DNA from: a virus
Taxonomy: Duplodnaviria; Caudoviricetes
IMG/VR virus record: IMGVR_UViG_3300030372_004742
Span: 1-33,298 of that record
Strand: one strand, 5' to 3'
Length of the DNA stretch: 33,298 bases
Shown here: piece by piece, positions 1 through 33,298 of the stretch
Layout of the letters: every line of letters begins with the position of its first letter
How positions within the stretch are numbered: the first letter of the stretch is position 1
Translations under genes and position numbers: made by a program
The notes under the pieces: model-generated
Database searches by the model: none
What the model was told of the DNA's origin: nothing
What the model saw: the letters and a program-made list of their open reading frames with translations, nothing else

Positions 1-2774
1 AACGTTGTGGTCGTCAGAGCCGCCGTTGCGCTGTCTTTGTACCGGGTCCTGATGGTGTTCATCGACTGGTCCAAGATGACAGCAGGCTTGTTGCTTTGGG
101 TGTTCACCGCGTCAGACGTTGGTATGACATCAATCACCTGAGACGACCACTCTTTGTAGTCAGCTCCTGCGATGATGTTGAGCAGCCCAAAGGGCCAGGT
201 CGGCTCGAGCCGGTAGTCTGTGAACGCTGTGCCCTCGCTGGTGCCCACGATGTTCATGCCCCGGCCCTTAATCTGCACGCCGCCTGGGGTCTCGATGTTG
301 CCCGACTTATAGGCCCAGTCCACAGGCTGCGCCACGTCGTTGTTCTGATGCTGCTTGTCTCCAAGCCGGCTCTCAGTCCACACGAAGGTTCGCATCTCTG
401 CCGAGCAGGGGGCTGACGCGTTGTCCAGTCCAGACACGGTTGGGTTAATCGTTGAGTTAAACACACCCATGGCCATCCCAACCGTGTAGTCCTGGGTAAG
501 TGGCTTAAAGGGGATATACATAACCCTGTTGCGCTCCCACAGCCTAAAGCCGCGAGTGGGAGTGCTGGCGGGACTCCCCACCGCAATATCCACGTACTCG
601 CCCGTTGAAGAGACGACCCCCGCCGCAGTGGTCCGTTGCACTGCATACCCGCCAGCGAGCGGGGTGTTAAGGCGCTCTGGAGGCAGCGCAAATGCAACAG
701 ATGTGACGGAGGCAGTGGTCGGAATCGGAGCCCAATGCTCAGAATCAAAATACAGCCTAATGACCATCTGCCTTATCTCGCCAAAGACGTTGGCCAATCC
801 GGTGCTACAGTTCCTTCCTCTGACATACTCAACCGGAACCCACACCGCCCCCTCGACAGAGTCCGCTGCTAGCGACGGGGCCGCTGCGGTGCCTAGGACA
901 GAGCCGGGAGGTATGGGAATGGGCTTGCCTACATAGAGGAAGTGGTCGGAGTTTGATGGCGTTACCGCAGAAGAGACGCCGTGGTCAGGAAGCCACTCCC
1001 CAACCACCTGACGCCGGTCCTCGCCGGTCTCCACAGAGCGGTCAAGGGCACCTCCCAGCCCATAACGCGTGATGTACACAGAGCGGCTGGTGGTGTCCAA
1101 GGCTGTGTCTGGGGTCCCGGTGGACCCCCTCACGTTGGTCTTGTTGGCAAAGGTCTCGCCATTTTGGTTCTCGTATGGAGAGCCAACGATGTACAGGTTG
1201 TCCTTGTCTGCCAGCACCCAGGGGTTGAGGATGTTCTGCGTAGCGCCAACGATGTCAACGCCGCCACGCTGGCCCTGGACAATGCTCTCGACGCTCCACA
1301 CCGACCACTTCCCGTCCCGGTAGCACAGGCACATATTGAGCCTGGGAAACGAGAAGATGACCGATTGCAGGTCATGGGAGTACACGGAGCTCACGGACTG
1401 GGAATCAAGCGCAAAGCTGATGCGCGGCATCGCGTCTGGCTGGCCGGCCACGTCTGTCGCGTTTCCGCTAGCGGTGTAGTAGCTGGTAATCGGGTTGGGC
1501 ATTGACCCGGTAAAGAACGGCTCAATCGGCTCTGATGTCTTCTGAATAGAGAGGTTGCCGCCCATGGTGTAGGAGCCGCGCTTGTCCATCCAGAACACCG
1601 CGCCCTGGGCCTTGGCTATCGCTCCAGGGGACAGACAACCAAGGCCGTCAGCCAACTTGGTTAGCCGGCCCGTGGTGATGACGAACTCGTTAGACGGCCT
1701 AAACAGCCACGTCTCGTCCTCGGTCCAGATGAGCAGGTTGCCCAAGTGCTCCTCAATGGCCGTGATGCTCTTCTCTGATGGGACGAACAGGGCGTTCTCT
1801 GCCACTACGCTGGTGGGCCTTCCAACATCTGAGAAGTACAGGCTCTTGCCTTCAAACAGCACAAGCCGGCTCATCAGCACAGCCGCGCCGTTAGGCTTAG
1901 GGAACTCGGTCTTGTTCAGGTAGAGGTAGGCGCTGGTGAACGCACCATTAGAGGCCACCGCCTGCCTGACCAAGGAAGACTCTGAATACGGCGGTTTCCA
2001 TCGCCTATCAAACGAGGAGTCTACCTGCGCGCTGCGCCCTCTTCTGCTGATTGCGTTAGGGCCCTTGCGCCACCCCCTGAAAATAGCAGGGGAGTACAAC
2101 ATGAGGCCCATGTCTTGGTTGCCAAAGAACAACTGGTCGTTAATTTCAGCAAAGAAGCAAGTGTCCTCGTCATGCTCACTAAGTAGCCATCGCTGATGGC
2201 TACTTAGGCCCACCTTGTTGCCTTCCGCAACGGGGCCTCCCCCTCCGATTGCGGTGGTGGAGCCGGGCACGCCTCCCATATCCCACGCTGTCTGGTAGTG
2301 GCCTTTCCATCGGGGCATCTCTGCATAGGAATCGTCTGCCTGTGAGAAACTGGCCGTGTGGGCGTACACCGCCTCTTCCCACCAGTCATCCGTGGTCAGG
2401 TCGTAGATGCTGACCATGTAGACGTTTAGGAACTGAGAGACCTGGAGCGCGTTCTCAAACGCCGCTGTGGTGCCAGAGCCTCGAGTGCTTCCTGTGTATG
2501 CGTCCGTGGAGAACACGCTGATGATTTGGTCGTGACCAAAGTCGGTCTTCATCAGATAGGAGCCGAGGTGGTTTCTGTACCCCCACTTGCGGCTGGATTG
2601 GTTGGGGTCGATGGCACCTAGCGTGGTGTCCATCTCAGCCACCTGGCCGAAGCCCTTACGGACCTCCCAGCCATTACGACGCCACAGCATGTTGAGCGCG
2701 AACGAGCCCTTCACCTCAGAATCGGACTCGATTCCTGGGCCAAGGACCTCAACTTCTTGTCCGCGAACAGCCAC
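1..2774 (-). CDS. Tail nozzle / tail tubular protein B-like (P22 gp10/T7 gp12-like beta-propeller), 3' end runs off the window
   Basis: Not in the ORF track because no stop lies in the window. Read by hand from GTG 2774 (MAVRGQEVEVLGPG...), open in every stretch checked down to position 3. Contains RLVLFEGKSLYFSDVG...ITAIEEHLGNLLIWTE...GLGCLSPGAIAKAQGAVFWMDKRGSY, typical of nozzle propellers. Follows portal and adaptor. Confidence 0.7.
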   Translation of the reverse strand, partial: MAVRGQEVEVLGPGIESDSEVKGSFALNMLWRRNGWEVRKGFGQVAEMDTTLGAIDPNQSSRKWGYRNHLGSYLMKTDFGHDQIISVFSTDAYTGSTRGSGTTAAFENALQVSQFLNVYMVSIYDLTTDDWWEEAVYAHTASFSQADDSYAEMPRWKGHYQTAWDMGGVPGSTTAIGGGGPVAEGNKVGLSSHQRWLLSEHDEDTCFFAEINDQLFFGNQDMGLMLYSPAIFRGWRKGPNAISRRGRSAQVDSSFDRRWKPPYSESSLVRQAVASNGAFTSAYLYLNKTEFPKPNGAAVLMSRLVLFEGKSLYFSDVGRPTSVVAENALFVPSEKSITAIEEHLGNLLIWTEDETWLFRPSNEFVITTGRLTKLADGLGCLSPGAIAKAQGAVFWMDKRGSYTMGGNLSIQKTSEPIEPFFTGSMPNPITSYYTASGNATDVAGQPDAMPRISFALDSQSVSSVYSHDLQSVIFSFPRLNMCLCYRDGKWSVWSVESIVQGQRGGVDIVGATQNILNPWVLADKDNLYIVGSPYENQNGETFANKTNVRGSTGTPDTALDTTSRSVYITRYGLGGALDRSVETGEDRRQVVGEWLPDHGVSSAVTPSNSDHFLYVGKPIPIPPGSVLGTAAAPSLAADSVEGAVWVPVEYVRGRNCSTGLANVFGEIRQMVIRLYFDSEHWAPIPTTASVTSVAFALPPERLNTPLAGGYAVQRTTAAGVVSSTGEYVDIAVGSPASTPTRGFRLWERNRVMYIPFKPLTQDYTVGMAMGVFNSTINPTVSGLDNASAPCSAEMRTFVWTESRLGDKQHQNNDVAQPVDWAYKSGNIETPGGVQIKGRGMNIVGTSEGTAFTDYRLEPTWPFGLLNIIAGADYKEWSSQVIDVIPTSDAVNTQSNKPAVILDQSMNTIRTRYKDSATAALTTTT

Positions 2775-2783
2775 GCTCGCCCC

Positions 2784-3464
2784 CTAGTACCAGTAACTAT
2801 TGCTTGTCACGTTCTGGACGTAGTTCGCTCCAGCGGTGTTCCTGTTGGACAGATAATCAACGAGCTCACGTTCACGAATCTGTAGCTGCATCATAATCTG
2901 CTCGCTCGTGGCGGCATCTGCGATGGCGTACTGCTTGTATGCGTACAAGGCAATCATGTCGTGAAAGGCATCGAGGTCGTCGATGAAGTTCGCTGGAGGA
3001 GCCTGTCCTGCTTGAAACTGCACGTTGTGCCCAGGGACGTATGCAATCTTGAGAGGGCGCTGAATCACATAGTTGAACATCAAGATGTTGCTGGTGAAGA
3101 ACACCGCGTCTCCAGTGCTCTGCAATGCCTCTAGGGACTGCACTGAGTTGAACACCAGAGATGGCAGGTTGTTGGTCTGGTCAACAATGTAGACGCTCAA
3201 GAGCGAAACGAGCCGGTCCTGCACAGCGGCAGTTGAGCCCAGAATGGGCGCAGGAAGCGCCGACAGGTCCACTTGAACAGAGCCAGGGGCCGCCACGTCG
3301 ATCGTCCTGGCGTAGATGTTGGGGTCGATGTTAGTGACCTTACGCCTGAACTCGATGTAGGCAAGGTTGAGCATGTTCTCAACCAGAGAGTCTGGCACAA
3401 AGGTCTGGTCAGGCTCATCGATGTAGGTGCGGAAGGTGTTAATGACCTGGTCTACGGTAGCCAT
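2784..3464 (-). CDS. Head-tail adaptor / tail tubular protein A-like
   Basis: 226 aa directly after the portal. Helical N-terminus (VDQVINTFRTYIDEPD...MLNLAY) and C-terminal FHDMIALYAY pattern typical of adaptors. Confidence 0.6.
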   Translation of the reverse strand: MATVDQVINTFRTYIDEPDQTFVPDSLVENMLNLAYIEFRRKVTNIDPNIYARTIDVAAPGSVQVDLSALPAPILGSTAAVQDRLVSLLSVYIVDQTNNLPSLVFNSVQSLEALQSTGDAVFFTSNILMFNYVIQRPLKIAYVPGHNVQFQAGQAPPANFIDDLDAFHDMIALYAYKQYAIADAATSEQIMMQLQIRERELVDYLSNRNTAGANYVQNVTSNSYWY

Positions 3465-5398
3465 TAGAGCCCTCCTGTGCCTGGACCGCGACCCATCAGC
3501 GCCTCGCTTCTGCCGGTCAGGAGTCTCTCAGCCTCAGCCATAGAGCCCGCGCGCGTGGCCGCTGCGCTCTGCTCTTGGATAATCTGCTCCTGGGTGTTCG
3601 GAGACGCTGGGGCTGCCATGTTGGCCGCCATTGTTTGCGGGTTGAGGGTGGGGGGCTGAGAGCGCGGGAAGACCTTGTTCGCGCCCAGAAGGGTCCGGTA
3701 GACCTCGTCTGGTTGGCCTGCCGCCTCGATGCTGAGCAGGACATCCCTCAAATAATCCTGTCGCTCTGGTGTCAGCAGGTAGAACTCTTCTGTCTGCATA
3801 AACTCCCCAAAGACCTTACCGAAGGCCTCGAGGTCATCAGACATAAACACCTCCACTCGCGCTCCCAGCCTCGCCGCGTCCAACATGTCCTTGGCGTGAG
3901 CCATCGCCTGCACCTTCTCGCTTACAAAGGCGTTGCCGGTGCGGAAGCTCAACTCTTGCAGCGCCTGCTGCGGTGTAATCATGCCGGCCTGCACAAGCTC
4001 CATCACCTTGGCGTCTCGGTCCTGAGCCTCATCCCTGAACAGGGAGCCGGTCTCAATGAACACCTCTGGGACATCCACGATGTTGGTGCTCTGGATAGAG
4101 GCGAAGGTGACTCGCCCATACTGGTCGAGCATGCTCATCATCTTGGCCTCGGTGTAGAACTCCTTCATGAGTTCCAGAACACACCGGGCCATGGTTGCCG
4201 TGCCCTTCTCGATAGCCGCTTGGCTAATCTGAAGCTGGCTGGTGTCGTGGCTGGCCAGGGCCTGGATGGCCTTGCCGCTGGTGACGCCTACGGCTCGCTT
4301 GCCCAGGGACACCGAGTGCAGGCCCGCTACGTCGCCCATCTCCGCCTGTAGGCGCGTGATGTTATCAGCGATGTAGGACGGCAGAGGGGCTGCGGCCACC
4401 TGCTGTGGCGTGCCTCCTGCTGCGTTGTAATAGATTTTCTCACCGGGCTTGCTGGTGATGGCGTGGGTCGACACCCCAGCGGTCTTGGGCACCAGCCATT
4501 TGGGGTTGCCCATGAGCTCCACATTGTGGACGACCTGAGAGCGCGCTCGGTTGTAGAGCATCTGAAGGTCTACGAGCGGCTCAATTAGGCCCTTGCCCCA
4601 CAGACGGCGGGGAATCTCGGTGTATCGAATAATCTGGACGGGGAACGTCTTGGTAGGAATCTGCTTCTGCTTGAACAGATAGGTGCTTCCAGTGACGACC
4701 GCGTGGCGTCCATCGCGCCAGTAGATGTCGAAGACCTCAACTCGGTCCTTGGGAGGTCCTTCGTTTGGAGCGGGATTAATCTGGCCGTAGTCAGGCTCTT
4801 GTGGAGCGGGAGCGTTTTCAATCTCTTCAGCCTTGTCCGGGTAGGCCTCTTTTAAATCTTCACGGTCAACGTATGACCGGAGTCCGACCCATCGACTGTC
4901 GTCAGGATTAATGACTGAGTGCTCGAAGAAGATGTCGTAGGCTCCAACGGCCTCGGTCCTGACACACTCCATGCCTGGGTCGTAGAAGGTGTGTAGAGCC
5001 GCAGTTCCTGTAGTGAGGAGCCACTTGATGAGTTGCTCGATGGTCTCTGGCACGTCGTCTTTGTGCCAGTAATAGCGAAGGGCTGTCTCAGATGACTTCG
5101 CTTTGAGAATGTCCTCATAGGATGGGCTCGCTGGGATGACCACAACGCCGGGGTAGGCCAGGGCCAACCGGGACAAGACGTTGCGGTAGATGTTTAAAAG
5201 CAGGTTGACCGTGACTCGAGACGACCCCTCGGTCGATGTCGCGGTGACGTAGGCGGCGAGGCGCTTGTCGTATGACAGCCACTGGCGACCCTCAAGGAAC
5301 TTCAGGGACAGGTTCCATGCGCGACGCACCGCAATCTTATCGCGGCGCGAGTCGTTAATCAGGCCCTGGATGTTCTGGGGGAACTCTTTAGCCATCAA
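3464..5398 (-). CDS. Portal protein (P22-like)
   Basis: 644 aa. FLEGRQW...VNLLLN at the N-terminus, WGKGLIEPLVDLQMLYNRARSQ, GNPKWLVP, SGKAIQAL and a Q/P-rich tail. Confidence 0.85.
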   Translation of the reverse strand: MMAKEFPQNIQGLINDSRRDKIAVRRAWNLSLKFLEGRQWLSYDKRLAAYVTATSTEGSSRVTVNLLLNIYRNVLSRLALAYPGVVVIPASPSYEDILKAKSSETALRYYWHKDDVPETIEQLIKWLLTTGTAALHTFYDPGMECVRTEAVGAYDIFFEHSVINPDDSRWVGLRSYVDREDLKEAYPDKAEEIENAPAPQEPDYGQINPAPNEGPPKDRVEVFDIYWRDGRHAVVTGSTYLFKQKQIPTKTFPVQIIRYTEIPRRLWGKGLIEPLVDLQMLYNRARSQVVHNVELMGNPKWLVPKTAGVSTHAITSKPGEKIYYNAAGGTPQQVAAAPLPSYIADNITRLQAEMGDVAGLHSVSLGKRAVGVTSGKAIQALASHDTSQLQISQAAIEKGTATMARCVLELMKEFYTEAKMMSMLDQYGRVTFASIQSTNIVDVPEVFIETGSLFRDEAQDRDAKVMELVQAGMITPQQALQELSFRTGNAFVSEKVQAMAHAKDMLDAARLGARVEVFMSDDLEAFGKVFGEFMQTEEFYLLTPERQDYLRDVLLSIEAAGQPDEVYRTLLGANKVFPRSQPPTLNPQTMAANMAAPASPNTQEQIIQEQSAAATRAGSMAEAERLLTGRSEALMGRGPGTGGL

Positions 5399-5745
5399 TA
5401 GACCTCAGGAGGGGCAACGGCAAAGTTATAAGGGTCCTGGTACATTTGGCCCGCAGCCGCGCTTCTGAGCGAGCCAAAGCCCTCAAGGCCAGAGCCCGAC
5501 TGCGCTTGCGCGTCCGGGGCGTTCTGCATAATGGCAGAGAGCAAGAGTGGGTTGTTGACGCCCATGGCGTTCAGCGTAGCCGCAAGGGGTGGTACGCCCG
5601 GGATGAAGAACGGGGCAATCTTCCCGGCCAGTCCCGCTAGGTTGCCCATTGGGGTCTGCCCTTGGGGCAGTGTGGGCATCGGCATTGGCGGTGCCCCAAC
5701 AGCGAACGGGTTGGGCTCATCTAGCGGATTAGGTCCCATAGCCAT
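5395..5745 (-). CDS. Hypothetical Pro/Gly-rich protein
   Basis: 116 aa, GAGGA upstream, stop overlaps the portal start. Confidence 0.55.
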   Translation of the reverse strand: MAMGPNPLDEPNPFAVGAPPMPMPTLPQGQTPMGNLAGLAGKIAPFFIPGVPPLAATLNAMGVNNPLLLSAIMQNAPDAQAQSGSGLEGFGSLRSAAAGQMYQDPYNFAVAPPEVY

Positions 5746-5938
5746 GTGATTCCTCCTCAGCGTAGATGATGTCCATCATGGGTTGGTTGTGTTCGACAAC
5801 CATGTCCCGTTCACGTCGTTCGGCCCGCTCATCTGACTCCTTCTCGCAAAGAAGCCAGATGTAGCGGGCCAGTAGCCCTAGGCATAGCGCCCCCATGAGT
5901 GCCAGGGTGAGCAGGCAAAACATGAGAGCGCTATGCAC
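5729..5938 (-). CDS. Small membrane protein
   Basis: 69 aa, GGAGG SD, N-terminal hydrophobic helix followed by an acidic/charged tail. Confidence 0.55.
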   Translation of the reverse strand: MHSALMFCLLTLALMGALCLGLLARYIWLLCEKESDERAERRERDMVVEHNQPMMDIIYAEEESHGYGT

Positions 5939-5945
5939 AAGTGCC

Positions 5946-5974
5946 TCCCGAATTAGGGTGGGGTTAATTCGGGA
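5946..5974 (-). promoter_or_regulatory. Stem-loop immediately after the capsid stop codon
   Basis: tcccgaatta (5946-5955) / taattcggga (5965-5974): 10 bp perfect stem with a 9 nt loop and no U-tract. Confidence 0.6.
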
Positions 5975-7372
5975 TTAGACGTCGAATCCGCACAGAATCG
6001 CGTTCTGGTTCGGGTTCGTGGTGACGGTGTTGTAGTACCATCGGTAGTAACCCTCGTAGGCGTCGACTCCCGCAACACCCACGCCAGCGCGCGCCAGGAC
6101 GCTTCCGTCCAGGTCCGCGAAGCCGTGAGCCTCGAGCTCCAGCACCTTCCAGGTCGAGAGCTTGAGGAAGATCATTCCTCCGCCCCCAACGTGACGGGCC
6201 GTCTTGATGGGAAGCCCACCATACGACAGTCCAGAGAATCCACCGTCGAGCTTGTTGGCGCGCTCTCCGCTGGTGTTCATCACCGCAGCGGAAGTGTTTG
6301 CCGTAAGCTGGAACAAGGCGGCGTACTGCTGACGCGCCAGCGGGCTGATGAGGATGCAGTCAGGCTCCTGACCGGAGAGCTGATGCACCTGGTCCATCGC
6401 CGCCTGCATACGCGGAAGCGCCAGCGCCGCACGGGCCTGAGCGCCACCCACGACCTGCGTGATGATGGTGCTCTGGAGAACGGGGAACTCCGTTCCACTC
6501 GCAGGGCTGAAGCGGTTGACGCCGAAGTGCGCACGAGAGCCGAGGTTCTCGAAGATTCCACGAGGCTGCTGGTCGAGAGCGTTGGTGACGGCAGTGGCCG
6601 GAGCCGCCTGCTGTGCAGCCGAAATCACAACCGCAACCGCAAACCCGTCGTCGGTGGGCGACGTGTCGTAGTTGGCACCTGCGCCGTTGAGGTCCACAAC
6701 CTCAAGGGTGATGGTGCGGTTGATGACATCCGTGGCGGTCAACTGAATCTGAACGCAGTTCGGAAGAACGGTGTATCCCAGAGCAGCGTTTCGGTCCACG
6801 CGAACGAGGTCGACCAGAAGCTCGGTGCTACCAGATGCGACAACGGCAGCGCGAAGAGCCTCGATCTTCTCGATGTCTCCGAAGCACTCCCAGGTGTCGA
6901 CAGCAGGAGCAGCACCAGCCGTAGCCTTGTGCTCGTTGAGGAAGCCGACGACGCGACCGCCAGAAATCATGGCGTTGTCCGAGGCCGACTTCACGTCGTT
7001 GACGAGCTTGTCCATCTCGGCTTCCATCCAGCCGATGAAGGAGTTTGCTCCGCCCTTACCAGCAGCCGACATGGCAGGGCCGGTAATCTGGAAACGACCG
7101 TAGAGGAAGTGCGCGTTCACCTGAAGCTGCTGGTATCCCTGGTCGCCAGCGGGCGGCAGGGTGGTCGCCGCAGTTCCATCGGACTCGCCACGGAAGCCGA
7201 CGCCCGTGTTGCGCGAAACGTGGATGGGGATGATTGCAACGCGACCGTTCCAATCGACAGTGGCCTTGGTCATCAGGTCAAGGACCATGACCTCATTGTT
7301 GAGCTGCTCTTGAACAGGCCCAAGGTAGAACTCCTTGAGAATGTTACTCAGCGTAAGCTGTGTGGCTGGCAT
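5975..7372 (-). CDS. Major capsid protein (HK97 fold)
   Basis: 465 aa after the scaffold, AGGAGG SD. ILKEFYLGPVQEQLNNE, LYGRFQITG and C-terminal YYRWYYNTVTTNPNQNAIL motifs. Confidence 0.85.
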   Translation of the reverse strand: MPATQLTLSNILKEFYLGPVQEQLNNEVMVLDLMTKATVDWNGRVAIIPIHVSRNTGVGFRGESDGTAATTLPPAGDQGYQQLQVNAHFLYGRFQITGPAMSAAGKGGANSFIGWMEAEMDKLVNDVKSASDNAMISGGRVVGFLNEHKATAGAAPAVDTWECFGDIEKIEALRAAVVASGSTELLVDLVRVDRNAALGYTVLPNCVQIQLTATDVINRTITLEVVDLNGAGANYDTSPTDDGFAVAVVISAAQQAAPATAVTNALDQQPRGIFENLGSRAHFGVNRFSPASGTEFPVLQSTIITQVVGGAQARAALALPRMQAAMDQVHQLSGQEPDCILISPLARQQYAALFQLTANTSAAVMNTSGERANKLDGGFSGLSYGGLPIKTARHVGGGGMIFLKLSTWKVLELEAHGFADLDGSVLARAGVGVAGVDAYEGYYRWYYNTVTTNPNQNAILCGFDV

Positions 7373-7410
7373 GACTGCCTCCTAAATGTGGTGATGAGAG
7401 CGTGAGCTCT

Positions 7411-8292
7411 CTATGCGAAGGGGTTGTTGCGGGCCCACAGCTTTCTCAAAGCTGCGGAACCATCGCTCACAGTCTTCAGCGGCACCTCAGATGCGGCAGC
7501 AGTCGTACTCCCTCCGGTTTTGCTGGGACGCGGAGCCGCTTTGGGCTCTTGGGTCGCGGCCACAGCCTCAGCCGGTGTGCTGTTCGGGTTCTTCTCCAAG
7601 TAGGCCGCGATGGCCTTCTCTTCAACACCCGCTACCCACGAGGAGTACTGCTCTGCAACCGCTTCTGCTGTAGCTGAAGGGTTGTTGGCAACAGCCTGCA
7701 AGATTACGTCCCGTGGCACGGATGGGAACTTCTGGAGCGCGGCACCAACCTCGACCTCCAACTGCTGACGAGCAAGCTGGACCTCGGCGTTGTATAGGCG
7801 GTCCTGAAATTCCTGAAGGTGGGCGGTGTCTTTAGCCTGAGCAGGGGCGGCGTCTTCTTCGCCGGCCAGGTATCGCTCAAGCCAAGCATCGTCCGATTCC
7901 GCTTGGGGCGCAGCCTGCACTGGAGCGGGCGCAGGTGTTGGCGCTGGCTGTGCGCGGAGTCTCTCAATCTCCGCCTCCAACTCCGCTCTCTCATCTCGAA
8001 ACTTGTTCCGAGACTCGAGCACCTGCTTAAACCGGTCATACGGGACACGGTGGCCCGATGGCACCTCTTCCTCCGCAGCAGGGCTGTCCTCCGCTGCGGC
8101 CTCCTGGGGTGCCGAATCCGCTCCATCTTCCACCTTCGCATTAACGTCCTGGGTGGGCTCGGACGAAGTCTCAGCCTGAACCGGAGCCTCTTCCACAACA
8201 GGAGAATCCACGGGCTCAGGGGCAGGCTCATCGCCCCCCTCAAGCATATTGGTGATTCCTGACAGTGCTTCTGGGCTCAAATCCATGACCAT
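7411..8292 (-). CDS. Capsid scaffolding protein
   Basis: Acidic disordered N-terminus, VPYDRFKQV motif, coiled coil, directly upstream of the capsid gene. Confidence 0.75.
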   Translation of the reverse strand: MVMDLSPEALSGITNMLEGGDEPAPEPVDSPVVEEAPVQAETSSEPTQDVNAKVEDGADSAPQEAAAEDSPAAEEEVPSGHRVPYDRFKQVLESRNKFRDERAELEAEIERLRAQPAPTPAPAPVQAAPQAESDDAWLERYLAGEEDAAPAQAKDTAHLQEFQDRLYNAEVQLARQQLEVEVGAALQKFPSVPRDVILQAVANNPSATAEAVAEQYSSWVAGVEEKAIAAYLEKNPNSTPAEAVAATQEPKAAPRPSKTGGSTTAAASEVPLKTVSDGSAALRKLWARNNPFA

Positions 8293-8307
8293 CTCCGTAT
8301 TTAACGC

Positions 8308-9921
8308 CTAGGAGGGCGAGTTTGTTAACGCTGATTCGGTCAGCGAGGCCACATCAGTACGCATCCCCCACCTGTCGGTGTTGTCAGCGTCCCTCTTCTT
8401 AGGATGCAATCTGCCAGTGTTCATCTCGAACTGCAACATCTCGTGCAGGTTCCGTGGCTTTTCTTGCACTATTTCTTCACGCACGTACTCAATCTGGTCG
8501 AGACCCATAAGGCCCAGAGCATGAGCGAATATCATGTCGTCGTGTTTATTCTTCTGAGCCTCTGGCTTGCCGTTATCATTGAAGATAAACGTGTTCATCT
8601 CGAACTGCATCCGAGGGTCGACCACGTCCATCTTCTCCATCTCCACATATTCGTGGAGCCGGCTCAGCATCACGGGCCTGGTGTTGACGTTGGTGGAAAA
8701 CCCGAGCTTGTCCACCCAGCGGTTGCCAACCTTGTCGAACGCGGTGCGCCTAAAAACAAAGGCCCACTCTTTTTTGACCAGGTACTCAAGGATGGACAGG
8801 CCGTAGGTGTTCGACTCTACAACCACCAGCGAGTTGTACTTCTTCGCTTCTTCGAGGACTCTCTCAGCAAACTGGTGAGGAGCCATGCGCTGATAAAAGC
8901 TGGAGCAAACAACTGGCTTGTCCTTGTCGGTGACATCCAACACGACAAACGCACTGTAGTCGCCGCTTGGAGCCCCTGATGCCACATCGGCTCCCAGGGT
9001 GTACACCCGATATTTTGAGTGAGGCTTGAACTCCTTGTATCCAGGCGTGATTTGCACATGGGGGTAGATGCGCGTGAAGAACCGCTCACCGCTGGTGATG
9101 AACGCCATCTGTGCAGTAAGCGGGTACTCCTGGAGGAACGTATGCCAGTTGCCAGCGCACTTGGTCTCAAGCGTCTCCTGCGCCCACCAGACCCGGCCAT
9201 TATCAAGCTCGTGCTTGAGCCCTAGCTCTTTTAGCTTGGGGTGGATGTACTTGGATTTCTCTTTGGAGATGTAGTTCGGGTCTTGGGTCCACGGGATAAA
9301 CAACTTCTGGTAGCCATTCTCTGCGTGCCAAATCTTGTGGGCGTCGTTTACGCCATTGGCCGTGGTCTCCAAGACCACCTCAGAGTCAGGGCCTAAGACC
9401 TGGAACGCACCAGCGATGGTCTTCTCTGGGTCGTTCCAAAACGCAAACTCAGAGCAGTGAAGCGCCTGATAGGTCGTGCCACGAAGGCCCTCGGAGTTCG
9501 CCGTGTCTACTTTGATGAGGCCGCCGTGGAACAGCTTGAGCTCACGGACGTTGGACTTCTCGGTCTTGAACTTCAAAAACCCAGGGAGGTTCGCGTAGAA
9601 GTTCTTGTAGACCTCAAATATCGCCTCTGCGGAGTCGCCACGGTGTGCAAGGACGGCCACACGGTGGTTGGGCGTAAACAGGACTCGCCAGAAGTTCCTC
9701 GCAGCGACCGCAGTAGTCATTCCCAACTGGCGGGCCTTGAGGATGTACGTCCACGGGTTCTCTTCGACGGTCGACCAGAACCGCTCCTGCGCATCGTTCA
9801 TCACGAACGGCACGACGCGGCTCCGCTTGTCGATTATCTTGAGGTACCGCTGAGCGAAATAACGGAAATCGCATGCGCACTTGCGAATCTCCGCCTCTAG
9901 CTTTTCCCGGCTCTCGCTCAT
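8308..9921 (-). CDS. terL: Terminase large subunit
   Basis: Walker A ILKARQLGMTT, Walker B ALHCSEFAFW, coupling motif ETTANG, nuclease motifs GADVASG and HDDMIFA. Confidence 0.95.
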   Translation of the reverse strand: MSESREKLEAEIRKCACDFRYFAQRYLKIIDKRSRVVPFVMNDAQERFWSTVEENPWTYILKARQLGMTTAVAARNFWRVLFTPNHRVAVLAHRGDSAEAIFEVYKNFYANLPGFLKFKTEKSNVRELKLFHGGLIKVDTANSEGLRGTTYQALHCSEFAFWNDPEKTIAGAFQVLGPDSEVVLETTANGVNDAHKIWHAENGYQKLFIPWTQDPNYISKEKSKYIHPKLKELGLKHELDNGRVWWAQETLETKCAGNWHTFLQEYPLTAQMAFITSGERFFTRIYPHVQITPGYKEFKPHSKYRVYTLGADVASGAPSGDYSAFVVLDVTDKDKPVVCSSFYQRMAPHQFAERVLEEAKKYNSLVVVESNTYGLSILEYLVKKEWAFVFRRTAFDKVGNRWVDKLGFSTNVNTRPVMLSRLHEYVEMEKMDVVDPRMQFEMNTFIFNDNGKPEAQKNKHDDMIFAHALGLMGLDQIEYVREEIVQEKPRNLHEMLQFEMNTGRLHPKKRDADNTDRWGMRTDVASLTESALTNSPS

Positions 9922-9923
9922 CC

Positions 9924-10430
9924 TCAGTGGGCGGTGTCACGGCTATGCGACGTGTTGACCTGCCGAGCGTCCTTGAGAAGGTCCAGCAACTCCTCGGGAG
10001 TCATCAGGTTCTTCTGGAGGGCCTTGGTCTTGGCCAACACCAGGTCGCGCTCGGCCTCAGCCTTCTCGATGGCGACCTTGTCAATCATGGCCTGCGCCTC
10101 TCGAGAGCGGAAGGTTCGCAGCTTGAACTCTGAGGTCGTGCGCTCCAGATACCAAGCGGCGGCTCGCCAGTCTTTTTCAGCGTGGAACTGAACGAGGTCG
10201 AGCATGTTCTGGCGAGAGCATCGCTCTGCCTCAAACACTCGCTCCTTAAAGCCTGCACGACCGCCCTTCTCCTTGGGCTTGTACATCCAGCACTTCCACG
10301 TCTCGTAGTTGATGTTGAACTCTTCACGCACCATCTTTTGCGTGTAGCCTTTCTCCAACATCTCGATGGCTTTCTCTGCGAGCTCAGGGGACCACCGTCC
10401 CGGAGCCTTTGGCTTATTTTTTAACGCCAC
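9924..10430 (-). CDS. terS: Terminase small subunit
   Basis: N-terminal HTH (LEKGYTQKMV...INYETWKCW), DWRAAAWYLER motif, adjacent to TerL. Confidence 0.8.
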   Translation of the reverse strand: MALKNKPKAPGRWSPELAEKAIEMLEKGYTQKMVREEFNINYETWKCWMYKPKEKGGRAGFKERVFEAERCSRQNMLDLVQFHAEKDWRAAAWYLERTTSEFKLRTFRSREAQAMIDKVAIEKAEAERDLVLAKTKALQKNLMTPEELLDLLKDARQVNTSHSRDTAH

Positions 10431-10938
10431 GGCAAAACCACCTCAGTTCATTGTTTCGGTCTGTTGTGCTGGTCGACACGCTCAAGACCTTATGGAAGGC
10501 CGTGAGGAACTGTACCATATCGCGCCCAAACCGCAGAACATCGAAGCCGGCATAGGGCGTCTTCTGGTCCATCAGAGGGACGTTCTCCAAAAGGCGCTTG
10601 CGCATCGAACAAAGAACACGGCGAGTCCCGCGATGACGAGGGCGAAGCGAAGCATCATGATACGGCTCCAGGAAGTGCAGCATGTTCTCGACCTGGCCAA
10701 GCGTGATGGACCGACAGGCCGCTGCGTTGACGTGCTGCTCCATGTTGCCGGGGTTGTAGTAGAGGACATCTAGAGAGCGCTTAATCTCTCCCATGCCTTC
10801 TGCCAGCATCCCTTCGACGATGTCCGCAGAGAACACCTTGGTGAAGTTGCCCTTGTGGTCCTCGGACTCGGCTACGGGCGCGGTGTTAAGCGCGCTAAGC
10901 ATGCTCTGTGACGGAATCTCACCCATTGAGGTGGTCAC
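10414..10938 (-). CDS. Hypothetical protein
   Basis: 174 aa ORF filling the operon gap and overlapping both neighbours; no motif recognised. Confidence 0.6.
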   Translation of the reverse strand: MTTSMGEIPSQSMLSALNTAPVAESEDHKGNFTKVFSADIVEGMLAEGMGEIKRSLDVLYYNPGNMEQHVNAAACRSITLGQVENMLHFLEPYHDASLRPRHRGTRRVLCSMRKRLLENVPLMDQKTPYAGFDVLRFGRDMVQFLTAFHKVLSVSTSTTDRNNELRWFCRGVKK

Positions 10939-11227
10939 AAATCTGCTGCATCTTCGATGCCATCACGGTGGGGCCAGATGCCTGACACTGCTTCATCGCG
11001 ATGTAGAGGGCGGCCATGGCGATGTCGTCCCCGTCGAGCGAAGAGCGAGACTTGATGGAGGAGATGAAGTTCCTCATCTCGTAGCCCAGGTCGGACTCGG
11101 TCAGCTTGACCACGTTCTTGGGGCGGCCCACGGGGTTGGCGGCCTCAGCCTTGGGAGCGGCCTTCTTGGGGGCTGCCTTCTTTTTCGCAGGGGCCTTCTT
11201 CGCGGGTGCCTTCTTCTTCTCAGCCAT
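10919..11227 (-). CDS. Basic protein with histone H1-like PAKK repeats
   Basis: Likely start ATG 11227 after GGAG: MAEKKKAPAKKAPAKKKAAPKKAAPK...PVGRPK, then a helical domain. Confidence 0.7.
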   Translation of the reverse strand: MAEKKKAPAKKAPAKKKAAPKKAAPKAEAANPVGRPKNVVKLTESDLGYEMRNFISSIKSRSSLDGDDIAMAALYIAMKQCQASGPTVMASKMQQICDHLNG

Positions 11228-11666
11228 CGTCGATATCTCCATGGGAGCGACTAAGAGCGCGCCTTCGCTTGAGAACGATACGGGCAAACAGCCGGCTCCT
11301 GCGGTAGCATTTGTTCCCGCTGTTCCAATGACACAACGCCTCGGACCAGCGCCCGTACTTTTTACGGTACTTTCTCAAGGCCTGCAAGCCTGCGGTTATC
11401 AGGTCGCATCCCTTGAGTCTTTTGCCGGGGCAGTGAAACACCGGCTTGACCTGCAATGGGCCATGCGCTCCTGCTGAGCTCACCGCGTTCATGTTGAACC
11501 GGCTCTCAGTAAACGACAGGGCGATGACCAGGTTAATGTCCTGGTGGTGCTGTTGCGCCGCAGAGCCCACAGCTACGCAAGTCTTAAACCGCTCAGGGGT
11601 CTGGTCATGGGGCGCAAACCAGGACATGGCCGTAGCGCAGGCCAGGTACACATAAAAGAATGTCAT
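11220..11666 (-). CDS. Lytic transglycosylase (SLT domain) with hydrophobic N-terminus
   Basis: Catalytic motif TESRFNMNAVSSAGAHGPLQV and ALCHWNSG (variant of ALAAYNAG). Confidence 0.85.
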   Translation of the reverse strand: MTFFYVYLACATAMSWFAPHDQTPERFKTCVAVGSAAQQHHQDINLVIALSFTESRFNMNAVSSAGAHGPLQVKPVFHCPGKRLKGCDLITAGLQALRKYRKKYGRWSEALCHWNSGNKCYRRSRLFARIVLKRRRALSRSHGDIDDG

Positions 11667-12076
11667 CTCTTGAGGTCTTCCTCTGTGAGCGCAGGTCTCT
11701 CGAACTCAGTCTCGCCTCCCTGGGCGAAGTCCGTGCCTGTCGTCACTCGCTTGCGCGTTCTGTCTCGTGGCTTCCCACCGTTCTTCTTTCTCATCACTCG
11801 CTTGGCCATGCCAATAGCCTCAGAGGTCACAGAGCCGCTTCCGATTCCCAAGATAAGCCCAAGGCGCTCTTGCTCTGGCATCATCATCCAGCCAAACAGC
11901 GCACCAGCCATGACGGAGCACAGCCGCAATACCGTCCCTCTCCACCAGGGTTTGTCGCCTGTTCTCTCTATGACCCCTTGCTGAATGGCCTTTTTGACCA
12001 CCTCAGTGATTGAACCAGCGGCCAGGGCAGCGATGGAGATGACCATCGCCATCGTCTCCCAGCCTGCATCTATCAC
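11663..12076 (-). CDS. Holin-like membrane protein
   Basis: Three hydrophobic segments and a basic C-terminus, translationally coupled to the SLT gene. Confidence 0.55.
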   Translation of the reverse strand: MIDAGWETMAMVISIAALAAGSITEVVKKAIQQGVIERTGDKPWWRGTVLRLCSVMAGALFGWMMMPEQERLGLILGIGSGSVTSEAIGMAKRVMRKKNGGKPRDRTRKRVTTGTDFAQGGETEFERPALTEEDLKR

Positions 12077-12501
12077 GGTGTCCTCCTGGTGTATTCCGCG
12101 ATGAGCATAGCATCAGCCGTAGCGTGAACCACCTTTTGGGCTGGGAATAACCGCTGTGCAGCGGCCTTGGTCACGTTCTTGTCTCCCTTGGACCTGCACT
12201 TCATCGCCCCTTGCCAGGTGGCAGGGGTGACGGTCTCAAAGCGAATCTGGTGACAGACCAGGAGCGCCCTACAAAACCCGTAGCTGGTGCCGAACTTGAA
12301 CGTAGAGGCCACGCCTTGTCTGGGCATGGCGCTCACTCGCTCAAGGGTAGCGCGAGATACCATCGGTGCATGCTCGATGACGAAGCTAGACACGTCATGC
12401 TCTGTAGCAGACAGCCTGACAGAACCGACAAAACCCCCATCCTCGTCAATCACAACGATGGCTCCTGAGTATCCTGGGTCGATGCCCATGTAGTGCTTCA
12501 C
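12073..12501 (-). CDS. RuvC-like Holliday junction resolvase
   Basis: MGIDPGYSGA, LERVSAMPRQGVASTFKFG, VTPATWQ and ADAMLIAEY motifs of phage RuvC. Confidence 0.85.
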   Translation of the reverse strand: MKHYMGIDPGYSGAIVVIDEDGGFVGSVRLSATEHDVSSFVIEHAPMVSRATLERVSAMPRQGVASTFKFGTSYGFCRALLVCHQIRFETVTPATWQGAMKCRSKGDKNVTKAAAQRLFPAQKVVHATADAMLIAEYTRRTP

Positions 12502-12746
12502 TTCGCCCTCTCAGGAAACGAATCGAGCACCTCGCTGGGCTCTAACACGGCGAAACACGGGGTATCTGGCCCCACATAGCCACCGGCTACGTTGTAGCTA
12601 AAGTGCTCCATGGCCTCTAGAGAGCCCATGCCTTGGTCCATGAGAATCTCAATGCACTTGTCTTGGTCATAGAGCGTCACCGCGCTCATGCCGCACCGAT
12701 AGACAATTCCAATAATGGCGTCGTCGAATCCGTCGTAGATAATCAT
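12498..12746 (-). CDS. Conserved phage hypothetical protein
   Basis: Likely start ATG 12746 (ATGA overlap with the helicase stop). DGFDDAIIG...YDQDKCIEIL...FSYNVAGGYVGPDTP resembles a family common in environmental phages. Confidence 0.7.
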   Translation of the reverse strand: MIIYDGFDDAIIGIVYRCGMSAVTLYDQDKCIEILMDQGMGSLEAMEHFSYNVAGGYVGPDTPCFAVLEPSEVLDSFPERAK

Positions 12747-14071
12747 AGCCCCTCCATACGCGGCTCGAACTTCATGGATGTCCCGCTCCAGGCCACGTCG
12801 GTCTCCTTGAGAGAGGTCTCGAGTCCGTGCCTGAACTTGGACATACCGATTTTGCACAGGTTTCTGGGGTGATTGCTCTGTGGGTCGGCTTTGTGGAACA
12901 GGAACGGGCTGATAGCCAGGTCGCAGTCGTCCTCAATCGCCCCTGAGCCCTTGGCGTCACGCACGGTAATCAGCCTATCGGCCCTCTTGGCGGCTGAATT
13001 GGGCTGGCTAAGGATGACAGAGGTGCACTCAAGCTCCACTGCCATGCGCTTCATGCCCTTTGAGTTGGCCGATATCTCCTCTTCTTGGGTGCCATCGCGC
13101 CTCATACGCGGTGAATCCATGAGTTGTAGGTAATCGACCACAACGAGGCCTAAATCGCCGTATTGGCGCTTCACAGCCCTGGCTTCTCGCTCAATAGCGC
13201 CCACATCTCTGGCCGTTTCGCTGATAACCAGGGGTAATTCGCCAAGACGCTCTGCTGCATCAATCATCGCTGACTGCTGATAGGACGTAATCTCGCCCAC
13301 TCGGTGATGCAGGTGGGCAGGAACGCCGCTCAGGGTAGCGATAAGCCTGCCGACCAACTGGTCAGTGGGCATCTCAAGGCTACACACCAGGGCCGGCTTG
13401 CCAGCGAGGGCTGAAGACAGGGCAAAATTGTTAATCGCCAGAGCAGACTTGCCGTGCCCCGCGCTCGCAATCACCACCACCTGCCATCCAGGCTTGAATC
13501 CACCGCCGATAACGGCGTCCAGGGGAGCGAGGCCGCTAGGCGTGTACCTGGCTTCGACCTTCCCGCTCTGAACATCAATCACCTCGTGCATGTAAGCCGT
13601 AGCGATTGAGCTCACATCCCCACGCTCAGCGGTTCCGAACACCTCTTCGACCTCAGAGAGCTTCTGAGTGGCTGCGCTAAGAGCGCTCTCGGAGTCCCTG
13701 GACTCGTAGGCCTGCCGGATGATGTCCTTGCCGGCTTCGACAAGCACACGCAGACGCGCTTGATTGCGAATCTCTACCGCATACTGCTCAGCACACGCCG
13801 TGCTACCGAACGCATCGTGACTAGCACCCAGCGCCGTCCACATCTCGCCCATTGAGCCACGACAGTTCGTGCTCGCCCAGTCCCTGAGAAGGTGCAAATC
13901 AACACGGCCATGCTCCTTGTAGAGGGCACTGATACCCCGAAACACGTTCGCATTACCAGCATCGGAGAACTCTCCGGCGCTGATATCCACCTGCTCAACC
14001 AATGACGGGTCTACATGCAAGACCCCCAACAATGCGCGTTCAATCTGAACCACGCTCAAGTCATCACTCAT
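12743..14071 (-). CDS. dnaB: DnaB-like replicative helicase
   Basis: N-terminal ERALLG, Walker A ASAGHGKS, SLEM, LVVVDYLQLM, ILSQ, SGAIEDDCD, KFRHG. Confidence 0.92.
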   Translation of the reverse strand: MSDDLSVVQIERALLGVLHVDPSLVEQVDISAGEFSDAGNANVFRGISALYKEHGRVDLHLLRDWASTNCRGSMGEMWTALGASHDAFGSTACAEQYAVEIRNQARLRVLVEAGKDIIRQAYESRDSESALSAATQKLSEVEEVFGTAERGDVSSIATAYMHEVIDVQSGKVEARYTPSGLAPLDAVIGGGFKPGWQVVVIASAGHGKSALAINNFALSSALAGKPALVCSLEMPTDQLVGRLIATLSGVPAHLHHRVGEITSYQQSAMIDAAERLGELPLVISETARDVGAIEREARAVKRQYGDLGLVVVDYLQLMDSPRMRRDGTQEEEISANSKGMKRMAVELECTSVILSQPNSAAKRADRLITVRDAKGSGAIEDDCDLAISPFLFHKADPQSNHPRNLCKIGMSKFRHGLETSLKETDVAWSGTSMKFEPRMEGL

Positions 14072-14091
14072 TGCTCACCTCCCTGTAGCGG

Positions 14092-14931
14092 CTAAAGCCC
14101 GCACATTCCCTCGCACTCGCCATTCCACAGCGAGAACATCGTTTGCTGGCCACCATCGAAGTCCACCTCATCAATCGGAATCCGAGAGCGGTGGAGGAAC
14201 GGTTCGCTCTTAACCCCGAACGCGCCCTTGTCCCGCCAAGCCGAGCGGACCATGCGCTCAAAGGCAATAATGCGCTCGCGCTCTACAGGGTCGGCCATTA
14301 ACGCCTTCCACTCAGTGTTGTCGTGGAACGGGCAATAAGAACAGGCGCTCCTTGGCGTGACCATGCCCACAGAGTCCAGATACTCAATGCAGTGGGTGCG
14401 CTTCCAGCCCATCTCAATGAGCGGGTACCTGTTGAGCTTCCACGACTCCTTGGCAGGCTTCATGCGGCTGGACTCATCGACAGAGATGCCAATCCAGACC
14501 TCGACCTGTGGCTCCGCGTATCTCTTGCGCTTGATGCCAGCCCAGCCTCTGAGGAACTGGTTGATAGGCTGTAGCTTGAACTTCAGCGTGCAGCCCCGCG
14601 ACATAGGGGCTGACCGCCCCATTCCGTCCGCCACCCAGAACGGCGGTTCGGCGTGGTTGCTCTTTTTGCCAGCGTCCACTGCGATTCTCAGGTCCTCAGA
14701 CAAGGACGTGGCCCGCGACACCACCTCAAGCTGTGCCCCGTTCTCCTCGATAACCACCCGGCACTTCTCCAGGTGGTCGTACACAGCCACTGGCTCATCA
14801 CCGGTATCTGCGAACACGTACATCTCAGGGGGTTCGCCAACAACCGACAGCAGCCGCTCATCACGGGTCGCCGCTAGTAGGGCCAGCGTCGTGCTCTGCA
14901 CCCCGGCCCCGAAGCTCATGACCTTTTTCAT
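14092..14931 (-). CDS. PAPS-reductase-like adenine nucleotide alpha-hydrolase
   Basis: Likely start ATG 14931. PP-loop SFGAGVQST, FADTGDE, CTLKFK, WIGISVDESSR, YPL, SACSYCPF and C-terminal ECEGMC. Confidence 0.85.
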   Translation of the reverse strand: MKKVMSFGAGVQSTTLALLAATRDERLLSVVGEPPEMYVFADTGDEPVAVYDHLEKCRVVIEENGAQLEVVSRATSLSEDLRIAVDAGKKSNHAEPPFWVADGMGRSAPMSRGCTLKFKLQPINQFLRGWAGIKRKRYAEPQVEVWIGISVDESSRMKPAKESWKLNRYPLIEMGWKRTHCIEYLDSVGMVTPRSACSYCPFHDNTEWKALMADPVERERIIAFERMVRSAWRDKGAFGVKSEPFLHRSRIPIDEVDFDGGQQTMFSLWNGECEGMCGL

Positions 14932-14976
14932 CTCATCCCACCCTTTGGCACACGCATTGCTACGCGCGCTCGCTTG

Positions 14977-15103
14977 AAGTATAATACTTACTAGTACTCT
15001 CCCCAGACTGACCACTCCCCCCAAGGGAGTGGGCATGTCTGGGAGTGAGAGCGTCTCTCACCGCGCATGCGTACGCGCGCCTGGGGGGCGCGCTACGATG
15101 CGC
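14977..15103. other. Cluster of palindromes and three tandem hairpins
   Basis: aagtat-a-atactt 14977-14989, tactagta 14989-14996, hairpins at 15002-15043, 15045-15061 and 15063-15103. Confidence 0.7.
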
Positions 15104-15110
15104 TGAGTCC

Positions 15111-15362
15111 TCACCCATCTGCGGTCAGTCTGGCCAACGTGGTCCCCAGGGCAGTGGCTAGCTTACGCCACACCTCAAACGAACCAATCCTGTCCCCGTT
15201 CTCCAACCTCGAGATGTGAGAGGCACCAATACCGCTCGCATCAGATAGAGCCTGCTGAGACATACCCATCTTCAACCTACGCTTCATCAACCTCTGGCCT
15301 CGAGTCACAGCAGAAGACTGCTTCTCTTGCGATATCGGGCTCGTCAACTTGAGCTCACTCAT
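15111..15362 (-). CDS. XRE/Cro-CI family HTH regulator
   Basis: RRLKMGMSQQALSDASGIGASHISRLENGDRIGS...KLATALGTT; AGGAGGT SD. Confidence 0.92.
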   Translation of the reverse strand: MSELKLTSPISQEKQSSAVTRGQRLMKRRLKMGMSQQALSDASGIGASHISRLENGDRIGSFEVWRKLATALGTTLARLTADG

Positions 15363-15382
15363 GTGTCACCTCCTGGGAGAGG

Positions 15383-15411
15383 TTGATAGTACGGTACTGA
15401 CACGCTGTCAA
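15383..15411 (-). promoter_or_regulatory. Putative leftward promoter with overlapping palindrome
   Basis: TTGACA on the - strand (15411-15406) is half of TGACA-CGC-TGTCA. The -10 is uncertain: TACTAT at 14 nt or TATCAA at 17 nt. Confidence 0.5.
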
Positions 15412-15870
15412 GAGCAAATGGGTAAGGCTGGAAATTGGTGCGCGGAAAATGGGTCTAACCCCCGCGCCGACTCGGACCGAAACTTACTTCGCTCTGGCCC
15501 CGCTCGGTCCGGCCCTCTCCCCGTGCGCCCTTCCTCTCTGTACGCACCCCGCCCACACCCCGCCGTCCAGGGTGACTGCCAGTCAGGTGGTAGACCATCC
15601 CACGTTCTGAGCACATCCCACCCACTTGGCCCTGAACCGTGGTTCGGTACAGCGTTCAGCTCTACCACCCCGCCCCCGGGGGAGGGAGGGCCGGTCGGGA
15701 GGCGAGGGGAGGGAGGGAGGCCTGACCCACCGCACGCCAACACGCGAACACGGAAGACGCACACAACACACGGCCCGCATCACGCTCGTGCACGCGCACA
15801 GGGCTCTGCCCCGTGATCCCAGGCGCACGCGACGTCGCACGCATTACACGCGCACGTTGGAGCCCTCCAC

Positions 15871-15899
15871 TTGACACCCTGTCATGGGCATGGTCCTAT
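15871..15899 (+). promoter_or_regulatory. Putative rightward early promoter with overlapping palindrome
   Basis: TTGACA 15871-15876, 17 nt spacer, TG-n-TCCTAT. TGACA-CCC-TGTCA at 15872-15884. A hairpin begins about 7 nt downstream. Confidence 0.55.
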
Positions 15900-15954
15900 G
15901 GCTTCACCGTCGGGAACCCCCGAACGGTCAACAACCCACCCGGAGAACCGACCC

Positions 15955-16167
15955 ATGCAAAACCGAAACGCCAAGTTCGCCCTCAGCGCCGCTGCAAACG
16001 CTGTCGACAGGCTCGACCGAGTCAGCGCCCTTCGCCCCGATTGCGCCGCCACTATTGAGGCATTGGGAGCCGCCCTTACCGTCGCACATGAATGCGCCAA
16101 GGACTTGGGAGACCGAGACATGGAAGGCCACTACTCGGAGCGAATTTTCGAGATGATGTTCCGCTAG
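15955..16167 (+). CDS. Early hypothetical protein
   Basis: ATG 15955 after GGAG; 70 aa, helical. Confidence 0.65.
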   Translation: MQNRNAKFALSAAANAVDRLDRVSALRPDCAATIEALGAALTVAHECAKDLGDRDMEGHYSERIFEMMFR

Positions 16168-16255
16168 GCCTCGTGCTTCGCTTCGCACAGGGGAGCCCCT
16201 CTCCCCTGTGTCCAGCGCGACACGATGTCACGCCAACAACCAAAGGGGGGCCATC

Positions 16256-16552
16256 ATGGCCAGCAAGAGCACAAAGCAGGATATCAGTTTCGGAGACGTA
16301 GACGGCTTCTCATGCGCGGCTCCGTACCGTGGCAAGGGACCTGGCTTCCAATTGCACGCTTCGATTGATGATAGCGACGATGGGCATGGGTTCCCTGTGT
16401 ATCTGGACGCCACCGCCATCATAACAGGGCCCGACGCTAGCGCCTTCGTAGACGCAATCCAGGCGCACGGAACCGAGATCTACCGCCTGCGCCGCGAGAT
16501 TGACCGGCTCAAGAGCGTGGCCAATCAAGCTCGTGCCCTACTTGGCGACTAG
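16256..16552 (+). CDS. Early hypothetical protein
   Basis: ATG 16256 after AAAGGGGGG; its stop abuts the ribozyme. Confidence 0.7.
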   Translation: MASKSTKQDISFGDVDGFSCAAPYRGKGPGFQLHASIDDSDDGHGFPVYLDATAIITGPDASAFVDAIQAHGTEIYRLRREIDRLKSVANQARALLGD

Positions 16553-16612
16553 TCGAAACGTCCAACGGGACGTCTGAGGGAGATAGCCTACCCGTACTGA
16601 AGAGACAGGCTA
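16552..16612 (+). ncRNA. Type II hammerhead ribozyme with pseudoknot
   Basis: Stem II guc/gac; GAAA 16555-16558; stem III cgucc-aacg-ggacg; GUC cleavage triplet 16572-16574; stem I ugaggg/cccgua; CUGAAGA 16597-16603; loop uagccu pairs with 3' aggcua. Confidence 0.92.
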
Positions 16613-16648
16613 AACAACCCAACAACCCAGCAAACAAGCGAGAGAATC

Positions 16649-16894
16649 ATGCGATACCCGATTGCGCCCGGACCACACACACGGGACAAGCTCGTTGCCT
16701 ATCTGAACAGGCTACAGAGCACCATCACCTTCCAGCTTGCCCAGATTACCGTCGCGTTGCGAGACGAGCGCGAGGGCCTGTTCGGGCCCAATGGACAGTG
16801 GGAGCACATCGAACGCTACGTCGCCGACCAAGGCGAACTAATGCGAGAGCTTGCCGACGTCAGAGCCGAGATTCGGCGCGTGGAGGGCTGCTAG
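16649..16894 (+). CDS. Early hypothetical coiled-coil protein
   Basis: 81 aa ORF after the ribozyme and a CA-rich leader. Confidence 0.7.
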   Translation: MRYPIAPGPHTRDKLVAYLNRLQSTITFQLAQITVALRDEREGLFGPNGQWEHIERYVADQGELMRELADVRAEIRRVEGC

Positions 16895-16895
16895 C

Positions 16896-17801
16896 ATGAA
16901 CGCACTAACGACCACACTCACGCGCACCATGGCAGTCGTCGACGCCTACCGCGTGCGAATTCGCAACGGTGAGCGATTCACCATGTCAACCCAATGCGCC
17001 ATGGTGCGCGAGGGTCGAAACCTTGACGCGGTAGCTATCCAGGCTGCGCTCATCCTAGAAGGCAAGCGCGGGGTCTTGACGACGAGACAGACGAAGCTCG
17101 ACAAGGCACAAGCAGAGACCACGGGATTCATCAACCGAGGCCTCACCTTGGCCACGTCTCGCGAGGCGTCGCCGTTCATCGGGTCCGCGTTTGATGCCTG
17201 CATCGGAGCGACCGATGCGTGTCGTCTGGCGTGCGTCGGGTCGCGTACGGGTCAAGGTCGATTGCCTAGCAGCGCAATCGCTCGCATTGGGCGCACCATC
17301 GCGCTGCACGTCGACCCGGTGACGTTCTGGGCCCGTTACGACCGCGAAGTCGAGCGAGAGCAGCGCCGCGCCGAGCGCAAGGGGTACAAACTCGCTATGC
17401 GCTGCAACGTGGCCAGCGACCATGCGCACGTTGCCGCGCGTTCTGCTGCGACACATCCAGACGTGACGCACTACGATTACACAGCCATTACGGCCAACGT
17501 GCGGCGCGTGGATGGTGTGCGCCGCGTCTACTCGCTCAAGGATGGCGCACAGCGTCGCATGCTCGCGAAGCGCATGCTCGATGAGGGTCACGGGGTCGCT
17601 GTGGTGTTCGCTGCTAGCGCACGACGAAAAGAGCCACTGCCAGCCACCTGGAATGGCGCGCCAGTCATTGACGGTGACTTGCATGACCTTTGGTTCCTGC
17701 AAGCACCTGAGTCGGGTCCGTTTGTGGTCGGCCTTCGTGTGAAGGGCGACAGCGGCCAAGTGCAAGCGGCTATCGATGCCGGGTTCGCAGTCGCTGCATA
17801 G
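16896..17801 (+). CDS. GP88-family protein
   Basis: Start ATG 16896 after GGAGG. C-x6-C-x3-C (CIGATDACRLAC), RCNVASD, HYDYT, VAVVF, LPATWNGAPVIDGDLHD, VVGLRVKG. Confidence 0.85.
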   Translation: MNALTTTLTRTMAVVDAYRVRIRNGERFTMSTQCAMVREGRNLDAVAIQAALILEGKRGVLTTRQTKLDKAQAETTGFINRGLTLATSREASPFIGSAFDACIGATDACRLACVGSRTGQGRLPSSAIARIGRTIALHVDPVTFWARYDREVEREQRRAERKGYKLAMRCNVASDHAHVAARSAATHPDVTHYDYTAITANVRRVDGVRRVYSLKDGAQRRMLAKRMLDEGHGVAVVFAASARRKEPLPATWNGAPVIDGDLHDLWFLQAPESGPFVVGLRVKGDSGQVQAAIDAGFAVAA

Positions 17802-17895
17802 CTCGCACACCGGGCGCGCGTCGGAGCTTCGGCTCTGGCGCGTCACCGGGACCGTGAGTTCCGAAACCAGTAACCACATAGGAGCCCAGAAAATG
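17800..17895 (+). repeat. Structured intergenic element, copy 1
   Basis: ctcgc-aca-ccgg...gcgtcggagc-ttcg-gctctggcgc...ccgg-gacc-gtgag followed by gaaaccagtaacca-x-a-x-agga. Confidence 0.85.
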
Positions 17896-18114
17896 AGCAG
17901 CGATATCCTTTACTTCAACTGCGACAACATCCCACACACCGAGACGGGCGCTACTATGGCGCGCATGTTCAACAGCCGAGACGCGGCTATCAAATACGCC
18001 GAACTATCGCGCCAATACATTGACAATACCGAGCGCATCAAGACGAGCAAGCGTACCGTTCGGGTTGAAGGTGCGACGCTGACCGTCTGGGTTGTGACCT
18101 GGCGAAAGCGATAG
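17893..18114 (+). CDS. Early hypothetical protein
   Basis: ATG 17893 after AGGAG; flanked by the two repeat copies. Confidence 0.7.
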   Translation: MSSDILYFNCDNIPHTETGATMARMFNSRDAAIKYAELSRQYIDNTERIKTSKRTVRVEGATLTVWVVTWRKR

Positions 18115-18212
18115 GACTCGCGCACCAGGGATGCGCCGGAGCCTTCACGGGTTCCGGCCTGACCTGGGACCGTGAGCCAGAAACCAGTAACCAAACAGGA
18201 ACCAAGACGATG
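18114..18212 (+). repeat. Structured intergenic element, copy 2
   Basis: ctcgc-gca-ccagg...gccggagcc-ttcacg-ggttccggc...cctgg-gacc-gtgag followed by gaaaccagtaacca-x-a-x-agga. Confidence 0.85.
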
Positions 18213-18515
18213 AAAATCCGAGACCTCACACACCTAATCGAGACTCTTCGCCAGGTATTCGACCACACGAGCGAGCCCTTCGAGATGACCGTCTATCACC
18301 TGGCCCCAGGCGTCACGCTTCAACGGGTCCAGAACAAAGACCTGGCATGGGAGCACCTGAACCCACAGTGCCGAGACGACTGGCAGATATGCGACCGCAC
18401 AGAGCCAGGGGTTGTGCGACGAGTCACCGTGCGAACGTCCACAGGCGAGGCCACGCTAGACACCGTCCTTGCGCAGGCCTTCAAGGCCAGCCCAGACCCA
18501 CAGAACACCCTCTAG
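18210..18515 (+). CDS. Early hypothetical protein
   Basis: 101 aa, AGGA SD inside repeat copy 2. Confidence 0.7.
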   Translation: MKIRDLTHLIETLRQVFDHTSEPFEMTVYHLAPGVTLQRVQNKDLAWEHLNPQCRDDWQICDRTEPGVVRRVTVRTSTGEATLDTVLAQAFKASPDPQNTL

Positions 18516-18595
18516 AACGCATCCTACGCCCTGAAGGCAGGGCATCCTACCAACCAACCAAGCAAAGGCCCGTACGCGGGCAGGGAGGCAGCAAG

Positions 18596-18841
18596 ATGAG
18601 CAGAACGCGGCGATACGTGAGCGAGAGCGAGGTGCGCCAGGTCGCGGACACGGTTTGCAGGTCATGCGACTTCGTGCACCGAGGCGACACGGCGAGACTG
18701 CGGGAGATTGCCCGCGATGAGTTCCGAGAGATGGGCATCGAGCCCACACCCAGCCAGGTGGGCTACGCGGTCAAGTTGGGCCGCGCATCCTACGGCGGGG
18801 TCATCCGGTCCACTAAGGCCGCAATCTACGGGGGGCGATGA
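18596..18841 (+). CDS. Early hypothetical protein
   Basis: ATG 18596 after GGGAGG. Confidence 0.65.
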   Translation: MSRTRRYVSESEVRQVADTVCRSCDFVHRGDTARLREIARDEFREMGIEPTPSQVGYAVKLGRASYGGVIRSTKAAIYGGR

Positions 18842-19056
18842 TGGCTAGGCTAAGCACAGACCGTGAGATTCTTCGCGAGCGCATCTCATGGGCAATCTAC
18901 AAGGCGACCGGGGCGAAGACGCTTATCACCACGCTAGACGCGATTATGGACGCCGTGTGTGGTCCAGAGGAGGCGCGTTGCGAGCACTCCGCGTGCAGTC
19001 AGAACTACATCGACACCGGTGACACCGCGTGCATCAAAGGGGGCAACGATGAGTAG
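18838..19056 (+). CDS. Early hypothetical protein with Cys/His cluster
   Basis: ATGA overlap with the upstream gene; CEHSAC...C may bind metal. Confidence 0.6.
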   Translation: MMARLSTDREILRERISWAIYKATGAKTLITTLDAIMDAVCGPEEARCEHSACSQNYIDTGDTACIKGGNDE

Positions 19057-19333
19057 CAACGACCTGGCACCATTGGGCTGCGTCTTCGATGGCGACAACA
19101 TACAGCGCGACGACGACGTAGCACCGGACAGCTTCAACGACATCGACGCCGTGGCTTTTTGCCTAAGCTACAAAGGGGACGTGTCTGACCTTGGAGCCAA
19201 GGACCGCAAGCACCTGTATGGGTGCGCCATTGCCACCCTGGTGGCTTGCGTGGGCTACGGGGACGATTCGCCCCACGCTCAGCAGCTCGCGTGGGACTTT
19301 CTCAATGGCCTAGAGGGGGCCGACAATGGATAG
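19049..19333 (+). CDS. Early acidic hypothetical protein
   Basis: ATG 19049 after AAGGGGG, coupled to both neighbours. Confidence 0.65.
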   Translation: MSSNDLAPLGCVFDGDNIQRDDDVAPDSFNDIDAVAFCLSYKGDVSDLGAKDRKHLYGCAIATLVACVGYGDDSPHAQQLAWDFLNGLEGADNG

Positions 19334-19529
19334 CCTCATCACAGCCCTAGCCCTGGCCCTGGCTCTGCTCTTCACGAGCAGCGGCCCTGGCCCGGTGGGC
19401 ATCATCGACCACGGGGAGGATGGGGTCTGGGCTCTGGAGTGCGTGTACCCCGACAGCATAGAGCTAATCTACATCACGGGAGACTACCGCGAGGGCGAGC
19501 GCGTGCCCTGCCCTGTCGATTTCCCTTGA
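19326..19529 (+). CDS. Small exported/membrane protein, weakly DUF3006-like
   Basis: Hydrophobic N-terminus LITALALALALLF; IIDHGEDGVWALE...REGERV. Confidence 0.55.
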   Translation: MDSLITALALALALLFTSSGPGPVGIIDHGEDGVWALECVYPDSIELIYITGDYREGERVPCPVDFP

Positions 19530-19553
19530 CACCATCTGACAACCTGGCAGAAT
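19526..19553 (+). promoter_or_regulatory. Putative second early promoter
   Basis: TTGACA 19526-19531, 16 nt spacer, TG-n-CAGAAT. Near-palindrome TGACA-ACC-TGGCA at 19537-19549. Followed by hairpin agagcg/cgctct and a CA-rich leader. Confidence 0.55.
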
Positions 19554-19613
19554 CCGTAATCACAGAGCGGTACAACGCTCTCAACCACTGACCAACCAAC
19601 CAGGAGAATTATT

Positions 19614-19814
19614 GTGGAGAATTCCACCACACCTTCACCGTCTAAGACGGTTCGACTCGCGGCTAAGATGCTGCGCACCCTGCACGCCATGACCAAGGCA
19701 GGCTGCTCGCCCTCCCAGATGGGAGAGGCGATGGGCTACGCCGCGTGCGTCGTTGCGCTGCTCACCCCTGACGAGTGGCGCGCTGCTGTCGCGCTCGCTG
19801 AAGGGGGCGAGTGA
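19614..19814 (+). CDS. Hypothetical protein
   Basis: GTG start after AGGAGA. Confidence 0.65.
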   Translation: MENSTTPSPSKTVRLAAKMLRTLHAMTKAGCSPSQMGEAMGYAACVVALLTPDEWRAAVALAEGGE

Positions 19815-20059
19815 TGCTTGGCAAGTGTGATCACAAACGAGTAGCAGAGACCGTGCTACACCGTGGCGCACGAGGCACCAGCCGCGTGTGCGTGGACGCT
19901 GACGGTGACGGGTTCAGGGTCTACGACACCTGCGACGAGAACCTGACGGAGCCCGGTGCCTCGTGGGACGAGCGCCTGGACACCCTACAGGAAGCCATGA
20001 ACAGCATGATGGTGTGCGCGTACAGCGTGCTTCACTGGGACTCCCTGGGAGGTGAGTGA
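19811..20059 (+). CDS. Hypothetical protein
   Basis: GTGA overlaps at both ends. Confidence 0.6.
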   Translation: MMLGKCDHKRVAETVLHRGARGTSRVCVDADGDGFRVYDTCDENLTEPGASWDERLDTLQEAMNSMMVCAYSVLHWDSLGGE

Positions 20060-20337
20060 TGATTAGCAAGCGTCAATGGCAACGCTGCATGGCGAAGGCC
20101 AAGAACGGCAAGACCCTGCGTGAGTCCATCAACGAGGAGCTCCAGTCCACGGACAAGACCATCAATGATTGCGGGGTGCAGTCTCTGTACGCCACGCGCA
20201 TCGATGGCACCTGGACCGTGTGCATCAACGGCACCTGGACCAGCGGCGGGTACGACGGGCTCTCTGACATCATCAGCATGATTGCCCGCACGCCTATCGC
20301 CTGGGACGAGGAGTACGACCCCAGGAAGGACGGATGA
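20056..20337 (+). CDS. Hypothetical protein
   Basis: GGAGGT SD, coupled ORF. Confidence 0.65.
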   Translation: MMISKRQWQRCMAKAKNGKTLRESINEELQSTDKTINDCGVQSLYATRIDGTWTVCINGTWTSGGYDGLSDIISMIARTPIAWDEEYDPRKDG

Positions 20338-20603
20338 GTAAGAAGGAAGAGCGAGACAAGTCTAACGCCTGCATGGACGCTATGTACGAGCAGGTTGAGG
20401 ACATGAAGTCAGCCGAGGATGCCCTCGACTACCTCATCTGGCTCGCGCTCAACGTCGTAGACAGCGAGCCCAAATGGAAAGAGCCGTGCCTCACACGGGT
20501 CTACGCAAGGGTTTTCTACAGGTTCCACAACCAGGCCTGGGATGACCACCGAGCAAACATCAGCTTCAACAGAAACATCGAACCGAAGGACTCTAAGTCA
20601 TGA
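20334..20603 (+). CDS. Hypothetical protein
   Basis: ATGA overlaps at both ends. Confidence 0.65.
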   Translation: MSKKEERDKSNACMDAMYEQVEDMKSAEDALDYLIWLALNVVDSEPKWKEPCLTRVYARVFYRFHNQAWDDHRANISFNRNIEPKDSKS

Positions 20604-21289
20604 GCATTAGCATCACCACTACCAAAAACTTTGGAACCTCGAGCCTCACAGCCCTCGTGCACGGCCCACCAGGGGCGGGCAAGACCTACGCCGCGCGCAC
20701 CTGTCCCGGCAAGACCCTCGTGGTCAGCGCCGAGGCTGGGCTGCTCTCGCTTCGAGACGTGGACCTGGACGTGGCTACTATCTCCACGTTCTCTGACCTC
20801 AAGCGCGTTTACTTCCTGCTCAACGACGAGGGCCAGCCTTACGAGTGGGTGTACATCGACTCGCTCTCTGAGGTGGCAGAGGTCTGCCTAGCTGAGGAGA
20901 TGGGCAAGACCGCGCACGGCGTGAAGGCTTACGGAGAGATGATGACTGCGGTCATGCGCCTGGTCAAAGCGTTCCGCGACCTGGACGTGAACGTCGTCTT
21001 CACTGCCAAGCAGGGCCGAGACGTGGACCCTGATGGCGTGGCCTACATGGCCCCGGAGCTGCCAGGGAAGAAGCTCAGCACCAAGCTGCCCTACGAGTTC
21101 GACTTGATTGTCGCAGCCGGCACACACACGGACTCCGATGGCAACGTCCATCGGGTGTTCCGTACCACTTCTGGTCAAGGCGTCCTCGCCAAAGACCGGT
21201 CCGGGGCACTCGCCCCACTTGAGCGCCCCAACTGGGGCCGAATTCACAGCAAGATTTCCAACTCAACCACCAATCAAACAGGAGAATAA
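20600..21289 (+). CDS. Sak4-like AAA_24 ATPase (single-strand annealing recombinase)
   Basis: Walker A HGPPGAGKT, SAEAGLLSL, Walker B VYIDSLSE, FRDLDVNVVFTA, AKDRSG; adjacent to the SSB. Confidence 0.88.
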   Translation: MSISITTTKNFGTSSLTALVHGPPGAGKTYAARTCPGKTLVVSAEAGLLSLRDVDLDVATISTFSDLKRVYFLLNDEGQPYEWVYIDSLSEVAEVCLAEEMGKTAHGVKAYGEMMTAVMRLVKAFRDLDVNVVFTAKQGRDVDPDGVAYMAPELPGKKLSTKLPYEFDLIVAAGTHTDSDGNVHRVFRTTSGQGVLAKDRSGALAPLERPNWGRIHSKISNSTTNQTGE

Positions 21290-21290
21290 G

Positions 21291-21767
21291 GTGGCAAGCA
21301 TTAACTTCAACAGCGCAGATGTTCCGCAGGACGACAGCAAAAAGTCCTTCGACCCACTGCCCTCGGGCTGGTACGTCGGGCACATCGTCGAGAGTGAACT
21401 CAAGCAGAACGCCAAGGGGACGGGCAGCTACTTGCAGTTCGTCATCGAGGTGGACACTCCGTCTCACGCTGGCCGTATGCTTTGGGCACGTCACACCTGG
21501 GAGCACCACTCCTCGCCCATCGCGGTCGAGATTGGCCACCGCCAGGTGGCGGCTCTGTGCAACGCCTGCGGTCGCCCGAACATCTCGGACACCGAGGAGC
21601 TTCACGGCACGCAGTTCCGGGTGAAGGTCAAGGAGACCCACCACGAGAAGTACGGCCCCGGCAATGACGTGGTCGACTACGGGCCGGTCAAGGGCGGTGC
21701 GTCGGTGGCTCCGACTCCCGCTGCCGCCCCGGTGTCTGTCGACAACGACGACGACATCCCCTTTTAG
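21291..21767 (+). CDS. DUF669-type single-stranded DNA-binding protein
   Basis: GTG 21291 after AGGAGA; FDPLPSGWY...GTGSYLQF...AGRMLW; acidic SSB tail DDDIPF. Confidence 0.85.
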   Translation: MASINFNSADVPQDDSKKSFDPLPSGWYVGHIVESELKQNAKGTGSYLQFVIEVDTPSHAGRMLWARHTWEHHSSPIAVEIGHRQVAALCNACGRPNISDTEELHGTQFRVKVKETHHEKYGPGNDVVDYGPVKGGASVAPTPAAAPVSVDNDDDIPF

Positions 21768-21822
21768 CCAGAACCACACCCCCACCCCCCTTAAGGGGGT
21801 GGTGGGGTGTGTGTGGTCTTGG
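21768..21822. other. Long imperfect GC-rich inverted repeat after the SSB gene
   Basis: Core ccaccccc-cttaa-gggggtgg at 21782-21802, extended by ccacac/gtgtgg arms; no U-tract. Confidence 0.65.
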
Positions 21823-21831
21823 AGGTCAGTG

Positions 21832-22263
21832 ATGGCGAACTTCATGAACTATTACGATATGCAGCAGCAGCGGCATGACATCGAGCCCGGTCACTACATT
21901 GTCGATGACGTTCACGCGTATCGGACCAGGCCCAACCGAGCCTGCATCGAGGTCACGGTTAATGAGCTCTCCGTCTACCCAGGGTTCTATTGGCGAACCC
22001 CAAGGCTCTACGCACCGCATGAGCCCCTGGTCGATGCGCTCTGGGGATTCGTCAACAGAGACAATCCAAAGGTCAAACGAGGAAGCCTCACCACCAAAGA
22101 CGCATGGGTGGTGGAGCTTGGCAAGAACGGCAAGGTGCTTGGGTTCGCACGCGCCACTGTGGTGTATGGCCTTGGTATGATGCCCTGGGTGCCACGAGGC
22201 GAGCTTCAGGACTACGACGTGTACACCGTCGAGGAGATGCGCCGTAAGGGGCACAGGTATTGA
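21832..22263 (+). CDS. Hypothetical protein
   Basis: Likely start at 21832 (or GTG 21829) after GGAGGT. Confidence 0.65.
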   Translation: MANFMNYYDMQQQRHDIEPGHYIVDDVHAYRTRPNRACIEVTVNELSVYPGFYWRTPRLYAPHEPLVDALWGFVNRDNPKVKRGSLTTKDAWVVELGKNGKVLGFARATVVYGLGMMPWVPRGELQDYDVYTVEEMRRKGHRY

Positions 22264-22478
22264 GCCGGCCTGGTGTCATCATGGACAGGGTGCTCGCTGA
22301 GCTTTACGCACAGGCCCCTGTCGGCCTCACTGTGCTAGAGATAGCGGCTGCAACGGGTGAGAGGCCCAACTCCATATGGAAATCCCTTAGAGCCCTGATT
22401 ACGGAGGGCTGGGTCACGAGACACAAGGGACCGTCACGCATAGGGCGTCGGCGGTTCATCTACCGGGTGGTTGAGTAA
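22260..22478 (+). CDS. Winged-helix DNA-binding protein
   Basis: GLTVLEIAAATGERPNSIWKSLRALITEGWVTR...RRRFIY. Confidence 0.75.
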   Translation: MSRPGVIMDRVLAELYAQAPVGLTVLEIAAATGERPNSIWKSLRALITEGWVTRHKGPSRIGRRRFIYRVVE

Positions 22479-22667
22479 GTGGACGAGCTTGTCGAAATAA
22501 CCCAAGAGATGATGGAGAGCCTTGAGGCGCTAGCCAAGTGGCGAGGCACGTCTGCTCAGGCTGCGCTTCGCATGGCTATAGACGACTGCGTTGCACGCAT
22601 GCACCAGGGCTTGGAGATGCAGGCTAGGCTGGAGAAGGAACACGAGGACCGCTACGGTCCCAGGTAG
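22479..22667 (+). CDS. Possible ribbon-helix-helix protein
   Basis: VEITQEMMESLEALAKWRGTSAQAALRMAI fits the CopG-like pattern. Confidence 0.5.
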   Translation: MDELVEITQEMMESLEALAKWRGTSAQAALRMAIDDCVARMHQGLEMQARLEKEHEDRYGPR

Positions 22668-23047
22668 TGCAGGGCCGCAACGCCAGCGGCTCCGGTCAGA
22701 ACAACACCAGCGGCAAACCACACAGCGGGGTGCTCGTACCAGCCAGGAGGGGGCACCGGGTCAGCCACGAACTCACGGAGTTTGCGCTCCAGGGCCTCGG
22801 CTCTGCGCTTCTGGATGGCCTCTCGCTCACGAAGGGCTGTCTCGGTGACGGCTGCTCGCTTGCGTGTGGCCTCGAGCCCTGCCTCGCAGGACTTGATGTC
22901 CACATCTAGGCACCGCAGCGCCTTCTTAGCAGAGGACTCGCTGACCAGGAGCCCGTCGCATGGAGCGGGTGTGCTGGTGAGCAGCGTGTGGGCCTTGGTG
23001 CAAGGGGCAGAGGTCAGCAGGGCTGCGATGAGCAGGACGGTGGTCAC
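22652..23047 (-). CDS. Exported protein with C-terminal TM helix, spanin-like
   Basis: Signal-like N-terminus, Cys residues, coiled coil, C-terminal WYEHPAVWFAAGVVLTGAAGVAAL. Confidence 0.55.
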   Translation of the reverse strand: MTTVLLIAALLTSAPCTKAHTLLTSTPAPCDGLLVSESSAKKALRCLDVDIKSCEAGLEATRKRAAVTETALREREAIQKRRAEALERKLREFVADPVPPPGWYEHPAVWFAAGVVLTGAAGVAALHYLGP

Positions 23048-23244
23048 GCGCTGCGCGAGCGTCCCGCTGCGGCCATCGCTGCCATCTTGCGCGCGCCGTA
23101 CTTCTTACGTCCGATGTGTGCAGCCAGGGCGTCAGGGTCTTTGACTCCCTTGGCCTTGAGCTTGCTGGACAGGTCCTTAAACCGGTCTCCGCTGCCCAGT
23201 GCTGCCTTGGCTGCGTCGCCTCGTGCTTTCTTCTTACCGTACAT
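23044..23244 (-). CDS. Small basic phage protein
   Basis: AGGAGG SD; RFKDLSSKLKAKGVKDPDALAAHIGRKKYG. Confidence 0.7.
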   Translation of the reverse strand: MYGKKKARGDAAKAALGSGDRFKDLSSKLKAKGVKDPDALAAHIGRKKYGARKMAAMAAAGRSRSA

Positions 23245-23253
23245 GGTGGCCTC

Positions 23254-23562
23254 CTATGCCTTCGTTCGTTTGTGCCCACCTGGCCCAGCCCACAGGGCCT
23301 TGCATGCCCAGTACCTGGCGGTCAGCTTGCTGTTGGCCGTGTCGCAGTTGTGTCGCGCCTTGAAGTTCTTACGCGCACCGGCTGAGTAGTTGTGCTTGTA
23401 GCCCTTGGCCCCGAAGCGAATGAGCTTGGTCTTGTCCCCTTCCTTGGCCATCACCACGGCTTTCTTCTTGGGGTGACCAGGGGTGAGCTTCCACTTATTG
23501 AAGCCCTTGAGCCCCAACTTCTTCATCATGCGCCGTGCGGCTTCTTGCCTTGGGTTGGCCAT
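23254..23562 (-). CDS. Conserved basic phage protein of unknown function
   Basis: KLIRFGAKG...ARKNFKARHNC...KLTARYWACKALW, a motif pattern common in aquatic viruses. Confidence 0.75.
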   Translation of the reverse strand: MANPRQEAARRMMKKLGLKGFNKWKLTPGHPKKKAVVMAKEGDKTKLIRFGAKGYKHNYSAGARKNFKARHNCDTANSKLTARYWACKALWAGPGGHKRTKA

Positions 23563-23873
23563 TACTCGCCCCCCGTGGCCTTGTCCCAGGCCGTAGCCAG
23601 GGAGCCGTCTTCTAGGTTGACCGCTGAGATAGCCTTGGCCGTCTCTGCTAGCTCGGCTCGGAGCACCTTGTGTGCTTCGTCCACCTTCTTGAGCTCCTCT
23701 TCCTGTTTGCTCACCGACTCAGACAGAGACTCAGCCACCTCTGTGGCCTGGGCTGCGATGACCTCAAGGGTGCTGGTCTGCTGCTCAAGCACCTTGGTCT
23801 TGCGCGCGCTCGTGCGCCACAGGGCAAAGAACATGGCTGATGCGCTGACCAGTACGGCGATGAGCCAGTCCAC
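23562..23873 (-). CDS. N-anchored coiled-coil protein, i-spanin-like
   Basis: N-terminal TM helix then heptad-rich helix; directly downstream of the holin-like gene. Confidence 0.55.
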   Translation of the reverse strand: MDWLIAVLVSASAMFFALWRTSARKTKVLEQQTSTLEVIAAQATEVAESLSESVSKQEEELKKVDEAHKVLRAELAETAKAISAVNLEDGSLATAWDKATGGE

Positions 23874-24193
23874 TAGAAGTCCTCTGCGATGTCTGCTGAC
23901 TTCTTCACGCGAGACTTCACGGCAGAGAAGACGTAGGTGGTTAAAGACCCGGCTCCGATGCCGATGATGGCACCGAAGCCGGTATACCCAGCGAGGATAT
24001 ATCCGAAACTCCCTCCCAGGATTACGGACAGGGCTCGCAAGGACGTGCGCCTGAACCTGGTATCAGACAGCACGCTCTCTTTGAGTAGCGTCTTGAATAC
24101 CTGAGTGATGGAGTAACTGGCAAGGGCTGCGATGGAGATAATAATCGTCAGCCTGTCCCAGCTAATCGTCTCGATGGTCAGCGACTCGCTCAT
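23873..24193 (-). CDS. Holin-like membrane protein (paralog of 11663-12076)
   Basis: Start ATG 24193 (ATGA overlap); three hydrophobic segments and a basic tail. Confidence 0.6.
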   Translation of the reverse strand: MSESLTIETISWDRLTIIISIAALASYSITQVFKTLLKESVLSDTRFRRTSLRALSVILGGSFGYILAGYTGFGAIIGIGAGSLTTYVFSAVKSRVKKSADIAEDF

Positions 24194-24432
24194 TGGTTGG
24201 CCTCCACTCTGGTCAGCCTGTCGCCATGACCGTGAAGCTCCTGCCACAGGTCACGCCTCGAGTCCTTGGCTGACTTGACCTCGCGCTGGATGTTGGCCAG
24301 GCGCTCTTCAATCACAGCCAGGTGAGCGTCAATCTTAGACACGCCCGCCTGGAGCTTGGACGCAAACACCCAAACGCTTGCAGCCATAGAGGCCGCGTAC
24401 CCACCGACCTGCACTAGGGCGTCGACCTCCAT
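24190..24432 (-). CDS. TM plus coiled-coil protein, lysis-associated
   Basis: Start ATG 24432; hydrophobic N-terminus, IEERLANIQ...HGDRLTRVE. Confidence 0.6.
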   Translation of the reverse strand: MEVDALVQVGGYAASMAASVWVFASKLQAGVSKIDAHLAVIEERLANIQREVKSAKDSRRDLWQELHGHGDRLTRVEANQ

Positions 24433-24433
24433 C

Positions 24434-24805
24434 TTAGAAGTAGACAGCCACGGCGCACACACCAGCGCACTGGTAGAGCAGCGGGTCAGCCGGCGTGCCA
24501 GAGAAGCCGAGCAGCATCGAGGTGCCAGCAGCAATCTTGATTCCAATACCAGCGCCGCCCTGGGCAGTCCCTCCAATAATAATGTCGTTGCCGCTTGATG
24601 CCGAGATGACAATCGACTTGAACATGGACGGATAGGTGCGGGCAGGCGTGGTCAGGGGGCCTAGCAACGCAATCTGGTCCTGAATAGCGGTAACGAGATT
24701 AGCGCCTGCCCCGCCTGCGGTGGCCAGGTGAACGATGCAGAAGTCTTCTGTGACGACCGGGAAGGAGACGCTCTCGCGCTGTACTTTTCCGACAGGTGTG
24801 CTCAT
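24434..24805 (-). CDS. Hypothetical beta-rich virion protein
   Basis: Start ATG 24805 after GAGGAG; SIVISASSGNDIIIGG...GIKIAAGTS. Confidence 0.55.
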   Translation of the reverse strand: MSTPVGKVQRESVSFPVVTEDFCIVHLATAGGAGANLVTAIQDQIALLGPLTTPARTYPSMFKSIVISASSGNDIIIGGTAQGGAGIGIKIAAGTSMLLGFSGTPADPLLYQCAGVCAVAVYF

Positions 24806-25011
24806 GGTGTTGGCTCCTCTTGCCATGCTGAGGTTTGAACTAGGGCGAGTGCTGCGGCGTGGTCAATCCACCCGTCGACTGGCTCGGTAAATTTGAGGAT
24901 GGCCTGGGTGCCATCCAGCGTGTAGCGGGGCTCGGTGGTGACGCAGGTGGAGCTCTCCATGTGGGAGGCCACCTCGTCAGCAAGGTATACTCTGTAGTGC
25001 AGGTTGTTCAT
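24802..25011 (-). CDS. Small protein coupled to the LamG gene, possible fibre chaperone
   Basis: RYTLDGTQAILKF...HAAALALVQTSAW; ATGA overlap with the LamG gene. Confidence 0.55.
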   Translation of the reverse strand: MNNLHYRVYLADEVASHMESSTCVTTEPRYTLDGTQAILKFTEPVDGWIDHAAALALVQTSAWQEEPTP

Positions 25012-26681
25012 GGTGGTGAAGCGTCCTTAACGTTGGCGGCGGTCATGTTGACGGCGGTCCCGTCGTCTCCCTCGGAGCCGTAATCAACAAGGGTTGGGAA
25101 GCTATTGTCTCCAGCCCCAAACCGATAGAGGTGTTGGGGAGGGGTGCCTATCGTGCGAGGGTCAGGCATGTTGCCTAAGCCATACAAGGCAGTGACATCA
25201 GACGCGCCAAGCTCGCTGGTCCACATGCTCACCTGGGAGATGTTTCCAGAGAAGTACTGCTCAAGCCGCGAGCCACCGTCATAGCGCAAAGTTCCGATGG
25301 TAAAGTCTTTTACGTTCAAGGAGCTGCTTCTTGATTTAGAGAAGCCAACATAGTTTCCGTCAACGTACAGCTTGACGGCCTGGGCCGTGCTGGCGTTGCC
25401 GCTAAACGTAATAACGATGTTGTGCCACTGGCCATCTGTGGGGTCGATGCCGTTGGTGTCAGTGGAGTTAACCCACACCTCTTTGACTGCGCCGTTAGGG
25501 CTAGTGTCTGCGTCTGTCTGGCCAAACAAGCCTGCGCTTACGCTGGCGCTGCCTATGGCCTTAAAGTACGCAGGGGTGCCACCAGAAGCGCCTTCAATTT
25601 GCAGGTAGTAATACTCGTGGTTGTCGTTGTTAGAGAAGGACCAAAGGGCCTGCCGAACAGCGCTGCTTGTCTTAAACCACACGGACACCGTCTGAGCATC
25701 CGTCTGCCAATCGAAGTTGCCGCCAGAGGCAGCTACCGCATCAGCCTGGATGTAGTCGTCTACGCCATCGAACTCGTAACTCATGCCCGCAGGATAGCCG
25801 TCGACGATAGCCGCAGGCAGCATGTTGTACGCCGTGCCGTCCTGAGGGCTGGAGCCGTAGTCCTTGAGCGTCGGGAACAGGGTGTCTCCGTTGCCGAACT
25901 TGTAGAAGTGAGCCGGGGCAGGGGTGAGCGCCGTCTCATCTACAGGCCGGTTGTTGTTGTATATGGCCGCGACCTGTGCAGCGGTGAGCTCACTCGTGTA
26001 GATGCTCGCCTGGTGGATGTCTCCTGGGAAGAACGAGTCCCTGAGCGTGCCGTTAGTCTGCACCCTGCACCCAAAGGCAAAATGAGTGAAATCCAGCGTA
26101 GCGGTAGATGACTGGGCGTACCCGGCCAGGACGCCATCAAGGTAAATCTTCACCCCCTGGGCGGTAGATGCCGTGGTGTTAACGGTGAGCGTTACGTTAT
26201 GCCACGCGCCGTCGCCAGGCGTAATGCCGTTGGTGGCTGTTGCGGGGATATCAATGCGCCCAGACCCACCAACCGGGGACCAAGCTGCCTCGGTAAGGCC
26301 TGTGGGCTGTAGCCCATAGAACCTAACGTTGCCAACGCCGCCAGACTCAAACGTGCTGATGCCCATGAAGCGATTTGTGCCGGGAACGCTGCCACACGCA
26401 GACCAAATGTATAGAGGGGTAGCGGTAGCGCCCGCGTCCTTAAACCACGTAGAGATAGACCAAGAGCTTGAGCCATCCCAGTCGACCGTGGGGGCTGCGC
26501 CATCAGCCGTCACGTAATCGTCTACACCATCGAAACTGTACGACTTACCGGTAGGGCCTGCGCCCCCGCCTCCACCAGCAGCGCCTGCGCCGTTGGTTAG
26601 GTTGGCGAGTGGGTGTCGATATGTGACTCCGCTAATTCTCACGAGACCCTCCGTGGTCCGTCGAGATGCAGCCACTCCCAC
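25008..26681 (-). CDS. Tandem LamG/concanavalin-like tail or receptor-binding protein
   Basis: Two repeats of SYxFDGVDDY...SxWFK...DGxWHN...KxYxDG...FxGxIxQxSxxTSEL. Confidence 0.88.
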   Translation of the reverse strand: MGVAASRRTTEGLVRISGVTYRHPLANLTNGAGAAGGGGGAGPTGKSYSFDGVDDYVTADGAAPTVDWDGSSSWSISTWFKDAGATATPLYIWSACGSVPGTNRFMGISTFESGGVGNVRFYGLQPTGLTEAAWSPVGGSGRIDIPATATNGITPGDGAWHNVTLTVNTTASTAQGVKIYLDGVLAGYAQSSTATLDFTHFAFGCRVQTNGTLRDSFFPGDIHQASIYTSELTAAQVAAIYNNNRPVDETALTPAPAHFYKFGNGDTLFPTLKDYGSSPQDGTAYNMLPAAIVDGYPAGMSYEFDGVDDYIQADAVAASGGNFDWQTDAQTVSVWFKTSSAVRQALWSFSNNDNHEYYYLQIEGASGGTPAYFKAIGSASVSAGLFGQTDADTSPNGAVKEVWVNSTDTNGIDPTDGQWHNIVITFSGNASTAQAVKLYVDGNYVGFSKSRSSSLNVKDFTIGTLRYDGGSRLEQYFSGNISQVSMWTSELGASDVTALYGLGNMPDPRTIGTPPQHLYRFGAGDNSFPTLVDYGSEGDDGTAVNMTAANVKDASPP

Positions 26682-27277
26682 AGGTCAGGATGGATGGGCA
26701 TGGGGCCGCCTGCGCGCGCCTTAATCCCTGACTCCACCCTGGCTCCCTCAATGGCCTTCTTGGTTTTCGCGCCGAGTATGCCATCAACCCCACCCACATC
26801 ATAACCATTGTCGGTCAAGGCCCGCTGAAGCATGACGATTCGTTGACGCTTTGGCACCTGGACATGGGGGCCATCACGGAACGTGCGCCACAGTGCGCCG
26901 GCCTCGAGGCCCTCCATCTCAGCGAGGTGTCCCATGGGGATGTACCACCTCTTGAGGCTCCCCTTCTGGAGCAACTGGAGCTCAAGGCCCAGGTCCTTGG
27001 GCGGTCGGTTCTCATAGAAGGTGTCGTCCGCTGCCTCGGTGTAGACCCACAGGTCAGCAGCCAGAGCCGGCTTGAAGTTGTGTAGGCTGAACTTGGTCTT
27101 GCCGTTAATCTTCGAGCGGCCTGCCTTGTGTGCTGCCTGCTGCTCAGCTTGTGAGCGGTGGCCCCAGATGAGACACAGGGCTGTGCCTGGGTTGGCTGCT
27201 CTGTGGGATACGGCCAGAGCGTTGACCCTGATGCGTAGCCATGGAGCCAGGTCCTCGAGTCGGGGTGGGGTTCTCAT
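26639..27277 (-). CDS. Endolysin: M15-family peptidase plus peptidoglycan-binding domain
   Basis: GHRSQAEQ, SLHN-x-ALAAD, DGPHVQ; C-terminal LQRALTDNGYDVGGVDGILGAKTKKAI. Confidence 0.88.
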   Translation of the reverse strand: MRTPPRLEDLAPWLRIRVNALAVSHRAANPGTALCLIWGHRSQAEQQAAHKAGRSKINGKTKFSLHNFKPALAADLWVYTEAADDTFYENRPPKDLGLELQLLQKGSLKRWYIPMGHLAEMEGLEAGALWRTFRDGPHVQVPKRQRIVMLQRALTDNGYDVGGVDGILGAKTKKAIEGARVESGIKARAGGPMPIHPDLWEWLHLDGPRRVS

Positions 27278-30200
27278 TTGGATTGTATCATCTTAATCGT
27301 TGACTCCGTGATGCCTTCGAGCAACTGGGTCATGTCATCGCCAATCTGCTGAACGACCTCTTCTTCTTTGATGTAGGTGAAGGGGCTGCCTCCTGGGATG
27401 GGCTCTCCCGTTTGAGGGTCTACGCGCGGAGTGTAGAAGGGGTCAATGTCCTCGCCCATCGTGTAGCTTCTTGAGCCAATCGCTCGGGTCAGTCTCTGCA
27501 ATGGGGTCGCGCTCTCATCAGACAAGGCCTGCTCTGCGAACATCGGCGTGAACTGGTAGGCGAGGTTTGTTGCCAGGTCAAACGTTCCCTCCTCGCCCCT
27601 AAACGCATTGGTGTCGTTGTACATATCTAGCATCATGGACGTGAGGCCAGGGCGAGACTTGGTCCTGGCGAAGTCCGCGATGCGGTTGCCTACAGACGAC
27701 TGAAAGTCAGCGCCGAACTCCTTGTACTCATTGTTAGCGTTGTAATAGCCGCCCATGAGCATGTCCCCGGCAAACCTAGCGGGCTGGATACGGCCACCCA
27801 TAAAGTCCAAGACCTCTCCGCTCTCTGGGTCATAGGCCTTGCCAAACAACGAGCCGGCCTCTGGGCTCAGGTCTACCTCCCACCCAGAAGCCCGAAGCAT
27901 GCCGCCCATGGCCATGCCTGACGCTATCTGCTGCTGCCACAGACGCTGTGCAAACTCGGTGCCTCGTGTTGCGCCGGTCGCCACACCATACGCCTGAGGG
28001 CCGCCGGTCATGAAGTCGAACCCAGCGGCGGTGAACCTTGTAGACCACAACCACTGTTTGGGGTTGGTGAGCCGCGACACTACGTTCTTTGCGTACTCTG
28101 CGCTGGTCTTTCCAGGGCCAAGGAACGGGATGCTTGGCGGTGAACCAAGACCAAAGAAGGACCCAGAGCCTGTGGCCACGTTGGCAGCGTAAGCAGCCGT
28201 CTGCATGTCCGCCATTGGAATCTTCTGGATAGGCATGCCCGTCTTGGCGGAGGTGCCCACGAACTCGTCCATCAAACGGATAGCCATGCCGTTGCAGTAG
28301 GCCGCGAACATGCGCTCGGCTGGGAGGACAAGCGCCTCATCCAGTGCCGCAAACACCTTGCCAAACACGGGGATGTCACGGGCAAACTCCAGCATCCTAG
28401 CTCCAAGAGCCAGCTCTTTCTCGCCCATAACAAACTTGGACGGGATGCCTGGGACCTCGCGAAGCCTGAGCCCAGCCTTGTTATATAGCGCCATCCTCTT
28501 GGGGTCATAAAGGCCAAAGAGGCGGTTGTTCAAAGGCAGGCCAACGCTCTTGGCCAAGCCGGCATATCGAGCTCCTGCCTTGCTCGTTCCGCTCACCATG
28601 GTCTCAATAGAGCTAAGTAGTGCGTGCTGTGGCCTGGACGCAGATATCAAGGCGCTCTGCGTAAACATCATAGACCAGTCGATAATACTGCCCGCAGAAC
28701 GGATGCCCGCAGGGGTCTCCATTAACAGCGACACTGCGCCATTAGCCAGCCTGTAGGGGATGGGGGCTTGTCTAAGCTGGGCCCTGTTGAGCCTTTTCCT
28801 AGCCGTATCGGCTTGGTCCAGTAACCGGGCCTCCTCTCGCCTGCCATAACTCGACAGCTTCTCAGCTTCTTTGGTTTGACGCCTAAGCTCTGCCGCCTCT
28901 TTGGCGAGCGCGGCCCTTTGGGGACCCTCAATTACGCGGTCAGGTCCCTTGATGGCCTCGTCGATTTCAACCAACCTGGCTCGAGAGGTCTCGGCCAGTT
29001 GGTCCGCCTGCTTGGTAGCGGTGCGAACCTTAGACAGCCCAGCCTCTGACTCCTCTAGGACGGTGGATGTCTTGTCAATGAGCTTGGCTTGTGGGCCGAC
29101 TGGCTTCTTGCCGGTGACAGCCACCCAATCCGCAGCCAGCTCTCCAGAAGAGGTCGCGGTCCTAAGGGCTACCTGCCGAAAGCGAAACGCGCGACCGGCC
29201 TCGCTACCAGCCACGTCTAGCGCCAGTCGGATGTTCAGGTCCCTGTCTTTTAGCGACTCGTACTGGCGACGCATGGTGTCAAACTGACCCTGCTGCTTGG
29301 GGCCAAGCTCTCCAAGGTCTGCCATCTCGTTAATCAGGACCGACAGCCTAGACATCTCTGCCTGAGTCTCCATGCCAGCCATCACCATGGCCGCAGTCTG
29401 GTCAGTGTCTAGGACCTGGGGAATCTTCTTCTCGACAATCATCTTGGCCATCTCGCCACCGACAGCCCCTCGGCTCTCAGGAAGCTGCGACGCCCTGTCG
29501 ATAATCTCAGCGTCGCTGACCTTTACGTCAAGGCCGCGCCTTTGGAGCTCGGCCACGACCTCTGGAGTTCTCTGGAACTCGTGCTTGGCCATGGACTCTG
29601 CGCCCTCTTGCACCACGCGAGCGCCCCTAGCAGATGCCACGCCCTGGGCGTATAGCTCGTCAGTTACGGGCACGTCGGGGCTCGCGTCCATGGACTTGTA
29701 GATGGCCTTCTCGCCCGATGAAGAGACTCCAGAGGAACTTTTGGAACCAAGCATCTTGCTCTTGGTCTTCTCTACAGCGCCGGCAACCTTCTCGACGCCG
29801 CCCGCCACCTTTATCCTCGCTGCGCCAACCCCCTGAGATGCCAGCAGAAGGCCCTTAGAGGTCAGGCCAAGGGCCTTAGGGGTGACTTGCATAAGAATGA
29901 GCGAGTCCATCACTGGGTTGTTTCGCCAGTGGTTGACCGGGTCTATAGCAAAAGCCGCCACGTCTGCGGCAGCCATGGCAGGAAGCTCATACCCCAGCTT
30001 TGCCGCCTCCTCGTTGGCCTTCTGAGCAATCTCGTCGAAGTCCAGCTCGCGCTCAGACTCAGCCTCATACCCAGCGATGAGTTCAGGAGCCTTCATCACC
30101 AGAGATGCAATGCCCTCAATCTCGCGCATGGCAGCGCCCTTAACGTCGCCCTCTGCTGCGGCTTTTGCGTTGGCCTGTCGCAAATCATCAACTACTTTGA

Positions 30201-30777
30201 GGTCAAGTTTGGCGCTCGGGGGAAGCGCACCAAGTGCGCCGCCAAGGGCCAACTCCCCACCTACAACAGCGACGCCCTCGGCAAGCCCAGTGATTCGCTC
30301 GTATGCGCGCTTATAGCGGGCCTTCTCCTGCTGCTCGGCAGCCAAAGCGAAGCCTCTTGCGCCGGGAACCTCTGGTTGCTCGCGCCCCTTCCTCCACTGC
30401 GCTGGCTCAGCGGCTTCTTCCTGCGGGATAACCACCGCTGTAGGAGGGATGCCACGCACTCCGGGGGCTGGCTCCATCTTCTCCTCACCGCGCTGAAGAG
30501 GCGGCTGTGGCACGCCCTCTCTGGCCAGCGCCTGCACGCGCTTGGTCGTGCCAGGGGACAGAAACGGAGCGACGCCAATCGCCTCTGGTGGCGTGGGCTT
30601 AGGGGCGGCAGGGGCTTGCTCCTCAGGCGCAGGGGCTGCCGCTGGCGCTGGCTGCGCTTCCTTGGGAGGACCAAGCACCCTTGCGATGTCAGCCGCAGTA
30701 AAGCTAACGGGCACCATTGCAGAGCGGCTCCCGTCTGCGGAGAACACCATCTTTAGCTGTGGCTCACCCTCTGCCAT
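27274..30777 (-). CDS. Large internal virion / DNA ejection protein
   Basis: About 1167 aa from ATG 30777 (TAATG overlap); Ala/Gly-rich and helical; last and largest of three size-graded ORFs. Confidence 0.6.
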   Translation of the reverse strand: MAEGEPQLKMVFSADGSRSAMVPVSFTAADIARVLGPPKEAQPAPAAAPAPEEQAPAAPKPTPPEAIGVAPFLSPGTTKRVQALAREGVPQPPLQRGEEKMEPAPGVRGIPPTAVVIPQEEAAEPAQWRKGREQPEVPGARGFALAAEQQEKARYKRAYERITGLAEGVAVVGGELALGGALGALPPSAKLDLKVVDDLRQANAKAAAEGDVKGAAMREIEGIASLVMKAPELIAGYEAESERELDFDEIAQKANEEAAKLGYELPAMAAADVAAFAIDPVNHWRNNPVMDSLILMQVTPKALGLTSKGLLLASQGVGAARIKVAGGVEKVAGAVEKTKSKMLGSKSSSGVSSSGEKAIYKSMDASPDVPVTDELYAQGVASARGARVVQEGAESMAKHEFQRTPEVVAELQRRGLDVKVSDAEIIDRASQLPESRGAVGGEMAKMIVEKKIPQVLDTDQTAAMVMAGMETQAEMSRLSVLINEMADLGELGPKQQGQFDTMRRQYESLKDRDLNIRLALDVAGSEAGRAFRFRQVALRTATSSGELAADWVAVTGKKPVGPQAKLIDKTSTVLEESEAGLSKVRTATKQADQLAETSRARLVEIDEAIKGPDRVIEGPQRAALAKEAAELRRQTKEAEKLSSYGRREEARLLDQADTARKRLNRAQLRQAPIPYRLANGAVSLLMETPAGIRSAGSIIDWSMMFTQSALISASRPQHALLSSIETMVSGTSKAGARYAGLAKSVGLPLNNRLFGLYDPKRMALYNKAGLRLREVPGIPSKFVMGEKELALGARMLEFARDIPVFGKVFAALDEALVLPAERMFAAYCNGMAIRLMDEFVGTSAKTGMPIQKIPMADMQTAAYAANVATGSGSFFGLGSPPSIPFLGPGKTSAEYAKNVVSRLTNPKQWLWSTRFTAAGFDFMTGGPQAYGVATGATRGTEFAQRLWQQQIASGMAMGGMLRASGWEVDLSPEAGSLFGKAYDPESGEVLDFMGGRIQPARFAGDMLMGGYYNANNEYKEFGADFQSSVGNRIADFARTKSRPGLTSMMLDMYNDTNAFRGEEGTFDLATNLAYQFTPMFAEQALSDESATPLQRLTRAIGSRSYTMGEDIDPFYTPRVDPQTGEPIPGGSPFTYIKEEEVVQQIGDDMTQLLEGITESTIKMIQSK

Positions 30778-32624
30778 TACGGAGCCATCCAGTACCACTG
30801 GCCAGTTGCTGAGTCTTTCTTAGCAACATAGTCGTCTGGAATGTTGGCAGGGCGGGAAGGTGGCCCATCTGCCGCAGGCGGTGCGCCTTCTGCGCTGCCT
30901 GCGGAAGCGTTGACGGCCTCTCTGGCCTCAGCCCTAGACTCATCGGCCCTCTTCCTAGCCTCTTCGGCCTCTCTGGTTGCCTGCTCTCTGGCCAGCCTTG
31001 CGGCCTCCCTGGCTCTTCTTCCCCTTGCCTTGGCCTCTGCCTCAGCGGCCTTTTGTGCGGCCTTTTGTGCGGCAGCGGCTGCTCGGGCGTCTTCGCGAGC
31101 AAAGCCCTCAAGCTGACTTATGTTCATAAACATCATCCGGTCGCTCATGGCTCGACCGTTCTTGAGGCGAATGGCGTTGGAGATTGCGTTCCTGGCTAAG
31201 CGTGCGCTCTTTGTGCCTAGCTTCCTGAGCTCAGGCCATGCCTGAATCCCCTCGATGGTCTGGGTCTCAAGGCTCTTGTACTTGGGGTCGAAGCCCCCTT
31301 TGCCAGAAAGGAACGCAGACAGGTTTCTCAGGATGGCCGCCTCATCACGCCTGATTCCCCTTCCGCTTGAGGCCTTGGCTATCTTGTTAAGGGAGTCCTC
31401 CAGCTTCTGGGCATCGGCGTTTCGCTTGCGCTCAAGCGCAGCCTGCGCCTTCTTGTAGGCCTCTGCCCTCTTAGCCTGAATGGCGAGCCTCTTTGCTTGC
31501 TCCGCGAGCTTAAGCTCAGCAAGGCGCTTGGCCTCAGCCGCCTTCTTCCTGGCGAGTTCATCAGCAAACAGGAGCGCCTGCGTTGACCTGCCAGCGGCCC
31601 CCGTAATGGCGTTTCTGATTGCGCCAGGGCCTGACGGGTGGACATCTGTAGCCCCTCTGGACAGACGCAGCAGCATCATCTTCTCTGCTGGGTCGTCCGT
31701 GCTCATCATGGCCCATCGGAACTCTGCCTCCGTCCTGGGCATAAACCCAGCGGGAAGGGTGCGACCGCCTGCGGCGCGAGCAGCGACAGCCGCCATGGCC
31801 TGAGGAGTCGACGCGGCACCGAAAGCCTTGTCCGTCGGAGCCGGGGCACTGATGATGGCCTCTTCTTGCTCGGAGACCTCTACGCCAGCAGGCGTGGCTA
31901 CCACCTGCTCCTGGGCTTCAATCTCTTCATCGACCTCGCCAAGGGCAAGCTGCCTAGCCTCTTGCTGGTCAAGCCTTCGCTGCTGCGTGGCTTGCAGGGC
32001 GCCCTGCGCCGCGCGGATTGCGTCACGCGCAGTGGCCCCTCCTCGGATTGCGTTGGCCACATCGGCCATGCCCTGAAGGACTAGCTGCTGCTCCCCGGCA
32101 TCAATCTGCTTCTCAACGTTCTCTCCCGCGCGCTTCCTTGCGTACAGCCCCTCAAGGAATGTGGCGGCGCTTACAATGTCGCGCGGGTCGGTCGCCGTAG
32201 GAACAAGGCCAGCCACCTCTTGAGGCAAAAGGCCTGCGCTTGGTCCGCTGAACCTAGCAAGCTCAGAGATTTCGGTGATTGGGGCTGGGGGCGGGCCGCC
32301 CATTGGTGCGGCCAGGGGCATCTCCTCGTCTTCGTAGACAATCTCTCGCGCTAGCGCGCGGCCCTCCCGCATTGACGCCTCGTCAGCAGCGCGCTGTGCT
32401 GCCATCTGACGAATAGCGTCTTCCCTTTCCGCAGCTTGCAGTTCGCTCCTGATGCGGCTGATACCAGGGACGATTACGTCCGTGACGAATGGCTGCTCAA
32501 TGGCCTTGCTCAGGCTCTCCATTGGAGTGGGAGCTCGCTGGGAGTAGGTGCGTCGAATGACATCCAGCCCCGGCTCAATCGGGGCGGCTCCAAACGGATT
32601 CTGGTCGAAGTATGCGCGTGCCAT
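30777..32624 (-). CDS. Internal virion / ejection protein
   Basis: 615 aa with Ala/Glu/Arg coiled coils. Confidence 0.55.
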   Translation of the reverse strand: MARAYFDQNPFGAAPIEPGLDVIRRTYSQRAPTPMESLSKAIEQPFVTDVIVPGISRIRSELQAAEREDAIRQMAAQRAADEASMREGRALAREIVYEDEEMPLAAPMGGPPPAPITEISELARFSGPSAGLLPQEVAGLVPTATDPRDIVSAATFLEGLYARKRAGENVEKQIDAGEQQLVLQGMADVANAIRGGATARDAIRAAQGALQATQQRRLDQQEARQLALGEVDEEIEAQEQVVATPAGVEVSEQEEAIISAPAPTDKAFGAASTPQAMAAVAARAAGGRTLPAGFMPRTEAEFRWAMMSTDDPAEKMMLLRLSRGATDVHPSGPGAIRNAITGAAGRSTQALLFADELARKKAAEAKRLAELKLAEQAKRLAIQAKRAEAYKKAQAALERKRNADAQKLEDSLNKIAKASSGRGIRRDEAAILRNLSAFLSGKGGFDPKYKSLETQTIEGIQAWPELRKLGTKSARLARNAISNAIRLKNGRAMSDRMMFMNISQLEGFAREDARAAAAAQKAAQKAAEAEAKARGRRAREAARLAREQATREAEEARKRADESRAEAREAVNASAGSAEGAPPAADGPPSRPANIPDDYVAKKDSATGQWYWMAP

Positions 32625-32632
32625 TGTCTCGC

Positions 32633-33193
32633 CTATACGATGCCAAGAAGGCTGCCGATGTCCTCAACGTAGCCTGGGATGGTTCCAGCTTGGGCCATTC
32701 GGCCCTGCGCCTCAGCAATCTGGCGTGCCTCCCGCAGGAGTACAGGATCACCACCAGCCATGCTGCTAATGGTCTGGAACATCTGCTCTTTGGTCTGGCC
32801 GGCAGCGGCAGCGGTTGCTGCGGCGGCCATCATTCGCTGGCGCAGCGTCTCCTGCTTGCGCTTAGGGTCAATAGCCTCAGCCCGCATCATGCCCTCTGCC
32901 TCGCCCGTGACCGCCGCGATGTTGCCAAGCTGACCAAGGCGTCGGGTGCCAGCAAGGCCCGCCGGCCCCATAATGGCAGCCATGCGCGGGTCGAAGCTCT
33001 GCATCCCGGCCTCTGCTCGCTCTTGCATGCCCAGGGCCCCAAGCCGGCGATACAGGCCCTGAAGCCGCTGCGCTCGCTCGACGCCCTCTTCGTAGCTCCT
33101 AGCCCGCTCCCTTTCTTCCTCCGTAACTCCGGGGACTTGAGAGCCAATTCTCGGAATAACGTTAGCCAGTATGGCCCCCATGCCGCCAATCAT
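32633..33193 (-). CDS. Small internal virion / ejection protein
   Basis: 186 aa, AGGAGG SD, Ala/Gly/Met/Gln-rich with a hydrophobic N-terminus. Confidence 0.55.
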   Translation of the reverse strand: MIGGMGAILANVIPRIGSQVPGVTEEERERARSYEEGVERAQRLQGLYRRLGALGMQERAEAGMQSFDPRMAAIMGPAGLAGTRRLGQLGNIAAVTGEAEGMMRAEAIDPKRKQETLRQRMMAAAATAAAAGQTKEQMFQTISSMAGGDPVLLREARQIAEAQGRMAQAGTIPGYVEDIGSLLGIV

Positions 33194-33202
33194 AGCCGCC
33201 TC

Positions 33203-33298
33203 CTACTTCAGGTGCTTCTTGCCAATAATGTACACCCAACAGCCGCCATACCCTAGAGCGATGTCGCCCCAGCCGTAGTCGGTGGTGTTGTACGTGAG
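33203..33298 (-). CDS. 3' end of a truncated upstream gene, probably structural
   Basis: Open frame LTYNTTDYGWGDIALGYGGCWVYIIGKKHLK* whose stop overlaps the next SD. Confidence 0.55.
   Translation of the reverse strand, partial: LTYNTTDYGWGDIALGYGGCWVYIIGKKHLK

Follow-up and report, generated by a model that had tools for sequence, protein, structure and literature searches.

Our analysis of the window (the whole 33,298-nucleotide stretch of viral DNA) leans towards an early operon whose transcript is split, at its stop codons, into messages of one or two genes. Two interchangeable devices would do this, a hammerhead ribozyme and three related long hairpins (E1, E2 and E3) that are likely sites of the host's RNase III. 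Transcription of the polycistron would presumably start at the 15872 promoter. In each long hairpin the 11–12-bp apical helix would serve RNase III as a ruler, with the cut falling at the base of that helix, close to the first internal loop, at about 16184/16213, 17816/17845 and 18133/18161. The internal loop would often restrict the cut to one strand, and the upstream message would keep a 3' hairpin that protects it. After hammerhead cleavage, stem III would stay with the upstream piece, and the downstream piece would begin with a 5'-OH; a CA-rich linker would keep the next Shine-Dalgarno sequence (SD) open.

Folds, linkers and promoters of the early region

Between 15900 and 19615, gaps longer than 60 nt comprise the leader upstream of ATG 15955 and six intergenic gaps (Table 1); the remaining junctions overlap or are 1 nt long. 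The first-pass annotation had described the same layout in every such gap, a structure, a CAACC/CAACAA-type linker and a start codon, mostly with a clear SD, the structures of the internal gaps starting at or near the upstream stop codon. The linker was recovered in full, each of the seven gaps being composed of a fold and a linker of 79–93% C+A, and the SD is clear at four or five of the seven starts; those that follow the hammerhead (GAGAG) and E1 (AAGGGGG) are weak. E1–E3 do start within 1–2 nt of the stop codon's first base, but the 6-bp hairpin at 18528-18543 starts 13 nt past it. The folds themselves are of four different kinds: the hammerhead, the E1–E3 hairpin family, two leader hairpins and the junction module at 18490.

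Table 1. Features of the early region and its surroundings in the window
Feature	Position	Strand	Remarks
Palindrome TGACA-N3-TGTCA	15872-15884		Overlaps early promoter-like site
Promoter-like site	15872-15900	+	TTGACA, 17 nt, TCCTAT; found by eye, absent from promoter scan list
Short 5'-leader hairpin	15906-15928	+	z -1.4 in context, -2.45 bare
70-aa ORF	15955-16167	+	No family match
Long hairpin E1	16167-16229	+	Apical helix 11 bp (16185-16211), 2x2 loop, 4 bp, 3x3 loop, lower stem
98-aa ORF	16256-16552	+	TAG overlaps hammerhead stem II
Type II hammerhead	16551-16612	+	Intact core, 6-bp pseudoknot; identified from sequence
CA-rich linker, SD, ATG	16612-16651	+	88% identity to L151:37-79 and L152:679-712
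81-aa ORF, then GP88 gene (16896-17801)	16649-17801	+	GP88: PF17338 E 1.3e-18, phrog_1617
Long hairpin E2	17800-17860	+	12-bp apical helix (17816-17843), C(UUCG)G loop, 2x2 loop, 4 bp, 3x4 loop, 6-7 bp
73-aa ORF	17893-18114	+	No family match
Long hairpin E3, E2 paralog	18114-18178	+	Apical 10 bp + bulge + 1, 3x3 loop, 5 bp, loop, 6 bp
101-aa ORF	18210-18515	+	Last codons and stop inside conserved junction module
Conserved junction module	about 18490-18598	+	Hairpins 18528-18543 and 18568-18581, CA linker, SD
Second promoter-like site	19526-19553	+	TTGACA-16-CAGAAT with TG; 10/12 matches; kept in 6 sequences
Short 5'-leader hairpin of second transcript	19564-19581	+	z -1.1 in context
Further long post-stop hairpin	21768-21816	+	After ssDNA-binding gene; bulged, other geometry
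Gaps >60 nt	16168-16255, 16553-16648, 17802-17892, 18115-18209, 18516-18595, 19530-19613		

Since the hairpins at 15906-15928 and 19564-19581 lie directly behind TTGACA promoter-like sites, they are transcript leaders and not post-stop slots. The palindrome at the first of these sites is likely the operator of a divergent HTH gene; it also precedes the early region in L003, L152, L149 and L004, and a further copy lies at window 15398. The leaders of L003 and L152 are different in sequence. The junction module is of another kind again: its first hairpin (z -0.6 in context) leads via a linker to a second one, overlooked by the first-pass annotation, directly before the SD. The module is conserved in eight relatives, with one compensatory pair per hairpin and conserved unpaired bases, and similarity blocks begin at 18486-18498 in six relatives. 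Its pattern has four matches in viral contigs, three of which are known relatives, and its conservation may reflect recent shared descent.

We consider it highly improbable that all seven structures represent a single kind of processing slot. A CA-rich stretch and a start codon do follow all seven, but two of the structures follow a promoter instead of a stop codon, one consists of two short hairpins, and covariation is weak or absent in these three. The mixed processing system with a shared slot that had been proposed narrows to four of the seven elements and, on present evidence, leaves outside both leader hairpins and the element at 18528. A scan for tRNA and tmRNA found none, and N4-type hairpin promoters were rejected by eye against their consensus features.

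The hammerhead and its replacement by long hairpins

The hammerhead first noted at 16552-16612 was confirmed in its details. Its core (CUGAAGA at 16597-16603, GAAA at 16555-16558 and GUC at 16572-16574) agrees with the definition in the methods of PMC3088659 (C3 U4 G5 A6 N7 G8 A9, G12 A13 A14 A15, U16 H17). Stem II is open and has 3 bp (16552-16554/16604-16606), stem III is loop-closed and has 6 bp (16558-16573), and stem I, also loop-closed (16575-16596), forms five of six pairs with an A.G mismatch at position 3; there is no mispair beside the core. A 6-bp pseudoknot joins loop I to the 3' tail (16584-16589/16607-16612, UAGCCU/AGGCUA), with the counterpart GGCCU/AGGCC in L150, and compared with that relative both stem III and the pseudoknot carry compensatory changes. 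The L150 homolog, 89% identical to the window copy over 63 nt, scores 44.3 bits against RF02276 (cut-off 37); the window copy, which has one P1 (stem I) mismatch, is absent from the Rfam matches to that family. The window hammerhead is predicted to cut itself after C16574. The same type II pattern is estimated to match about 550 viral stretches. In 20 of 128 hammerhead loci, Rfam gave 38 matches (overlapping loci count twice), all of them Hammerhead_II, and none to other ribozyme classes. A stop triplet adjoins stem II in 106 of 134 cases, a count that disregards frame and that we did not take as evidence.

The earlier suggestion that hammerheads and hairpins might swap positions in syntenic gaps was borne out in L151 and L152. 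Similarity of the window to both sets in precisely at the final base of the hammerhead (16612), and both have a long hairpin, not a hammerhead, before the same linker and SD. Because these relatives have a long hairpin exactly at the hammerhead's place, the two devices probably do the same job, that of splitting one long message. In L150, L005, L167 and L168 the post-stop gaps hold hammerheads as well as long hairpins, and in the unrelated L073 and L071 a downstream linker or SD is common to hammerheads and hairpins. Among unrelated hammerhead loci, an apical helix of at least 9 bp, a threshold set post hoc after the data had been seen, occurs in 9 of 93 non-hammerhead gaps (the nine coming from five loci) versus 2 of 465 shuffles; loosely defined long hairpins are not enriched there (24 of 93 gaps versus 107 of 465 shuffles).

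The elements coincide with the limits of similarity blocks (16612, 17798, 18165 and 18486-18498), and the 3' arm of E3 is a mosaic boundary, with similarity to L150 and L160 beginning at 18165-18166. The shared ends of the elements are likely also crossover points for gene swapping. These boundaries, the hybrid E2/E3 copies in L152 and L154 and a Sak4-like annealing protein close by would also suit elements that are mainly DNA-level cassette junctions for the swapping of small genes, acting as repeated homology or as attC-/PeSL-like ssDNA hairpins, with RNA folding secondary; RNA and ssDNA hairpins are, moreover, described as hard to separate computationally (PMC5737381, in the part drawn on here). 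We regard this as improbable, since the 30 proteins scanned, in a record that is about 90% complete, include no integrase, and no attC-type core boxes (R''/R') were seen by eye. Furthermore, the apical stem of the long hairpins is their least conserved part in sequence and nevertheless retains its pairing, and the elements interchange with an RNA enzyme. The E2 type is biased towards the plus strand (E2 folds at -39.6 kcal/mol on the plus and -26.1 kcal/mol on the minus strand), and its UNCG loops and plus-strand G.U pairs point to RNA; in E1-type copies the minus-strand fold is as good or better (4/4).

Long hairpins as candidate RNase III sites

E1, E2 and E3 are one covarying hairpin family of 23–24 bp, with an apical helix of about 11–12 bp above small internal loops of variable bases. 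Their z values in context are -2.3, -3.0 and -3.9, and none of 300 shuffles of the bare elements was equally stable. In the E1 family (four copies) 97.7% of the cells are paired, 6 of 22 pairs show a compensatory change, and the covariation score exceeds that of 500 of 500 shuffles; in the E2/E3 family (six sequences) 98.4% are paired, with double changes in 3 of 21 pairs and scores as high in 8 of 500 shuffles. Conservation of structure by covariation, a feature sought in RNase III sites, is thus present in E1–E3 within sets of just four and six related sequences. Conservation in relatives, to which the first-pass annotation had looked, is seen for E1–E3 and the hammerhead; the 19564 stem has no compensatory pair and one inner pair broken in two of six relatives. 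The hairpin at 21768-21816, which lies beyond the region covered by the first-pass annotation, has variants in L160–L163. Tandem GA/GA is confined to E3-type loops, and a k-turn was rejected by eye against its consensus.

The E. coli RNase III minimal substrate requires an 11-bp helix, typical substrates span two helical turns, and internal loops lead to single-strand cuts (PMC1540722, in the sections drawn on here). The corresponding rule, about two turns and no fewer than 11 bp from the cut to the terminal loop, describes E1–E3, whose apical helices have 11, 12 and 10+1 bp. The geometry is repeated across unrelated sequences: eighteen hairpins chosen by eye all have 19–26 bp, and in 13 of them the uninterrupted apical helix has 11–14 bp. 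In the folds of five early gaps of T7, the apical helix has 9–13 bp. This geometry fits an RNase III substrate and not a ribozyme, and we propose that E1–E3 are likely host RNase III sites, "nuclease-recruiting" seeming the better of the two readings, nuclease-recruiting or self-cleaving, that had been offered for them.

The self-cleaving reading fared badly, and a new ribozyme class is very unlikely. That E1–E3 or the 18490 module are unrecognised ribozymes replacing the hammerhead is, in our view, scarcely probable, although they occupy its slot, lack an Rfam match and, in the 18490 module, have conserved unpaired bases, and although twister sister, pistol and hatchet came from such intergenic regions (PMC5737381, PMC6765202, in the parts drawn on here). 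The hairpins are unbranched, their internal and terminal loop bases vary among homologs, and neither a conserved core nor a conserved pseudoknot partner was seen; the conservation of the 18490 module may, in turn, stem from recent common descent. Covariance model R1, built from the long hairpins, found no member beyond close relatives, its strong matches being its own training sequences; searched against 73 hammerhead loci of unrelated origin, it reached a best E of 0.15 and again found none. Only the two L003 copies are real among 11 stretches returned by an E1 pattern search of viral contigs. Rfam, run on the window and eight loci, has no family for E1–E3, the leaders or the 18490 module, sub-threshold matches being judged chance; with this and their variable loop bases, E1–E3 and the 18490 module do not resemble known small ribozymes other than the hammerhead. 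Twister, pistol, twister sister, HDV-like and hairpin ribozymes were rejected by eye against their consensus features.

The E. coli RNase III sequence determinants are mostly missing from the long hairpins. The distal box (U-A, U-G beside the loop) occurs in 0 of 18 hairpins in the loop-adjacent register, and its sequence may vary with phylogeny (PMC1540722, same sections). The proximal-box rule asks for an A-U/U-A pair at position 2 and for no G-C pair beside the cut. The former is found in 6 of 15 hairpins; in E1 an A-U pair occupies position 9 and G.U position 11, where E2 and E3 have G-C pairs (register inferred from the numbering of PMC1540722). Since the RNase III preferences of B. subtilis are reported to be the same as those of E. 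coli (10.1101/2023.03.12.532304, in the part drawn on here), the missing boxes are not easily due to a host difference. Four scans of genome contigs for the host found no relative, and DnaB matches in annotated phages reach at most 29% identity among the 10 matches listed.

Mostly missing boxes would also suit hairpins that are left uncut, which we consider an unlikely but serious alternative: E1–E3 would be 3'-protective stem-loops or U-less attenuators, and RNase E/Y-type enzymes would cut the message within the single-stranded CA linker, or exonucleases would shorten it until they stall at the hairpin, the punctuation still being single-gene and hammerhead-equivalent. Intergenic stem-loops are established barriers to decay, and the stems are GC-rich, highly stable and placed right after stop codons, an unstructured linker following every element. 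A barrier, however, needs no 20–26 bp with a recurrent 11–12-bp apical helix over an internal loop, and no intrinsic terminator (GC stem and U tract) is found on the plus strand in 14500-25000, E1–E3 included.

Significance and comparison with known systems

Beyond this locus, the stop codons of phage early operons may bear a general slot, filled by either a self-cleaving ribozyme or a protein-cut hairpin and moving as gene-cassette ends, a tentative proposal that we place a little short of an even chance. If it is true, the long-open function of bacterial and phage hammerheads would be the job of T7 RNase III sites done without the host enzyme, and the hairpin-for-hammerhead pair before one linker (the window versus L151/L152) would be a natural experiment. 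Why phages have self-cleaving ribozymes between small genes is given as unresolved in the part of PMC6765202 drawn on here, and a hammerhead and an RNase III-like hairpin before the same linker and SD offer a direct test of the ribozyme's role; should both devices give equivalent processed messages, such ribozymes would be host-independent mRNA punctuation. For ribozyme discovery the observation provides a filter, simple hairpins with an 11–12-bp apex in ribozyme slots being probably protein substrates. A literature search, which reached few subscription papers, found no paper on hammerhead/RNase III-site interchange: hammerhead punctuation (Perreault et al., 2011) and T7 RNase III sites are known separately, and their joining was not found in the literature searched. 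As each part is known by itself and other phages show the pattern too, we see the locus as a clean example and not as a unique system.

Clustered type II hammerheads cleave prophage polycistrons in vitro (PMC3088659, in the passages drawn on here). The window hammerhead resembles these prophage type II hammerheads (RF02276; Perreault et al., 2011, PMC3088659) in being a type II permutation with an intact core, in its short stem II, in the pseudoknot between loop I and the 3' tail, and in its site between small phage genes. Unlike the clusters, as those passages describe them, it is a single copy with a stem I A.G mismatch and no Rfam hit, and its neighbouring slots hold hairpins, not further hammerheads; the word "RNase" is absent from the article's main text. 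E1–E3 resemble the T7 early RNase III signals, of which R1.1 is a model substrate (PMC1540722, PMC3867540, in the parts drawn on here), in being intergenic hairpins of about two turns near stop codons, with about one turn of apical helix above an internal loop, then an open SD. Unlike the T7 signals, with their hairpin base AAGG/CCUU or CAGG/CCUG, E1–E3 are GC-rich, lack such a base and a canonical distal box, and are interchangeable with a ribozyme, their cleavage being here only predicted; the window, in addition, has host-type sigma70 promoters. As in integron attC arrays, a structured repeat follows each stop, differing genes lie between the repeats in relatives and mosaic boundaries fall at the elements, although, unlike in those arrays, neither an integrase (30 proteins scanned), nor attC core boxes, nor a promoter within E1–E3 is present. 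The PeSL cassettes of T4-type phages are likewise gene-cassette junction repeats, and are comparable to the window elements in the same ways as attC.

The early region and its long gaps

The whole 33.3-kb virus record (completeness about 90%) encodes portal, terminase, capsid, DnaB, a Sak4-like annealing protein and an HTH repressor-like gene, behind which the early region under study runs rightward. Among the ten early-region ORFs scanned, GP88 alone was assigned to a family, and scans of genome_contigs, made as a host search, returned no relative. Copies of the palindrome TGACA-N3-TGTCA, between the HTH gene and the early operon, overlap the -35 of both divergent promoters; the pair is likely an operator pair. 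Further copies were noticed in other viral sequences (L003:260, L152:237 and L004:972), and L001 and L150 have a different motif in its place.

We identified seven non-coding stretches longer than 60 nt in 15900-19615, each consisting, as the first-pass annotation had described, of a fold followed by a CA-rich linker (79-93% C+A). The one layout ascribed to all seven did not hold, since the elements differ in folding, promoter position and size, and a uniform seven-slot reading seems to us scarcely credible. In context, three stretches folded better than shuffles (16160-16260, z -2.3; 17795-17897, z -3.0; 18108-18213, z -3.9), and the remaining four gaps gave z of -0.5 to -1.4. The hairpins at 15906 and 19564 lie behind TTGACA promoter-like sites and are therefore leaders; that at 19564 has no compensatory pairs, with one pair broken in two of six sequences. 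The 18528 hairpin (6 bp) is followed by a linker and then by a second hairpin directly before the SD, both within a module of about 100 nt conserved in eight sequences. The upstream genes differ among these eight, yet all end inside the module, which supplies the last codons and stop of whichever gene precedes it.

Features of the virus record referred to in the text
Feature	Position	Strand	Remark
Perfect palindrome	2179-2207		13 bp, 3-nt centre; near left end
Phosphoadenosine phosphosulfate reductase-like ORF	14092-15036	minus	phrog_424; adjoins DnaB
HTH gene	15111-15362	minus	divergent from early operon
TGACA-N3-TGTCA	15398-15410 and 15872-15884
Promoter-like site TTGACA	15872		by eye
E1	16167-16229		long post-stop hairpin
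Hammerhead	16551-16612		type II
GP88	16896-17801		PF17338
E2	17800-17860		long post-stop hairpin
E3	18114-18178		long post-stop hairpin
Junction module	18490-18598		holds the 18528 hairpin and the second short hairpin
Promoter-like site TTGACA	19526		promoter scan
Purine/pyrimidine-skewed long hairpin	21768-21816		after ssDNA-binding gene

The hammerhead and its exchange with long hairpins

The hammerhead is ordered as stem II 5' strand, GAAA, stem III, GUC, stem I, CUGAAGA, stem II 3' strand and tail; all core bases of the Perreault consensus (PMC3088659) are present, a 6-bp pseudoknot joins loop I and the tail, and the cut site is predicted after C16574. This copy is absent from the Rfam matches; the probable reason is that stem I has an A.G mismatch at its third pair. 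The mismatch recurs in the 100% identical sequence L149 and is therefore no sequencing slip. A homolog in L150, between different genes, scored 44.3 bits (Rfam cut-off 37), and its stem III and pseudoknot both show compensatory changes. The hammerhead pattern was listed in 128 stretches of viral sequence (about 550 estimated), stem III pairs in 129 of the 134 distinct matches among the stretches listed, and an Rfam check of 20 of these loci confirmed 38 hits. The pattern is thus common among viral stretches; this part is known biology. In L031/L034, L084 and L062, three to at least six type II hammerheads occupy successive gaps within a few kb.

Comparison with related phages bore out the suggestion that hammerheads and hairpins swap positions. 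In the comparison of the window with L151, the hammerhead's last base (16612) is the first base of similarity, which spans linker, SD and ATG (43 nt, 88%); L152 likewise matches 16612-16645. Upstream of this shared linker both relatives have an E1-type hairpin, complete in L152 but truncated in L151, whose contig ends there. Such a hairpin precedes GP88 in L152 and L003; at the corresponding place the window carries the hammerhead, followed by an 81-aa ORF and GP88. A mixed layout is also found elsewhere, as type II hammerheads and long hairpins occur together in L150, L167 and L168, and long hairpins accompany a type I hammerhead in L005 (by eye; no Rfam hit). Within the sequence examined, L003, L006 and L152 have hairpins only; neither device was clearly seen in L004 and L007.

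Among the 128 unrelated hammerhead loci listed, 80 were surveyed, which gave 178 gaps (85 hammerhead-like, 93 other). An apical helix, the uninterrupted helix next to the terminal loop, of at least 9 bp, a threshold set after the fact, was present in 9 of the 93 non-hammerhead gaps (five loci) vs 2 of 465 shuffles (p 3e-6); under a looser definition of long hairpins there was no enrichment (24/93 vs 107/465). In the unrelated phage L073, a hammerhead has its linker in common with long hairpins, three identical copies with internal loops at L073:1658-2460, one of them partially tandem-duplicated.

Structure of the long hairpins

E1, E2 and E3 have ends in common and are matched by homologs in L003, L151, L152 and L154. 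In the small sets of related sequences compared, both sides changed in 6 of 22 pairs of the E1 group (four sequences), five of them in the apical helix, where 100% of cells are paired, and in 3 of 21 pairs of the E2/E3 group (six sequences), plus G.U exchanges. The loop bases vary, and thus give no sign of a catalytic core, which makes a new ribozyme, as the first-pass annotation had entertained, very improbable.

Shape, not sequence, recurs among the post-stop hairpins. Eighteen were chosen by eye from the window and eight relatives; the set takes in hairpins of L150, L005, L006, L167 and L168 whose sequences are unrelated to E1-E3, and omits three near-identical E2 copies, a weak 14-bp L005 hairpin and the bulged 21768 family. 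They total 19-26 bp, with a G.U pair at the foot in seven, and the apical helix measures 11-14 bp in 13 (11-12 bp in 10). Of 21 hairpins, 16 are more stable on the plus strand; all four E1-type copies are among the exceptions.

The 21768-21816 hairpin is kept with changes in four relatives (L160-L163), its bulged geometry differing from E1-E3. In a distant phage (L156-L159; e.g., L157:5560-5630 and 6003-6099), a near-perfect palindrome of 15-17 bp around a 5-nt centre is repeated, with a constant linker and an SD, before several small genes; the palindrome holds a TTGCAA-17-TAAGCT promoter-like arrangement and could be a cassette carrying a promoter or an operator.

Proposed processing and recombination, and known systems

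When the T7 early gaps were folded likewise, five of six gave apical helices (9, 9, 9, 10 and 13 bp), and these five hairpins we take to be the R0.3-R1.3 sites. According to PMC1540722 and PMC3867540, E. coli RNase III requires 11 bp of helix to separate the cut from the loop, favours substrates of two helical turns and, at an internal loop that breaks the helix, cuts a single strand. A canonical E. coli distal box occurs in none of the 18 hairpins, and position 2 of the proximal box is A-U in 6 of 15, E1 among them and E2 and E3 not, in a register inferred from the numbering of PMC1540722 that agrees with the T7 1-1.1 hairpin; B. subtilis RNase III has the same box preferences, according to 10.1101/2023.03.12.532304. 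E1-E3 are therefore like RNase III sites in shape, mostly without the E. coli boxes, and are candidate members of that class. We guardedly favour RNase III cutting at E1-E3; that they are uncut barriers, the message being cleaved in the linker, appears rather unlikely.

Building on the observed structures, covariation, positions, interchange and mosaic boundaries, RNase III cutting would act on a polycistron from the 15872 promoter-like site: the hammerhead would self-cleave, RNase III would cut each of the three apical helices at its foot, and upstream pieces would be protected by 3' hairpins, downstream pieces having open SDs.

Similarity blocks between the window and its relatives start or stop at elements (16612, 17798, 18165 and 18486-18498), and E2/E3 hybrids are present in L152 and L154. 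Judging from these alignments, the shared ends likely double as crossover points, a second role. The same boundaries and hybrids would suit a mainly DNA-level role, which we consider improbable, no integrase having been found among the 30 proteins scanned; a Sak4-like protein is encoded near the early region. At L001:2946-3350, the E3 3' arm and linker are read in frame within a longer ORF, fused to a homolog of window 18210-18515, apparently a recombination scar that removed the hairpin.

The pattern first noticed is thus real and was described only in part correctly, its folds, linkers and swap standing and its single uniform slot not. T7 processes its transcripts with RNase III, the same end as that proposed for hammerheads. 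In Perreault et al. (PMC3088659), clustered hammerheads were proposed to process prophage transcripts, and in vitro cleavage was shown. No published link between hammerhead punctuation and RNase III sites was found in the literature searched, which covered few subscription journals. mRNA punctuation is known, and the early region presents a variant of it with a clean, testable hammerhead-hairpin swap.

Follow-up and report, generated by a model that had tools for sequence, protein, structure and literature searches.

The window analysed here, a stretch of 33,298 bases that is the whole of one virus record (~90% complete), carries a type II hammerhead ribozyme fused to the stop codon of a small gene, and this hammerhead is probably a portable processing site that divides an early polycistronic message into separately protected units. 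The basis of this reading is what has been observed: the motif, its spacer context, the anchoring of the whole class at stop codons and the replacement of the hammerhead by a hairpin in an orthologous slot. Given that a relative has a plain hairpin in the slot of the hammerhead and that stop anchoring is common, the role is likely to be plain cutting of a long message. The ribozyme and the elements that bear on its folding are as follows.

16552-16612, + strand: type II hammerhead ribozyme with a pseudoknot between loop I and the 3' tail (descriptor, RF02276, 34-copy model)
16550-16552, + strand: TAG stop of the upstream ORF, its G being the first base of stem II (ORF list and descriptor)
16552-16554 with 16604-16606, + strand: stem II, 3 bp, open (descriptor)
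16555-16558, + strand: GAAA (descriptor)
16558-16563 with 16568-16573, + strand: stem III, 6 bp, closed by a loop (descriptor)
16574, + strand: C17, with the cut predicted between 16574 and 16575 (descriptor)
16575-16580 with 16591-16596, + strand: stem I, five of six pairs, closed by a loop (descriptor)
16577, + strand: A opposite G16594, the internal mismatch of stem I, replaced by a pairing C in close variants (4/4 runs)
16597-16603, + strand: CUGAAGA (descriptor)
16584-16589 with 16607-16612, + strand: pseudoknot of six Watson-Crick pairs in the register of the family (descriptor)
16542-16556, + strand: weak competing hairpin (predicted; -3.8 kcal/mol, probability 0.49) that occupies the 5' strand of stem II

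The initial annotation had claimed a complete set of type II core elements, and the descriptor located all of them where they had been placed, including the pseudoknot, in which every one of the six pairs is Watson-Crick, the predicted cut after 16574, which falls on C17 in the descriptor alignment, and the first G of stem II, which is indeed the G of the upstream TAG. Stem III and the triplet were also found, with the correction that the G of GUC is the last G of the stem strand 'ggacg' (16572) and not a separate base. The copy has the core CUGANGA and GAAA, an A15.1-U16.1 pair formed by A16558 and U16573, a NUH triplet that is GUC at 16572-16574, stems I and III closed by loops with stem II open, and, directly after stem II, a pairing of loop I with the tail that is at least four pairs long in the class and six here. 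The known bacterial and phage type II architecture that had been claimed thus agrees with both the descriptor and the family model, which identify a pseudoknotted hammerhead of the type already known from phages. The descriptor matched once in the window, with both strands scanned; when the window was shuffled 200 times with dinucleotides preserved, two loose matches appeared, neither with a pseudoknot of at least five pairs. No second hammerhead was found in the 33.3-kb record with the descriptor, RF02276 or the 34-copy model, and the record therefore does not show the arrangement of two or more close together that marks clustered hammerheads.

An Infernal search against the Rfam Hammerhead_II model, which had been proposed as a check, matched the full model (RF02276) at 16551-16614 with 31.6 bits (E 1.7e-4, 601 nt searched) and did not reach the gathering threshold of 37 bits, at which level Rfam gave no match. 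Searched as a single family on the genome, RF02276 returned an E value of 2.2e-6 and matched none of 14 control genomes, whereas in wider Rfam E-value scans (33 kb and 2.8 kb) the hammerhead was filtered out and the hits that remained were all chance ones. The assignment is, on these scores, one to a structural class and not to the curated Rfam membership. A family model was built from 34 other phage copies, with the window excluded, picked among the 46 of 170 descriptor matches that share spacing and pseudoknot. It scored the window hammerhead at 71.8 bits (E 1e-17), against 10.8 bits for the runner-up match in the window, and the best 21 of 27 matches in 20 held-out loci scored between 63.8 and 80.5 bits. 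Across the 34 aligned copies 96.8% of cells are paired, two-sided changes occur in 16 of 20 pairs and none of 500 shuffles scored as high, a covariation that is partly by construction given that the set was selected on stems and pseudoknot, with 20 of the 34 rows selected on a fixed pseudoknot pattern. When copies were found without the pseudoknot pattern, 17 of 35 formed at least five pairs with their own tail, whereas swapping the tails gave such pairing in 2.0 copies on average and in 6 at most. The hammerhead did not emerge from energy folding (z 0.1 to -1.1), which is no evidence of absence, given that the program cannot model the pseudoknot. At the level of sequence, the hammerhead motif is confirmed as real.

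The description of the ribozyme as intact stands for the core and needs qualifying for stem I, which is weaker than in relatives: it runs U-A, G-U, an A·G mismatch and then three G-C pairs and has an energy of only -2.6 kcal/mol. Of 46 distinct relatives, collected with stem I left unconstrained, 44 have every pair of that stem; of the other two, one carries an internal mismatch like that of the window and the other a terminal one. Position 3 of stem I is paired in all six relatives with the same 3' strand, and the four runs that all have the pairing base at 16577 represent three studies, with the runs X2, X3 and X6 showing one contig type. In the nested-structure ensemble, in which the pseudoknot cannot be scored alongside, the window hammerhead has a stem I probability of 0.01 and a stem II probability of 0.0, and the natural pairing base at 16577 raises stem I from 0.01 to 0.84. 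The mismatch is in the DNA, since one further locus (L261, which may share the sample of the window) is identical to the window. A perfect 10-base palindrome at 16546-16555 takes in both the TAG and the 5' side of stem II.

Given the stem I mismatch and the competing hairpin, the window copy may, as modelled, be slower than its relatives. This raises the possibility that it is a weakened or decaying copy, which was brought in by a recombining spacer module and cleaves slowly or not at all, the spacer serving as stop, leader and recombination joint. The rarity of the mismatch among relatives, the modelled gain of stem I with the natural base, the competing upstream hairpin and the existence of one relative that manages without a hammerhead are all consistent with decay. 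Nevertheless, this is unlikely: there is no flaw in the core, in stems II and III or in any of the six pseudoknot pairs, the score of the copy in the 34-copy model is in the middle of the family range, and in the tested type II examples described in PMC3088659 the pseudoknot forms without the rest of the ribozyme.

The genomic setting is consistent with a role in the message as a processing site. The window encodes a terminase, a P22-like portal, a major head protein, a DnaB helicase, an HTH regulator, Sak4-like and SSB proteins and an endolysin, and the hammerhead lies within a block of small + strand genes that begins near 15.9 kb, runs divergently to the HTH gene and appears to be an early operon. 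A sequencing run labelled marine metagenome (X1) contains the entire stretch and may be where it came from; no RNA run was listed as containing it, and run X11, presumed to be RNA, did not reach over the ribozyme. The relevant features of this block are listed here.

15871-15884, + strand: TTGACA with an overlapping operator-like palindrome, the likely promoter region of the early operon, with a weak -10
16165-16235, + strand: long irregular hairpin anchored at a stop, in the spacer before that of the hammerhead, with a 3' arm able to form a small hairpin instead (folding)
16256-16552, + strand: upstream ORF, 98 aa, of no Pfam or PHROG family, with relatives at 86% and 58% identity (profile search)
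16613-16648, + strand: C/A-rich leader with a GAGAG stretch resembling a ribosome site, homologous to the leader behind the hairpin of L262 and L263
16649-16894, + strand: downstream ORF, 81 aa, of no family (profile search)
16896-17801, + strand: GP88 (PF17338, E 1.3e-18; phrog_1617), its ATG one base after the preceding TAG (profile search)
17799-17862, + strand: long hairpin anchored at a stop, after GP88 and conserved in L001 (folding)
18112-18180, + strand: long hairpin anchored at a stop, a paralogue of the 17799 hairpin (74% over 99 nt; folding and alignment)

The TTGACA hexamer itself lies at 15871-15876, a site that the promoter scan did not list. The palindrome TGACA-N3-TGTCA occurs twice in the window against 0.02 copies expected, at 15398-15410, just upstream of the HTH gene, and at 15872-15884, over the TTGACA of the early block; it is also found upstream in the phage loci L001, L002, L262 and L263, and is likely, from this placement, to be the binding site of the HTH protein encoded at 15111-15362. 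The promoter and terminator scan found no + strand terminator in 15000-23500, and this, together with the identification of GP88, bears out the earlier claim that the predicted 3' product carries the 16649 ORF and GP88. TAG ends all six early ORFs up to 18515, against 10 of 39 other genes of the window chosen by hand. The best sigma-70-like promoter of the region (10/12) lies at 19526-19553, overlapping the TGA of the ORF that ends at 19529, and may from its position start a second + strand unit toward the Sak4 and SSB genes. Between the HTH gene and DnaB there is a PAPS-reductase-like gene (14092-15036, phrog_424); such genes can act in DNA modification. No relatives of the upstream or the downstream ORF were found in viral contigs, and the GP88 matches sought for host assignment reached only 31-33%. 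GP88 also contains a Cys-rich stretch near position 102-112, where three cysteines fall inside 11 residues, and which from its composition could bind metal.

The spacers on either side of the hammerhead hold a different structure. Long irregular hairpins fill the spacers after 16167, 17801 and 18114, each beginning at TAG, and further copies are present in relatives (L001 at 700, 1095 and 2103; L262 at 1452 and 1866), such that the family rests on eight copies from three phage types, all eight of which begin on the TAG of an ORF. These spacers fold at -40.6 to -48.0 kcal/mol, and the consensus of the five alignable copies has 24 pairs over 66 positions with two-sided changes in eight. Folded alone, the 3' arm forms a small hairpin in all eight copies (-4.8 to -9.2 kcal/mol; z -0.3 to -2.9, with boundaries set by eye), in which two pairs are changed on both sides in one copy. 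In size and shape the long hairpins match the T7-type intergenic irregular helix of about two turns. Neither of the Rfam E-value scans (33 kb, 2.8 kb) matched them. Searches for further copies gave candidate loci of which 17 of 18 and 8 of 9 were, on fold and context, chance matches; one viral search gave L001 alone and prokaryote genomes gave none.

The hairpin and the hammerhead share a slot. In L262 and L263 an orthologue of the upstream gene (58%) and a homologous leader (87% over 38 nt) are separated by a hairpin of this family, with no hammerhead, a swap that rests on one phage type, given that the two loci look alike. In L001, whose GP88 is 84% identical, all three spacers seen hold hairpins and none a hammerhead, and the type II hammerhead is absent at the four other GP88 loci, L002-L005. 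One of these, the more distant GP88 phage L003, has a type I hammerhead at 4141-4184 in a spacer downstream of GP88. Conversely, contigs in the runs X2, X3 and X6 have the hammerhead of the window, at 7 differences in 63 nt, with other sequence on either side, an X5 contig joins the leader straight to GP88 without the 16649 ORF, and the joints in X2, X5 and X11 leave out whole gene cassettes between spacers. To judge from these flanks, each spacer, with its stop, structure and leader, behaves as a module that can be exchanged. The spacer at 18513-18600, where two short, well conserved hairpins occur in several contigs with differing flanks, is by the same comparison another exchange point. One low-depth X5 contig has 45 letters against 14 in the window upstream of the ribozyme, which would shift the TAG out of frame, and was not counted as evidence.

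The shared slot raises the possibility that the slot hairpin is a new self-cleaving RNA that works independently of protein, in which case hammerhead and hairpin would be interchangeable ribozyme alleles. This is highly improbable. HDV-like, twister, twister-sister, pistol and hairpin-ribozyme folds were compared by eye with the spacer hairpin on their general consensus features, and none appeared to fit.

The initial annotation had inferred from the fusion of the ribozyme to the TAG that cleavage could be coupled to translation. The place of the stop was compared across the class. Stop distance was measured to G12, counting from where the closest stop that closes an ORF of at least 50 aa ends; the hammerheads used were distinct and had 280 nt or more before them, in a general set (68 copies out of 136 loci, from a scan of 2 of the 64 parts of the collection) and a subfamily set (90 copies out of 101 loci). 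In these counts, which use mechanical ORFs, include ORFs open at the locus edge and hold several copies per contig or from related phages, the stop lies at most 7 nt from G12 in 47 of 68 general and 66 of 90 subfamily copies, against 2.1% and 2.6% for random positions in the same loci, and at most 11 nt from it in 51 of 68 and 73 of 90. With a 70-aa ORF limit the stop remains within 7 nt in 37 of 68 and 54 of 90. The fused position seen in the window was found in 10 of 68 and 33 of 90 copies (random 0.3-0.4%), and 31 of 34 subfamily TAGs at that position end an ORF of at least 50 aa, against 167 of 2504 other TAGs. Spacing varies from 2 to more than 20 nt, with no stop within 20 nt in 13 of 90. 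Stop fusion is thus the commonest layout of phage type II hammerheads and not special to this copy. No paper on stop anchoring of these hammerheads was found by titles and abstract openings, and the term 'stop codon' is absent from the main text of PMC3088659 and of PMC6765202. In another locus (L198, 949-1490) three type II hammerheads lie seemingly upstream of tRNA-like sequence instead of protein genes.

It is possible from the modelled geometry that cleavage is gated by translation: a ribosome terminating at the fused TAG would hold stems II and III open, the cut would occur mainly when the upstream gene is untranslated or after release, and stop anchoring across the class would have been selected for this. 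A terminating ribosome at the TAG covers about up to 16561, and when bases up to 16561 are blocked in the model, stem III falls from 0.97 to 0.01 and stem II is lost, while the pseudoknot helix stays at 0.93. The geometry proposed in the initial annotation is supported in this respect, and both the concentration of stops in the zone covered by the ribosome (at most 11 nt) and the excess of ORF-ending TAGs at the fused position are as coupling predicts. However, the reading of the fusion as a special sign of coupling is not supported, given that it is the commonest layout, that the non-ribozyme hairpins are equally anchored (8/8) and that a close relative has a hairpin in the slot instead. Furthermore, the spacing to the stop is not fixed, and the same hammerhead is found behind other sequences. 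The ribosome would also melt the competing hairpin at 16542-16556, and therefore its effect could take either sign. Cleavage takes seconds to minutes and termination is brief by comparison. One type II construct is described as cleaving at >1.2 per min (PMC3088659). Taken together, selection of the layout for gating by the ribosome is improbable, and the processing site is preferred.

In a processing site of this kind, self-cleavage after C16574 is predicted to follow shortly on transcription of the hammerhead. From hammerhead chemistry, the last elements of the upstream product would be the stem III hairpin and, at its 3' end, a 2',3'-cyclic phosphate. The downstream product would start 74 nt ahead of the ATG at 16649 and carry a 5'-OH on a structured end; the leader from cut to next ATG has a median of 58 nt among type II copies (IQR 52-63, n=153). 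Ends with a 5'-OH slow RNase E. Both ends would be expected to protect their pieces, an outcome that would be the same as that of an RNase III-type cut in the alternative hairpin. The stop codon would be a part of the spacer module, such that the module fits behind different genes with no DNA wasted. Set against this reading are the score below the Rfam cut-off, the weak stem I (-2.6 kcal/mol) and the fact that most stops lie within the ribosome-covered zone.

A cut could also serve other ends, and gene shut-off, in which one product is destabilised and early-gene timing set, and ligation, in which spliced or circular RNA arises by joining of the cyclic-phosphate and 5'-OH ends, are both raised as possibilities in PMC3088659 and PMC6765202. 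The dependence of the effect of a 5'-OH on host nucleases speaks for such roles. Even so, these outcomes are less likely still than gating or decay: the window has a single hammerhead and therefore no second ribozyme end for a circle, both predicted products keep structured ends, and spliced or circular products were, according to the text of PMC3088659, sought and not detected.

By its alignment, the window hammerhead is of a known class and is one more among thousands, the loose type II pattern matching ~6300 viral stretches, true and chance matches together. Its interest lies in its surroundings. The natural allele pair, in which the same upstream gene and leader flank either a hammerhead or a hairpin, offers a direct swap test of the purpose of phage hammerheads, a purpose described as still undefined in a 2019 review (PMC6765202), and the finding that ~70% of phage type II hammerheads lie within 7 nt of a stop gives a basis for a clean experiment on ribosome effects.

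The closest known system is the type II hammerheads of Perreault et al. 2011 (PMC3088659, RF02276), where clustered prophage copies are reported to be self-cleaving both in vitro and in E. coli, with a proposed role in dividing transcripts into mRNAs of operon or gene length. Going by the description there, the window hammerhead shares with these the permutation, the core, the short stem II, a pseudoknot of at least four pairs after stem II, the place between small phage genes and the proposed processing of polycistronic RNA; it differs in being a single copy instead of a cluster, in the stem I mismatch and in its 31.6 bits, which lie below the Rfam cut-off. The RNase III sites of T7 (R1.1 type) offer an analogy, being structured cut elements between early genes that mature and protect the pre-mRNA, as described in PMC8708148. 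Their substrates, in the account of PMC1540722, are about two helical turns with internal loops, and single cuts leave protective 3' hairpins; the neighbouring spacer hairpins of the window are of that size and shape. However, these hairpins are very G+C-rich, and the rules given in PMC1540722 are those of the E. coli enzyme. The hammerhead, unlike a T7 site, would act free of protein and leave a 5'-OH and a cyclic phosphate rather than a 5'-phosphate and a 3'-OH. The glmS ribozyme, as presented in PMC6765202, is alike in cleaving itself within a bacterial-type mRNA, but it has another fold, is triggered by a metabolite and serves one gene, whereas the window hammerhead has no ligand domain and moves between genes.

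Follow-up and report, generated by a model that had tools for sequence, protein, structure and literature searches.

We studied a single contig of 33,298 bases, analysed over its whole length and referred to below as the window. Pfam and PHROG assignments identified genes for a terminase, a portal, a major head protein, a DnaB helicase, a Sak4-like annealing protein and an endolysin, and the terminase, portal, head and other phage genes show that it belongs to a tailed phage. Among public sequencing runs the best match, possibly the origin of the contig, is a marine metagenome; no RNA run was among the matches listed, which has no bearing on expression. A run of small genes in the positive strand, from about 15,900 to 19,500, contains early accessory genes, among which a GP88-family gene is the sole member with an assigned family. 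Two copies of a long RNA hairpin, named type A here, lie in this array together with other junction elements that stand in a fixed order (handles beginning with L denote the contigs and loci compared with the window):

15872..15900, positive strand: likely early promoter (putative role), with a -35-like hexamer within a 13-bp palindrome that is repeated at 15398
16167..16229, positive strand: type B1, a sister hairpin located in the first gene junction, whose 11-bp top helix has a G-U pair at its base and a C-C mismatch beneath
16551..16614, positive strand: RNA resembling a type II hammerhead, with complete core and pseudoknot, beginning at a stop codon (RF02276, E 5.1e-5, 31.6 bits, below the Rfam cut-off of 37)
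16896..17801, positive strand: GP88-family gene (PF17338, E 1.3e-18), found 5' of copy 1 in five of six contigs, with another gene there in L066
17802..17858, positive strand: hairpin copy 1, type A1, directly 3' of the stop codon at 17799-17801
17859..17892, positive strand: leader of copy 1, A/C-rich and mostly unpaired, with a Shine-Dalgarno-like AGGAG; 34 nt long up to the start codon
17893..18114, positive strand: 73-aa ORF between both copies, with no Pfam or PHROG family; one contig lacks it, being joined at the 11-nt 3' end common to the hairpins
18117..18176, positive strand: hairpin copy 2, type A2; the stop codon upstream is 18112-18114
18177..18209, positive strand: A/C-rich leader with the ribosome-binding site of the next gene; occurs without the hairpin 5' arm in L008 and L055
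18210..18515, positive strand: 101-aa ORF without a known family; L073 and the contigs of three of four runs lack it between copy 2 and the linker that follows
18497..18595, positive strand: type C linker, two short hairpins and a ribosome-binding site, which closes the variable block in relatives

The candidate promoter at 15872..15900 was not called by a consensus promoter scan of the window. The 13-bp palindrome (15398 and 15872; also in L002, L003, L066 and L073) overlaps likely promoters on either side of the point from which the early array and a negative-strand gene for an HTH protein (15111-15362) diverge, and the palindromes are probably operators of this protein. A second sigma-70-like promoter with an extended -10 (19526-19553), kept in relatives, precedes another run of small, variable genes and the Sak4/SSB pair. 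A PAPS-reductase-like gene (14092-15036, negative strand, phrog_424) adjoins DnaB and possibly has a DNA-modification function. We rejected a host assignment from a GP88 relative (53%) in a metagenome bin labelled Rhodospirillaceae (L146), as being too distant and too easily mis-binned; in that low-quality sequence a long irregular hairpin was seen by eye right at the stop codon of the relative (5799-5865).

Structure and conservation of the type A hairpins

Both copies form one unbranched long hairpin, with 21-22 bp in the minimum free energy (MFE) folds, located between the stop codon of one gene and the leader of the next. The earlier note had described two copies, each starting at a TAG, and its proposed stems agree with the MFE and centroid structures. 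Copy 1 presents, in order, a 5-bp outer stem, a 3x4 loop, a 4-bp stem, a 2x2 loop, a 12-bp top helix resting on a G-U pair, and a UUCG loop. Copy 2 has the same outer stem, a 5-bp second stem, a GAU/UGA loop and a 10-bp top helix without the basal G-U. The RCA/GACC loop that had been pointed out is present, but copy 2 closes one more G-C pair in the MFE fold and its middle loop is GAU/UGA instead of GC/CA. The core folding z on the positive strand was -4.20 for copy 1 and -4.53 for copy 2 against 200 shuffles; with wider windows, where the positive strand folded better, the negative strand gave -0.79 and -2.06.

The spacing around the hairpin is regular: the gap from the stop codon was 0-3 nt in all eight copies analysed below, and the distance from hairpin to start codon (17893 for copy 1 and 18210 for copy 2) was 33-34 nt in six of them, spanned by a leader rich in A and C and mostly unpaired. 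More than 20 nt separate the ribosome-binding site from the hairpin, and a translational operator was rejected because of this distance from the stem. The apical loops differ among type A copies, in which a search for conserved loop-to-flank pairing or a pseudoknot found none. A K-turn suspected by eye in copy 2 was also rejected: the K-turn consensus has a GA step on the bulged strand, which is missing here.

The 14 nt GAAACCAG following the hairpin are identical in both window copies and had been counted as part of the element. Among relatives this tail varies; it is absent after the second hairpin of L073 and present without the 5' arm in L008 and L055. It is a variable, separable leader outside the fold and not a core. 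In L008 (545-645) and L055 (2945-3045) a short ORF reads through the 3' half of the element and continues in frame into the 101-aa gene; a deletion fusing two phage lineages at a short stretch of common sequence appears to have produced it.

Pattern scans revealed full copies in one viral contig (L001/L002) and in five of 22 metagenome loci, one of which (L071) repeats the window sequence and was left out of the alignment; L073 carries a second copy, of type A2. The alignment and the covariance model built from it contain eight copies from six contigs, and a search of the window with a covariance model returned copies 1 and 2 as the only strong ones. Overall, 97.7% of the alignment cells were paired, with two-sided changes at 7 of the 22 pairs; none of 500 shuffles reached the value of the alignment, and slid controls were paired at 21-47%. 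These controls on eight copies constitute the evidence for covariation, which carries no formal significance value and comprises few independent events, the two-sided changes coming mostly from L065, whose top helix was largely rewritten at about equal length, and from the two A2 copies. The element had been described as covarying; all the covariation lies in the upper helix, whereas the five outer pairs never vary in the eight copies, so that none is shown in the outer stem. The lower stem, the 3x4 loop and the CA/GACC loop nucleotides were likewise invariant in all eight. Five substitutions listed within the hairpins in four other runs each preserve a pair, the mismatch or a loop. Since pairing was kept with two-sided changes across the eight copies, a recent duplication without selection on the fold, which the earlier note had set against a functional RNA, appears unlikely.

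No Rfam 15 family matched the element in a search of the window at gathering level or in one of the region 17500-18700, and each copy searched alone had no match at E<=10, self-cleaving ribozyme families included. This single-copy mode does recover the neighbouring hammerhead; the wide searches missed hammerheads and are therefore of low sensitivity. The same database gave nothing on five close GP88 loci and only weak unrelated matches on eight distant ones. Pattern scans, whose matches were mostly chance, found the hairpin absent in 27 of 29 loci (the other two being the contig of L002 and a 3' half) and, in further sets, in 17 of 18 and in 16 of 22 loci. The top helix together with the tail was present in none of 51 bacterial-genome loci, four loci anchored on Sak4 or GP88 had no copy, and eight more distant GP88 loci had no such hairpin array. 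An apparent 5' arm in L077 was read as an artefact of the contig edge, and an upstream protein match between L066 and L073 as an artefact of translation through shared intergenic DNA. A keyword literature search found no paper on the motif. It was unmatched in the searched part of the text supplement of a catalogue of 10,006 viral RNA motifs (PMC10690425), whose alignment supplements may list it, and the portion of PMC5737381 consulted held nothing specific to the element.

The element is a real, uncatalogued, structurally conserved RNA hairpin, one of several linkers in the array. The pairing kept over eight copies and the missing Rfam match support the earlier proposal of a functional structured RNA outside the known families, for which a putative function is discussed below.

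Linkers, gene exchange and a common top-helix geometry

Among the other linkers, the type B1 hairpin is found again in L002 and L066, while L002, L066 and L073 carry a second form, B2. The hammerhead lies 1.2 kb 5' of the element in the same array, and its homologue in L055 (1351-1412) shows, by eye, that both stem III and the pseudoknot have undergone compensatory changes. The leader after the window hammerhead matches the leader after B2 of L066 at 35 of 39 positions, and in a contig of run X18 a B2-like 3' end (18 of 19 letters, by eye; loose end at 16612) precedes the gene that here follows the hammerhead. On account of this leader match and this junction, hammerhead and B2 hairpin are seen to alternate in one slot; only B2 was found swapped in this way, and no swap with the hammerhead was seen for the type A hairpins. 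Another hammerhead-like core follows a small gene in L004 (about 7138-7190; regular-expression match only). The type C linker, found also in L002, L055, L065, L066, L073 and L077, contains an AACC-repeat tract and, inside it, the stop codon of the upstream gene. In L003, short tandem repeats (about 700-750 and 890-960) lie 3' of GP88 and its terminator-like hairpin, at the place taken by the type A element in the clade of the window.

The genes change at the borders of these linkers. A joint 17847-18166, passing through 11 letters common to both copies, was present in contigs of one of four runs; a joint 18177-18497 (short side 22 letters) was present in three of the four, and the same joint occurs in L073. 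In one contig the GP88 block was replaced by about 700 other letters. These joints come from assemblies compared at 80% likeness and therefore represent related phages, not events in this phage. Between its hairpins B2 and A1, in place of GP88, L066 encodes a 231-aa cysteine-rich protein (3074-3767, negative strand) with no Pfam match, and run X18 has the same replacement. The eight proteins encoded downstream of the hairpins have no mutual blastp match at E<=1e-3. Linkers of several kinds bound exchangeable gene cassettes, with strains swapping genes at the borders; this place of the element among several kinds of linker is absent from the earlier note.

A common geometry was evident when 19 long stop-codon hairpins, hand-picked by eye, were compared. 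They came from the window, from the close contigs L002, L055, L065, L066, L073 and L074, and from L004/L005, whose GP88 proteins are 57-59% identical. A top helix of 10-12 bp on a G-U above a 5' C mismatch was found in 14 of the 19, against 18 of 787 helices in a background census that replaced an earlier, too permissive one; homology among many of the 14 brings the number of independent lineages closer to two to five. The 14 include three AT-richer hairpins from L004/L005, and the five exceptions include window copy 2; the second copy of L073 also has no G-U/C signature. Within type A, the top helix up to the apical loop measures 11-12 bp in all six A1 copies and 9-10 bp in both A2 copies. 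The sister hairpins have the same helix geometry with a different loop sequence. In ten G-U-anchored stems, position +10 was not G-C in nine (background 105/331) and position +7 was G-C or C-G in all ten (background 219/331). A-U pairs recur in the top helix at positions +8 and +10.

A predicted processing signal and its alternatives

We consider the hairpins an mRNA processing and stabilising signal that doubles as a cassette linker, a reading to which we give about an even chance; that the element is a processing site, one of the roles suggested earlier, is likewise the best prediction, at evenly balanced confidence. The hairpins occupy the space from a stop codon to the leader of the next gene in the early operon, which would be transcribed as one long message. 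A host nuclease specific for double strands, putatively of the RNase III kind, is predicted to cut them close to the 2x2 loop, at 11-12 bp from the apical loop. Cutting would convert the long transcript into gene-sized, end-protected messages, each stabilised by the hairpin remaining at its 3' end, and the same conserved sequence would likely provide the homology for gain and loss of gene cassettes.

Known substrates offer parallels. E. coli RNase III requires an 11-bp helix between cut and tetraloop (PMC1540722), internal loops can limit cleavage by the enzyme to a single position, with a protective hairpin left at the 3' end (PMC1540722; PMC3867540), and T7 early mRNA is matured at single-cut RNase III sites (PMC8708148). 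The constant length of a helix free in sequence and the swap with a self-cutting RNA fit a processing role. Against it, the lower half of the hairpin is interrupted by the 3x4 loop after only 4-5 bp. The enzymes of E. coli and Aquifex are inhibited when proximal-box position 2 holds a G-C or C-G pair (PMC1540722; PMC3074117), and such a pair is present in seven of ten top helices in the natural register, with all type A1 copies among the seven, and in six of ten when the register is shifted by one; the register is assumed, and the rule, taken from E. coli and Aquifex, may not be that of the phage's host. B. subtilis preferences resemble those of E. coli (bioRxiv 10.1101/2023.03.12.532304). At double cuts made in vivo in E. 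coli the central positions are mostly paired (PMC6212723). On these grounds the element is not filed as a member of the T7 type, although the odds that it works like one are about even.

The main rival, a tentative one to which we assign clearly less weight, is that the hairpins stay uncut. They would then stabilise or insulate the message against 3'-to-5' decay, or be bound, either by RNase III or by a phage protein reading the G-U/C mismatch and the RCA/GACC loop. REP hairpins block 3'-to-5' decay of the upstream gene, and the type A hairpin begins at the stop codon, with a lower stem and 3x4 loop that never change among its copies. The G-C at proximal-box position 2 predicts poor cutting, and binding of RNase III without cleavage is known (PMC1540722). 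However, the slot of a sister hairpin is held by a hammerhead, which points to cutting; the distance of the ribosome-binding site leaves no translational operator for a bound protein, and none of the 54 window ORFs scanned could be placed in a known RNA-binding or nuclease family.

It is improbable, in our estimate, that the element is cut without RNase III and does the job of the hammerhead, either as a minimal ribozyme or as the target of an unrecognised nuclease; this nuclease would measure 10-12 bp from the loop to the G-U/C-mismatch motif.

A new small self-cleaving ribozyme, with the conserved internal loops as active site, seems very doubtful. The earlier note had called the element ribozyme-associated, which the neighbourhood bears out: a type II hammerhead stands in its array, and in prophages variable genes are flanked by hammerheads (PMC3088659). 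The invariant CA/GACC loop could also be expected of an active site. As a new ribozyme the element is poorly supported, though, by a single unbranched hairpin whose apical loops differ and lack conserved pairing with the flanks, whose tail is variable and separable, whose middle loop differs between A1 and A2, and whose sister hairpins share its helix geometry and not its loop sequence; nor did any Rfam ribozyme model match even at E 10.

We hold it less probable again that the element is only a DNA repeat for cassette recombination, its fold incidental or the remnant of a duplication. The change of genes at its borders, the 3' half retained alone in L008/L055 and the invariant outer stem, as expected from repeated recombination, would agree with this. 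Yet the top helix changes in sequence while keeping its pairing and length, the five substitutions in other runs respect the fold, and the positive strand folds better than the negative strand relative to shuffles.

Least probable of all, attenuators or weak terminators grading transcription of the early operon would explain stable GC-rich hairpins directly after stop codons, and the PeSL stem-loops of T4-like phages do terminate (PMC2839356), but in all eight copies the 12 nt that follow the stem contain only 0-2 U, in keeping with the missing U-tract reported earlier, the scan of the window called no positive-strand terminator and no promoter at either element, and in the absence of a promoter there, termination would cost the downstream genes their transcription.

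Returning to the predicted processing signal, its nearest counterparts are the T7 RNase III signals of the R1.1 type: both are long, irregular hairpins that extend over about two helical turns and belong to an early phage message, here presumed to be polycistronic. As in the T7 sites, an internal loop lies 11-12 bp from the apical loop in the A1 copies, while in the A2 copies this distance is 9-10 bp. Unlike the T7 sites, the hairpins described here are GC-rich, have a G-C at proximal-box position 2 and two internal loops, present a shorter top helix in copy 2 and bound exchangeable cassettes, and their cutting is only predicted. PeSL cassettes of T4-like phages, which carry promoters and terminators and mediate the shuffling of ORFans, are comparable, as described in PMC2839356, in being repeated stop-to-start units of stem-loop and Shine-Dalgarno sequence with gain and loss of ORFans; relative to that description, the units here have no sigma-70 promoter called for each and no terminator signature, their hairpin is longer and irregular, and several linker types follow in fixed order. 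Clustered prophage hammerheads (PMC3088659; RF02276) are found in comparable slots, separating small variable genes, and the one in this array alternates with a sister hairpin in relatives, but the type A element has neither a hammerhead core nor a three-way junction.

Hairpins that punctuate a phage early operon are already known from T7. The purpose of phage ribozymes between small early genes is another matter: for hammerheads flanking variable prophage genes, cutting of long transcripts has been proposed, and the processing of polycistronic messages is, in the accounts of PMC3088659 and PMC6765202, only suggested. With hammerhead and plain hairpin alternating before the same leader, a direct comparison of the two is possible. 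A GC-rich hairpin that breaks the proximal-box rule of E. coli and Aquifex would test how universal RNase III recognition is. If instead the element is cut without RNase III, these phages would be swapping it with hammerheads, tuning the processing of each accessory gene.
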